Below, one piece after another: positions 1-64,000 of a stretch of DNA of 64,000 nucleotides. Numbering within the stretch: position 1 is the stretch's first letter; each line of letters starts with the position of its first letter. The DNA is taken from positions 11,431,832-11,495,831 of the forward strand of contig OZ316897.1 of the NCBI GenBank assembly GCA_973895155.1, read 5' to 3'. The position numbers were made by a program, and so were the translations under genes. This DNA is from Marsupella aquatica. Lineage: Eukaryota > Plantae > Marchantiophyta. Below the pieces are notes generated by a model. That model was not told where the DNA came from. It was given only the letters and a program-made list of their open reading frames with translations, and did no database searches.

Positions 1-417
1 CGTTGAGTGTCTAGCAGTCCAATGACCTCAGAGCTAGCCAACTATAAAAGTATAGAAAGCTTGAGTCAAACCAGATCATACGAAATTGAACTTTCAATGG
101 CACTCGTTGAGTGTCTAGCTTCCATACACGGTGACGTCGAAGGCCCACCCCGCTTGGCTCTGTCAAAAGAAAAAATACTATACGAACTGTTTAGACTCGG
201 TAACAGTAATCGTGGATACCTTTCTGATGCCTCCTGCCGTCTTGCAACGTGTGCAATATGACGCACTTAGCGTGGTCTTTAGGTTCCGTGTAACCAATTG
301 AGCAAAAAGTCCAGAAAGCACCTCCAGTGTTGACATTTGGGGCTTGACCGTCATCGTCTCTCCATTAGTGAGAAGCACCCCATTCTTGATTCCGAAGGAA
401 TTGGTCCATCCGTTCTC

Positions 418-507
418 AGCAGTAAATTTGGTTTCGTGCTCAGCTCGTTGGTCTCCGTCGTGAGCAGTAAATTTGGTTTCGTGCTCTGCTCGTTGGTCTC
501 CGTCGTG
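418..507. repeat. 45-bp tandem duplication
   Basis: agcagtaaatttggtttcgtgctc(a/t)gctcgttggtctccgtcgtg x2; single copy in the paralogous segment (~11040-11085). Confidence 0.9.
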
Positions 508-2619
508 AGCAGCTTCATTAGTCGCGGCACGAACGGATCATATATGTCGTCGTGGTCAGTGGTTTCTGTTTTGCGTTTAACCAACAGAGGCGATGAGTAT
601 GTCCTTTGAAGGCGTTCGTCTTCAATTTTCCAAGCAACGAGGGGATCCAATTGCCGGCGGTCAATTGGATGTGAAAGGCTTTGAAGACCACTGTGTTATA
701 CCATCAATGTTCTGAATTGCCAGGCCCGCGACAAGCAAGAAAACAATCTATCGTTGCGGTGGTACTCTTGGGAGAATAGCAAAAGTGGATATGGACCGAA
801 ACCGTTGGATAGCATACGGAGAGAAATAAGCTTTGTGCCACTTTCATCACTCAGGCATCGTTTGAACAATTCCCTTGTCGGAGTATACAAGGTTGCACTC
901 TTCGCCACCTGAGCTGTGTAACCTCGCTTGGAGCTTTTCTCAATTTGAATACTTGCACCGTTCGGCTTTTTTAGTAACTCGGGGCTCGAGAATTTGCATT
1001 GAGGTGGTGTCGGCGGTCATGAAATTGGGCAGCACGGATTTCAGGAGTGGCCGAGAAAGTTGTGGACGGTCAATGTTTCCAGAGAAAATCGTTTAAATCA
1101 TTTATTTTTCATTGTTTTTCGATCCGATTTCATCAGATTAGTCTGGACGTGCACCGTCGCAATACTTTTAGTCGAATTCAATAGAACTCCATCAAATAGT
1201 TTTGGTTGTGAGGTATATAAAGCTCGAAGGAACAACGCGTACTGGCAGACCATATTTCTTCTCCGAGCAAACTAATGAGACAAAGAGGATCCAAATTAAA
1301 CTGTGTGAGAGCTCAAACAAATGAAGAGGTGAAGAAACCCACATAGGATTGGGCAGGACGAGACGAAGAAACGATTAGGGAGAGGAGGTGCAAAAGAAGA
1401 GTGGAGGGAAGAGCAAGATCACAGGAGAAACGAGTTTGGAACCAAGTGATGGCGACTTAGAGGTGAAAGGATGACAGACACGCGCATAAATCGATGATCT
1501 TGGAAGGACCGGGTGAACAATTATATCAGAAGACTTGACTTCCTTAGTTGTTAGTGTCCACACGAAACTAACGCTTAAGCTTGCAACTGTCGGGGAAGGA
1601 AAGATGAGAGGTATCATGAGAAATTAAGGAGAAAGATTCCATTGCAGATTGGGACTTACAACGCCTTCTAGCATCACAATTTCTCGGAGGTATGGTAATT
1701 GTTTCTGCCCGTGGCAGCCAAACGGGAGGTCAAGGAACAGCTGCGAACTCTACTCGGATACGCTCTTTCGCACTCTCAGTATCATCAGCAGCAGCTGACT
1801 GACCGACCGATCGACTGAGTGCACGTCTGCACTACACCAATTTAGTTCCTCCTCTTGTTTCTGCTGTCTTCGTCTCTCCTCTTGAATTGCGGCGTGCCAC
1901 CTTGGAACGGAAAATTCTCTTGAAGCTGATTACACAGCAAACACTGCAAATTGGCTCCATTTCCTATCAGGAGATAGGCCATGGCACCATGACTGTTGGC
2001 TCTGCTCTTGCGTTTTCCCGTTTCATCCACGTGTTCACCAAGTACTCTCTCTTTCCTGCATCCGTTTATCAACTCGTCTTCGCTCTGTCTTCTCTCTTTC
2101 GCTCTCTTTCGCAAACCGCTTAGTATGTTGCTTATTTCTGTTAGCCATTCATCCTTACTCTTCGATGCATTCATGCGTTTGTGGCGCCCAATTGTTGTCA
2201 CACCAAGATTAGAAATTGCTGGGTGTCACTATGCACATTTTTCAGACGTAAGGACAAAGATGTTTAGGTAGTTCCTGGTTGCACAGTATTTGTCACACGC
2301 AGGTGCAGAGTGATTGATCAGCTCATGACACATCCTGTTCACAGAAAAAAATCTTGAAGGTCTACCGTGCCTTTCCTTTCTGCGCAATTTGTCTCATTTG
2401 TGGCTATCCATGCTGTACAGGAAGTCTTTTTAAACTGATCACGGAGCGGCAGCTTTTGCCAGTGCACCTCATCAGTGCGAGATAGGAGAATTCCAGTGAC
2501 GTGATGTTTTGTTACACGGGTAGGATGCTATTCCCAAGGCAGGTAAATTGTCTCTTACACTCAAGAAGCTTACAGCTGGTTCACATCATAGTTCGAGCCT
2601 AGGAGATTGTACCCATGTA

Positions 2620-4449
2620 ATGCCCGCCTCGAGTGGGACCACAATGGACCCAAGAACTGTGACTGAGGGAGCTGCCAGACTTCAGAGTCTATCCGACATT
2701 ACGTGGCTGGACTTGTCGAGAAGCGTCATTGAGTACAAGGAGACGAAGCTTTTGGCAATGGCCCTCGTGAACAATGAGCTCCCAAACCTGAAAGTGCTTT
2801 TTCTCGAGGGAAATTCAGGAGATGTTGGGATGAGGGCGATGCTAAATGCTCTGAGTGCAGGCCATCTAAAAAGACTCGAGAAGTTCATTCTATGGGAAGT
2901 CTCGTCGTATAACCAAATCACCACAGCTGAAGAGGGCACAGATACCATTGCAGCTGCACTAATGGCCGGCAATCTGCCTAGATTAGACACGATGGACTTC
3001 ACAGGGTCGCTACCCAAGTTGATACCCGCCAGGAAGTTGTCAGAAGCGATCAAGCAGGTGCTCTGGGAGCGCTCATGCGGCAATGGAAGATTTTTGGAGG
3101 GTCTTAAGGTCTGCATGGGATGCCTGTTTTGCACCACAAGTGCAGAGAAAAATCAGACTTTAGAGTGCCTCCGCTGCTTATGTGGGAGACTGCACGCGTA
3201 TAGTGGAGATGATGGGATGAGGAAGATTGAGAGGGCACTCAACTTGACACCCATCGACAGCTTGAGGTTTCTCAGACTGCAACATAATCACATCGGAGAC
3301 GAGGGGGCTTCCAGTCTTGCACAACTTCTTCGGAGAGGTAAGCTGCCTCATCTGGAGGAGTTGGATCTGCGGAACAACCCAGTCGGTTATAAGGGTGCAT
3401 TGAAGATGGTCCTTGCTTACTTGAGGAATCCGCTGCTGACGGTAAGGTTGAAGCTTGATTGGCTCACTGTCCTGCTTCAAGAGAAGGCTGCCAGCTTGAG
3501 GGACAGTAATGTAAGACTCGAGTATAAGTTGAAGAAATTGAAAATACCTGATGATTCAGTAGTCATAGACCAGTTTATAAAATTCGACTACCAATTGAAG
3601 AGGCATCCTGGAGAAGGATGTTGTCGGAGTAACTCTCATAAACTGCATCTCATGTGTCAAGCACAACATGGAGGAGGACACTTCACGAGTCATCAGGTTG
3701 TGACAGAGGAAACCTTAGAGCCAATGGGCATTGAAATTAGGAATCGCTCAAGTTTTGGACTCTCATCTCGGCAAAAAACGGTTCAGAGAGATCTTGAGGT
3801 GGTTTTATCAGGAAATGAGTCACATGAGTCACCAGTGGTAAGTCATATTGAAGTGCAAAGAAGCATCCTTCCCTTGCACACAGGTCATTCCCCATCCATG
3901 CCCCAGAGAGACCCGAATGCGGGTCCGGATGGTAGACCAGTGTTAGATGAGGGGGCATTGTCAGAGTTACCTTCTCCTCGCCCGTCGACATCGTCCCGAA
4001 CTGAGAAGAAGAGAAAAATCGTAGGGGTCAACAGAATTTACATCACCAGTATATCCCGTGCTTTCGTGGGGGCCGCACAAGCTCTGGCCGCAGAAGCTCT
4101 TGGCAACCAGTCCGAGGGGCGGGATTCACAGCAGAAGAGACGTTGGCTTCCAGAGTGGATTCACCAGAAGTTCAGACAACACGAGTATTGGCCTTGGCAG
4201 AGTCGAGAAAAGACAAAGCGACAAATGGATTCTATCATGTTGGAGTTGTTGATGCTGGGTGAGCGGAAACCCAATGAGTTCTATAGCCTGTTTGGCCTCA
4301 GGCAGGTGTTGCTCCAAAACAGGAGCTACAGTGATAAGTATTCTCGTGTGTGGATTTGTAAATCATGTTTTTCGGGTTACTGTGAAACTCAGGTAGTGCA
4401 TCCCATTACAATTCATGACGAATTTAGTGCATCCCATTACAATTCATGA
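2620..4449 (+). CDS. TORNADO1-like RNI-type LRR protein lacking ROC-COR (paralogue 1, ~609 aa)
   Basis: Intronless ORF. The first ATG at 2620 aligns with the ATG of paralogue 2. LRRs: ITWLDLSRSVI, LPNLKVLFLEGN, LRFLRLQHNHIGDEGASSLA, LPHLEELDLRNNPVG. C-terminal LHLMCQ..H and FGLRQV...WICKSC resemble the TRN1 tail. No P-loop. Confidence 0.85.
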   Translation: MPASSGTTMDPRTVTEGAARLQSLSDITWLDLSRSVIEYKETKLLAMALVNNELPNLKVLFLEGNSGDVGMRAMLNALSAGHLKRLEKFILWEVSSYNQITTAEEGTDTIAAALMAGNLPRLDTMDFTGSLPKLIPARKLSEAIKQVLWERSCGNGRFLEGLKVCMGCLFCTTSAEKNQTLECLRCLCGRLHAYSGDDGMRKIERALNLTPIDSLRFLRLQHNHIGDEGASSLAQLLRRGKLPHLEELDLRNNPVGYKGALKMVLAYLRNPLLTVRLKLDWLTVLLQEKAASLRDSNVRLEYKLKKLKIPDDSVVIDQFIKFDYQLKRHPGEGCCRSNSHKLHLMCQAQHGGGHFTSHQVVTEETLEPMGIEIRNRSSFGLSSRQKTVQRDLEVVLSGNESHESPVVSHIEVQRSILPLHTGHSPSMPQRDPNAGPDGRPVLDEGALSELPSPRPSTSSRTEKKRKIVGVNRIYITSISRAFVGAAQALAAEALGNQSEGRDSQQKRRWLPEWIHQKFRQHEYWPWQSREKTKRQMDSIMLELLMLGERKPNEFYSLFGLRQVLLQNRSYSDKYSRVWICKSCFSGYCETQVVHPITIHDEFSASHYNS

Positions 4450-4486
4450 CGAAGTTAGTGCATCCCATTACAATTCATGACGAAGT
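4394..4486. repeat. 31-bp tandem triplication across the stop codon of LRR paralogue 1
   Basis: tagtgcatcccattacaattcatgacgaa(t/g)t x3; one shorter unit in paralogue 2. Confidence 0.95.
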
Positions 4487-5119
4487 TGAACAGGAAGTCC
4501 CTTCACATCTGGATCAACTGCATCAAGAACCGTTTCCATCACCAGATCTTGCCACGAATTTTCCTCAATAAATAATCGTTGTATGATTTCCCAACCACAG
4601 CCAGCACACTCGTCGCTGAAATCCCGAGTACACCACTACAAAGGTTCTCTTTGATTCTGGTCCTAGACAAGTGCCTTGTGCTTGTGATTGAATTGATTAA
4701 AGTTCTGCATTTGCTTTAAGTTGTTGTTGAGCGATGACCCGTTAGGTAACAATTCTTGAGGGTGAGCATCCTACATTGATGATCATTATGCAAAAATCTC
4801 ACTCCATGTGATTGACCATCATTCTGGCAAAGGTCGTATTAGGTTTGGGAAGCTTAAGTGAGCCACTGGTTGTGAAGATCTTGAGCACGGCAAGGGACAC
4901 AAAGTTTCTCGCGTATCCAAATTCCAAGGCTTTGATTATTAAGTCCGTTATCGGAGCAATTAGTTGTGGACGAGATCGGAGTCTACTTGGTTGACAGTGG
5001 ATATCTTGCTAGTGCTTGAGATTTCCATCCATCCTGAAAACCATGCAACGAATCTCATGAACTGAGTAGACGGAATTGACCTAGAGGACCACGAAAACGG
5101 TGAACGAAAGCAAACATAC

Positions 5120-5267
5120 CTGCGAGCTGAATCAGGCGGGTGGTGAGCCCGGCCATCTTGGGCAGCAGCACTTGTGCACGGCGCTGCGGGGGAAGGCTCT
5201 GTATGGCGCTGTGTGTCTGCGCACTCCTTGACGCCAAATTCTGGACCCCACCCTCCGCCGTCGCCAT
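5120..5267 (-). other. Candidate orphan first coding exon (MATAEGGVQNLASRSAQTH...RLIQLA)
   Basis: ATG in 'gaaATGGcg' context, CAG|GTATGT donor at 5119, telo-box-like 'aaaccctaa' at ~5404 and 5'UTR-like sequence upstream. No downstream exon was identified. Confidence 0.4.
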
Positions 5268-6017
5268 TTCTAATGCCTTCCACAACCTACCCTACCCAAG
5301 GAAATGTCACAGAAGAGCAAAGATTTCATACATGGGAGCTCCCCTCCAGCACCAATCAATCACTCTCGTCTGGCCAACCCGAAACAGAAGTCCCAAAACC
5401 ATAAAACCCTAACCCTCAGAAGCTGAGACAGAAAGCAAGCTCTATCGCAGCCCTTAGAAAACCTCTATTCCCCTACGACGACGACCACGAAGAAGAGGAA
5501 AATATGGCAAACTCCAGCAACCCGTCTCATCATCATCCACCGCAACAATCCAGCTCGTGTTTCATCTCCCACAATCCACACGAGCTAGAAAGGAAAAACA
5601 GCAGAAAGAGCCTGTGACAAATCCGCTCGATCAGGAAACGAAAGGAACGATTCCGCTTATTCATTCATCAACGCGATCGATCGATTGCCTTCCTGCGCTG
5701 CAAAACGCCACAATCAAAGATCGTCCGAGATAACAAACAATCCCGCTCATCATATTGCAGCTCCCGCATTCACCATGCATGCGAGGTCGTCAGGCGAAAC
5801 ACAGAACATTCGGAGACGAACCTGCTCGATCAGAAACGAAAGGAGAGAGTGATTCTGCTTACGAATCAACCCGATCGAATTGAATTTGCCTTCATGCGCT
5901 GGAAACGCCACAAGGTTGAAGAAAATGCACACAAGTTTGATGATTTCATCCCATTTTGAAAATGCCGTCTGAGACATTACTCTTTTGTTCAGCCGTAAAG
6001 AACACAGTGAGACCTTC

Positions 6018-6070
6018 GATAAGTGCAACCTTGATAAGTGCAACATTGATAAGTGCAACCTTGATAAGTG
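6018..6070. repeat. 15-bp tandem array of GATAAG-containing motif
   Basis: gataagtgcaac(c/a)tt x3 plus a partial fourth unit. Confidence 0.9.
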
Positions 6071-7165
6071 AAATCCCGCCATAAATGCAAGAATTTCTGT
6101 TGGAACAATTAATGTTGCAGAATTCACTCCTCCAAGCAAGGGGTGTCTGGCAGACAACAAAAGCATTCAAAAATACAAAGCCAAAACTCACTAAAGGCTT
6201 TTAAGATTAGGATAATGTCCTGGTTAGAGTACATTATGGGATATAATGCATGCGACTAGTATATTAACATAGAGAATACTTTGAGTGAATTGAATTTTAG
6301 TGTATGCAATGGGGTGAACAGGCCCTGTTTTGCTTTAGATTTCAAAACACTGAACTCCCCCCATTGTCTTGTAAGCCCCATGAAGGGCCCTTGTACCATA
6401 ATGCCCTAAAAAACAGGGCTTTAGCCAAATTTTGAGATGCTATTATTGCCGCTGATGCATTTGTAACAGGGCCCTAATGCACTTAAAGGCCTAAGAGATT
6501 TTTCCTTTCAGTAAAAGTTGAGGAAAGGTTTCATAATCCCCCCATTCAAATCTGGACTTCAAATCTGGACTATATATAATTCTCCATATATAAAGCACTG
6601 GCAGCAGTACAAATCAAGAGGAGGCCCTGAAGTCTCTAGGGAACATCAAGAGATGGGCTAAGGCCCATGTCTTCCGGTCCATCTCTTGTACCAAACACAA
6701 GAACTGCTTGACTCAAAGAGTGTCACACTATTTGTCTACTCCAATTGAGAACTATTGTAGTCTGTCTAATCTAATTTAATTTAATCGACTATAATCAGAT
6801 ATCAGTTATTGTCTCACCCACAGTCAGCTTACAAAATGCCATTTAGACAATAACAAACCTAGGCAATTTTATTTCCCTACCCATTTTTCCTGACTCTGGG
6901 ATTTTGCTAATGACCTCTCTTAGCCTCTCTATGGGCCCGTGCCATCACACTCCTGTCATGGACATCAACCCCCACGCTCCATGGATCCAATTTTCTTCTC
7001 ATTTCTGTTTCAGCACAATATATTTCAAACTGCCAACAAATCAAAGGGATCTTAAGCAGGACACATCATCTCGCATTGAAGGCACTTTCCAAAATAATAA
7101 ATACTCAACTGCCCTCCCTATCATCAAAATTGCCCTACTGATTGGACTCACCATCCAAAAGATTT

Positions 7166-7509
7166 TGTTGAACATAGACTACATTCACAACGGCAAACCC
7201 ATGAACCATCCAACGTACAAGAGTCAACACAGAGAGATACGTGGTTCACCTCTACATGAGGCTACGTCCACGAGAACACACAAGAGCTTTACTGCACTCT
7301 AGACCGAATGGCCATACCAAGCATCCATAGCACAAGCTCTCCCTATCTCTCAACTAGCTCCGTAACAATGAGCCTAAGTTCCACCAGGGTCTGGCATCAG
7401 CCCTAGCTATATGCACAACAGCACTACCGCTAACATTAGCTAAGTCCTAACCCAAGTTAGATTAACTGTGGTTAGCTCATGAGTCACAAGACTAGAGCAA
7501 TATCTAACA
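7166..7509 (+). mobile_element. Solo LTR (family A, 3' type 1)
   Basis: TGTTG...TAACA termini, 344 bp, flanks gattt/aattt (4/5 TSD); full-length similar to 21029-21372. Confidence 0.85.
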
Positions 7510-7857
7510 AATTTTCCATATCCACAGATCCAGCTTCCATCCATATTCACAACTATAACACAGTTGTAACAACAACTAAACTAAAACCAATGGTTGGTAC
7601 CCAGGTCCATAATTTTGTCAAAAATTTGACGATATGATTTAATTTTCTACTACCCTAAAACCCACATCTTTGTCAATCCTGGGTGGAGGTTGAACCCCCC
7701 CCCCCCCCTCCCAGCAACTGTATGCCACCTGTTTTGGGCTCATGACGGCGAGGGCAGGTTAATTCGAGGGGTGAGGGTGTCTGTGACTAGTTCTGACCAG
7801 ATCCCGTGTCCAGAGGATTGCAGTCAGACAAGTCTTCCCTCTCACCCCATAGGCATG

Positions 7858-9302
7858 CAGTGGTGGACCTCGCCACCCAGCGCCCTCACCAATCCCAGCA
7901 CTTGCGCCTAAGTGCCCTTGGTGCCCGAATGCCTCCACGGAATACCTCGAGCAAACATCCAAGTGCCTCTAGCACCACCTGTGGCCCCTCCCATACGACC
8001 CCGCCCTTGCTCACCTGCACGACCGCTACTCATCGGTCCTCACTGTCTGCACAAAAAACCAAGCACCTCGGTAAATAACCCCTCTGGATCTAGAACTCGC
8101 CCAGTCTAGCATCCTAACTCAAGCTCAACAGACGTTGGTAAATAGGTCAGTGATAGGTCCTCCCGATGCCATAAGCCCACTGTCCGTCCAGGACAGCTCC
8201 TTCCTTGGGCGCGGCCCGGGTTCCCCCTCGTACCTATCCATCACCAACTGACCGCCCCGACCTCAGGACATGCTCATGGCCCAAACAGCGTACTAGCTTG
8301 TCCCTAAACACACCGGGACCAGAATGGCCCCGACTCTAACAACCGCTCCCGGTTTTCCCCACTGATGGTCTAGGGACCGAGCGCCCTTGGGACTCAGCCT
8401 CCATACCTACTTGGCCTCGCCTCCCCAACGCAAGCTCCCTTGGGAGGCTGAACGCGGCTTGGTTGCTATTTGGCAGAATTTGGCAAGCGGGCGAGCTAAC
8501 ACCCGCAAACCACGAGAACCCATGGCACCCCAAGACCCATCTGAGCTCTCCTCAAGAGCTTTCCAACAAACCCAAAAAGTCCTCCAACGGACTTCCCGTT
8601 GGGAAGATATCGCCATTTCCGTTTGGCGGTTTCCCTTAGTGTCGCGACCGCCGCGGCTCACGACTTCGGCTCGGCCTTAGCCCCTAGGGAGACACCACTC
8701 CCCTCATATATGCTTCTGGAGACCTGCCACCCCCGGACCAACTTTGGTCCCTAAACATTTGGCCCCCAACCCGGATCCCATCGCGCATAATGGGCGAGCC
8801 ACCAACTGGCAACGCCCATAACTTTCTTGATAGGCATCCGCAAGCGGAGTGCCTTAGCCCGTTGTGATTGGGCCGACCCGGTGCTCATGCCTAGGCCCTC
8901 AGGTCTGATCGCCGCTCAGGGCCCCCGACCGGCCCAACCCGGATCGGGCCACAATTTGCGCCCCAAGAGTCCGCTGCCAATGGCGTCAACTCCATTGGCC
9001 TTGGGCCCAAGAGGAGCTCACTCCCAAGCCCTCAGGACTCAAAGCCCATCCGACGGTCCGAACGGCCATCCTTGAGCCCGGCCCATTTCCCCTTGACCCG
9101 ACCAGCCATAGGCTAGTCCAAGTCCTTAGTTCGTGTCCCCAGCTTGGCCCCTTGCCTCGCCAGTGCCACGTCTCATTGCCCACAAGTCTCCCCATGCTAA
9201 GTCCTCCCCGGATGGCCTATCCGGGCCTGGACCATAAGGGAGCTCGGCGTCGGAGTCAACGACACCAGAGCTAAGTGTTAAGGTAGTCGAGTTCCGCGAC
9301 TC
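7858..9302. mobile_element. Non-autonomous GC-rich element with imperfect short TIRs
   Basis: Inverted second copy at ~38430-39843. Left end cagtggtggacctcgcc vs reverse complement of right end gagtcgcggaactcgac; ATG directly flanks both ends. No transposase ORF. Confidence 0.65.
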
Positions 9303-9480
9303 ATGCCCTTGAGTCAAATCCTGAAAGCATCACATTGCACCCCTGATATGGTTTCTCAGTTCAACATAATGTTTTTGTAGTATAAGAGTCACACTCCCAA
9401 TCACACTCCTAGTGGAGATATTGGTGCGGTCCCCAGGTATTCGTGATTGGGTTAGAGCAAAGCACAAGCATTGGGCTATG

Positions 9481-9883
9481 TGTTGAGCAAAGACGACATT
9501 CACAACGACAAGCCCATGATTATCCCGCACAAGTAGTCGATACAAAGGTACATGGTTCATTTCACATGAGGCTACTTCCATGGGAACACACAAGAACTTC
9601 ACTGTATTCTACACCTATCAACCATATACAGTCTTTGTAACATAAACTCTCCCTATCTCTCAAGTGGCTCAGTATCAATGAGTCTCAATTCCTTCTATCC
9701 AAGGAAACATAGCTTGGGCATATAGTCATATGGGAATTCCTTCTATCCAAGGAAACATAGCTTGGGCATATAGTCATTTGGAGATATACTCTGCAACATG
9801 AGTAACATAACCAAGTACTCAACTAAGGTTAATCCTAAGTATGTTACAATCATAACCTTAAAACTAGAAGTAAATGCCTAACA
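9481..9883 (+). mobile_element. Solo LTR (family A, 3' type 2) with internal 48-bp duplication
   Basis: TGTTGAGCA...CCTAACA termini, flanks ctatg/ctaag (4/5 TSD); 'aattccttctatccaaggaaacatagcttgggcatatagtcat' duplicated at ~9687-9782. Confidence 0.8.
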
Positions 9884-10559
9884 CTAAGTATAATACTCCG
9901 TTAATAAGACCATGCTCCTAAGAGTTCATTACGGTGAATAATTATTCTTTTTACTCGTGTTTACACATTCCTTCCTCACCTAAGCCTTCCATTTACTCCA
10001 AAGACTTATCACACGCTTCCTTCCAGTTCCTCAAAGACTTGTCACACGTTCACCCACTTTGGATGCCCACCTATGATGTCTATGTTGTGTTCATGTTATT
10101 ATTAAAACAAGCTGAGTCACGAGCTGGACGTCTGCCCTTTTAATGTAAAGTCTCACACTAAGAATACTTCATCTTGATTCATGGTGGTTGTTCGAGAACC
10201 GGACGACACTAATATCTGTGGTGGCTGTTTGATGCAACATCATCCAGCTTGGCACAGATTTCGGAACATTGGCATCTCCTGTTCATTACTCTCAAACGAA
10301 TCTCAAATCAAATCGTCGACAGGGACCAGGATCTGTAATTCTAATCTCTGGGAAAGTTCCATCTGCTTTCTTACGATTATCACTAAACACATTCACCTGA
10401 AAGTTGTGAAGGAATCAAGAGTGGCCCGACTTAAGTCTTCAGCTCACTTTGTTTTCATTTCTTTCCAATCTCTTTTCGGTGGTGTACGTGTGTGGCGGGG
10501 AGGGGCGATGCTGGATTGCAGAACGAACTTGGCTTCGTAAGCAAGGTTGTTCGAGCCAA

Positions 10560-13500
10560 GTATAAAAATGTAAGAAGATTGAGTTAACCAGCTCACAAGA
10601 AATTGAATTATCAGTGGCACTCGTTGAGTGTCTAGCTTCCATTACAGGGTGACGTCGAAGCCCCACCCCGCTTGGCTCTGTCCACAAAATAAAATACGAT
10701 ACGAATTGTTTACACTCGGTAACAATTATCCTGTATACCTTTCTGATGCCGTCTGGCTACGTGATGCAATATGATGCAATGTGATGCACTTAGCGTGATA
10801 TTTCGGTTTGGTGTATCCAATTGGGGAAAAAAGTCCAAAAGGTATTTCCAGTGTTGACATTTGTGGCTTGACCGTCATCGTCTCTCCCATTCGTGGCGAG
10901 GACCCAATCCAATTCTTCATGCCGAAGAAATTCCTCCATGCCTTCTCTCATTCAGTCATTCGTTTGGACGCGAATCCATTCGCCTGTTCTCTTGAAAGGT
11001 TGTTCGAACTCACTGCAGTTGATTCAATCCTAAACAGATGTAAATCTGGTTTCGTGCTCTGTTCTTTGGGCGCCTTCGAGAGCAGTTTCACAAGTCGGGG
11101 TACAAACAGATCATATATGCCGGTGTCGTCAGAGGTTACTGTTTGCGTTTGACCAACACAGGCGATGAGTACGTCGTTTGAAGGCGTTCGACTTCAAGTT
11201 TTGGAAGCAACGACAAATTGTGAGACGAGGGGATCCAATTGCCGGCGGTCAATCCCGGTCAATTGGATCTCAAAGGCTTTGATGACCACTGTGTCACACC
11301 ATCAACGTTCTGAATTGCCAGGCTGGCGACTTATAAGAAAACAATCTATCATTGCGGTGGTCCTCTAGAGAGTATAGCAGGAAGTGGATATGGACTGAAA
11401 CCGTTGGATAGCATACGGGGAGAAACAAGCTTGGATAGCATACAGAGAGAAATAAGCTTTGTGCCACACTCAGCATCGTTTGACCAGTTCGCTCGTCTCT
11501 TAGTCCTTCTGGTAAACACTCCTCGCCACCTGAGCTCGCTTGGAGCTTTTCTCAATTTGAATACCTGCACCGTTTTGCTTCTTTAGTGACTTGGGGCTCG
11601 AGGATTTAAATTGAGGTGCTCTTGAACGTCATGAAATTGGGCAGACCGGATTTAAGAAGTGGCCATTAGAAATTTGTAGACGGAGAAATCGTTTTAATCA
11701 ATTTTTTTTATCATCGTTTTCGATCCAATCTTATTGAACGAGTCTGGAAGTGCACCGTCGCAGTACTTTTGGTTTCGTTCAATAGAATTTCATCAAATAA
11801 TTTTATCAACTCGTTTTCGCTCTCTTTCGCGGATCCATCTAGTTTGTTACTTATTTCTGGCAGCCATTCATCCTTACTCTTCGATTTATTCATTTGTTAG
11901 TATCGCTCGTTTCTAGTTAACCAGACTTTAATGTTATCTGGAGTGTCAGGCGACCAATTCTGTCACACCAAGATAATAAATTGCTGGGTGTCACTACGCA
12001 CACATTTCAGAGGATAGGACAGTTGTTTAGGTCGTTTCTGGTTGCACAGTATATGTCACACGCAGATCACGAATTGATTGATCAGCTCATGACACATCCT
12101 GTTGACAGAAAAAAAAGATCTTGAAGGTCTAGAGTACCGTTGTTTCCTCCGCAATTTATCTCATTTGTTGCTATCGGTGTTCTACAGGAAGGCTTTGTGA
12201 GCTGATCACGGAGAGGCCGCTTTTGCCAGGGCACCTCATCAGTGTGAGGTAGGAGAATTCCAGAGACGTGATGATTTGTTACACGGGTAAGGATGCTATT
12301 CCCAAGGCAGGTAAATTGGGTCCCCTATACTCGAGAAACTTACAGCTGGTTCACATCATAGTTCGAGCCTAGGCGACTGTATCCATGTAATATGGCTGCC
12401 TCGAGTGGCGTCACAATGGACCCAAGGACAGTATCTGAGGGAACTAACAGTCTTCAGAGACTATCCGACATTACGTGGCTGGACTTGTCGAGAAGCGTCA
12501 TTGACCAAAAGGAGAAGAAGCTTTTGGCAAAGGCCCTCGAGAACAATGAGCTCCCAAACCTGAAAGTGCTTTTTCTCGAGGCAAATGCAGGAGATGTTGG
12601 GATGACGGCGATGCTAAACGCCCTGAAGGCAGGCCATCTGAAAGGACTCAAGAAGTTCATTCTATGGGAAGTCTCGTCGTATAACCAAATCACCACAGCT
12701 GAAGAAGGCACAGATACCATTGCAGCTGCACTAATGGCCGGCAATCTGCCTATATTGGACACGATGGACTTCACAGGGTCGCTACCCAAGTTGATACCCG
12801 CCAGGAAGTTGTCCAAAGCGATCAAGGAAGTGCTCTGCGGGTGCTCATGCGGCAATGGAAGATTTTGGGAGAGTCTTCAGGTCTGCATGGGATGCCTATT
12901 TTGCATCGCAGGTTCAGAAAAAAATCAGACTTTAGAGTGCCTCCGCTGCTCGTGTGGCAGACTGCAACTGTATAGTGGAAATGATGGGATGAGGAAGATT
13001 GCAAGGGCACTCAAACGAACACCTATTGACAGCTTGAGGTTTCTCAGACTGCAACATAATTACATCGGAGATAAGGGGGTTTCTAGTCTTGCAAAACTTC
13101 TTCGAAGAGGTATGCTGCCTCATCTGGAGGAGTTGGATCTGCGGAACAACCCAGTGGGTCGTCAGGGTGCGAAGGAGATAGTCTTCGCTTACTTGAGGAA
13201 TCCGCTGCTGACGGTCAGGTTGAAGCTTGATTGGCCAACTTTCCCGCTTCAAGAGAAGGCTGCCAGCTTCAGGGACAATAATATAAGGCTCGAGTACAGG
13301 TTGAAAAAATTGAAAATACCTCATGATTCACTAGTCATAAACCAGTTTATAGAATTCGACTACCAATTGATGAGGGATTCTGAAGAGGGTAGTTTTCGGA
13401 GGAAGCCTCGTAGATTGCATCTCATGTGTCAAGCACAACATGGACAAAGACACTTTAAGAGTCACCAGGTTGTGAGAGAGGTAGACAGTGAGCCAAAGGG

Positions 13501-14706
13501 CATTGAAATTAGGAGTCGCTCAATTTTTGGTATTTCATCTCGGCAAAGAAAAGTTCACAGAGATCTTGAATCGGAGGATACGGATGAAGAAGGGTGGGTT
13601 TCATCAGGAAATGAGTTAGATGAGTCACCAGTGGTAGATCATATTGGAGCGCAAGGAAGCGACAGTTCCAGGCACCCAGGTCATCCCCCATCCATGTACC
13701 AAAGAGACCAAAATTGTACTCCAGAGTCAGATGACGGGGCAGATTCAGAGTTGCCTTCTGTCCCGCCTTCCGAGCACGCTCCTTCTGGAGATGAGATGAC
13801 AGTCAAAACTCTAGGAGTGCTGCGCCGATGTCGGGTTGCTTTGTTTGAGAGGACACACAATCGTCCCTCACTGACAAAGAAGAAGACTGTCTTGAAGACG
13901 ACGACAGGGGTCAACAGAATTTACATCACCAGTAAATCCTGTGGTTTCGTGGGCGCCGTAAAAGCTCTTAGCAACCAATCCGAGGGGCGGAATTCTGACC
14001 AGAAGCGACGTTGGCTTCCAGATTGGATTCACCATAAGTTCAGGCGCAGATATTGGCCTTGGCAGAGTCGAGGAAAGACAAAGCGACAAATGGATGCTAT
14101 CATGTTGGAGTTGTTGATGCTGGGTGAGCGTAAACCTAATGAGTTCTATAGTCTCTTTGGCCTCAGGCAGGTGTTGCTTCAAAACCGGAGCTGCAGGAAT
14201 AAGTACTCCCGTGTGTGGATTTGTGATCCATGTTTTTTGAGTTACTGTGAACGTCAAGTAGTGCATCCCATCACATGACGAAGTTGAACAGAAAGTCTCT
14301 TCCCATCTGGATCAACTGCATCAAGAACCGTATTTATCACCACATCTTGCAACGAATATCATCAATAAATAATCGTTGTATGATTTCCCAACCACAGTTA
14401 GCACCTGCTAGCACCTTCTTAGCTGAAATCCCGAGTAGAACCATTACTACATCGAATGAAGGTTCTCTTTGATTATGGTCCTACACAAGTGTCTTGTGCT
14501 TTGTGATTGAGTTGATTAATGTTCTGCATCTCCATGTTGAGCGACAGCCCGTTCGGTAACAATGGTTTAGGGTGAGCATCTTACATTGGTGATCATTGTG
14601 CAAAAATCCCACGCCATGTAATTAACCATCATAGTGGCAAGGTCGCATTAGGTTTGGGAAGGTTAAGGGAGCCATTGGTTGTGAAGAACTTGAGCTCGGC
14701 AAGCGA
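10560..14706. repeat. Segmental duplication, copy B
   Basis: Colinear with ~40-4897, including upstream region, LRR ORF and 3' flank. Confidence 0.9.
12392..14278 (+). CDS. TORNADO1-like RNI-type LRR protein lacking ROC-COR (paralogue 2, 628 aa)
   Basis: Intact intronless ORF highly similar to 2620-4449, with the same LRRs, LHLMCQ and FGLRQV..WICDPC motifs. Confidence 0.88.
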   Translation: MAASSGVTMDPRTVSEGTNSLQRLSDITWLDLSRSVIDQKEKKLLAKALENNELPNLKVLFLEANAGDVGMTAMLNALKAGHLKGLKKFILWEVSSYNQITTAEEGTDTIAAALMAGNLPILDTMDFTGSLPKLIPARKLSKAIKEVLCGCSCGNGRFWESLQVCMGCLFCIAGSEKNQTLECLRCSCGRLQLYSGNDGMRKIARALKRTPIDSLRFLRLQHNYIGDKGVSSLAKLLRRGMLPHLEELDLRNNPVGRQGAKEIVFAYLRNPLLTVRLKLDWPTFPLQEKAASFRDNNIRLEYRLKKLKIPHDSLVINQFIEFDYQLMRDSEEGSFRRKPRRLHLMCQAQHGQRHFKSHQVVREVDSEPKGIEIRSRSIFGISSRQRKVHRDLESEDTDEEGWVSSGNELDESPVVDHIGAQGSDSSRHPGHPPSMYQRDQNCTPESDDGADSELPSVPPSEHAPSGDEMTVKTLGVLRRCRVALFERTHNRPSLTKKKTVLKTTTGVNRIYITSKSCGFVGAVKALSNQSEGRNSDQKRRWLPDWIHHKFRRRYWPWQSRGKTKRQMDAIMLELLMLGERKPNEFYSLFGLRQVLLQNRSCRNKYSRVWICDPCFLSYCERQVVHPIT

Positions 14707-15720
14707 AACAGATTTGCAGTGAGTTTTCATGGTTGTAGAGATACGTCAAATAGGTTGACCGTCCCATCCAATAATTTGCTAACTCCGTCACATTCCTTAC
14801 CTACAAACTGCTTCCAATTCGGAAGATCTGCGGCAGTGCCAAGACTGACGAGCCTCCCTCCCTATCATCGTATCTGTGTTTTCGTAATTCTTTAGCTGAT
14901 AGACCTCCCAGTCTTGGAAATGTAACTCTCGCTCTATGTAAATTCCTTCCGCAAGTTAATGACTTTGCTCACCAAACAGAGTTGCTCTCTCGTCAGGTTC
15001 TACCTTCAGGTGATCCCGTCTCAGAGGGCTTCTCTCGCTCTCTGAGAATCTACTGAGAAGATCTCAGATCTTCGCATTTTAAAGAACAAAATCCAATCAA
15101 TGACAGTTATTCATCCACCAGCTGTAGTCGACCATTTGTTATGAACTTACAACGATAGAAACTTGAGTCCTCTAAATATGCAAACAACATTGTCGAATGA
15201 GTGTGCCTAGCTCTGCTCGTAAACAACTGAAGGCCTTGGACTACTCAGCAATAATCGCTCTTCTCGTTGGGGAGGAACGAAGAATAAACAGGAAGTCAAC
15301 TACCAGCCAAATCCCACAACGGGTACTCATCAGCTACCAATTGTCAATGATGACATTCTTCTCGAGTGGTACGGGACACAAGGAAAACAGATACACACAT
15401 CCCAAACTTTTTTGACATCATCATGGAATGCAACGTCAGGGCCGGAATCAGAAGGTACCAACTAAATGTACTCAACGGAGTCAAAGCTCGTCTGTGGCCA
15501 GAACAGCTGATTTTGGAGGTGTCTCCTGGCTGCTTGTCAATCAATCCCCTATGCACTTCTTCCCGGGGAACTGCTTCTCGATTTGGGGAGTTCGCCAACC
15601 CCTTACAGTACTTGCTCTGGAGCTTGTATCCCAGTCATCCGTGGCGGACGGCTAGTATGAAACACTAGGCCAGAGGTATCAATGGGAAGTTTTCTAGGAC
15701 GAGGTCATGTGAATCCGGTA

Positions 15721-16147
15721 TCATTCCGCCCTCAACTTAACCTCATCTTCATAATTCCCTTCTTTCAGCCCATATCGCCACCCAAGGTACCCGACAGTGC
15801 CTGCAACACTCCCTAGACCAACTTGTCCAATTGCCTGTCCCCAGCCTGATCCCTTCCCCTAGCCACTGCAGCTACCTGCCACTCGATTTCGTCCCTGTCC
15901 CACATCTGTATCTCTGTTCTGATTGCCAGCAGCCCCGTGGCAATGACTACTGCGATGCCTGAACAAAGCGCAAGATCGTGCTGGTGAAAGTCGATCCTTG
16001 GGAAGCGAAAATGCGGTACCGGCTCAACAGGAACTGCGAGGTGCCGACGCCGGTGCCAGCAATTGGCCCAGATTGGACGTGCGTGTGGAGGATCTGGTGA
16101 GAGAAGGGCTGATCTTCGTGGTACGTGTGAGGCCAAAATCGCGACAT
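15721..16147 (-). pseudogene. Pseudogene copy of the fungal-type membrane protein gene
   Basis: Starts MSRFWPHTYHEDQPFSHQILH. It frameshifts after TSTILR, lacks the DRSWRLLENRGQLECDDW core, and frameshifts again. Its 3' end matches the stop region at 19436. Confidence 0.9.
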
Positions 16148-17713
16148 TGTATCGGGAGATGAGCTGAGCTGAGCTGAGATGAGATGAGGTCCGATAACGA
16201 AGTGGCGCGTTTTTGAGGTTGCTGTTTGATCTCAATCAACAAGGTGACAGAAACCAACCTCGACGCAGAATCCGCTTTCTCATCATCCAGCCGAGCTAAT
16301 ACTTAGTCTACCTCGCCACACTCCTGTCTGCTCTCCAAGACATTACGCTCTACAGAATTCCTGCCGGAAACCGGCAGAGTGAAACGAAGTGGAGTTCCAT
16401 GAAGTGATGATTAGAGTTAGAGGTGGAAATGTTCGAGAGAAAACGAAAACAGTCATGACGACTCTTATCCACTCTCGGATAGGGAGGTGATGAGACACAA
16501 ATCACCCAACGACTGCTGCTGGCTTGTCATCAACGGCAAGGTGAGATGACTGTCTTCATTTCCAGGACTGACCCGATTATGAACTAGAAAGTCGTCGTTC
16601 TCTAATTATCGATGGGTTGCTTGCAATTCATTACTTACACAATCGCTCTCCAGATTCATAAATTCAATCGGCGTCTGTTTGCCTTCAAATGGGGAAACTC
16701 GTGCACGACCTTCAAACGAGGAAACCTGGTAGTCCCAGCGAAAATCTTGAACCTTGCTGTGTTTGATTTCATGAAAACCAGAAGGACTTGAAAACAAAAT
16801 GTGGAAACGTAGCTCGAGCTTCTTGTACAACAATCTACAGTAGCCTCGCATCAATCCGGCCACAAGACTATTTCTTGCTGAGAAGAAAACTGTATAGAAC
16901 CCGAGCACTTGGCGAAACTTTTCAAGTAGCAAGTAACTTACAAGTGTAATGCAATGGTACCTGGTTGTGACGGTGTGTACCCTGAGGTAGGGCAATTATG
17001 ATTGTGTTTGTTGTCAAGAATACCTATACCCACTTCTTAAGAGGTATATGTATAGAGTAAAGTCCTGTTTATGCCGTGAAACACGACAGCTTCAGCTCAA
17101 GGTTTTTGGGGCTATTATTGGGCATAATGGTTGTGAAGGATTAATTTACTACACTTAAAGGCCCTAAAGATTTTTATTTTTTAAATACTTTAATTAAATT
17201 AGAGTAGAATTATACTGAAATATTTTCTTTCAACTTTAGCAAAAATAGAGGAGAATCTTCCTAAAGAGTTGATCCACATATCGGGACACTATGCTCCAGA
17301 CTGCCTTGGAAAATACAAATGGAAAAATAACAAAGTGCAGTAAGTTGGATGGACCCTGCCAATTAAAGTTTACGTGATGGACTCCCACTAGATTTGTTTT
17401 GGCAAATTGGACCCTCTAATGATAAATAGAGTGAGTTTCTAAAGGACTAAACTGCCCAGTTCTCCTAGTACCCTGACTTACCACATTGCTACGCAGTCTT
17501 GTGCTATGGTTTACCATGGTGTTGCGAATGCAGTCAGGAGCCATGGGGAGTGAATGGGGAATGGATGCCATGAATGAATGAAAAGTACACTAACTTAAGC
17601 TAAATAATAAGTGCGACAGACAATGTCCATAGTCTTCCATAAACACTTGTGCTGGCCATTTACCCCCACCCAAAGCGGGGAGGGAGTGTGGGAATCGATC
17701 AGGAATTTCAAGC

Positions 17714-18012
17714 TTCGACGAGAGAATTTTGAGGCTTAAGGTGTTGTCTGAGAGCTAAAATCCGCCCACAGATACGAAGATCAGACAATTGTGAGAGTAG
17801 AAGAAGTTGGAATCTTTCCATAAAAGATAGCAAGGAATCTCTGGCGTTGGGCTTGCAGGAATCGCGTTCGACGAGAGAATTTTGAGGCTTAAGGTGTTGT
17901 CTGAGAGGTAAAATCAGCCCACTGATACGAAGATCAGACAATTGTGCGAGTAGAAGAATTTGGAATCTTTCCGTAAAAGATAGCAAGGAATCTCTGACGG
18001 TGGGCTTGCAGG
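17714..18012. repeat. 153-bp tandem duplication
   Basis: ttcgacgagagaattttgaggcttaagg...gggcttgcagga x2; seen as a 51-aa repeat in the minus-strand ORF. Confidence 0.9.
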
Positions 18013-19435
18013 AGTGGCGTTTGACCACTGTTCCCACTACTAAGAAAGGAACCCACCGTACTATTCCCGGAAACCTAAACAACGACGGGAAGATAAGGAT
18101 CACCACGGTAGCTCTTCGCACTGAATTAGAATGGCTGCAGCTGACATCGACGAACGATCAATTCCATTCTCATTCTCTGCATCTGTGAAGGCACATGGCT
18201 TTTGGGATCGAGCATACCTCGATGCGGCCTATCCTTCGAATTGACGTCAAAATACGATTATCCAACATGCCCCAGTGGAGACAACCGCAGTTTTGTGAAT
18301 TGATCTATGCAATTGTCAAGACCCTGTTGTTAATCCTTAGCTAAGTATTGATTATTATTATGGTGGAAATCCAAATGTATTGCTAGCCTGTTCGACATGT
18401 TAGACTATGGTGTGAGATGGAGAGAATGACGCTACTGTCACTTGCAGAACAGGCGAGAAAGGTTGTCATACTCTTGGATGAAACGTATTGTAAGCATGAC
18501 AAATGTACCTCTTTTTTTTTGTTGCCTTGAATACCGAAGGCTGACCCATCCAACAGACGATAGACGATCAACTCCGGAGCATGCACCTCTGTAGGGTAGC
18601 CCACAAGGTACTGGGTACAAATGAACTATTTCGTCCAGGTTTGACTGTACTGACCCCAGAAACTTTACCGAAAGAATCGGCACTTTGGTTTAACGGGCTG
18701 CAACGGTCACCAGTTCATCACCTGAATCATTCCTCCATTGTCGATTGATGTCTAACGAGCCCTGGTGAACAAAAAGTGCGCCACTCCGCTAATGTCACTT
18801 AAGCAGTCCACGGCATCAAAGCGAGCGAGGAAAAATTCATTAGTACATAGGGAGTAGAAAATGTCTCTTGGCATAACACCTAGAAAACAAGCAATCCACG
18901 AGAATGATCAAGACAAGAACCCTGCCCGACCAGCTCACAATGCTTGCCCGAGACAAGAAATGTGGAAGGACAGCAAGCCGGCACCTCCTTTCACACAACA
19001 ATGACTTCTCATACTCGGCAAGACGAGAAGGCCTTACGCTCCACAGATGTTATTTTCCAGTCCGTGTATACTCCAATCGAGAGAACTCTTGCCAGAGGAG
19101 TTTATCATCCAAAAGTCCACTGCTATGATATCGGTGACAAATCGGCAACACCCTGAACATGTCTTATCCTTTAGGCCAGATGCCACAATGCCAAGTGACG
19201 CGTTGCCCGGTCAGCATTCCAGTAGGGCTGAAGCAAATTTTAAAAAGTACCCATTTCATAGCAATCAACAAGATCTAGACGGGAACTGCGTCTGGGGAAC
19301 TTCGCCAACCCCTTACAGCACTTGCTCTGGAACTCCTATCCCAGTCATCCGTGGCGGTCAGCTCCTATGAAACATTAGGCCAGAGGTGTCATCGGTAAGG
19401 TCCTCTTTGTAGGAGGAGATCTTTTGAATCCCTTA

Positions 19436-19960
19436 TCATTCCGCCCTCAACTTACCCTCATCTTCGAATTTCCCTCCGTTCAGCCCATATCGCCACCCAA
19501 AGTACCCGACAGTGCCTGCAACACTCCCTAGACCAACTTTTCCTATTGCTTGTCTCCAGCCCGATCCCTTCGCGCTCGCCACTGCAGCTACCAAGCCGGC
19601 CGCCATGCCCCCGTAAGTCCAATCATCACATTCGAGCTGCCCTCTGTTCTCCAGCAGCCGCCAGCTCCTATCCTGCCATTCGATTTCGTCCCTTCCCCAC
19701 ATCCGTATCTCTGTTCCGACTGCCAGCAGCGCTGTGGCAACGAGTGCTCCGACGCCTGAAGTGCGCAAGATCGTGCTGGTGAAGGTCGATCCGTTGGGAG
19801 CGAGATTGCGGTACCGGCGCAACAGGTGCAGCGAGGAGCCGACGCCGATGCCAGCAATTGCCCCGGTTTGGACTGCACGAGTTTGGACGTGCGCGTGGAG
19901 GATCTCGTGAGAGAGGGGCTGATCTTCGTGGTACCGTGTGTGAGGCCAAAATCGCGACAT
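19436..19960 (-). CDS. 174-aa Gly-rich multi-TM protein resembling an uncharacterised filamentous-ascomycete family
   Basis: Intronless, ATG at 19960. Motifs MSRFWPH..HEDQP, RMWGRDEIEWQDRSWRLLENRGQLECDDW and GYFGWRYGLNGGKF, with several small-residue-rich hydrophobic helices. Fungal affinity is recalled, not searched. Confidence 0.8.
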   Translation of the reverse strand: MSRFWPHTRYHEDQPLSHEILHAHVQTRAVQTGAIAGIGVGSSLHLLRRYRNLAPNGSTFTSTILRTSGVGALVATALLAVGTEIRMWGRDEIEWQDRSWRLLENRGQLECDDWTYGGMAAGLVAAVASAKGSGWRQAIGKVGLGSVAGTVGYFGWRYGLNGGKFEDEGKLRAE

Positions 19961-21028
19961 TGTATCGGGAGATGAGATCACCTGAGCTGAGATGCGCTGA
20001 GCTGAGATGAGGTCCGATAACGTGCGTTTTTGAGGTTGCTGTTTGATCTCAATCAACAAGGTGACAGAAAACAACCTCGATTTTTATCGGGAGCTGAGCT
20101 GAGCTGAGATGAGGTCTGGTCCTGTAACGAAGTGGAGCGTTTCTTCGGTTGCGGTTTGATGTCGATCGACAAGGTGACAGAAACCAACATCGACGGAGCA
20201 TCAGCTTTCGGATCATTCAGCCGAGCTGATAATGACGAATCTCTCTCTTGCAACGAGACGACGCTCTACAGCATTGCTTCCGGAAACAGGCAGAGTGAAA
20301 CGACGAGGAATTCAGCGAAGTGATGATGATGGAGGATAAAGTTGTGTCCAAAACGTCAGTAAACTGAACTGTTGGCACTTGCTTCGTTTTTTCTTTTCTC
20401 TTGAAAACGAGCATTTTCTTTCTTTTCTCTTGAAAGACGCACTTTCTTGAAAGACCAACTACAAAATAAACTACCACAAAGAGTGAGGGCTGAGGGCTGG
20501 ACTCAATCCAAAGAAAGAACAGGGAGAGACCCGACAATTAGTAGATCTGAACAGTTGTCCACTAGCTAAAATCCCAATGAGGGATTGACCATCTGCAAAT
20601 GCATGAAAAGACCTCAATCTTACTATTAGATCCCCATGGGAAGTTACTTTGAAGGCCTAGGGTCTAGACTGGAGCCCATCACCTCAGGGGGATAATTTAG
20701 GGGTGGGGGTGGAGGAGTGCTAGGAGTAGTGCACCACATTTGAAAATAATATTACCTGTGAAAAGAATTGGTGTAATAGGGGGTGCATGCGGAGAGTAAA
20801 TGGACTAGGGAGGCCACATGTGAAGAGGTGAGCTACTGCCATCAAGGGTCAAGAACTATAGTGAAACGGACAACTCTTCTACAATCACTTGAATAAACTT
20901 TGGTCACCTGCTGTCATATAGGGTGGGCACTTTTTATCATCAGATCTACTCAAGTTCAAAGGACTGATAATTGGGAGAGCACTACAAACAAAGGATCACA
21001 ACATGAATAACCTTGCACTCTTAAAACA

Positions 21029-21372
21029 TGTTAGATATTGTTCTAGTCTTGTGATTCATGAGTTAACTACAGTTAATCTAACTTGGGTTAGAATTTAACT
21101 AATGTTAGCGGTAGTGTTATTGTGTTTATAGTCAGGGTTGAAGCCAGACCCTGGTAGAACTTAGGCTCATTTTTACGGAACTAGTTGAGAGATAGGGAGA
21201 ACTTGTGCTGTGGATGTTTAGTATGGCCGGTCGACCTAGAGTGCAATAAAACTCTTGTGTATTCCCATGCACATAGCCTCATGTGGAGATAAACCACGTA
21301 TCTCTATGTGTCGACTATTGTGTGTTAGATGGTTCATAAGCTTGCCGTTACAAATGTCGTCTATGCTCAACA
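21029..21372 (-). mobile_element. Solo LTR (family A, 3' type 1) with perfect 5-bp TSD
   Basis: TG...CA termini, 344 bp, AAACA on both flanks (21024-21028 and 21373-21377). Confidence 0.92.
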
Positions 21373-22447
21373 AAACAGGAGCTAAAAGATTTCAATCTCC
21401 TCATCCACCCAAGTTTCAAATTAAGCAGGCTATAACAAACAAAAACACTGATTCCTAAGAATGATAAAAAATTTAAAATAGACATCCCAATTAAAAGAAA
21501 GTGGGGTCCAATCAGTAACTCTTGTCATCATATTCTTTTAGGTTTGGGTCTTAAATCGTAATAAATCCTATTTCGTATTCAGTTCATTGACTAACGTTAG
21601 ATCTAACAATCCATCAATGGCTAACAAAGAATAGTGGATAATGAAAATGGTTGCAAGAATCAATAGAGTACAGTTTCTTGATATCTAAGTCAATAAGTAA
21701 ATTTAGATTTAATATTATAATGAACCCTATTGCAAACTTAAGTAGGTTAGTCATGATAACCATTATATACTAAAAGAGTGTTTCATAATTTCAAAGTCAA
21801 TTAAGATAAGGAGAACTTTTATTGCAAAAAAGCAATATGACCCACAAGCCTGGAGTGCAATCAAGCCACTCAGATTATTTTCCTTAATTCTTTGTCATTC
21901 AGAGGGCAGTTCCTGCTGGTCTCACAAAAATAGGCCAAGACTTTGGGGTGTCTATTTGAAGCAGGAATATCTCCTCCTTGCAACAACTGGACACCTATTT
22001 TCCGTGTTTTTTGCTAGTTTCTTGCATTTTCGTTTGGGGTTGCATGTTTACTTTGTTATTTGATTGGGGTTGGCTTGCATCATCTGTTCGCACTACCCCA
22101 GGTGATGGCCGACTTGTCTGCAAGGTGCGAGGGATAGGGTAGTCATACTCGCTGCCTAAAGTCTTAGGGGGCAACTACTTTGGCTGCGATTGGAATTACT
22201 CTGGAAAAAACTCTTGAGCAACGGTACATGCTCAGTCCCATCTTTGGGACTTACTGGAGTTACATTTTGTTTGGCTTTGCTTGCAGGCAACTAGGGAAAC
22301 ATGTCCAGTCACCTACTACAATCCACAGCGACTACCCAATGAAAGCGAACGATTGATTGTTTTAGAGGACTTAGATGCCTGAGAACTGTGCACAGTCCCC
22401 AAAATTGCCTAGATGCTTGGTCCATAGGACTTACTTTGTAGTCTCAG

Positions 22448-22653
22448 CCTAAATCTAGGCGGTAATCACCCACATTTAGATCGAATGTCTGGGATCTGGA
22501 TTACCACCTTACGCAAGAGTATGTACCTAATGCAGATGGCACAGGAAAATCCTAAATCTAGGCAGTAATCACCCACACTTAGATCGAATGTCTGGGATCT
22601 GGATTACCACCTTACGCAGGAGTATGTACCTAATGCAGATGGCCCAGGAAAAT
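22448..22653. repeat. 103-bp tandem duplication, each unit with a hairpin
   Basis: cctaaatctaggc(g/a)gtaatcacccac...ggattaccaccttacgca...aggaaaat x2. Confidence 0.92.
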
Positions 22654-24549
22654 AGATCCAGCCATTCACGGTGGCGACTGTAGGACATCTTCGATTGAAA
22701 ACTGGAGCTTGTAGCGTAAGAAGATTAAAAACACGAACCACGTCTTCTAGGTTCACTCAAGGTATGTTGGTCAGATGTTGATTCTCTATAAAATGGTTCT
22801 CGACGGGCGATTGTAACGTGACGAGAGAATCTTTCGGTACAATTCTGGCGGAGGTAGAGAGTGGGACTCGATCAGACAGTTTCGACGGGAGAATTTGGAG
22901 ACTTGAGCAGCCGTCAGGTGGTTTCCAAGTTTTCAAGAACATACAATTGTGTGAGTAGGAATTCGAATCGTTGAGGTTTGGCTTGCAGAAACGGCATTTG
23001 ATTACTGTTCCAACTAAAAAAAAAGGGGCACACTGTCAGATTTTCCGGACACCTACAGTCCGACGGGAACATGTGGTGATCACTACAGTAGCTCTTCGCA
23101 CTGCATAAGAATGGCTGCAGCTGACGTCGACGAACACTCAATTCCGTTCTCATTCTCTGCAAAGGTGAAGGCAAATGGCTATTGGTAGTTGGAGGATACC
23201 TCGATGCGGTCGATCCTTCGAATTAGTGCCAAACTACGGCTGCGTCATCCAACATGCCACAGCGGAAACAACCGCAGCTTTATGAATTGATGTCATTACA
23301 GGTTACTCCAACAGTGATCCTACGTAGGTGTCAAGGCCCTGTTGTTGATCCTTAGCTAGGTACTGAGGATGATTATGGTGCCAACCCAAATGCATCGCTA
23401 GCCTGTTCGACATGTTAGACTGTGCATATCAGAGGGATTCCTTGTAGGAAATTACGCTACTCACTTGCAGACCAGGGTACAAAGGTTATGATAATCTTGA
23501 ATGAAACGTATCGTAAGCATGAGAAATGAACTCTTTCGTCCAAGGATTGACAGGTACTGACCCCAGAAAATTAAACGAAAGAATCGCCCTTTGGTTCAAC
23601 GGGCTGCAATCACCAGCTCATCACCTGAATCATTCCCGACCAGCCACTAATCGTGGTTGGTGTCTAACAAGCCCTGGTGAACAAAAACTGCGCCACTCCG
23701 TTAATGTAACTAAAGCACTCCAGGACATGAGCTCCTGAGGAAAAACTTATTAGTGAATAGGAAGTGACAGAAAAGTGTCTGTTGGCAAACATCTAAGAAA
23801 CAAACAGTCCACGAGAATGATCTAAAAAACAACCCTACCCGACCAGCTCACAACGTATGGCAGAGACAAGAGATTCTTTTATGGAGAGGTTCTGTGCCAA
23901 GCCGGCACATCCTTTCAAATGACTTCGCACATTCGGCAAGACGAGGAGGCCTTACGCTTCCAAGATATTTTTTTCCAGTCAGTGTATGTTTTAATCGAGA
24001 GAACTCTTGCCAGAGCAGTTTATCATCAAAAAGTCCACTGCTATGATCTCAGTGACAAATCGGTAACACCTGGACGTATGTCTTATCCTTTAGGCCAGAT
24101 GCCACAATGACAAGTGAAGCGCAGCCCGGTCATCATCCAAATAGGACTGAGACAATGATATCTGGCTGTACAGGAGTAGGGTAAACGGCCCTCTGATTCT
24201 TTTACGACGAAAAAAATATTAAAAGGTATCTCAAACATAGAAATCAACAAGATCTACAAGCTCTTCCGGTTCACGTTTCTAAAGGCCTGTTTGTCGTAAG
24301 GGACAGTAAAGAATTCACTTTTAAAACAGATGCTGTGCAAAAAGAACTCACCTGAATTTAAACAGAGCCAGCAAGGAAGCTATTTACAAGCTCTGAGGCT
24401 ATGACAAAGTGCACTATGGAGTGTGCAAAATAGCTTGATTCTTATTATGGACATCAGAGTGGAAGATTAGAGGGACCCTCTTCAAAATTCCACGCAAGAG
24501 CACTTCTGAGGAATTGCTGGGCGCCGTAGTGCACAATTAGTAACTCTAC

Positions 24550-27500
24550 CTAAGATTCAAGAATTTCTTTAAGAACTGCACTTAGGTCCTGCGCAGCCTT
24601 CGAGACCTCCCCGCCTCGTCTGCAAACATACGAATCAATGAGTTCGAATGGAGCCATTTCGAGCTGACCAGGCAATGTGAGAAGGCAACCGGGAAACGCA
24701 AACAAAAACCATCCCTCTACTTCCAACACACGAGCCTGCAGACTTGGAAAGCCAACCATTAGCATTCCTCTACTTCCAGCACACGTGCCTGCCAAAAAGA
24801 ATGTAAAACTGCGAGCACTTGCAATGAAATGCTGCAACATTTCAGAAACAAGACGTACCGTGTTAGGGGAACCAAACTACGGCTCACTTGTTGCAACTCC
24901 TGATGACAAACTTTGCAGCGCTCCAGCCTAATTAAATGGATGCAAGAATCAGGTTAGGAGGTGTATATCATACATACTATTCCGCGAGCTCACACACGGC
25001 CGAAGCAGATTGGCGGATAAGGGCCGGAAGAAAAGATATGGAGAAGATGTTCATAATCCAACTATGCATTTCCTTGCTCATAAATTATAAAGGGTAGTAA
25101 GGACTGTGATCCAAATGGCTACATGAAGATACTGAAAACAGCAAAATATCTAGTCGTCCAGGAAACTGGACAATTTGCATTAATCAGCCTCTTATCACAT
25201 AAATCCACAATCCAAACAATTCCAACTCTTTCCCTTGAATGCTTGCACGAGCAACGCACATTAGCCAACTAGGTAGAGGAAAGTAATGAGATTGACTCCC
25301 CGTCGTGAACACATAAGGTGACGCAAATGTGTACCTCTGCTCCGCTTGCAGATCAACTCCCAACGAAGGGTTAGCAGATATTGCTGCATGAATGGTCTGA
25401 CCAAACGTTTTCACCAACTTGTGTACTAATGTAATCGCTGTTAAGATATGCCTGCAATATTCCGAATCACGCCATGCATCCCACTCATTCCGTGAAAATT
25501 TGGTGAAAATAATTAAAAGGGTCTGAAGGGAAGCAAAAACAAGCGAAAGATCTTTTCATGTATCCTTACGAAACGAACTCGTAAGATGATTGCCATTCTG
25601 AACAGAAATCTAACCCTAATGCATATAACCACACAAGCCGAAAGCTCCCGGCTCCGCTACAGTACCAGTCAATACCTTTCATTATGACTGCAGAGCAATT
25701 CGTTCAACAGTGGCAAAAGTAATCCAGTGACTTCCAATGATAAAACACTACTTCTTTCCATTACGACGTTCAATACATCCACCAATACCTGTCACAGAAG
25801 GCAGCTAAGTATGAGCGAAGCACAGATTAATTTGACACTTCTGTCTGGGTCAATCTCATTAATCTCTGTAAACCATATGCTGGGCCAACTGTCGTGTCAA
25901 AATCAGCCACGACTTTATTGCCAAGAAAAAGTCGACCGATTGTCCACTCCGGAGCCCTAGCGACGTAAACGTTTACGACTTCCATTTCCAATTACAATGT
26001 GAGAAGTAAGAAAATTTACTAAAAAGAGTAGTTCACAGAACAAGGTAGCGGCAGAGATCGACCTTCCAATCACAACAACGTATATATTATTTTAAAGCAC
26101 AGCTAAATCTCGAAAAGGCCGAAACATTGGGTAAAACCCCGCAGAGTCTCATAAAATATTCAACGTACTAGTCATTTTCTACACTATATAAATAAGGAAT
26201 AAATTAGGAACTTGATACGTACAGAATGATCAGCAAGTTTTGCCATTGCCTCCATTGCACCCTTCACATCATTTTTCATCCAAAATCTTCTCACCACCTA
26301 CATAAAGGGCCGAGGCATTCATTCAAAATATTAGCTCAGTCGATGCATAAACCAAAAATATCAGACCTCACATTTAAAGAGCAGATTTTCCACTAAGCGT
26401 GACTTCCTCGGACGTCCCCGGCTCAAGTAGAGGGATACACGCAAATAATGATTTCCATAGCTTGCTCGATAACATCCACAACATTCAGAGCAGGAAATAA
26501 TTCGAACAAGCAGACAACATAATCTGTGCATATTTTAATACGTCTGCAAGAAGCCGGTACAAGTGGTGCAGTTGAAGTCTACAGAAATCCACCTGCATGT
26601 TGGTCAAACGTGATTGCATGATGCTAGTCATGGTATGGTGCTGCTGCATTAGCTTCTCGATGAGCTCTTCATCCGACACTAACAGAGATCCGCTCGTTTC
26701 CATGCTCATTTGACTGCCCCTCTGCACTTGCAACGGCTTTACCGTGTTAAGTGATTTTGACTTTAATTCAACCACGTCATTAGACACAGGTATCGTAAAA
26801 AAAGCCAAGCAGCAAGAGCACCCTTCAATTAGTCTTCAAGCACATTCCCTCAAGAAAACGCACTGAGTGCTTTGTCAACAAGTAAAATACTGCAGGTGGA
26901 GGCCATACCACCTGAGCAAGATTAGAAATTTGAGCTACTTGTTGGTTTGAAAAGTTTGACAATACCTTAGACCGAAAAACTACAACAATATGAATAGGTT
27001 GAGGGAATCATACCGGAGCGAATGAGCTGAAATCCAACCCTAAAGGTTTCACTCCCCCATTTGTTGTCTGTCTTTGCGTCTGTGCAACATCATGCCTTTC
27101 CTTTCGATCAAATTGAGCAATCAATCCTTGCATTCTATTGGCATCAACTCGACCTTCATGAGACAACAATAACAGAAACTCTTCATAGTTACGACTCAGG
27201 ATCATCAGGTAAACTCGCTTAGTGCAACCGAGATCAAATAAACCTGGCATTTTCATCAATCGTTCGTATTTCTGAAGACAGCAGACCAAGGATGCATCTT
27301 ATCAAAGATTCTCAGTAATGGCCCATTGGAACACGCATTGCAATTGTGTGCGTTTCAAGGCCCTACACTCCAAGAAGTAAATTCACTAAGAACAACTGAT
27401 TTGGCTATATCTCGTTCACATCCAGACAACTAAGTCTCAACAAACTCTACTAGGAAATTGCCAGTAATTGTTCATTTACAGAGCGGCAGGATTCTTTACC

Positions 27501-30500
27501 AACTATAAAACCATCAAAGTTCATGACGTTGGTTTACCTGTTGTAGAAGCCTCAACGGAACTGGCGGGCCTGCTTGTTTGATGCAGTATGACATCACTAG
27601 AAATCGAATGCGACACGCCATATCCCTTATGAAGCGAATCACTTCTGTGGGCTGAATAGGAGCTGCTCCTTTTGAACTTTCTCAAGTCATTGTAAGAAAG
27701 ATCGTCGCCATCGCCTGTGTTTCTATGTGGTGCAGAATTTAGACTAGCGTCATGACTGCCTTTATCACCATTAACATTGCTCCTGTGCGATGAACTGGTG
27801 ACATCTGCATTGGAACTTATATCTATCCTCATTGCATCCGCTCCAGCGTCTCCCCTCAACCCCTCCAAACTTCTCTGATCAGATCTACCGCTTAGCGACA
27901 CTAAACCGCCTGATGACTTCGTCGAACTCGAATCTTCCGACCCTGTAGGTGCGGGTTGAACATGTCTGTCTAAATCAAGAGATGGCATAAAGTTCGAGAT
28001 AGAGAGCACATCCGATCTAGTTGACGACCGAACAACATTTCCTGCATAAACCCTTGTGGAGGTATTTTTCCTTGGGGTTTGGGATGTAAGTGCAGGCGAA
28101 GAAGTAGCGACGTTGCTTTTGCTCGAGACGGGAATGGTAGCTTTTGAAGACAAACTTTGCAAACTGTCTGTAACTGCAACACCAATCTTAGAATTATAAT
28201 CATGCTTTCATTGCTAACCCATCTATGTAAAAAAGCGAGACACAAGACAACTGCATTTCCAGGGTCCAATTGCTCTAATGCAAAGCCAATCAACGTACTT
28301 CATTCGGGTAGTATCTTCAACCTGAGGAACTCTAAATGCTACTTTTCCCTCCCCACTCACATTCAAATTCAAAAGTGAACTGAAAACTTTGTTTGATGCA
28401 AGTAAACTCGATCTCCTTTGATGGACGACAACTTATCAAATTGGTCAGGAGCAAGCAGATAACCTATCTTATGCGTACAAACCTTGTCAACAGAGAGGAT
28501 GTTTATCAAAACAAGGAGTTTCTTGCAAACATTGTCTGTCCCTCAGAAGCAGCGAAACTAACCCTTAGCAGTGGCCAGACTCATCTCTCTCATTGAAGAA
28601 GATACAGATGTTTCCAAGACATCTGGAACGCCACCCTTCATGCCATTATTTTTTGGTGTCGAATGCTGATTAACTTGATGACCATTGGTATTCACCTTCC
28701 CGGGGACCACAGTAGCAGCTCGCGAAGCATGGCCGGCTTGGAATGGTGAAACACGCTGCTGACAAACAGAAGAGGATCGAGTCAACATGGAGAGTATCAC
28801 GGTTTTCTCAGAATCCAAATGAGAAGCTCTAGGACGTCACCTTTGCATTCCTTAAGACTTGAATGGCATTTCTTTGGTCTATTAATAGTCAATCGGTTAC
28901 CTTACCATCAGATCAACGACCCAGACTCCAACGCAGCTTTGTTGAAAAGAGCAGCCGATAAGTTTCCCTTCATGTACACTTAAGTCGGCAAGCTTGGACC
29001 AGCCAACGTCAACCACATCGTGACATCTGATTGGTTCCCAGGACAAAACCTGGAACCCACGGAGAAACAACTTCAATGCCACATGCCTGGTTCCCAGATC
29101 ACTGACCCAAGAAGCCGTATAGAATTTATAAAACAATATGAACGAGACCAAATGTGCTATACGGGGTGGATCCAATGCTCCAAAATCAGATCTCTACGTA
29201 GGAAACTGATATTTTCAAAAGATTCACTCGTCGTATTAAACTCGAACTCAGAAGAAATCAATTCCAGAAGCATCCGTCAATCTGTCAAATTCTCACAAGA
29301 ATTCCACCCACCTTCAAGCTATCATGCATTGCAGTCAACAAAGTGCGCCCATCTGGGTTGAAAGTCATCGCCCGCACCCCAGTTGCCTGCTGCAAGGAGC
29401 AAAGACGACGATGATAATGAAAATCAGCGTTGACAATACGGATCTCAGACTCTAGGACAAGAATAGAGATAGCCTTGAGGGACTATTAACTCTTAAGGAA
29501 GTTCTTTCCAACGGGACCAGAGGCATATGTAGCCCTAAGCTGAGAACCGTTGAACAGACGAGTGCTACCGGACAGGTTCAGATATTCTTTACTGCCGTAA
29601 ATTGGGATGCGTCTAGTACCTCTGGTCCGGCAGATCCAATTAGTTCAAAAGTCTCGAGGTCCCAAAATTTGACAGTCCTGTCAGCAGAGCCTGAGAAATC
29701 CACCAAAAAATTGCGAAGAATCATTTACCCGGTGGTGATACATTAGCATAATTGCGATTTCGTAACCCAGACAGCAATCGCATGATGGAACTGACGCACA
29801 TGTCCGGCCATAATTCACACCTACACCGTTCGAACGAATACAGCTTGTGACTCACTGTTTTAAACAGTATGCCATAAGTACACCCGTCAGCAGATATTTA
29901 TGATTGCACATAGGCTTCTACCTGTGGCCAGAAGGAATTCGTGTGGATGAAAATCAAGGGACTGAATTTGTCCTTCGTGGAGTTTGAAGTCGTGCATGAG
30001 CTTCCCAGCGGTAAGATCCCATAACTGCAACCAAAAATTATTTTCGATGAAGCGGCCACCTGGTTACTAACACTCCAATCTTGAAGGTAAATCACGCACG
30101 CAGCGACAAGAACTTCGCCGAAACGAACATAAAGTGTTGAATGCACGTCCACAGTGATCTCATTCACCTTTAAGGTGGATGCTCACCACCTCCAGTAAGA
30201 GTGTGCATGACGGGAGACTCACCTTCACGGAATTGTCTTCTCCACCGGAAACCACCCATCGGCCATCGGGACTAAACTTTATTGTATTGATGCCACGGGT
30301 GTGCCCCTTGTAGGTATGGATACAGCCCTTGCGCCTGATGTCCCATATTTTCAGATTCGTATCAAGCGATCCTGATGCAAAAAACTCCCCGAACGGATGG
30401 AAGCTCACCGACACACAATTGGATCTGTGCCCGGTAAGGGTCCGTACGACTGCAATCCATCACCCCACACCACATCATCACTCGTACGCTAAGACAGCAT

Positions 30501-32031
30501 TCGCTTCAAAGGGCTCTCCATAATAGATAGAGCGCCGAAAGAGCAAATCAACGGCAAGCTACTGTGGACTCGGACCACCCCAGTCTCGACGCTACAGCCC
30601 ATGCCCCATTCAAACAGTTTCCACAACATTCACGGCATTATCTGCACAGATATGACGAGACGCTGAAACATGGCACTCTTGCTTTCAACCAATAAAGTGG
30701 AAATTACTTTTTGCCTCCTCCAGGTCCCATAGTTTGATGGTTCCACTGGCAGCACCAGCAACAACGAGGACCTCCGCCGCATCAAATGTCACCGATTCAA
30801 CTGCGCTGGTATGCCCAGCCAAGCTCTGCATCACACACCAAGTCAGTCGATCGGGATGGGAACAAACAGAAAACGATGACCTCAGTCCACACGAAGCAGG
30901 CATCTTCAAAATGGATCTGATGAACGAACCAAATGAAACTAATGTTACAGCAGAGGACAAATTCTGCCGAGGTGATTCTACACGTTTGTCAGTGTTTCCC
31001 GCGCAATAGAGGATACTGAGACACTCAATAACGTGCAGAATTGAAGGAGAAAAAACAGACAGTCGTACAAGCATCCGAGCTGGTATCACACTCAGTGTAC
31101 CCTTGCGACCCTGACGTCGCCCTGGTAGCAAACTGTAGGTAATCTCAACCCTCTGTACATCGACGACGAGCGCGTCTCAATGCAATCTCAAAATCAACAA
31201 TCAAGATTGAGATGTTGAGCCCTAGGATAGGGTTGGGGCATTGCAAGCCGTAATGCATCTCCAATTTGTGGACGGGTACGACGGGAAGGATTGTACATTA
31301 CTTGGAAAAAAATTCAGGTCACGCCTGGGGAGAGTCATGCGATCAAAAAGATCGTTCGGAGCACAAAAGAAAGAGGCTTAGGAGATGTGCAGTGCTCGAG
31401 CAGGATAAGACAGCGTTCGTGGAGGGAGGGATGATAAGAATGTAAATGGAATGGACATACCAGAATGGCGTTCGGTTTCCCGATGGCCCACATGTTGACC
31501 TTCTGATCTTCTCCGCCGGTGACCAGCACCCGCGAAGACTTCTTCCCAATCGTGAGACAGTTGACATTGGAAGAGTGTGCAACAAACTCCTCTGCATAGT
31601 ACCTGGTTAAGGAGTGCAAAGAATTGCGATCTTTCTACGAATCTTCCGGAAAACAAGAGACGTTAATAGAGACAGAAACATATGTAGACCACGGTACCCT
31701 CAAAATGCCTTCATTTCGCCCTGCACAGCGTCAGATGCCCGAAGCAGATTCCAAAGTTCACCGCAAAAGCACAAATCCACCAATAGAACTCAACCATAAT
31801 CTAAGTTATTTACAGCATGCATTGCAAAAAAGGAATATGACCATCGACAGCGAGTTTCTGACAGCGAGGGGCATCTGCGAAAAACTCGCCCCGTTCTAGA
31901 AACTGCAAATTCGCCACTGCATTGTGGAACGTCGTACGTCAGGCTCTCATTCAAACGGCTAAATAAGTGAATAGGAGACCACATTGACATCAGAGGGGCA
32001 GGATACGAAGTTTGTAGGCACGCTTCGTCAT
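24550..32031 (-). CDS. KTN80: Katanin p80 WD40 repeat-containing subunit B1 homologue (multi-exon)
   Basis: Exon 1 MTKRAYKL (32031-32007), then [78 protein letters not shown] and [12 protein letters not shown]-terminal con80-like exons include [27 protein letters not shown] and [16 protein letters not shown]. Internal boundaries were only partly traced. Confidence 0.95.
31592..32006 (-). other. U12-type (minor) GT-AG intron, first coding intron of katanin p80
   Basis: Donor GTATCCTG, branch point TCCTTAAC ~13 nt from CAG acceptor; splicing gives in-frame YKL-Q-EFVAH. Confidence 0.88.
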
Positions 32032-32901
32032 GCCTGGCCACAGTGTGGCGGTAGGGGGAGATCCGGGGGTTGCTGGTCGTGAGCCGCTGTTGCATTAGAC
32101 CACACTACTGAAGATGATAACAAGTGCGCATTGATAGACCTATGGTCACCGCGTCCAATTTTTCCGCAATGCAGCAGATAAGGCGACCCTTCGACAGCCA
32201 ATTCCGAAAGAAGCAGAGTTTGCTGCGAAACAGAGTACTCGCAGGACAAAAGACCTAGCTCGGCGGGGCAGCATTGTTGCACGTGCTGCTGCAGCAGCTC
32301 CTACTTCCGAGACCGAGAGCGCTACCCTTCCGGCATTCTCAAGCGAGAAACAAGTATATGAGCGACACAGGGAGAGTGAGGTGGCAGCCGCCAGATTCTC
32401 GTAGCCTCTGCCTTCCTTTCGGCCGGTCCACAATACTCAGGATCCGCACTAAAGTAGTGTACACACTAGTGAACACTCGATTCTCGGTCTCTCGTTTCTC
32501 TCGTTTCTCTCGCTCCTCTCGGGTGTCGCTCACCCCTCCTTTCCTGTCGAAATTTAGCGCCAGAAGCGCTGATTTCACCGGGAGAGCAAACCTACTAGAA
32601 ATCTCCACCCTGCAACACATCGTCCCGGCCAATGTCGCTGCTCTTGCGATCCGATCCACAGTGTTCGCTCGCCTTCATTTTCCACACTCTCTCGAGCAAA
32701 TCGTTTCTGCTCTGCCAATCTCGATGATTGCCTGGTGTTCTCTAGGGTTGGGTGTTCACTAGGTACGACCTTCCTTAGGTCTGCCGCCTCGCCTCGCTTC
32801 GCTTCGACGGACCGCCCCCTCTCCTTTTTGCCTCGGCAATCCCAAATTCAAATTTGTAAATAAAGGATGACGGGATACAGAGGACGGGGGCCGAAGCGCG
32901 G

Positions 32902-33322
32902 CTCTTCCCAGGGGATCGCACGGGATCCCCTCGCGAAATGCCGGTGGGGCCGGCCGACTGTGCTCGGCCCCTTGGGTCTGACTGAAAGCTCTGATGGATG
33001 CATGCAATTGAAAAGAGTAGACCCTAGAAACTCGCATAGCATGTTTCTCAGTTTGGTCCTAGAGATGATACTGTGCCAGTATTTACAGTATAGAGGCCGT
33101 ACTCAGTGAATTTATCATGGTAGTGAGTGACATAGTACACTATATTTATATTGTCGCGTCTTTATGTTCAACTATGGGGACACAATCAAATGAGCTGCTC
33201 CTTCCAGGGGATCCAATTTCAAAATACTGGTGGGGCTGGCAGACTGTGCTCGGCCCCTTGGTTTGAAGGGAAAGCTGTGATGGATGCAATTTAAAGGATA
33301 GACACCCAAAGCTCGCATAGCA
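32902..33322. repeat. Degenerate ~140-bp direct repeat upstream of katanin p80
   Basis: 'ccaggggatc...gactgtgctcggccccttgg...gatggatgca...ctcgcatagca' at ~32902-33041 and ~33197-33322. Confidence 0.8.
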
Positions 33323-36300
33323 CATTTTACAATTATGTCCCTAAGCTGACATTGTACAAGCGTACAAAGCAGGGGAGCCCCTTACAAAATACAGGTGGTG
33401 CCAGCCTTGGGTCCAAGTGCCAAGGGAGGGAGGCCAAAAGCCTGGCTCTTCCCCTATGTATAGGATTAAGGGCTCTACCAGCCCCATAATGGGGAATAAG
33501 GTGGAGAGTATGTGGAGGCCTGCCGGGCCAAAGCAGACTCAAAGGCCCTACCCCATTGTGCACCCCTGGATGGATTTGTGAGAACCACAGTTGTAGCAAG
33601 AGTTGCAGTAGGGTATCTCACATACAAAAGAAAATGGCACCTCACATGGTGCCCTCGAGGCACTCGGGCGCACCGCAACAGGGTACAATCGGGAAAAAAT
33701 ATGAATTGGGTCGCAGCAGACTGTATGCAGGAGTATTCCTTCAAAATCCAGGACCTCTTTCGGTTCAAAGCGTGACTGGTTGGGTCTCACATTGTATACG
33801 CAACCAGTCATGACCGTCGCCCTGACTCACAAACAGTTCTGGGCACGGACAAAGCTTTAACATTGACGTACTTGAGACACCCTAGTGTTGCTGCAGCAAG
33901 TGGACCGAGACTCTGCAACACAATCACAGCTCATAGCCCAGACTTCACATTGAGATGTTGCAGCAACCTTGCATGATAGCATGAACTCACATTTTTCTGA
34001 ATGGTTTAGGCAAGCTGCAAGTCTTGATCTTTGTGAGCTGCAATGAGTCAATTGGTGAGGCATGGGGGTGTAAAAGCTGTGCAACAACAGAGTTTAGAAT
34101 GAAGCAAAGCATGAGGGAACTACTGGGAAATAGCCGAGTCCCATAGATACACAGGGTTGCAGAGACAGTGGGCCCAACAAGTCCCTTTAAAAAGAGGGGG
34201 TCTTCTGAAATCTGAAGGTTGTTGTCCCTGCATGGACCCATCAAGTCTTTGTTGTGATTTTGCCCACTCACCTGTCCCAGCCCTGCACACATCCCAGCAT
34301 AGAAATAACATGAATATCTTGGGAGTTCACCTATCATCCAGAAAAGTGAAGAAGTTGCGTCAAGGTTCCAAGAAGGGTCCCTCCCATACCTACATGCCCA
34401 GGCTGCTCACTCCAGGCCACACAGCATGTGCCTTGGCTCCCTAGTTGCCTTGAAAATCAAGAATGCCCTATCAAGAATGCTCTGTCTCTCTTGCATAAAT
34501 AAGACTTTTCAACCATGATCCATTGTATGAGATTTTATATCTTGAGCTTTTCTGTTGTGCTCTGACTGTTACATGCCACAAATATGGTACCCACATTGTT
34601 ACTTTATGAGAATGAAAACAGAATGAAATGAATCCTTAGTTTTAAATTTATATTAGGAGGTTACCTTCTTGGCCAAATAAGAAGCCTGAATAGACTACAA
34701 TCCCATGTTTGACAGACTAAGAGATTGGGTGGACTGTACTCAAGGTCATAGTGACCACAAATAGTTTTTTGGGTATAAATGTGTGGGTCTCAAAAGGTTA
34801 ATCCAAGTTGCATGGTCAAACCTTATTATCCATCAGATAAGTAATCTCTTCTTGGCCCAATAGTTCACTTGAAAACATACTAGCTTCCTGAGTTTGTAGG
34901 GCAAAATCTCCCAAACTCTACTTCTCCAGAATTTGAGGAATTGCTTACCATGGAAATAAAGCCAAGTTTTCATAGCAGTCTGGTTATAAAAACATATTTT
35001 TTGGAAAGAGTGAAGGGAAGCCAATCCTGAGTACAAGTGCTATACAGAAAAATACGCAAATGAAGGCCTATAAAGATTCAATGATACTTCAATGTTAGGC
35101 GAGAAGGTTGGTTGTAAGCTTGGAGAGATAATGTTGTGTGTGATCAATGCTAGCCAGACTTTAGAATTATTTCAAGCCTGTGCACTCAGCAACTGCACAG
35201 TCAATGTGTTGTTCCCCTCATGTTAAGGTTTGTCTGCCAAGAGCCAATTAAGCAGACGAAAGAAAGGTAAAAAGGTCACCCTCCGCATAGCACTGTGCAA
35301 TTGCACCTGGGACACCACAATGCCCTGGCCACCATTGCCTAGCTCACTCCCCCTCACTCTCCTGCCCTCGCCCTCCCCAACAACATCTGTGTGATTCACA
35401 ACAATAGCATCGACCAAAATGATAACATTTCCATTGGGAACTAGACCACCCAACCACACAATGACACTATTACAACCAACATGACTTCATAGACAACATA
35501 GTCAGAACGACAACACTTCCTTGACTCACTTGCATTTCCTTGCCTCACCCTCCACATTTTTGTGCAACGCATGTGCATTCCCGCACCAATGACAACATGG
35601 CTGCAATGACTGCATGGCCATACACACAATCTACAACGGAGAGGCATTGGGCTAGTATGGTCCCAATTCCTTAGTATATAGGCAAGGATGAAACCAAGAG
35701 GGGTAGAAAATAGAGATGAGAGAAAGGGTGGAGACTACTTCAAGGAGGGAGAATATTCATCCAGTCTTTGTGACCAAGCTCTTGTGGGTCACATACAGTA
35801 GTTGTTGGTAGTGGTTGGAGCCTGACACCTGATGGGACTTTTACTTCAATCTCGGTAGACATCATGGGTGACACATTCCAGCTAAGCTTTGCTTTTGCAC
35901 ACAACTCAAACGTCATTGTTTTCAATGGGGACACTGAGATGTGGATATTCTCAATGTAGGGACCTCACTAGTCACTACAATCATAGCATAATAGAGATGA
36001 TCCATTTCATTTTTGTTCGTCATCATTATATCTTCTGTTGTTGGGGGCTACTTCTAAACACATATGCAGAGTATGTACGGTAGTTTTCAAGGTCAAGGGG
36101 ACCACTTTATTGAAAAGGAACAAACAAAGTACAATGGAGAAAAAACCAAAAAAAAGTCTGAAAAAAGATAAACACCAAATGCAAAGAAAAGAGCAAATGC
36201 AAACATGAAAAACCTAAACATGGAAAGGAGAGCTTGATCCACTACACGAAAAGGGTCAACAAGGCTCAATGATTTTGATTTACCTCCTCAGAAATGGGTC

Positions 36301-38218
36301 AACTAGGCTCTAGAATTCCTCGTGCAAATTGACACGTTTTCTTATGTTCAAATGAGAAGCTTGGTCCTATGGTGAGCCCACTTAATTCTGCAGTGGAATT
36401 TGCTCTTTTTCAAGCTCTATAAGTGCACATGCGTTGATGTAGATTTTTTTGTTTCAAGTTAGATGTCACTAACAAGTAAACACAACCACTCTCTAGCCAA
36501 GGGAGCAAGGCGTGAGCAATACAAGAAGCAAACACGGTCACCCAAATGAGGACACTGGCTGACTGCCAATGGCATTCGGGTTCAAGCTGGTGCTGGCTTG
36601 GGTCATGCACTGTTGCATGAATGTGGAATGATGGTGCCCACTTGCTTGAAAAGGGGCACATTTTTGCTCAAATATTTACCTTTTCAATAATGTAAATAGG
36701 TTTTTAGACAACTCTTCACTTAAATCAACCTTTCAAAAGGTTTCCAAACTATATAATGGAAATGGTGGAACTTCACTAGAATCATTTGGGGAGACGCGCC
36801 TCGACATGAGAGAAATTCCTTGTTACAAGCACTGGGCCCAAGTAAATGCTATGAGGCTCAGTAGGGCTTTAGTTGTTGGCCATTTGGTCTATTGGCTTTA
36901 TTGGTCTCCTAGGCTCTTTGGTTTTCTCAGTTTTTCTCTTCTTGGTTTTCCCCCTTTATTGTGTTTTCTGGCCTGTAGGATCCTGTCTCTCATTAAGGCC
37001 GCTTTGTAAATTTGCAGTTCTATATAGTCTAGCCTCATTACCCCTTACTTGGAAGTACATAGAGGTGAGGACAATCTTTGCCTCCATCTCTATTGTCTGT
37101 GTGCACCCACACTTTCACTTATACACTTAGTCAGAGTCATTCTCTAGAGGCTTTAGTGTAGACAATAGCCAGGCCTAAGGAGTTAGTTTTGATTGAAATT
37201 ATAGAGTTAATTAACTTCTATAATAAACAGTTGCACCCTTTCATAGAGTGGTTGTCTTTCAAATTTGCAGTGGTTGTCTTTCAAATTTGGCTAAGAAAAA
37301 TGAATATAGTGTGAATGAATTGGAGTGCACTATTTCCAAGCAAAAAGGAATCTAACAATACAAAGTACATGGAATGAGCCTCTAGCAATGCACGAGGATC
37401 AGGGAGACCTCCCTTTACCATGTACCATTAAAATAAGTATTGAGTCCCTTTACAAACTAAAAAAAGTGAGAATAAATCTTGACCGCTCATCAAAATATTA
37501 ATTTCTTCACACCATCAGATCTATCCATGCACCCCTTCCAAAATAAGTTCCTGCCCAAGCTACCCTTTAGCCTTCCCATACCTGTCACAATGAAATGCTT
37601 AATTTATAACTAATTCAATTTTATTCATATATAAATAATATTAAACTATTGGATATCTTAAACTGAGGTTGAATATAGTTCAATAATATTATACTATTGG
37701 ATATATTGAAACACAGGTTTTTCTCTCACTCAATTATTCTTGACCTCTATAATGTGGTGGTCATTATCTCACATCTTCAATTTCTATATGCAATGCACGG
37801 GTGAAATAACACGACCACAACTATTGTATGGTTGGGATCACACATAACATGCCTAAATAACAACATTGGAAAGTTTATTATTTTTTGCCGTGCTTTACAT
37901 CTTTTCTCACTTTCACAAGTCATATTTTCTAATATTTACATGTAGATCTCTCCTCAATATTTTTTTTTTGCATGACATCTTTTTCTCATTCAGCTTTTTA
38001 CTAAACTACCCCCCAAACTGGTCCTTAATACAACCTGCCCCCAAAACTAAAAAAATTGGTATACTGACCCCCAAACCGTATGGGGTTACCTTTAGTCCAA
38101 CTACACCACAACTGCTGCATCCCCATTGGCTGCCAAGTAACCAGAGTAGACTACCTGACCTGCATCCACTTTTCCACAGTCCATCGCCTTCTTGGGGCCA
38201 AATGGCGCAGCTTCGTCC

Positions 38219-40312
38219 ATCATCCATACAGCAGGAAGTGCTATGAGGCCATCGACGAGGGGGGGGGGATGATCATAAACTGAAGAACGGGGGACTGGGG
38301 CACAAATCACAACAGTGGGGCAGTTGCAGCCCTCTCAAACCATCGGGGCCACAATTGCAGCCAACTCCTATCTCGCACCCTCATTTTTGTTGGGACAAGA
38401 AGGCTTCTTGTATTGCTCATGTACCTTAACACTCGACTACCTTAACACTTAGCTCCGACGTCGTTGACTCTGATGCCGAGCTCCCTTATGGTCCAGACCC
38501 GGATAGGCCATCCGGGGAAGACTTGGCATGGGGAGACTTGTGGGCAACAGGGCATGGCACTGGCGAAGGCAAGACGCTAAACTAGTGACACACACTAAGG
38601 GCTTAGACTAGCTGAGGGTTGGTCGGGTCAAGGGGAAAAGGGTTGGGCTCAAGGTTGATCGTCCGGACCCCCGGACGGACTTTGAGTTCTGAGGGCTTGA
38701 GTGAGAGCCTCTCTTGGACCCAAGGCCAATGGAATTGACTACATGGGCAACGGACGCTTGGGGCACGAGTTATGGCCCAATCCGAGTTTGGCCGATCGGG
38801 GGTCCCGAGTGACAATGGGATTTGAGGGCCTAGGCATGAGCACTGGGTTGGCCCGATCACAACGGGCTATGGCACTCCGCTTGCGGACGCCTAACTAGAA
38901 AGTTATGGGCATTGACAGTTGGTGACGCACCCAGACATGCGGGTTGGGGTCCAGGTTGGGGGCCAAAATTTGGGGACCAAAGTTGGTCCGGGGGTGACAA
39001 GTCTCCAGAAACATATATGAGGGGAGTGGTGTCTCCCTAGGGGCTAAGGGCGAGCCAAAGTTGTGAGCCACTGCCGTCGCGACACTAAAGGAAAACGTCA
39101 AACTGAAACGGCAATAACTTCCCAACGGGAAGTCCGTCGAGGACTTCTTGGGTGTGTTGGAAAGCTCTTAAGGATGGCTACATTCTCTTGCCAGCTTGCC
39201 AAAACCCTGCTGAAATAGCAGCCAAGCCGCGTTCAGTCCCTCAAGGGAGCTTGCATTGGGGAGGCAAGGCCAAGTAGGCATAGAGGTTGAGTTCCAAAGG
39301 CACTTGGCTCCTAGACCATTAGTGGGGAGAGAAATAGAAGTTAATTGCTATAGTCGGAGCCATTCTGGTCCCGCGTGTTGGGACAAGCTACGCTATTTGG
39401 GCCATGAGATGTCTTGGGGGCACGATGGTCAATTGGTGATGGATAGGTACGAGGGGGAACCCGGGCTATGCCCAAGGAAGGAGCTGTTCTAGACAAACAG
39501 TGGACGTCAGTTCTGGTTCCGACTTATGGCATCGGGAGGACCTATTGTTGACCTACTTATCAATGTCTGTTGAGTTTGAGTTAGGATGTTAGACTGGGGA
39601 GATCTAGATCATGAGGGGTTACTTACCGAGACGCTTGGTTGCTTGTGCAGATAGTGAGGACCGTTGAGTAGCGGTCATGTTGGAGAGCAAGCTAGTGCGG
39701 CTTTGTATGGGAGGGGTCACTAGCGGTGCAAGGGGCATTGGGTCGCTTGCTTGAGGTATTCCATGGAGGCATTTGGGCACCAGGGGCACTTAGGCATGGT
39801 TGTTGGGATTGGTGAGGGTGTTGGGTGGCTAGGTCCACCACTGGGGACAAGAGCTCTTCTAGCATGAAAACAAGGCTGCCAATGACCATGCACTTCAGCC
39901 AAGCAGGATGCACTCTCCCTCGCTCAGCAACTCTACCTCGCTCAGCTTTTGCGCCCACGCCTGATCCGTCTATGGCATCCTCCCTTGCATTGCGCCACCA
40001 TCCATTTGCTCTCGTTGCCTACCCTTTGCCTTTCCCTTCCACATTTGGCACTCACCCTCCCTTTGCCTTTCCATTCCACATTCGACACTAAACTCGGACA
40101 GCGGCTAAAAAAACCTGCAACAAAGGCGAGCTAATTCTTCGAGAAAAATGAGGGTTGTGACTGCCTTGATGGTTGTGATTTGTGCCCCAGTCCCGAGTAC
40201 TTTGGTTTAGGTTCAGGTCCCAGCCCTGGTCCCAAGTACTTCAGTTGCACTTCAAAACCCCCCCCCCCCACCCGCTCGATGGCCTCAGAGCACTTCGTGC
40301 CCGATGGATGAT
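38219..40312. mobile_element. Long inverted-repeat (MULE/foldback-like) element enclosing a second element
   Basis: 38219-38313 (atcatccat..gaagtgctatgaggccatcga..poly-G..gggactggggcacaaatcacaac) is the reverse complement of ~40171-40312. No TSD seen. Confidence 0.7.
38430..39843. mobile_element. Inverted second copy of the 7858-9302 element
   Basis: Colinear reverse-complement similarity over ~1.4 kb; left end rearranged (taccttaacact duplicated). Confidence 0.85.
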
Positions 40313-43300
40313 ATATTTTTCACCTTGACATCTTTTCTCACCTCAATAGCTGTTGTGCAAAGCACAGGTATCTGGCCCAAGATGTACTTATTTAACAACA
40401 TCTTTTACTTCTGAACATTTTTTCCTAACAACATACTTTACTTTTTGACCATTTTGTATTTAATGTTCATCTTTATACTTAACAATATTTTTGGCATAAC
40501 AACATCACTGGTGACACGACATCTATTTACTTGACGACATCTTTTTACTTCATGACATTTTGTGCATAACGACAACTTGGGAAACACAACATCTTTTCTC
40601 TCAACGATATCTTGGGCGCCACAACACTTTTTTCTTAGCGACATCTTGGGTGCCACGACATCTTGGGTGCAATGACGTCTCTTTTCTTAATAACATCTTG
40701 GGCGCGACGATATTTTTCTTTTAACGACACCTTGGGCAACACAACATCTTCTCTCTTCACAACATCTTTTGTGCAACTCACGGGTATTGAGCTAGTACTT
40801 ATATAATAGAATAGATAGATATGCAACGCTCATATGGTCTAGAATATTAAACACCTCGAGAGGTTCGTCCCTTGTTGCAAAAGTTGGGTAGATTCCACCT
40901 ATTTAAAGAGTATTTTCCAGTTTTGACAAAAAATGTCCGGGTCTTTTGTATTCCATTGGCCAGATTCCCACCTACCGTAGCTAGTATCTGATGTTCCTCT
41001 CTAGACCTATCTTCTGCTTCACACAAGTGACACTACTATAGCTGGACACCCTAGAGAACATTTATGACCTTTGCTCACAAGCTCATAAATGTTTATGTAT
41101 CTTTGTTTCAAAAGATACTTGGTATAGAGGAGAGATATACTTAGTGGACCTCCAAATGCAACTTTTTCTGTTGCACATGCTCTCCTAGTGGACATCAGGG
41201 CCCACCAGAGGTACCATTTGGTGTGAGATGTTCTTCTCACGCACTGTGCAGTTCTTGTAATGCAAGATTGTCACTGTAAAACGTAACATGTTCTATTGTT
41301 CTTCAACATTCGACCGCGTCGTTGAATGTGGTCGACTACAATCGCAGTTCTGAGTGAATCAATGTATACATTGACCACAATGCATACAACATCAACTGTA
41401 ATGTCAAACAAAAAATAAAAATTATAAGTGTGAAATCTGAATACAACGTGCAGTGTGTATACATACAAATCAGATTTCTATGTTGAATATTCATTTGTAG
41501 GTTTTGTCCATTTGGGCAAGCTTCGATGGGGGGCGGCTTCGTAAAGTCTGAGGGAATGAAATTTTTTCTCAGTGTGAAATCTAAGTACAACGTGCAAAGT
41601 GTATACATCACAAATCATACTTCTATGTTGAATAGAATAGGTTTTGTCCATTTGGGCAGGCTTTGGCAGGGGTGTCTTTGTAAAGTCGGAGGGACCGAAT
41701 TTTTTTTCTTAGTGTGAAATCTGAATACAACGTGACAAGTGTATACATCACAAATCATACTTCTATATAAGTTGAATACAATAGGTTTTGTCCATTTCGG
41801 CAGGCTTCGGCCGGGTGCATCTTTGTAAAGTTGGAGGAAATGAATTTTTTCCAAGTGTGAAATCTGAATGTAAGGTGCATATTGTATACAAACTACACAT
41901 CGTTCTATGTTCTACCTTATTTGGTTTTGTCCATTAGAGCAGGCCTTGGTGCCTGTATGTAAGGCAAGGGAGTTATAACTTTGTTTAAGTGCAACCTTTG
42001 GAATACATGTCTACCATGTATACAAGGTGAAAATGGTTTTGTCCATTTGTAGGCTGCGGAGTCATGAATACAATTTTTGCATTGTGAGTAATGAATACAT
42101 TGTGAGACATGTATACCATCCAATCATGGTTTGTGCATTCTCGTCTACTTTGTTCATTTTTGGACCAGATTGATCATGCAAGTGTCGAGTCTTCAAAGAG
42201 AGCAAGAAATCAAGCAACATTGAATATTATTTACTAAATCCAACAACAATACACACGGACATATATAGGCATATTGATCAGTTCATATTTATTATCAAGA
42301 ACACATTGGTGAGAAAATAGGGCTATAACTTTCCCAAAATTGTGAACCATGTTGTCTTCCAACACATATTCTCATGAAAGAAACAAAGGTTAAGACGTGT
42401 TACATGAAACAAAGTTTAAAGAACACATAACGTAATGGCCCAATGTTCTCATACACATCAACCATGAAAATTTGGAACATATACAAACAATGTCAATTGT
42501 TCCTGTCTAGCTGTGGGTCGTGGTTGCATTGCTCCGCTGCTTCAATGGACTTCAACCAAACCACCACCAATCCCATGCCTACAACCTTTGTAAGTGAACT
42601 TTCTAGGCCACAGGAAATCAAAGGCAAAGTTACAAACATATACTGGGATTGGCGCAATGATGTTGTCTGGCCGCCCCTTTCATTGCAATTTGCACATCCT
42701 CAAGGGTCGACATAGCAAGAACACGAGCAAGAACATGAGCAGGAATAGCAGGAACCAGCAGCACGAGCAAGAACCAGCAACACGAGCAAGAACAGTAGGA
42801 ACCAGGAACACAAGCAAGAACCAGCAACACGAGAAAATGTGAGAAAATGTGGAGAAACAAACCAAATGACAACAAAACAGGTTCTGAAAGAGTTCCATAA
42901 AGGGCGGGCACATTTTGAATTTTGAACATTCCTTTAAAAGTTGTATACATTACAGACAATGTATTCATAAAAGCAAGGAGGTTGGGGGAGGCAAGGTGCT
43001 TGCAAGCTCCAATGCAGTTGTAAACTATTTCCTTTGTATCTTAAACACTAAAGTGACAACATTTTATGAAATACTTCAAGGCAATACTTCAAGGCCGGGG
43101 CACGAAGGTGCTTGCGTGCTCTAATGCCACCACAAACTCGTTCAATTGTAGTTTTGAATACAATAGCCATATTGTATTCACAAAAACTAGGAAGGCCATG
43201 GTGTTGCGGTGCTTAATTGCGGCCAGGGCTACGACGCTTGTGGACTGCGACATTATTGATGGCCTACTACACATGACCACCCATGGTGTCCACAGGGTAC

Positions 43301-43670
43301 GTAGTGGACCTGAACTGTGTGGTAAGGTATTTCAGAAGAACATGCTTGTCCGGAGTGGACCCGGAGGTGTGGTAAGGTGTTTGAGAAGAACATGCTTGTC
43401 CGGGGTGGGCCTGAAGGTGTGCTAAGGTGTTTCAGAAGAACATACTTGTGCTGAGTGGGTCTGAAGGTCCATTGGGAGGGAATCTGAACGTTGGGGTCCA
43501 CTGGGCGAGCGTGCCCGAAGGTGTGGTAAGGTGTTTTTGAAGAACATGCTTGTACAGAGTGGGCCCGGAGGTCCATTGGGAGAGAATCTGAAGGCCTTGG
43601 GGTCCAATGAGAGAAAGTTGGTTTGCGAGTTCCACTAAGTAGATAAAGTTGGGTTGGGAGGTCCACTAAG
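40310..43670. repeat. Cluster of degenerate tandem arrays (probable DNA-transposon relic)
   Basis: Short 'acaacatctt..cttgggc' units (40310-40780), ~140-bp units 'agtgtgaaatctgaatacaacgtg..ggttttgtccattt' x4 (41427-41940), 'cacgagcaagaac' units (42710-42835) and ~50-bp 'gtgtggtaaggtgttt..agaagaacatgcttg' units (43310-43560). Confidence 0.75.
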
Positions 43671-44300
43671 TATATATCTCTAGTATAGAGTCTGTTTTTA
43701 GAGAAAGAAGTGGCGTTCTGGTGAAGAAGGTCTTAATTTCAATGACTAGTCTCGAGAGCAATGCAAACTACAGATACAACTTACTGACGACACAGAAGTT
43801 TGAGAGCGAGATTTGAGATGAAAGAATATGGATTAGCTATACGATTCTTCGAGATCAGGTACGAGACAGGTTGCAGGCAAAGCGGGAGGAATCATCACCG
43901 ACAAATTGATCGAATTCGGTTATGAAGCGAGCGCAATAGTGTCCTGACTTGTGAGCTTAGTTTGTTCTGCTGCAGCCAAGGAATTCATGAGGTGTGTACT
44001 GTGCACATTCGTTCGACTTAGTTTCGGATTTGGAAGCAAGTTTAGGGTTTATGGTTTAGTGGCTACAATCAATTAGCATTTGAGCATGTTGGCCTAGACT
44101 CCAGCGGTGTCTGTTCTCTCCAAGCACCACGGTTAGATTTCCTTAGCTTTTCCATATATCTCTAATCAGTCGGATTTCTTTGTAGGTCATGAGGTTGAGG
44201 TGAGAGAAGCACTTCGCAGACTGCGTGGAACGCACCAAAACGAAGGCTCCAATCAGGCAAGACTTAAAAGAGGCAAAGCAATTCTGCAGCAGGAGGAGCG

Positions 44301-45854
44301 ATGGAGGAGACTGTTGATTCGAGAAATACCGTGATTTTAGTCGTGGGGAATTTGCAAGAAAAGAAAACGGCCGTGGTGGACTGTCTCACAAAAGTTGGAA
44401 ATTGGGAGACATACACGACATTGGCTGGGGTCCGAATCCTGACCCACACATCTGGAGCCCAAGTTGTTGATACATTAGATGTGCGAAACGTTCAGGGTAA
44501 GAGCCCCACTATAATTGCGAGACGATGGATCTCCCAAAATTCTCTGAACAGAGTTATTCTCGGGAAGAGGGTAGTCGTGGTATGCGTGATCACAAATGCT
44601 ATCGTAAAGGAGAAGTGTAATGCATGTGTTTCCAGCTGGAATTGTTGGCTGGGAGTCTTGGGAACGATTTGGGAAAATCACAAGGACATACTGACAGTTG
44701 CGGTCACGGAGTCTAGCAATGACTTGAGTCTGGAGTCGCAAGAGCAACTTGAAATGTGTTTGCGCGGCCATGGGATAAGGTCAAGGAGCTTCCTGGTCTC
44801 AAATCTTAGTTCAGAAGCTTCGGTGGGGAAGCTGGTTGAAAGCATTCGGAAGATGTGTCCCACTTTCTGTCCGAGTAACGAACAGACCACCTTCGAGAGG
44901 GGAGATTCAAGCAACGCAAGTTGGTGCGGCATAGGCGGACGGTCAGGAAGTGACTGTCGCCAAGAAAGAGTTTTAGGAAGAATCCGCTTTGTGCCTTGGA
45001 GTCCCGAAAGACTCATCTTGTTTGGAAGGACAGGGAGTGGAAAGTCCACACTTGCACAAATGCTTACCTTGGGAAAGCTTGACGAGCAATCGACTAAATT
45101 CAAGGCAAGTTCAGGCATCAGAGGAGAAACAGATGCAATTTCTAGTGGTGAAGGACGAGGATGGTATGTTGTCGACACTCCAGGGCTCGGAGAGCCCGAA
45201 TCGGAAGCAAGCACCGTACCAACGCATTTCGCACAACTGAAGGTCAAGAAATGTGTGGAGGCGGTGGAAGGAACATTCTCCCACTATCTTTTTGTCCTGA
45301 AGAAGGACCGAATAGACTCTTTCGACGTGAGCCTATGGAAATTCTTTAAGCAGCTTTTCACCGTGTGCGGAGGGAAAACCAGTCACCATTGGAGCATTGT
45401 AATTTCTGACGCGGACCAGACATGGCTGCGAGAAAACAATTCTTATTTACGGCAAACATTCGAAGGCTGCAGCAGCTTTCTGACCGCAGAGTTTCCTTCG
45501 ATTGATGACGACGAGGAGACAGAGACAGTGTATGAAGAGATGAGAGCAGAGTCCCTTCGAGGCCTCGAGGAAGGGCTGGCTAGTTTGGGGCGATTCGACT
45601 TGTCTTGTGATTTCGGAGAAATGTCGAGGATGTCCATCTTGAATGAGAGAGACCGGAGCCTCAATGATGAAAAGGTAGATCAAACTTTTGCGGCCCTCGC
45701 TGATCTTATCGAATCCTTTGGATACTTAGGGGTGAATCCTTGTGTCTCAGGGGTCGGGCTCGGATCTTTGCTGTTTTTCACGAGTATAGACAAAATGATC
45801 CATCACCTGACTAGAATAATGAGCAAAGATCACATAACTCTTGACATTGCATGA
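44301..45854 (+). CDS. AIG1/GIMAP-like P-loop GTPase with N-terminal degenerate GTPase-like domain (517 aa)
   Basis: Intronless ORF with G1 LILFGRTGSGKST, G3 VVDTPGLGE, LFVLKKDR strand and a C-terminal hydrophobic stretch. The N-terminal half shows ILVVGNLQEKKT and VVDTLD at G1/G3-like spacing. Confidence 0.85.
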   Translation: MEETVDSRNTVILVVGNLQEKKTAVVDCLTKVGNWETYTTLAGVRILTHTSGAQVVDTLDVRNVQGKSPTIIARRWISQNSLNRVILGKRVVVVCVITNAIVKEKCNACVSSWNCWLGVLGTIWENHKDILTVAVTESSNDLSLESQEQLEMCLRGHGIRSRSFLVSNLSSEASVGKLVESIRKMCPTFCPSNEQTTFERGDSSNASWCGIGGRSGSDCRQERVLGRIRFVPWSPERLILFGRTGSGKSTLAQMLTLGKLDEQSTKFKASSGIRGETDAISSGEGRGWYVVDTPGLGEPESEASTVPTHFAQLKVKKCVEAVEGTFSHYLFVLKKDRIDSFDVSLWKFFKQLFTVCGGKTSHHWSIVISDADQTWLRENNSYLRQTFEGCSSFLTAEFPSIDDDEETETVYEEMRAESLRGLEEGLASLGRFDLSCDFGEMSRMSILNERDRSLNDEKVDQTFAALADLIESFGYLGVNPCVSGVGLGSLLFFTSIDKMIHHLTRIMSKDHITLDIA

Positions 45855-46501
45855 TTCAAGATAGGCTTGGTTACTTCCCCTGGTTGTTCGCTACAACCTT
45901 ATAATGCATGTACAGTAGCAACGGTCTCGGAAATATTCCAAGTTGAGGAATTTAATTCCACATTTCTTTTCGGAAGGTCTGTTGTGTTTCTGAGAGCATC
46001 CGCACCGGTGCTCTGGAACCCTGCCGAACCGGTATAATATTGGCCTTTCTCAGCCAGGTCACTATATTCCGGCTTGCAGCTGAGGTTGGTATTGGGAGAC
46101 CATATCCAGGCCAATGCAAAACTAGTTAGGTTGGTATTCGGAGACCATATCCAGGCCCATGCAAAACTAGTTTCTAGTGCCCGGATATTGGCCAGTTTTC
46201 CTGAGCGAAAGCTTCCAACCCGAGCCCTGGCAAAACTAATTTACTTCGGCTAGATTGCCACTTGTTTGGATTTGGCATGACATGGAATTTCCCTCCCTCG
46301 CCTGTGCCACCAACAACTTGCGGGAGAGAGACAACCGAGCTTTGAGAGGCTTCAAAATCGTACTGTTCAAGTTCTACAGTCTGCTGATGAAGCTCGTGGT
46401 CCCACTCTGAATGGGTCAAGCATTGTAGCTTCAAAATCATACTGTTCATGTTCTACGATACGCTGACGAACCTCGTGGTCCAACTATGAATGGGTTAAGC
46501 T

Positions 46502-47471
46502 TTGTACCCGCAAGACACTGTGCACTTACTAGGCTTTCTACACATGGCAGCACAAGGAAAAGATGTCAGTGGTCCCGAATTGAAGCAACTGTGTTACAAC
46601 TACTTGGAAATATCTCTAGATCCCTGCGTTGGTTCGGGACAAAAGAAAGACGGCTTCTGGGAGCGAGTTGGAGAAAACTACGACCAAACCAAACCGTTGG
46701 GCACTGAGGTGACAACTGCCAAGTCCCTTGAATCAAAGTGGGGTGAAATTCAAAAGGATGTTTCTAGATTTATGGGATGCGTTCATTCTGGAAAAGATCT
46801 CGTTATCTCTGGAACCAATTCTGAAGACACGTTGGAGAAGGCCAGGGATTTGTACAAGCAGTGATCCCAAGGGCAAGGACTTTGCTTTTACAATCTGTTA
46901 CTATATTCTGAAAGATTGCCCACCTAATGCCTCAAGATGTGAGGGCACAAGGATGATGGCACAAGGACGACGGCACAAGGAAAAACGAAGGGCAAGCAGC
47001 CACGAAAGCAGAAGTAGAGGGATACTGTCGGTGACCAGGGACAATGGGAATGATCCTCCCTTACCAGATGGCGACATTTAATCTGACAAGAGACAGAAGG
47101 AGCAGTGGGAAGATCGTACTTGCTCAGCTTTTGCCACTCAGAGACCCCCAAGAACTAAGATGGCAGAGGCTACAAAGAAAGCAAGGGCATAAGAAGATAC
47201 TCTCAAAATCTCTGCACAAACTCAAAAATTGATGGTAGAGACTGGTCATGATCAGTTGAGTATTCTGGAGATCCAATCCTCGATGAACATGTTGGTTATG
47301 CCAACAGATCATCTTACCCTGGCCAAGAGGGATTTGATGGCATTGTGGATGGAGGATGAGATGGCGAAGGTCAAGGAAACGATTGCACTCTGTACCACCC
47401 CACCATCGGCTACAGTCTCCAGGACATCTCAGCCGGCTACTATCTGCATCCAAGTTTCAGCCCAAATGTAG
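46502..47471 (+). pseudogene. Degenerate Myb/SANT + NAM-associated ORF (PIF/Harbinger ORF1-like)
   Basis: LC..YLEISLDPCVGSGQKKDGFWERV..SLESKWGEIQKDVSRF..SGTNSEDTLEKARDLY, then a frameshift to DPKGKDFAFTICYYILKDCP and further broken frames. Preceded by 45-bp (46084-46172) and ~79-bp (46351-46508) duplications. Confidence 0.8.
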
Positions 47472-48473
47472 ATGATAATGTGGAGCCAGAATGTGAAGCT
47501 ACTGAGTTTGACGATGCTCTACCTTTTTGAAGAAGTTGATTAGAATATTGCAACTGCAGTGCCTCCTTCAATTGATTCACTTCCCGGTTTATTTAAGTTT
47601 TAGTTTTGGCAAACACGCTGTGTGGTCTTCAAGTGAGTCAACTGCCTCTTTGAGTATGGGCCTGGAGTCGAAGGACGAGAGCAAAGCTAAACGAGGCATA
47701 ACAGAAGTTGTAAAGGTTGGAGCAATACTACAGGCAATTATCAACTTGGGACGGTGGGCACTTGCATACAAAGAAGTACAGGGTTCAAGGGCATTTCCAT
47801 TTGCAATTCAGTTTGAACCAACAGCCCTGGAGCTTCACTGCTCATACACTGTCTTGTATATGTGACTGGGAAATTGGTTCAGGTGCCGAAGGGACAATTC
47901 TGCGAGTTTCGTGACACTTTCACAGAACGGACCAAATCACAGATCCCTGCTTCGGCTCTCTTGAATTGGGTTGACGAAAATCAAACAGTGCAGATCAAGA
48001 ACGGCGTAAACATGGATGGAATAGTGGATGCTATCGGACTGGAAACGAAAGAAAGCAAAGGTAAATTGCGGCCCCCATGAAGGGACTGATTACACTTGAC
48101 ACGTTACCCTAACTAAAGGCTCGTGAACTGGACAACTTCCTTGTCCCCATATACATCCTTTATATCCCTGGCCTCCGTTTCTTCCCGGTCCAAACCTGGG
48201 TATGAAATCTAAATTTTCTTCTGCTGTTACAGGCCGATTGACTTGCATGAGATCGCCTCAAGTACTTCTTGGATCGAGACCAAACGAGACCAAACGAGAC
48301 CAAAACTAAAGCGTGTCAGAAAGGGTTCACGCTGTATTTCTAATTTTTGGGGTGTCATCACTATGTGTACAAATGACTAAGAATGAATGAAACCCTTGAT
48401 CTAAAACAATGAAGTTAAATTACCTCACTGTGCTTTGAAGAAAGTATATTCTATTTACAGCGAGTCGACTAAA

Positions 48474-51400
48474 CTACTTGTTTGCATCAGCTGCTTTCAA
48501 CAGGCGATTTAACTCAACAGCCTTCCAGGACATGTCCTTTCGTTGCACGTTTGCTGCAAAGCCAGTGCGCGTGCCCATACTCCTTGTCCGCACTCGCTCG
48601 ATGATCTTTTGTTTCTCAGAGTGATCTTCATCGTAAGCAACCACCTATGAAACACACACGTTGGATTTAATGTTTCCGCTCATACAGAGGAATGAGCCAC
48701 CAGCTTATCATAGACGCAAGAAAGCTGTTGCCAGTGTTCCGAGCAACGAGACTTCTACCAGAGATCACGGAGCACATATGGGAGCCAAGAACTGAAGCCA
48801 TGAGAAGAGAAGAGCAATCCTTATGAGATTCCTGAAGTTGTCCACACCACTGTCGAGAATTGTATGCTCGAGCAAAATGCTCGGGCTTTCCGTTTTTGCT
48901 AGCAAACTAAGCTCTAGCCACGCATACACAGAATTGTCTCAAGGCCACACTGAAGGCACATGGCAATCAGATAGGCTTCTAGTTACCTACATTCACCTCA
49001 TAGAAACGATAGAATACTAAGAGGAAACAATATAATATTGGAGAAAGAAACGATACATACCTGAGAGTCCATTTGTGACTCTTCGAAATTCTCGTGATTG
49101 TCTTCAGGCGGAGGTGAAGACTGCACGGGCTGTTCACCACCACTGTCAACGGACCTGAAATTAGCAAGCCCACTGTAAGGTTTGCTACAAGCTGGGAGAC
49201 AATACTGAGAGAAGCTTGTTTAAAGGCATCACGTACCAAACTATATTAGATGCCTAGGTTACATTCAGTGACGCAATACTCGGGTAGCAAACGAATGTAA
49301 CAAACGCGGTAATGTTACAAACGACGTTCAAAAGGGCAGTCATCAAACGCAGACAACAGTCGTGAATGGCGCCAAGGTCAATACCTATTTGTCACATGCT
49401 TTGGGCGTTTGAAATTAGCTCGTTGAAGCATCTCTCCCACATTCCTCCTACCCAGCTTTATTATATCATGTGAGAGAAGCTGTATTTCAAGTCAAAGACA
49501 CACCTTGCAGTAATATTTCTGACATACTAAATCACGAGTAGCAAGTTTAGAATAGAAATTAAAACCTTGTTCATGCAAAGCAAATGTCACTGTAAGCTTG
49601 TCAACGTCTCTTTTTGATCGTGCGTCATATAAATTCATGCAAGTATACAAATCAGGATACATCTCGATGCCTCTCAGGACTTCTGGAAGTATCCTCACTT
49701 TGGACCTGAAACGTAAGTCACAAGTTAGAATCGCACTCGCAAATGTGAAAACAGAGGCTGTCAGTAAGAGATGAGGTTCAGCTCCACCTATTCCAGCGTT
49801 CTGACTACACAATAACTATCCTTGCAGATTGGACAAACGAATTGGCATTGATGATGACAGATAGAAAGTCATCGGTACCTTGCTTGTTTGTGCAAGAAGT
49901 CCCTCAATAGCAGCCGCAACGTCTTTGTCAGACTCATCCTGCTCATTCTCAGATCCAATTGGATCAGCTGAATTTTCCAGGTCTGATGAATTCTGGACAT
50001 GCCGATGATGTCCAGTGAGTTCACTTCCATCACTAGGTCTGTCGCCTTCTTTCACAGCATTATGGAATTCGCGCTCTGTCGTAGAAAGTCCTAAATCGAC
50101 TGGCACAAGATCAGCTGAATTTTCCAGTTCTAGTGAAATCTGAACATGCCGATGATGTTCAGTGCCTTGACTACCATGAGTGGGTCTGTCGCCTTCTTTC
50201 ACAGCATTACGGAATTCTCGCTGTTTCTTAGCCAGTCCTAAATCGACTGGCACCGACAACCCTCTCAAAGAAGTGACTGATTTTGTTTTAGATCTTGTAG
50301 TGGGCGCCCTTGTCGCATCGTCATTTTCCCAAGAGGCTGTTAGTTCGTCCCATGGGTCAAGGTTACCGCCATTTTGTGAAGTCAAATCTGTCAAAGGTCT
50401 GTTGCATTGAAGGGCATGCAACCTTCCTCGTAAACTTGACTTCTTCTTGATGTTTCCTGTATTTCCTAGATATCAATTACGATGATCCCACAGATTAAAC
50501 AGTACGGCATTGAAGTATACATTGATCCATCATCTTATACACTTCTTTCCCATACCACATGCTAGACGCAAAATACCATTTTCCAAGAAAACTTTAAGAG
50601 AAGCGCACTTGGCTTTACCTTTCTTCTCAATTCTCCCAATTTCGGTTTCTTTGGCAGACAAGGGAACTTCTGCTTTACTTTCCGCTAAGCATCTCTCAAT
50701 GACTGGAAAGCCAGTGTCATGGGACGTCAACTGGAGAGGGTTTTGAGTTGGTATTACAAATCCAGCCTCTTTTTCTGCTGCGGTCAACTTCTTTGGTCGA
50801 TAAGGATCTGCGGCTACAACCATGCTCTGTATAGAACAGCAATGTAAGCACCAGTGAGTGCAAAAAAGAGAGGATAACTGTGGGAAGGATAAGACATTAC
50901 CCATTCATATACTGTTCGAATTTTTAATTGCCGTCGTCTGACATTTGTTTAGCAAAAACCTATAATCCCTTCAATTCTATTAAACGATTAGCCAAGGCCT
51001 CACAACTACGAGGCTATTCCCGAAAGTCTTCACTTTCGACAGCTGTCCCTCCCAGCAGTAAGGCCAGAGTGGGACTGAGGATTGGGCTCTGTCTGTCACT
51101 CACAACAACCCAGGTCACCCATTGCCTTCTGGGCATAAAACTCATCACTACCGACTTTGAAGCTATCATGGCAATGAAACCAGAAAAGCTACTGGTGTAA
51201 GTCCCTTACTTGAGCCACACATGCATACAGCCATTCTGCAGTGACGATTTCAACACCCCATAGTGATGCAGCTTCATACTTCTCTCCGTCGCACACCTTG
51301 CACAGGAGGTGCGTTGCTCTTCTGTTCATTTGCTTCTCCTGATACTTGGCCCCAAGAACATTGCAGAGATTATAGAGCAATATTCGTTCCCTATCGGCAT

Positions 51401-54400
51401 ATTGTGTAGCGGCAAATCTCAAGGTCTGAAATCCAGGCAAGGGAACTTCACAGCATAGAGGCTGGAAGAGAATATGGCTGGTGATGTCAAGTAGAGTGCC
51501 CTCCTATTACAGTACATGTTCAAGTATCATATAATTGTTTGGGTCAATCGGATCGAAGTAAAGATAACAACGGAAGCACGTGGTCAAATGTACTGCAGAG
51601 AACGCTGGCGAAAGTGTCAGAGTACCATTATCTAACATGAAACAGAAACTTCGACAGAGGAATCACGGGATTCTGGGTGCTCCTACCTCTAGGCAATACT
51701 TGATCCATTGAGTCGTTACAATTTTCAGATTTGACTTGAGACGAGGATCCCTCGGTAATCCGTGTGGAGAAATTACGAACTCTGCATTCAGTATTCCATC
51801 CAGTATACTATTGCCAACTCTCCCTCTTATTACACCTCCACCTTCCAACACCCATTGGACAACTTCTGCTCTCTGCATGATAAATACAGGCATAGAAGGT
51901 CTTATCCAACAAGATAAGAACATAGTATAACACTCAAGAAGCCTTGCTGCCGCATATGTTGCTCCAGGTTGTCATTTCAAATGAAAATCTGAGAAACTGG
52001 AAGTCAATGATCCTCAAAAGAAACCACCGAAGATCTCCGCTAATAAACAAGTTTCTGAAAATTTGCAACAAATTATATCAAACTTACCATGCAAGCTTCA
52101 AAAGAGGGCGCAAATGCAAAGACGCGTCCTTGAAAGACCCCCTCCTTGCCTTCAGGATTTAGATGTAAAGAACTAGTTGTCTTACTTGGCTCACATCCAG
52201 TATCTTCGCAACCTGCACTACTAGTCATAGCAACTTTCATTAGGTGTTGAGGTAGATGTCCTGTTCTTATCACGGGATCTAAGCGGCCCGGATTTGAAGT
52301 TTGGGAACTTGTGAAGGAGTTGATTTCGAATCACGAACATCGAACACCAAGATCACCATAAGATCCTGAGAATCAGTTTCGTTGGCAAGCAAAAATACGA
52401 TCTAGCATTTGGCTGTTTATAAAAAACAACTTGCCCAATCAGTAATATGAATACAGGTGTGATATTATTTTCATTGGCACTACCTTGCCGTGGGTGACTG
52501 GCAGGGTTTGATACCAATGTGTTCAATGGTTGTTGTGAAGCGTCTTTATCCTGAGAAGTTGTAAAATCTGGTCCAGTATCTGGTCGTGCCTCAGATGCAT
52601 CGCACAACTTTCTTGGCAATTCTCTTGCCACCACACTGTCTATCGATGACTTCTTCTCATCGACCAGTACTGTCTTGTTTCGTCCTGTAACCATGAGAAA
52701 GAAGCCCTTAGTCTCAATGACATAAACAGGGTTACGCACTACTCCTCGGCAAGGGAACTAGGAAATGGACGTAGAACGATGACCTAATACTCAATGTACT
52801 TTCAAGGAACACATCATATTCAAATTGTATGAACTTAGAACTCCAACACAATTAAATACCTGCTTTCCAGCGGGAATCGTGTGAAAGAAGAGCTTCTGGT
52901 ACAATGAACTGGGCACTCACAGCCACTTCCCTTCTATGACGTGTGCATTCTTCCAACCATGTTGGCATAACAGTATGAACTGTACCCCACATAGCGTGTT
53001 GTCGGATGGCCTTCAACTCACTACAAACAAAATACGAATAAGAAATGAGATCCATGTGTTTCTCTCGAAACCCTACTTCTTGTCATCGTGCCAAGACTAT
53101 TCTGTTCCTCTGTTCGACCTCTAGATATATACTCACAGCACTTCCAGCAAGCTCGATCAGCCCAAGAAGTTCACCAAACTTACAAGTCTGAATCAGAAAA
53201 TTTGTTAGGACTGGATTTCTGTCTGGAACAGGGGTATCGTACTCTAGTAGCAAAATGATTTTTTGATGAGCTTATAGTAGAAGGACATAAAGAAACTGCC
53301 CCTCACCTGTCCGAAGGCTTCCCAACGACCACATGGGTAACTCTATCATTGAATTCCATGTATCTAGTGCCACCACCACTCAAGACCATACGCAGCAGCC
53401 TTCGCATCTCATCCGACTCAAAGCCTGCTAAAAAGAATCGACAACCCGACAAATGCATTTGATCTCCTTCACCGGAAGTTGTCAGTTGCCCGCCTTGCCG
53501 ACCTTGATTGTCTCCCTCTGTAACAGAGGAACGTTCTGAAACAGAAGAACATACTTCAGCAGTAGGGCCTAATGCAGGAAATATGGGATCTTGAATGTGT
53601 TTGTCTTGGAATGGTGGTGGTCCAGATGTGACCGGATTAACCTTTGGGACATGACTTATACCGGTGCCTTGGACAGGATAAGAGCTTTCGTCAAGGCAAA
53701 CTGCACAGACCAAGCGCTCTGCATTAGACTAAATAGGGGCACCGTAGAACTATTGAAAATGCTCGATGTTTACGGAATATCACGACACTCGGATATAGAC
53801 ATGAACTACATCACAAAAAAAAGGTCAAAATCTTCGTAAGAGAGATCCACCGCCTGCTCCTTCCGGTAAATAGCAGCTATCAGAGCCACTGTTTCCAAAG
53901 ATGAGAAGAGGTTGGAGAGTGGAAATAGCCCGTGGACAAGAAGAAGTAACTACATAGCGTAAGGTAAAGCTCTCCCAGGAGCGGGTTCTTCTAATAAAGG
54001 CCCGAGGGCTGTTACTTAGACGGTCTCCCGAGAGGGAAGGCTCTAAAATGAGTTGAGCAAAGACCGATTTAATTTATTTTTAGTTTCAAGTCAAACAGAG
54101 AATGCCATTCTGCTTTTGAAGAATGTTCTGCTAAGTTTTCTCTCGACGGCTTTTTGCAGGTAGAGGACTTCCAATTTTCAAACGCTATTTTCAGGCAATG
54201 AAATTGTAATGATTCTAGACTGCATCTTGTTTGATATGAAGAATTAAATTGCGACCAATCTCCACTTGCCAATTGGGCAGCATATGGGCAGTATACCGAA
54301 ACAAGCACACACTTCCAAGACACTTATTAAACAGGATTGGAATGAAAGTACCCTTCTCTGAAAGACTGTTCCAGAACCAATCTTCGGTCACACACTTAAC

Positions 54401-57400
54401 GTTGCACCAATGCAGCTTCACCATTTTGAATTTGTCCCCTTCTGCCGAGTGAATTTACTTAAGGAACTGCCACCATTTTTAGGCAAGTTAGCCAAACTGC
54501 TACGAGAACGCTATGCCAGTGCCGACTCTTGATACAAAAGGCAAAAAGGAAATAATCTATTTCAAAGGGAGGATATGTTGGCGATCAAATGCGTGCACTC
54601 CCTCGTGAGGTCTGCCCTGAGAGTGCCCCCGTTCTCCTTAACAAGTTTGGCAATGTTATTCCGCCGCTCTGATCCAGGGTCAAAAAAGAGCATAAGGTAT
54701 ACAAACATTTGAACATCAAAACTCAATGTTGAGACAAAGTCATCTGATTGGACAGGAAAGTCCGGATTCATATGGACGGACACCACATGCTCTTCCCCAA
54801 GATAAAAGAAATTACTTAAAACAACGAGCGTCATCCGACATAACTCATGCTGGATGAGGTGGCTTTGACAATAGAATGATTGGCACATTTCACAAAACAG
54901 AATTTATGCAAGAAACTTACCCAGTAATATTCCAGTGGTGCACATTATGATGCCTGAAAACATAGGCAGCCTGTAGGGCTCAAGAGGAACACGCCGATGT
55001 TCACGAAAACAATGCCATAGCCATTGAACGTTGAGAATGGGTTTCCGCAAGGTAAATGCTGCCCACTGATTGTTACCGTAAAGAGATAATGCTTCCATTA
55101 GTATTTGGAGGCCAAGACATTGTTAGCTAAAAGTTAGAAGGAAGGGAATAGGCAACTTAGTTATAACAGGCATCATCACCTACTCATAGCAACTTCACAC
55201 GGCTTGGATTTTAGACACGGGCTAAAGCTCTGGGACAAGATAACGTGTGCAAAGTTAACTCATCGACTTAAATTCTTAGTTACTATTCAGTTAGAAGATC
55301 ATGGAACAAAACGATCTCAAACGACAAAGTGCGCATCATTGCCAGCAAACACTTATGATGAAAAATAGTTACATAGGGAACGTTTGTTCCAAGTCTACCA
55401 GTCCACGATCTTGCCCCCAATGTCCGGCCATGGATCGATCTTGACATCACGGTCAGCTACCAAGAAGGTATCACATTTCTTCTGTGACCATGTGAAGGAA
55501 GAAAACCAGTCACATTGGTAGAGCGACGGGCATCCCTCGCCAGCAATATACTTGGATTAGGCGGCGATTTCGGACCTTGTATTTCGGAGTCAGAACGTCC
55601 TTCGCAATTACGAAGTCGACATCCATAGACGCTTTGGTGCAAAACTCTCCACCCATGGCCACAACCATTTGGTGGACGCGAGTCTGGACAATGACGTTCC
55701 AACCAGTCTTGTTAAGAAACAGCCCCAAAAGTACAATGAATCAATGAATTTTTGTGAGGTCGACACTGGAGGAAGGGACACTGAGCATACCGTACACGGT
55801 GGAACACTAGCACCTTGGTTGAAACGCTTGCGACCAAAATTCTATGACAAGAAGGCAACCTAGACAGAGGTATACAAACGATAACCTCGTGATAAAATAG
55901 ATACCAAGGAATCTTATCAGATGATGCACACTCAACAAATAAGAACAGGTGAATAACTGCAGCGACGTGTAAAGCACAAGACAGGTGAATCTATTCTGGG
56001 TCAGTGCAAAGCACACGCAGGTGATGTGATTGTAGCTTCGTGTTTTGGAGGAATATGACCTACAAAGCAATAACTCGCCTCCCACAGCTCTCTACTCCAT
56101 AACAATGCAATAAACAATTCTATAACCTTGGCAGCCTCTTCAAATCCCGTTGAAAGGATTCTTATCCCGTCAAATGTCAAGCAGCATGTATACGGTGAAG
56201 ACGGGAATCTTCTGCGCTCCTTAGCACATCGTAGAATGCACTCCGGACCTACAATACAGTATATACTCAATAAAAATATTACGTTGGATCTCTGGATCTT
56301 GAAAATTTGAACTCTAGGTAAGCGTTTTCTCGTTAGTAGACAATCCTTTGGATCCTGTCATTCAGAATTGACTTAAATGCCCCTTGTGCGTTTCAGAGAT
56401 GGTGCCTTGGACTCTCGAATGCATGGATTCGTTCCGCTCCGTCTTTCAGGCCCATTGAGAGTCACCCTAGACTTCGAATTCTCTGCGAGCGTTCATCTCT
56501 TGCTGAGATAACCATCTTGTTAACATGAGATGCAAAGGCTTGTCGAGTGGTCGAATTCACACCATCCAGATCCGTCTGCTCCTAAATTACCGTAACAAAG
56601 GTTCGTCCATCTCCATCCGGTCACTAATGAGATCTCGTTCCACAGCATTCTGCTTGTTCTTTGGTTAATTTTTTCCCTTTCGTATGTCCAAAATGAATCA
56701 CCAAAGCAGTGCCATTCTCAGTCCTTTTGAAGGAATCTCAATCGACTCTCCGGATGAACGTTTAGCAAGCGTTTTTGAGGGAAGTTCCGGAGTAGCGGAA
56801 ACAAAAAGCAGCCGGGATACTGAACCTCAGCTCAGCCTCAAAACTGAAGGATGGCTAGAAAAACTACTACTAAACAAGCAGGGAACTAGCCTCACCTACA
56901 ATGTTGCAACCCCGTCTCGCTAACTCTGCGAACTTTTCCTGCACATTCAAATCAGAACGACGCTGCCTGAATGTTCTTGTTTCACAGATGTTGTGAAGGA
57001 AGTTACAGAGGATTAGTACCTACCAGTGACAGCACAAATGAATTTAACGAGTCAATCGATTGAATGGAATGTCCGAATTATTCCCTAAAAACAAATCCAG
57101 TCTGACGACGCTGCTCCGATGACAAATTTGGCCATCGATAGTATTGAAATTGATGGCACTTTATTGGACCCAATTAGCCTCACTTGTCATTTGTCCTATC
57201 GTGAATTGTGGATTATTTCCGGAGTCGATAAACGAAATTCAATTTGAAACAAACAAGAGTAGGAAGATGTACATACACTATCCCAGGAAGGCAGAACGTG
57301 GAAGTCGGTGCTGCTATTAAACTCCGGATTGCAACAAAGGCAAACCTCCGCTCCGTTGTCCTTCAGCACTCCATGTAGCTTATCGAATATTTCTGGCGGC

Positions 57401-57444
57401 ACCAGCGTCCGCGAGAGCATCACTTTCTGCCCCTTGAACGCCAT
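48474..57444 (-). CDS. TOPBP1: TOPBP1/MEI1-like multi-BRCT DNA replication and damage checkpoint protein (multi-exon)
   Basis: Starts MAFKGQKVMLSRTLVPPEIFDKLHGVLKDNGAEV. Exon 2 EKFAELARRGCNIV. BRCT exons include MGGEFCTKASMDVDFVIAKDV, ENGGTLRADLTRECTHLI, LSGCRFFLAGF..GGGTRY and LCNVLGAKY..THLLCK..KYEAASLWGV. Last exon VVAYDEDHSEKQKIIERVRTRS..ADANK* (TAG 48474-48476). Confidence 0.93.
54449..54576 (-). other. AT-AC U12-type intron in TOPBP1-like gene
   Basis: Donor ATATCCTC after CTHLIAN, branch TTCCTTAAG ~9 nt before the AC acceptor; in-frame join to SAEGDKFK. Confidence 0.9.
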
Positions 57445-57793
57445 CTTGCCACCACTTCCACATCCACATCCACTCCACACCACACTAGTCTACACCACAC
57501 GACTCCGACTCGAACAGCAGCCGCCTACAGATTCTCCCGAACCGAAGAGTCGACGACAATCCAGGCTCAAAATTTCTGTACAAATTGCAAAACGATTTGC
57601 AGATTCAAACAGAGTGCCAAAGGCTGCTGAGGAGCACATCATAGAGGAGCGACTATGAATATTGAGCCTGTTTTGATTACGCTTTACGCCTCGCAAAATT
57701 ACTTGAGCAGACAGCGAAGATGTCGAGTGTGCTCCACTGCTTTCTGTTCCTGTTCGATCGGAGGGAATGACATCTTCGTGCTTTCGAAGCTCT

Positions 57794-57803
57794 CCCGCCA
57801 AAA
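57794..57803 (-). promoter_or_regulatory. E2F-type site TTTTGGCGGG upstream of TOPBP1-like gene
   Basis: Matches the TTTSSCGS consensus ~350 bp upstream of the ATG; replication genes are typical E2F targets. Confidence 0.6.
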
Positions 57804-58362
57804 CAAACTTGCCAGCCATTGATTGACGAAGGAAGTAACCTCGGCCCTTGCACTTACCAATGTTGATAATTGCAAATTGATAAGTGCATTTTTTTTAATT
57901 AATTTTTTCTTTTTACCAATTGGCTTAGGTCAATTGGCTAGGGGATTTATGACCCCTCTACACCCGGTGTGAAGGGTATGTGAAGGGTATATGTGTGTGT
58001 GAGTGGGATGGGTTTTGTGTGTAGTGAATTGGAGTTCTGATTATCTGCTCGGCCCCTGATTTAATCCTCTCTCCTTCCTGGTATGGGTCCCTGTCGGATC
58101 CGTTGGGGCTCACCCTGGTATGGGTTCCCTACAGAAAAAAGTGTCACATTGGGGTGGGGAGAGTCTAATTGTATTTCCTCCCCCATTTCAGTTCAAGACA
58201 AAAAACATAAATGCTTGGAAAATACAATTTAAGGTCTTTTAAGCAATTATTGCAATTATTGACAAATGCAAAATTTACAATTTGTTGGACTTATCAAGAA
58301 ATTCCAAGCATCCAACACGATGTTGGGAATGAGGAGGGATCGTGTCAACTTGTAAATTTTTA

Positions 58363-58710
58363 TGTTGAGCATAGACGAATTTCGCAACGGCAAGCTCATG
58401 AACCATCTAACGCACAAGAGTCGACACAGAGAGATACGTGGTTCACCTCCACATGAGGTTACGTCCACGAGAACACACAAGAGCTTTATTGCACTCTAGG
58501 CCGACCGACCATACCAAGCATCCACAGCACAAGCTCTCCCTATCTCTCAACTAGCTCCGTAACAATGAGCCTAAGTTTCGACTCTCCAAGCAAACACCGT
58601 TTGGTTATAGAGTGTGCATAACATGACTAACCTAATCAACTAAGTCTGCGACTAAGGTTAGCCTTAACTACGATACAGTTATAACTTAGACCTAAGAGTA
58701 AATCCTAACA
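58363..58710 (+). mobile_element. Solo LTR (family A, 3' type 2)
   Basis: TGTTGAGCA...CCTAACA, 348 bp, flanks tttta/cttta (4/5 TSD). Confidence 0.85.
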
Positions 58711-58711
58711 C

Positions 58712-59640
58712 TTTACCCATTGACACATTTCTCATTTCCGAAAGATTTTCAACAACAAAGTTTGACCTTCATCTCCCCTGATATTTAGTGGAATTGCTAA
58801 GTTAGAGTGTTTGGATGTTTGCAACAAGCCTAATATCTCTAGTTTTCATGGAGAATTGAAAGAGCTATGAACCCTATCCAGACTACTTCATCACTCTCTG
58901 TCAACACTTCTGCGTCCCACACTGTCCACACTTGTGCTTCCCAGCGTTTATGAGCCACTAACTTTGACACTCATAATTTATCTCCCTTGATATCAAATGG
59001 AAACTGAGTTTTCTGAGTTTGGCTGAGTGGCTTGGAAAGACCTTTCCAATGAGCCTAATCTAGTTGAATTTCATTGAAAATTGAGAGAGCTAAAAATTTC
59101 CAAGAATGATTGTGTTATATGTACTATATGAGCACAAAAGAGTATTTTGCTAGAGTCTATCTGGTTCGCAAAGGTCTATTCAAGCTTTGGAAAGATCATT
59201 TTATAGAATTTCTAACCAACCAAAAAAGATGAAGTTTCCATTGGAGATGGAGGATTTGACAACGTTAGGCTCATTAGAAAGATTTTGTCAAACATCTCCA
59301 ACGTGGCCCCCAAAAAAGATTCTAGTAAATGGAGCAATAAAAATAAAGAACATTGAGGGGGATACTAATTGTGAAGGTTAGCTGCTTAACATTAAGGCTT
59401 CTAGAAACGCAAACTAATTGTAGACAATGAGTGATTGGAGTAATCTTTCAAATTTATAACTCTCTCAATTTTTCATGAAAACTAACAATATTAGACTGGT
59501 TGAAAAGATATTACCAAAGCTCTTCCAACTAGCACAAGAAGAGCCAATTGGTAGGATATCTTGGGTGATATTTGAAAGTCAAAATCTGTTGTTGAAAATG
59601 TTTTGGAAACAAGAAAGTTGTCAATGAGAGTAGGTGTAAA
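58712..59640. mobile_element. Foldback/MULE-like non-autonomous element with long degenerate inverted arms
   Basis: 'cattgaca..tttccgaaagattttcaacaaca' and 'cctaatat..tagttttcatggagaattgaaagagctat' on the left are reverse-complement matches to 59568-59625 and 59454-59500. Confidence 0.7.
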
Positions 59641-59771
59641 AGGGTTCAGGGCCGATGGGGGTTACATGGTTCATAGCACAGCCAGTTCATGCTCATATGG
59701 GCTGTGCTATGAACCAGTATGGACAATGAGTATATATAAACCAGAGTTGCATATACTGGTATATATGGGAG

Positions 59772-60002
59772 ACAGGTTCCTCAGGCAAAAGACCCAATAA
59801 GGGGGGGGGAGAACCAAAGGGCCAAATATTTCAAACTGCCCAAAACAAAAGGTGCCCAACGGGGAGGCATGGTTCCTCAGGCAAAAGACCCAATCAAGGG
59901 GGGGAGAACCAAAGGGCCAAAAAAGGCCAGGGAGAAGACCACACAAGAAGACATGATACCTCCTGCAAAAGACCCAAGCAAGGGGGAATAACCAAAGGCC
60001 AA
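59772..60002. repeat. Three degenerate direct repeats (~90-bp period)
   Basis: cctcaggcaaaagacccaa..poly-G..aaccaaagggccaa x3. Confidence 0.8.
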
Positions 60003-62351
60003 GAAAAGGCGAGGGAGAAGACAAACAAAAGAACTATAAACAGACAAAAACACCAAAACCCCGAAACCTATCTATAGCTCGATCTATAAGCAAACTGAAA
60101 AACTGAAGATCTATAGGTAGAGTCGAAAGTCTCTCTCTCTCTCTCTCTCTCACACACATTTGGTTCCCTTCTGTCTTCTTCGTTTCCTTTGTTTTCCTCC
60201 CTCTATTGTGTTTCTCGCCTTTTGGGATCCTGTCTCCAGGTCCGGTGCCTTTCGTTCCCTTCGTTGTTTGGAATAATATAGTTTATGTATAATGTATAAT
60301 TTTGACTTCTGAAGACCGTGACTCATAGTCGTATGACAGCAACTTACTGTTCATTTCTTTGATCCTTGTTTTAGTCTGGTCCGCTCGAGACCTTTTCCTT
60401 GTTTTCTCTCGCTGTACTTCTCTTCTTCTTCTGGAAATTTTATGCAGGAAAGCGAAGAAGTGAGTTTTTGCAAAGGTTCGAGCCACAGGTATCTCAATTG
60501 CGTAGGTTGAAAGCTCCAGCTCAGTCTGCTCTATTACAAAACCATTTCGAGCTCCGGTATGAGAGATTGCGTGCCATGGAGTCTCGTCTGATTGCCTGGA
60601 CTCAGAGCCGACAACTGGAGAAATCAACAGAGAGGTGATGAGAAGAAGCGGAGGAAAGCTGGATTGTCTGGGATTGAGGAGGATCAGACGAAGAAGGAAT
60701 AGTTTGGACGAAGGAGGAAGACGACGAAAGAAGATGAGGGTCAGAATAATGACAGCGGGAAGAAACGATTTTCGTGCTTGCGTAGAGCAGGCCGCACAAG
60801 ATACCGCGGGATGATGACGAGCGTTGACAAAGAGGCCAATGCTGTAGATGAAATTGCATGGAAGGCAATGGGAAAGTGGAGCAAAAGACTTCGAAGACCT
60901 GAGAGGCTGAAGACGAGCGGGTCAATCAGGGGAAGACCCGAAGGGCATGGTTTTGTGTAGAGATAGTTAATAGAATCACGTGTGACGGCAACAAGCTTAT
61001 CGTCGAGGGAATGAAGAGATGCCACACTTAATAAACCAGATGGGAAGAGTACTTCCTCCTTAAAATCAAATCGAAGGAAGAACTGCAGAGTCCTCCCTGC
61101 TTACAATCGAAGGAAGAATTACACTTGCAACTACGGTTTCGAGGAAAGAACGCGGTTATTTAAACCAAAATTTATTAGAAAGCTTGCATAGAAAATTCGA
61201 GACGTCCGGCCAGAATGTCTCCGTGATAAGTTGATTCTTCTGCCGGCGTCTAATCTCTTGACATACATGGGAGTCACCCGAGCGAGGCGACGGAAGAGAA
61301 TGATGTATACTTTACTCCGTCACTCTCTTTTATGTTTATCATCAGTTGATAGACTGAATGATTGACTTGGCTTACTGGCGAGGAGTTCCTATCTGAATTC
61401 CCATCTTTCAGTTAAGGCTATGGTGTCTGCTCTGCCTGCTCTTGTTGGCTCTCCTCGTACGTGCCACTTCAAGCGACAGCAGCCGCTTGACGACGATCAG
61501 ACGCGAAGAGCCTTGGTTGTCAAGTTTTGTTCATGATTGTACGCTTTAACTCCTGCCAGTGACTGTCTTCACGCTAGCGACACCCGAATTATCTCTTACT
61601 ATCGTCGCTTCTGAGTTTCTGCCCCACCTGATCATTCAGCTTGGTGGATTTCTGGATTTTTGACGGCTCTGTTGTGCTCTGTTGAGCTTCTTCCGCCGTC
61701 TGCTCAACAAGTACTTGCTCTGCCCTTCTGCCATGTATCAATTCAGCGTCGGTGTCAGTCGTTCATACTCTCTTTCCTGCAACTTGTTCTAGTATCTTGA
61801 CTATCGCTCGTTGATTTTCGTTCTTGCCTGTGCGTTCGTTCGTCTGTTCCTTCTACCAGACAACTTTAAGTCATTCAGCCTGCGGAAGTACTCTGCATAA
61901 TCTGCTCTTGCCCGAATCAATTCCGTTCGAGACTCCCGCTTGGGTCTCTCCGTGACGAATGCGTTCCCGTCTCTTGTGGTTAGTTTTCATGACTTCAGTG
62001 TCATAAGCAGTGCGTGGCGCAAGTGCAAATTTTTGTAATCTCAAACTAGAAATTGCTCGGTCGGTTGCAAACTCATCTAGTGGACATGACGGGCCTTGAT
62101 CTTCTCGTTAGTTGGTCTCTCTAGTTGCTGCACACATTGTCTAATGTTTTACTTTCGATGGATACAGGAATGATTCGCACAGTCTACATCTCATGACCCT
62201 GGTCGGTGATGCTGCAGCCCATTTTAAAAGACGTCACATCAGTGCGAGGTAGAAGAATTCCAACCATTTTAGCTAATGAAGTGCAGCGGAGACTGGGCAT
62301 TATACCCTGAAGCTGGTTCCCCTTCGACCCTAGGGACGGTACGCATTTCAA

Positions 62352-64000
62352 ATGTCTGAGCAGGAATCTGGAGTCTACCAGACTGCCTCGGATGGAGCCA
62401 CCACGGAACCTGAAAGTTTGGAGTTGCCTGCCTCCAACGGAGGCAGCACCCCGAAATCCAAAAGTCTGGATCAGGCTTTGTTAAGGGGAACTACCACACA
62501 ACCTGAAATTGTGGACCAGGATGCCCTAAGTAGAACCACCACGCCACCTGAAATTGTGGAGGTGGCTACTTCAAGTGGAACCACCACGGAGTCGGAGACA
62601 AAATCCAAATCTACGCACCTGTTCCACCTTAAGGTCGAAGTCTCGGCCTCAAGTCTGCCCCGAGATCCTTCTCAGGGCCCAGATTACTCTACTGAGTGGT
62701 TGGACTTGTCGAGAAGCGTCATTGGGGAGAAGAACGCGAAGATTTACGCTATGGCACTCGAGAGAAATCTGCTGCCAAATCTCAAAGTGTTATTTCTGGA
62801 GGGAAATGCAGGAGATATTGGGATAAGGGCCACGTTAAGTGCGCTGCGAGCCGGTCATGTCAAAGGATTAGAGAAGTTAGTTATGTGGGAGGTGTCGTCC
62901 TATGAGAAAATTACTAAAGAAGAAGCGGGCACAGACATGATTGCAGCTGCACTGAGATTTGGTAATCTGCCGAATTTAAACACGATGGATCTGACAGGGT
63001 CGCTACCAAAGTTGATTCCTGCCAGAAGTAAATGCAAGGCGATCTCAGAACTGCTCTTCGGGTGCACTTGGGGCACGGGAAATATTCGGGAGGGCCGCCG
63101 GCTTTTCGGGTGCTCTTGGGGCACGGGAAGATTGCTGGAGGGCCGGCACTTCAGGTGCACTTGGGGCACGGGAAGATTTCGGGAGGGCCGCGACATCTGT
63201 ATGGGATGCCTGTTTTGCACCCCCTTTTCAGAAAGAAACCAGGCTCTAGAGTGCCTTCGCTGTCTGGATCGGAGACTGGAAGCGTACAGTGGAGATGAGG
63301 GGATGTCAAAGATTGCAGGAGCACTCATGAAAACACCAATTACAGGCTTGCGGATTCTCATACTGCAGCAAAATCACATTAGAGACGAAGGGGCTTGTAG
63401 GCTTGCAAAGATTCTTAAACAAAACAGTCTGCCCAGTCTGGACGAGCTGGATCTGCGGAACAACCCTGTGGGTGTTAAAGGTGTGTCGAAGATAGTCTTT
63501 GCGTACGTGAAGAATCCGCTGCTGACGGTCAGGGTGAAGCTTGATTGGCCCAGTTTTCTACTGCACGGGATAGCGGGCTCGTTCAGAGACAGTAATATAA
63601 AACTTGAGTTTAGATTGAAAGAATTGGGAATATGTAACGAAGCTCTAGTCATAGGCGAATATACTACGCTCGTACACTATTGGTCACCTGAACCGGAATA
63701 TAGATTGCATCTCCTATGTCAAGCGAATTGTGCGAGTTATGCGAGCGAACAAGAGTTCCAGGGTCACATTGTTGAAGGCAGGGGCATGAAAGTCACCGGC
63801 AGCAAACCCAAGGGACACTCGTCACCAAAACCTCCTGCGAGAGGGGATGATTCGACACCTCGAGCCTTCAAAGAGACTCTGAAGGACGAATATTTCCTCA
63901 GAAATACCAGGAAAAGGAACCCAATTCCGGAGCTGTTGGTGCTGGCTGGGAGTGACCCTGAGGAGTTCTATTCGATATTTGGCCTTAGGCAGGTTCTGCT
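62352..64000 (+). CDS. TORNADO1-like RNI-type LRR protein lacking ROC-COR (paralogue 3, runs off window end)
   Basis: Manual translation from ATG 62352 (MSEQESG..) stays open to 64000: EWLDLSRSVI, LPNLKVLFLEGNAGD, LPSLDELDLRNNPVG, RLHLLCQA..GHIVEGRG, EEFYSIFGLRQVL. It is absent from the ORF track because no stop lies in the window. Confidence 0.88.
   Translation, partial: MSEQESGVYQTASDGATTEPESLELPASNGGSTPKSKSLDQALLRGTTTQPEIVDQDALSRTTTPPEIVEVATSSGTTTESETKSKSTHLFHLKVEVSASSLPRDPSQGPDYSTEWLDLSRSVIGEKNAKIYAMALERNLLPNLKVLFLEGNAGDIGIRATLSALRAGHVKGLEKLVMWEVSSYEKITKEEAGTDMIAAALRFGNLPNLNTMDLTGSLPKLIPARSKCKAISELLFGCTWGTGNIREGRRLFGCSWGTGRLLEGRHFRCTWGTGRFREGRDICMGCLFCTPFSERNQALECLRCLDRRLEAYSGDEGMSKIAGALMKTPITGLRILILQQNHIRDEGACRLAKILKQNSLPSLDELDLRNNPVGVKGVSKIVFAYVKNPLLTVRVKLDWPSFLLHGIAGSFRDSNIKLEFRLKELGICNEALVIGEYTTLVHYWSPEPEYRLHLLCQANCASYASEQEFQGHIVEGRGMKVTGSKPKGHSSPKPPARGDDSTPRAFKETLKDEYFLRNTRKRNPIPELLVLAGSDPEEFYSIFGLRQVL

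Follow-up and report, generated by a model that had tools for sequence, protein, structure and literature searches.

A DUF1757-family gene of very probable fungal origin in the liverwort Marsupella aquatica

The gene, its duplicate and their plant neighbours

The window analyzed here is a stretch of 64,000 nucleotides of Marsupella aquatica DNA (contig OZ316897.1, assembly GCA_973895155.1), and all positions refer to it. Its features are collected in Table 1. The open reading frame (ORF) under study starts with ATG and runs through 174 codons to a stop without interruption, as the ORF list and the translation show, so that the initial annotation was right to describe an intact, intronless gene. 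The encoded protein belongs to the DUF1757 family (PF08560), scoring 22.8 bits against a gathering cut-off of 21 (E = 8.6e-5). This margin is narrow because the Pezizomycotina branch of the family diverges from the Pfam model, which is also matched by 87 of 106 aligned relatives. We estimate the chance of a 174-codon open frame at the local base composition at ~0.003; the homology of the ORF, with E values of 1e-65 to 1e-82, rules out a chance open frame. The GC content of the ORF is 0.59 (GC3 0.63), compared with 0.48 (GC3 0.51) for native ORFs.

Table 1. Features of the window around the DUF1757-family gene
Feature	Coordinates	Strand	Basis or remark
Host LRR gene	2548..4449	+	Pfam LRR_6, LRR_4
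Host LRR gene beside the decayed copy	12392..14278	+	Pfam LRR_6
Decayed second copy of the gene unit, in tandem	15560..16440	-	tblastn in three frames, repeat families D1-D11, pairwise alignment
Dispersed repeat on the 3' side of the gene	17988..19231		self-blast
3' flank, part of the duplicated unit	19270..19435	-	aligns with 15560-15723
Intact intronless DUF1757-family CDS, very probably of fungal origin	19436..19960	-	ORF list, translation, Pfam, AlphaFold2
Top-conserved family motif, codons 92-105	19646..19687	-	forms the short helix that separates hydrophobic helices 2 and 3
Upstream leader in the duplicated unit	19961..20350	-	(CTCAG)n arrays and internal tandem duplication
Multi-exon katanin p80 host gene	25187..31131	-	Pfam, exons searched individually
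Host AIG1-like GTPase gene, synteny marker	44301..45854	+	Pfam AIG1

An AlphaFold2 model of the 174-aa protein (mean pLDDT 95.6) has helices at residues 17-49, 60-86, 92-104, 106-128, 135-160 and 166-173. Four of the helices are hydrophobic and rich in Gly and Ala, in agreement with the glycine-rich hydrophobic helices noted initially, and a strongly conserved short helix lies between the second and the third. The latter carries the motif EIEWQDRSWRLLEN, in which columns E94, W95, D97, R98, W100, R101 and L102 are near-invariant in the family alignment. The invariant residues Q14 and W95 are present in the ORF protein. The consensus of the aligned family reads MSRF.PH..Y.EDQP at the N-terminus, RM.GREEIEWQDRSWRLLENKGQ.E.DDWTY in the core and GWRYG..GGK at the C-terminus. 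The motifs that the initial annotation had given for an uncharacterized Pezizomycotina family agree almost exactly with all three.

The gene had been described as locally duplicated with one copy kept intact, and this was borne out. The unit 19270-20350, composed of coding sequence, leader and 3' flank, recurs at 15560-16440 with ~82-93% nucleotide identity. The leader contains the pentanucleotide (CTCAG)n arrays reported for it (19969-20011 and 20091-20113) and, in addition, an internal segment of ~113 nt duplicated in tandem (20024-20080 and 20137-20193). The coding region of the second copy is broken. Its remnants (15724-16147), located 3.8 kb from the intact ORF, show four deletions (3, 15, 81 and 1 nt) and one 2-nt insertion relative to it and no longer contain the conserved motif. 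Self-blast located a second direct copy of the 1.2-kb dispersed repeat at 22965-24150 (74-81% identity). Within the first copy, positions 18401-18800 are high-copy in the genome: depth there reaches 1000-4000, the baseline being 15-35.

Host genes, namely LRR, katanin p80 and AIG1-like genes, are found on both sides of the ORF, so the plant context described earlier, with katanin p80 and LRR genes, stands. The katanin p80 exons on the reverse strand comprise a con80 exon at 25187-25555 (Katanin_con80, E = 1.5e-8) and WD40 exons at 30160-30414 and 30685-31131 (E = 1.2e-21 and 2.7e-6). The LRR gene next to the decayed copy had its best matches in the liverwort Calypogeia fissa (59-64%), followed by Riccia (40-42%). 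The best matches of the AIG1-like gene were also from Calypogeia fissa, and for LRR and AIG1-like genes the next best came from Riccia or Sphagnum. The two best Calypogeia co-orthologues of the AIG1-like gene (57% identity) are located on contigs of 24,099,576 and 17,188,687 bp. The Calypogeia orthologue of the DUF1757 gene is on a 17.19-Mb contig of the same size as the smaller of these (17,188,687 bp), and this equal size hints that both genes lie on one Calypogeia contig. No synteny signal came from the LRR neighbour, whose Calypogeia relatives are located on an 8.05-Mb contig.

Support from reads was assessed with contig pieces assembled from independent DNA data sets. The ORF was present in five DNA-like runs from three studies, filed under two organism labels. 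Contigs from the three studies cover the ORF together with the flank on either side, all at one host-level depth (13-17x in data set X1, 25-36x in X3; repeat-rich bins excepted), and individual contig pieces span the 3' boundary of the ORF (19161-19531). The claim that the sequence is integrated, and is neither contamination nor a chimera, is thereby upheld. Taken with the homologues described below, the ORF is very probably a genuine gene of the liverwort nucleus that derives from a fungus.

Homologues and the probable donor

With a threshold of E<=1e-3, a database search yielded 210 homologues, and the only plant protein in the best 120 of these was that of Calypogeia fissa (76% identity); the other matches listed were fungal and mostly from Pezizomycotina. 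Although Riccia and Sphagnum proteins were present in the database, neither these nor any Marchantia, moss or other plant protein except that of Calypogeia appeared among the best 120 of 210 matches. The searches covered the best 120 of 210 and the best 150 of 272 matches, and more distant plant homologues may exist beyond these. Named clusters represented Helotiales (including three Hyaloscypha), Sordariomycetes, Dothideomycetes, Lecanoromycetes, Eurotiomycetes, Xylonomycetes, Pezizomycetes, Orbiliomycetes and one chytrid. Identity to the liverwort protein was 58-64% for Helotiales, 50-56% for Sordariomycetes and 27-47% for deeper classes. A metagenome scan revealed no further liverwort-like copy, the maximum identity being 62%. 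When positions 10-26 kb of the window were compared with 80 environmental fungal loci by tblastx, similarity was restricted to the two coding copies and no fungal flank was detected; fungal similarity is today confined to the coding sequence. The closest environmental fungal loci are intronless like the liverwort ORF, and the intron state is therefore uninformative.

Phylogenies and topology tests included fast searches with 61-64 rows and a full search with 39 named rows. In the maximum likelihood (ML) trees the two liverwort proteins formed a clade with 99-100% support, placed among Helotiales/Leotiomycetes, which is the nesting within ascomycetes that had been proposed as a check on transfer. 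In the named-taxon tree, liverworts grouped with Leotiomycetes with an SH-aLRT value of 83.9, and a six-row subgroup reached 99.8. In an unconstrained tree rooted on the chytrid, the fungal classes were recovered and the liverworts fell within Leotiomycetes. The deep backbone of the trees is weak and the protein is short (alignment of ~175 columns).

On these sequence comparisons a Leotiomycete of Helotiales type, related to the fungi of liverwort rhizoids, is the most probable donor. Leafy liverworts harbour Helotiales fungi in their rhizoids (bioRxiv 10.1101/2025.04.01.646537). The alternative that survives best, although it is unlikely, accepts the transfer and places the donor on the stem of Leotiomycetes and Sordariomycetes or in an unsampled class. 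Indeed, approximately unbiased (AU) tests did not reject placing the liverworts outside Leotiomycetes alone or outside the two classes Leotiomycetes and Sordariomycetes together (p = 0.28-0.72), and the backbone of the Helotiales-type group is a polytomy. However, the top identities are all of Helotiales type among the matches listed, and every ML tree put the liverworts on the Helotiales side, with a 93/97 split and the two SH-aLRT values given above.

Retention in two liverwort lineages and competing origins

Conservation was analyzed by comparing the liverwort proteins with the fungal alignment. Each liverwort protein retains 37 of the 38 columns that are >=80% conserved in fungi, and the two liverworts agree with each other in all 38; in variable columns they agree in 28 of 48. 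Differences between the two liverworts cluster in columns that are variable in fungi (Mann-Whitney p = 1.2e-4). The DUF1757 proteins share 76% identity between Marsupella aquatica and Calypogeia, compared with 57-64% for neighbouring genes. The retention of 37 of 38 conserved columns in both species indicates that the gene has been under purifying selection after transfer in both lineages, as judged from these protein comparisons. Among the variants listed for four runs, none breaks the frame. The sole variant listed within the ORF, 19501 A>G (organism B), causes the exchange F154L, and Leu is found at this position also in Calypogeia and in the decayed copy.

It is very unlikely that the gene is a silent relic, a transferred open frame that survived by chance. 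Its surroundings are rich in repeats and its sister copy has decayed, as would suit a relic. Against this, the conserved columns are kept in both species, substitutions fall mostly at variable columns, the listed variants leave the frame open, and the decayed copy demonstrates what neutral decay looks like at this very locus. Slightly less probable still are two independent transfers from similar fungi, one into Marsupella aquatica and one into Calypogeia. Both lineages may encounter the same Helotiales symbionts, but the strongly supported liverwort clade argues for one event, as do derived states that are absent from fungi, namely His in place of a conserved Ala at residue 11 and a common C-terminal tail. 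The AIG1-like co-orthologue on a Calypogeia contig of the same size as that of the orthologue speaks in the same direction.

Vertical descent, in which DUF1757 would be an old eukaryotic family inherited by liverworts and lost in all other plants, has a lower probability again. The family does extend beyond Dikarya, with a chytrid member, the Euglena protein NDUEG9 and a chrysophyte mention. Without a species backbone, AU tests did not reject a monophyletic Pezizomycotina that excludes the liverworts (p = 0.20-0.32). A vertical position was likewise unrejected (p = 0.113) in a 69-row test with very long outgroup branches; in the corresponding tree a long Orbiliomycete branch joins inside Hypocreales as a long-branch artefact. 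Once the fungal class backbone was imposed, however, forcing the liverworts outside Pezizomycotina cost 68 lnL and was rejected (p-AU 0.0001), in support of the fungus-to-plant transfer proposed by the initial annotation, and forcing them to the Orbiliomycete root was rejected as well (p = 0.006 and 0.0024). Vertical descent is also opposed by the identity gradient across fungi, which is exactly that of a Leotiomycete protein, by the chytrid-rooted tree, and by the matches listed, which contain no plant protein apart from that of Calypogeia.

The least probable reading is a fungal contaminant or assembly chimera, an ORF of a rhizoid-associated fungus misjoined to plant DNA: the Helotiales of leafy liverwort rhizoids and the elevated GC content would fit it, but ORF and flanks have equal depth in three studies, contig pieces span the boundary, and a decayed duplicate is present at the locus. 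Moreover, fungal sequences, environmental or named, reach at most 64% identity, while the liverwort proteins share 76%, a clade of their own and derived residues, and the Calypogeia copy sits on a 17-Mb contig.

The favoured history is thus a single transfer. A DUF1757 gene of Pezizomycotina would have entered an ancestor common to Marsupella aquatica and Calypogeia fissa, most probably from a Helotiales-type Leotiomycete; Hyaloscypha hepaticicola, a rhizoid symbiont, belongs to Helotiales. The gene would then have been kept under purifying selection in both liverwort lineages. Later, a unit of ~1 kb was presumably duplicated in tandem in Marsupella aquatica, and one copy decayed. Our confidence is high that the gene was transferred and has been maintained, considered apart from any function of its product.

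NDUEG9 homology and comparison with known systems

A single-sequence search of PDB sequences gave no match, and the family profile was needed to find a relative. The profile matched chain E9 of 8iuf, NDUEG9 (E = 9.1e-14), with profile positions 16-150 aligned to chain residues 25-153. Further support for this relationship is provided by structural comparison. Foldseek aligned the model with NDUEG9 at TM scores of 0.67/0.70 (probability 1.0), and VIA-align gave a Z score of 13.3 with an rmsd of 3.5 over 151 residues, the next match reaching Z 5.3. The motif EIEWQDRSWRLLEN aligns with DRAYRLRHN of NDUEG9. The liverwort protein is thus homologous, by profile and fold, to an accessory subunit of supercomplex I+III2+IV from Euglena gracilis, with 151-166 residues aligned, a DR..RL..N motif in common and an identity of ~20-22%. 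NDUEG9 is a transmembrane subunit that bridges complex I and complex III2 in Euglena and has been called Euglena-specific (PMC10884005); the homology with DUF1757 contradicts this label.

The profile search retrieved no family chain from the PDB other than Euglena NDUEG9. Plant and fungal complex I structures are also contained in the PDB. As no plant or fungal complex I subunit was matched, and an association with respiratory complexes is known for Euglena NDUEG9 alone, a respiratory role outside Euglena is an extrapolation. The NDUEG9 homology nevertheless suggests a role in the mitochondrial inner membrane. By analogy with NDUEG9, the liverwort protein might insert into this membrane without a cleaved presequence and act at the periphery of respiratory complexes, a proposal that we regard as tentative. 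It is more doubtful, again by analogy, whether the fungal protein was recruited as a foreign accessory of the respiratory chain, within a wave of transfers from Helotiales to Jungermanniopsida tied to rhizoid (ericoid-type) symbiosis. If true, a plant respiratory supercomplex would contain a component gained by horizontal transfer. A literature search for DUF1757/PF08560 found no functional study, in fungi either, and the homology with NDUEG9 provides a first testable functional hypothesis for this uncharacterized fungal family.

The Tim17-like fold that the initial annotation had suggested was not confirmed. Tim17, Tim22, Tim23 and NDUFA11 resemble the liverwort protein in being small proteins of the mitochondrial inner membrane with four glycine-rich transmembrane helices, and one source names a Macrophomina member of the family Tim17-like. 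However, none of 106 family members matched Pfam Tim17 at E<=0.01, and Z scores of 5.3 against a TIM23-complex chain and 4.4 against a TIM22 chain are within the noise for helical proteins. NDUEG9 is the only clear relative in structure and sequence. A HIG1 lead obtained from a protein atlas was discarded, its score of 0.76 being below a trustworthy level.

The DUF1757 proteins of Pezizomycotina, as in Hyaloscypha bicolor, Coleophoma crateriformis and Mollisia scopiformis, closely resemble the liverwort protein, with a length of ~170-175 aa, common N-terminal, central and C-terminal motifs and 58-64% identity. The liverwort gene differs from them in its chromosomal location between plant genes and in its own derived His11 and C-terminal tail.

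Published fungus-to-bryophyte transfers include FB lectin, microbial-type terpene synthases, the killer protein KP4, RDS1, YANB and others (PMC12513842). As such transfer is well documented, the event itself is no surprise. In a literature search DUF1757 was nowhere mentioned as a transferred gene, and the ORF adds a solid new case to a class of transfers whose frequency in bryophytes is well established. The case is clean and well controlled. The favoured donors, Helotiales, are intracellular symbionts of leafy liverworts, and the intact copy beside a decayed one serves as an internal control. Like the published examples, which are short, intron-poor fungal genes, often in LTR-rich regions and under selection (PMC12513842), the ORF is short and intronless. 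Unlike the lectins and the secreted, defence or metabolic enzymes usually reported, it encodes a small integral membrane protein, and the homologue of this protein is of mitochondrial type.

The intact gene and its decayed duplicate

The intronless 174-aa frame predicted from the DNA alone is present on the minus strand and encodes a protein of the DUF1757 family (PF08560), hereafter the ORF. Its match to the Pfam profile scored 22.8 bits (threshold 21), a small margin over the cut-off. Motifs that the initial annotation had given for the family were reproduced by the consensus of an alignment of the ORF protein with 105 relatives. With this alignment as input, AlphaFold2 yielded a confident model (mean pLDDT 95.6). 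Long helices at residues 17-49, 60-86, 106-128 and 135-160 are accompanied by a short helix (92-104), which bears the best-conserved motif, and by a C-terminal helix (166-173). The (CTCAG)n leader was located as two arrays and also contains an internal tandem duplication of ~113 nt.

The unit carrying the ORF occurs a second time, whole and in identical orientation, as the reported local duplication implied. In this second copy the coding part has suffered four deletions (3, 15, 81 and 1 nt) as well as an insertion of 2 nt, and the central motif is gone. The second copy is a pseudogene.

Features of the window
Feature	Position	Strand	Remarks
Intronless LRR gene	2548-4449		LRR_6, RNI-like; paralogue of 12392-14278
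Intronless LRR gene	12392-14278		LRR_6, RNI-like
Decayed copy of the unit	15560-16440	minus	pseudogene; coding part 15724-16147
Tandem repeat, two copies	17714-18025		153 nt, 93% matches
Dispersed 1.2-kb repeat	17988-19231; 22965-24150		direct copies, 74-81% identity
Duplicated unit	19270-20350	minus	contains the ORF
DUF1757 coding sequence (ORF)	19436-19960	minus	ATG to stop, 174 codons, uninterrupted
(CTCAG)n arrays of the leader	19969-20011; 20091-20113
High-copy element	7163-7515; 9481-9691; 21001-21400; 58360-58577		four copies, 70-89% identity
Tandem repeat, two copies	22448-22653		103 nt, 96% matches
Katanin p80 exons	~25.2-31.1 kb	minus	con80 (E 1.5e-8), WD40 (E 1e-21); each exon searched singly, unjoined
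AIG1-like GTPase gene	44301-45854
GC-rich islands	8001-9000; 32001-33000; 38001-40000		GC 0.54-0.59 (window 0.45)
162-aa ORF	32274-32762		no Pfam match

Integration into liverwort DNA

The ORF had been described as embedded in plant DNA, and its neighbours agree with this. The LRR gene nearer to the ORF finds its top matches in Calypogeia fissa (59-64%), followed by Riccia (40-42%). The best named matches of the AIG1-like gene are from Calypogeia (57%), with weaker, partial matches in Sphagnum, and exons of katanin p80 are present. Judged by these LRR, AIG1-like and katanin neighbours, the DNA around the ORF is that of a liverwort nearer to Calypogeia than to Marchantiopsida. Beyond liverworts, the two LRR genes matched a single protein, a fish NLRC3, in its LRR region (35% across 21% of the query length). 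The AIG1-like gene is one of a large family in liverworts, with at least 17 Calypogeia paralogues across many contigs; Sphagnum proteins align to just ~37% of its length.

The stretch was present in five DNA-like sequencing runs from three studies, under two organism labels. Four of these runs were mapped onto 15401-21400 as assembled contigs, which are evidence of presence and connectivity. Contigs evenly tiled the decayed copy as well as the ORF and its two flanks (~13-17x in run X1, 25-36x in run X3), the single gap being a microsatellite, and individual pieces spanned the 3' boundary (19161-19531) and the body (19510-19967) of the ORF. The ORF lies in liverwort DNA and is neither contamination nor an assembly chimera. 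Among the variants listed, the only one in the ORF was 19501 A>G (F154L), seen in runs X3 and X5 of organism label B. The Calypogeia protein and the decayed copy also have Leu at residue 154, so that Phe154 is the derived state in the window assembly.

The Calypogeia orthologue of the ORF sits on a contig of 17,188,687 bp, and one of the two best co-orthologues of the AIG1-like gene is likewise on a contig of exactly 17,188,687 bp. This equality of size hints at conserved chromosome-level synteny. A contig of 24.1 Mb carries the second co-orthologue, in keeping with the recent whole-genome duplication described in C. fissa (bioRxiv 10.1101/2025.04.01.646537).

Several repeats were observed in the region. 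Between the two direct copies of the 1.2-kb repeat lies the intact gene, together with 3.7 kb of other sequence; within the first copy, 18401-18800 is ~100-fold over-represented in reads. The two copies may be LTRs, and the gene may lie within an old element. Over the high-copy element at 21001-21400, contig depth ranged from tens of thousands to hundreds of thousands, whereas the baseline was 15-35.

Homologues and phylogenetic placement

Among 5.8 billion protein clusters searched, 210 homologues were retrieved. Among the best 120 of these 210, which were examined, the sole plant was Calypogeia fissa (76% identity), and the next named matches were all Helotiales (58-64%; Coleophoma, Amylocarpus, Stipitochalara, Mollisia, Venustampulla). 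Xylariales and Hypocreales (~50-56%) followed among the matches listed. HMMER, run in full against 1.84 billion representatives, gave 272 matches. Clusters looked up include Hyaloscypha bicolor, H. finlandica and Hyaloscypha sp. and, more distantly, Orbilia, Arthrobotrys, Trichophyton, Diploschistes, Letrouitia, Macrophomina, Massarina, Patellaria, Tuber and the chytrid Chytriomyces. Calypogeia aside, the named relatives among the matches listed and the clusters looked up were fungi without exception. A member from Talaromyces proteolyticus falls within Hypocreales beside Cladobotryum (97% support) and may reflect fungus-to-fungus transfer or contamination. A 749-aa protein of Colletotrichum phormii combines a HET domain with a DUF1757 part; fusion, or the merging of gene models, may explain this protein.

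Maximum-likelihood phylogeny bore out the proposed fungal affinity. The liverwort pair (the ORF protein and its Calypogeia orthologue) formed a clade with 98-100% support in every tree and fell among Helotiales-type sequences in all four: a quick search (119 rows), a careful search (69 rows; Helotiales side of a 93/97 split from Sordariomycetes), a FastTree analysis (164 rows) and a full search of 39 named rows rooted on the chytrid. The last recovered the fungal classes and joined liverworts and Leotiomycetes with SH-aLRT 83.9 (99.8 for a six-row subgroup).

Other placements survived constraint tests to different degrees. Two positions of the liverworts were not rejected, one outside the Leotiomycete rows and one outside Leotiomycetes plus Sordariomycetes. 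Nor was a monophyletic Pezizomycotina that left out the liverworts and the chytrid clade, with no further constraint (p 0.20-0.32); the weak deep backbone of this short protein lets the outgroup slide beside Leotiomycetes. The groups for these tests, and for the second of the two 61-row tests described next, were picked after trees had been seen. Constraining the liverworts to the Orbiliomycete root gave p-AU 0.113 with 69 rows and very long outgroup branches, and was rejected in a 61-row set with intermediate lineages (p 0.006 and 0.0024). Once the accepted backbone of fungal classes was imposed, its groups taken from taxonomy alone, a position outside Pezizomycotina was rejected by 68 lnL units (p-AU 0.0001); left free on this backbone, the liverworts landed inside Leotiomycetes, in a tree not significantly worse than the unconstrained one (p 0.09). 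An origin of the ORF from fungi within Pezizomycotina has good support, and a Leotiomycete donor is our best estimate, not proven.

In tblastx against 80 environmental fungal loci, no similarity was found beyond the two coding copies. The closest fungal loci are likewise intronless (~510 nt for 168 residues); missing introns are therefore uninformative on the transfer route. Composition of the ORF is fungal-like (GC 0.59, GC3 0.63; fungal homologues GC 0.52-0.60) compared with native ORFs of the window (GC 0.48, GC3 0.51), a difference due partly to the Gly/Ala-rich protein. Rhizoids of C. fissa, axenic cultures of which were set up by its genome's authors, host a nutrient-dependent intracellular symbiosis with Hyaloscypha hepaticicola (Helotiales) (bioRxiv 10.1101/2025.04.01.646537). 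The favoured donor group is thus the most intimate fungal contact of such liverworts. In bryophytes, fungal and bacterial transfers are frequent and often lie in LTR-rich regions (PMC12513842).

Selection and predicted function

Each liverwort kept 37 of the 38 columns that are ≥80% conserved in fungi; both share the lone change, His in place of Ala at residue 11. The two liverworts are identical at 38/38 conserved columns versus 28/48 variable ones, and their 38 differences sit at higher fungal entropy (2.42 vs 1.77 bits; Mann-Whitney p 1.2e-4). Between the two species the ORF protein is more conserved (76%) than the LRR (59-64%) and AIG1-like (57%) proteins, and the neighbouring duplicate exemplifies unconstrained decay at this locus. 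These patterns provide good, if indirect, evidence for a functional protein in liverworts. The ORF is a real, old and selectively maintained fungus-to-liverwort transfer: homologues, trees, contig depth and the decayed duplicate support the original proposal of a transfer with one copy intact.

Our literature search found no study of DUF1757; one preprint lists its domain among those enriched in freshwater chrysophytes and says nothing more on the family. A Tim17-like fold had been suggested as a check. Membership of the Tim17 family was rejected, as no DUF1757 member (0 of 106) matched the Tim17 profile; for the fold, structural Z scores of 4-5 lie within the noise. The family profile matched a single solved protein in the PDB, NDUEG9 (8iuf chain E9; E 9.1e-14), and no other chain of the family was found there. 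The AlphaFold2 model aligned with NDUEG9 at TM 0.67/0.70 (Foldseek) and Z 13.3 over 151 residues (VIA-align; runner-up Z 5.3). As a subunit of the Euglena supercomplex I+III2+IV, NDUEG9 spans the membrane and has a portion in the intermembrane space; it touches UQCR9, a subunit of complex III2, and is ordered in the supercomplex only (PMC10884005). Because of its homology to NDUEG9 the liverwort protein could be a small protein of the mitochondrial inner membrane that acts at the periphery of respiratory complexes, a tentative and rather doubtful assignment.

Fungus-to-bryophyte transfers are already known, and the ORF adds another example. Its donor is ecologically well matched, and it offers a new lead to the function of an uncharacterised family. 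NDUEG9 was described as a subunit of Euglena complex I and its supercomplex and termed Euglena-specific by its authors (PMC10884005), whereas fungal DUF1757 proteins, from chytrids to Pezizomycotina, are homologues outside Euglena; NDUEG9 therefore appears not to be lineage-specific.
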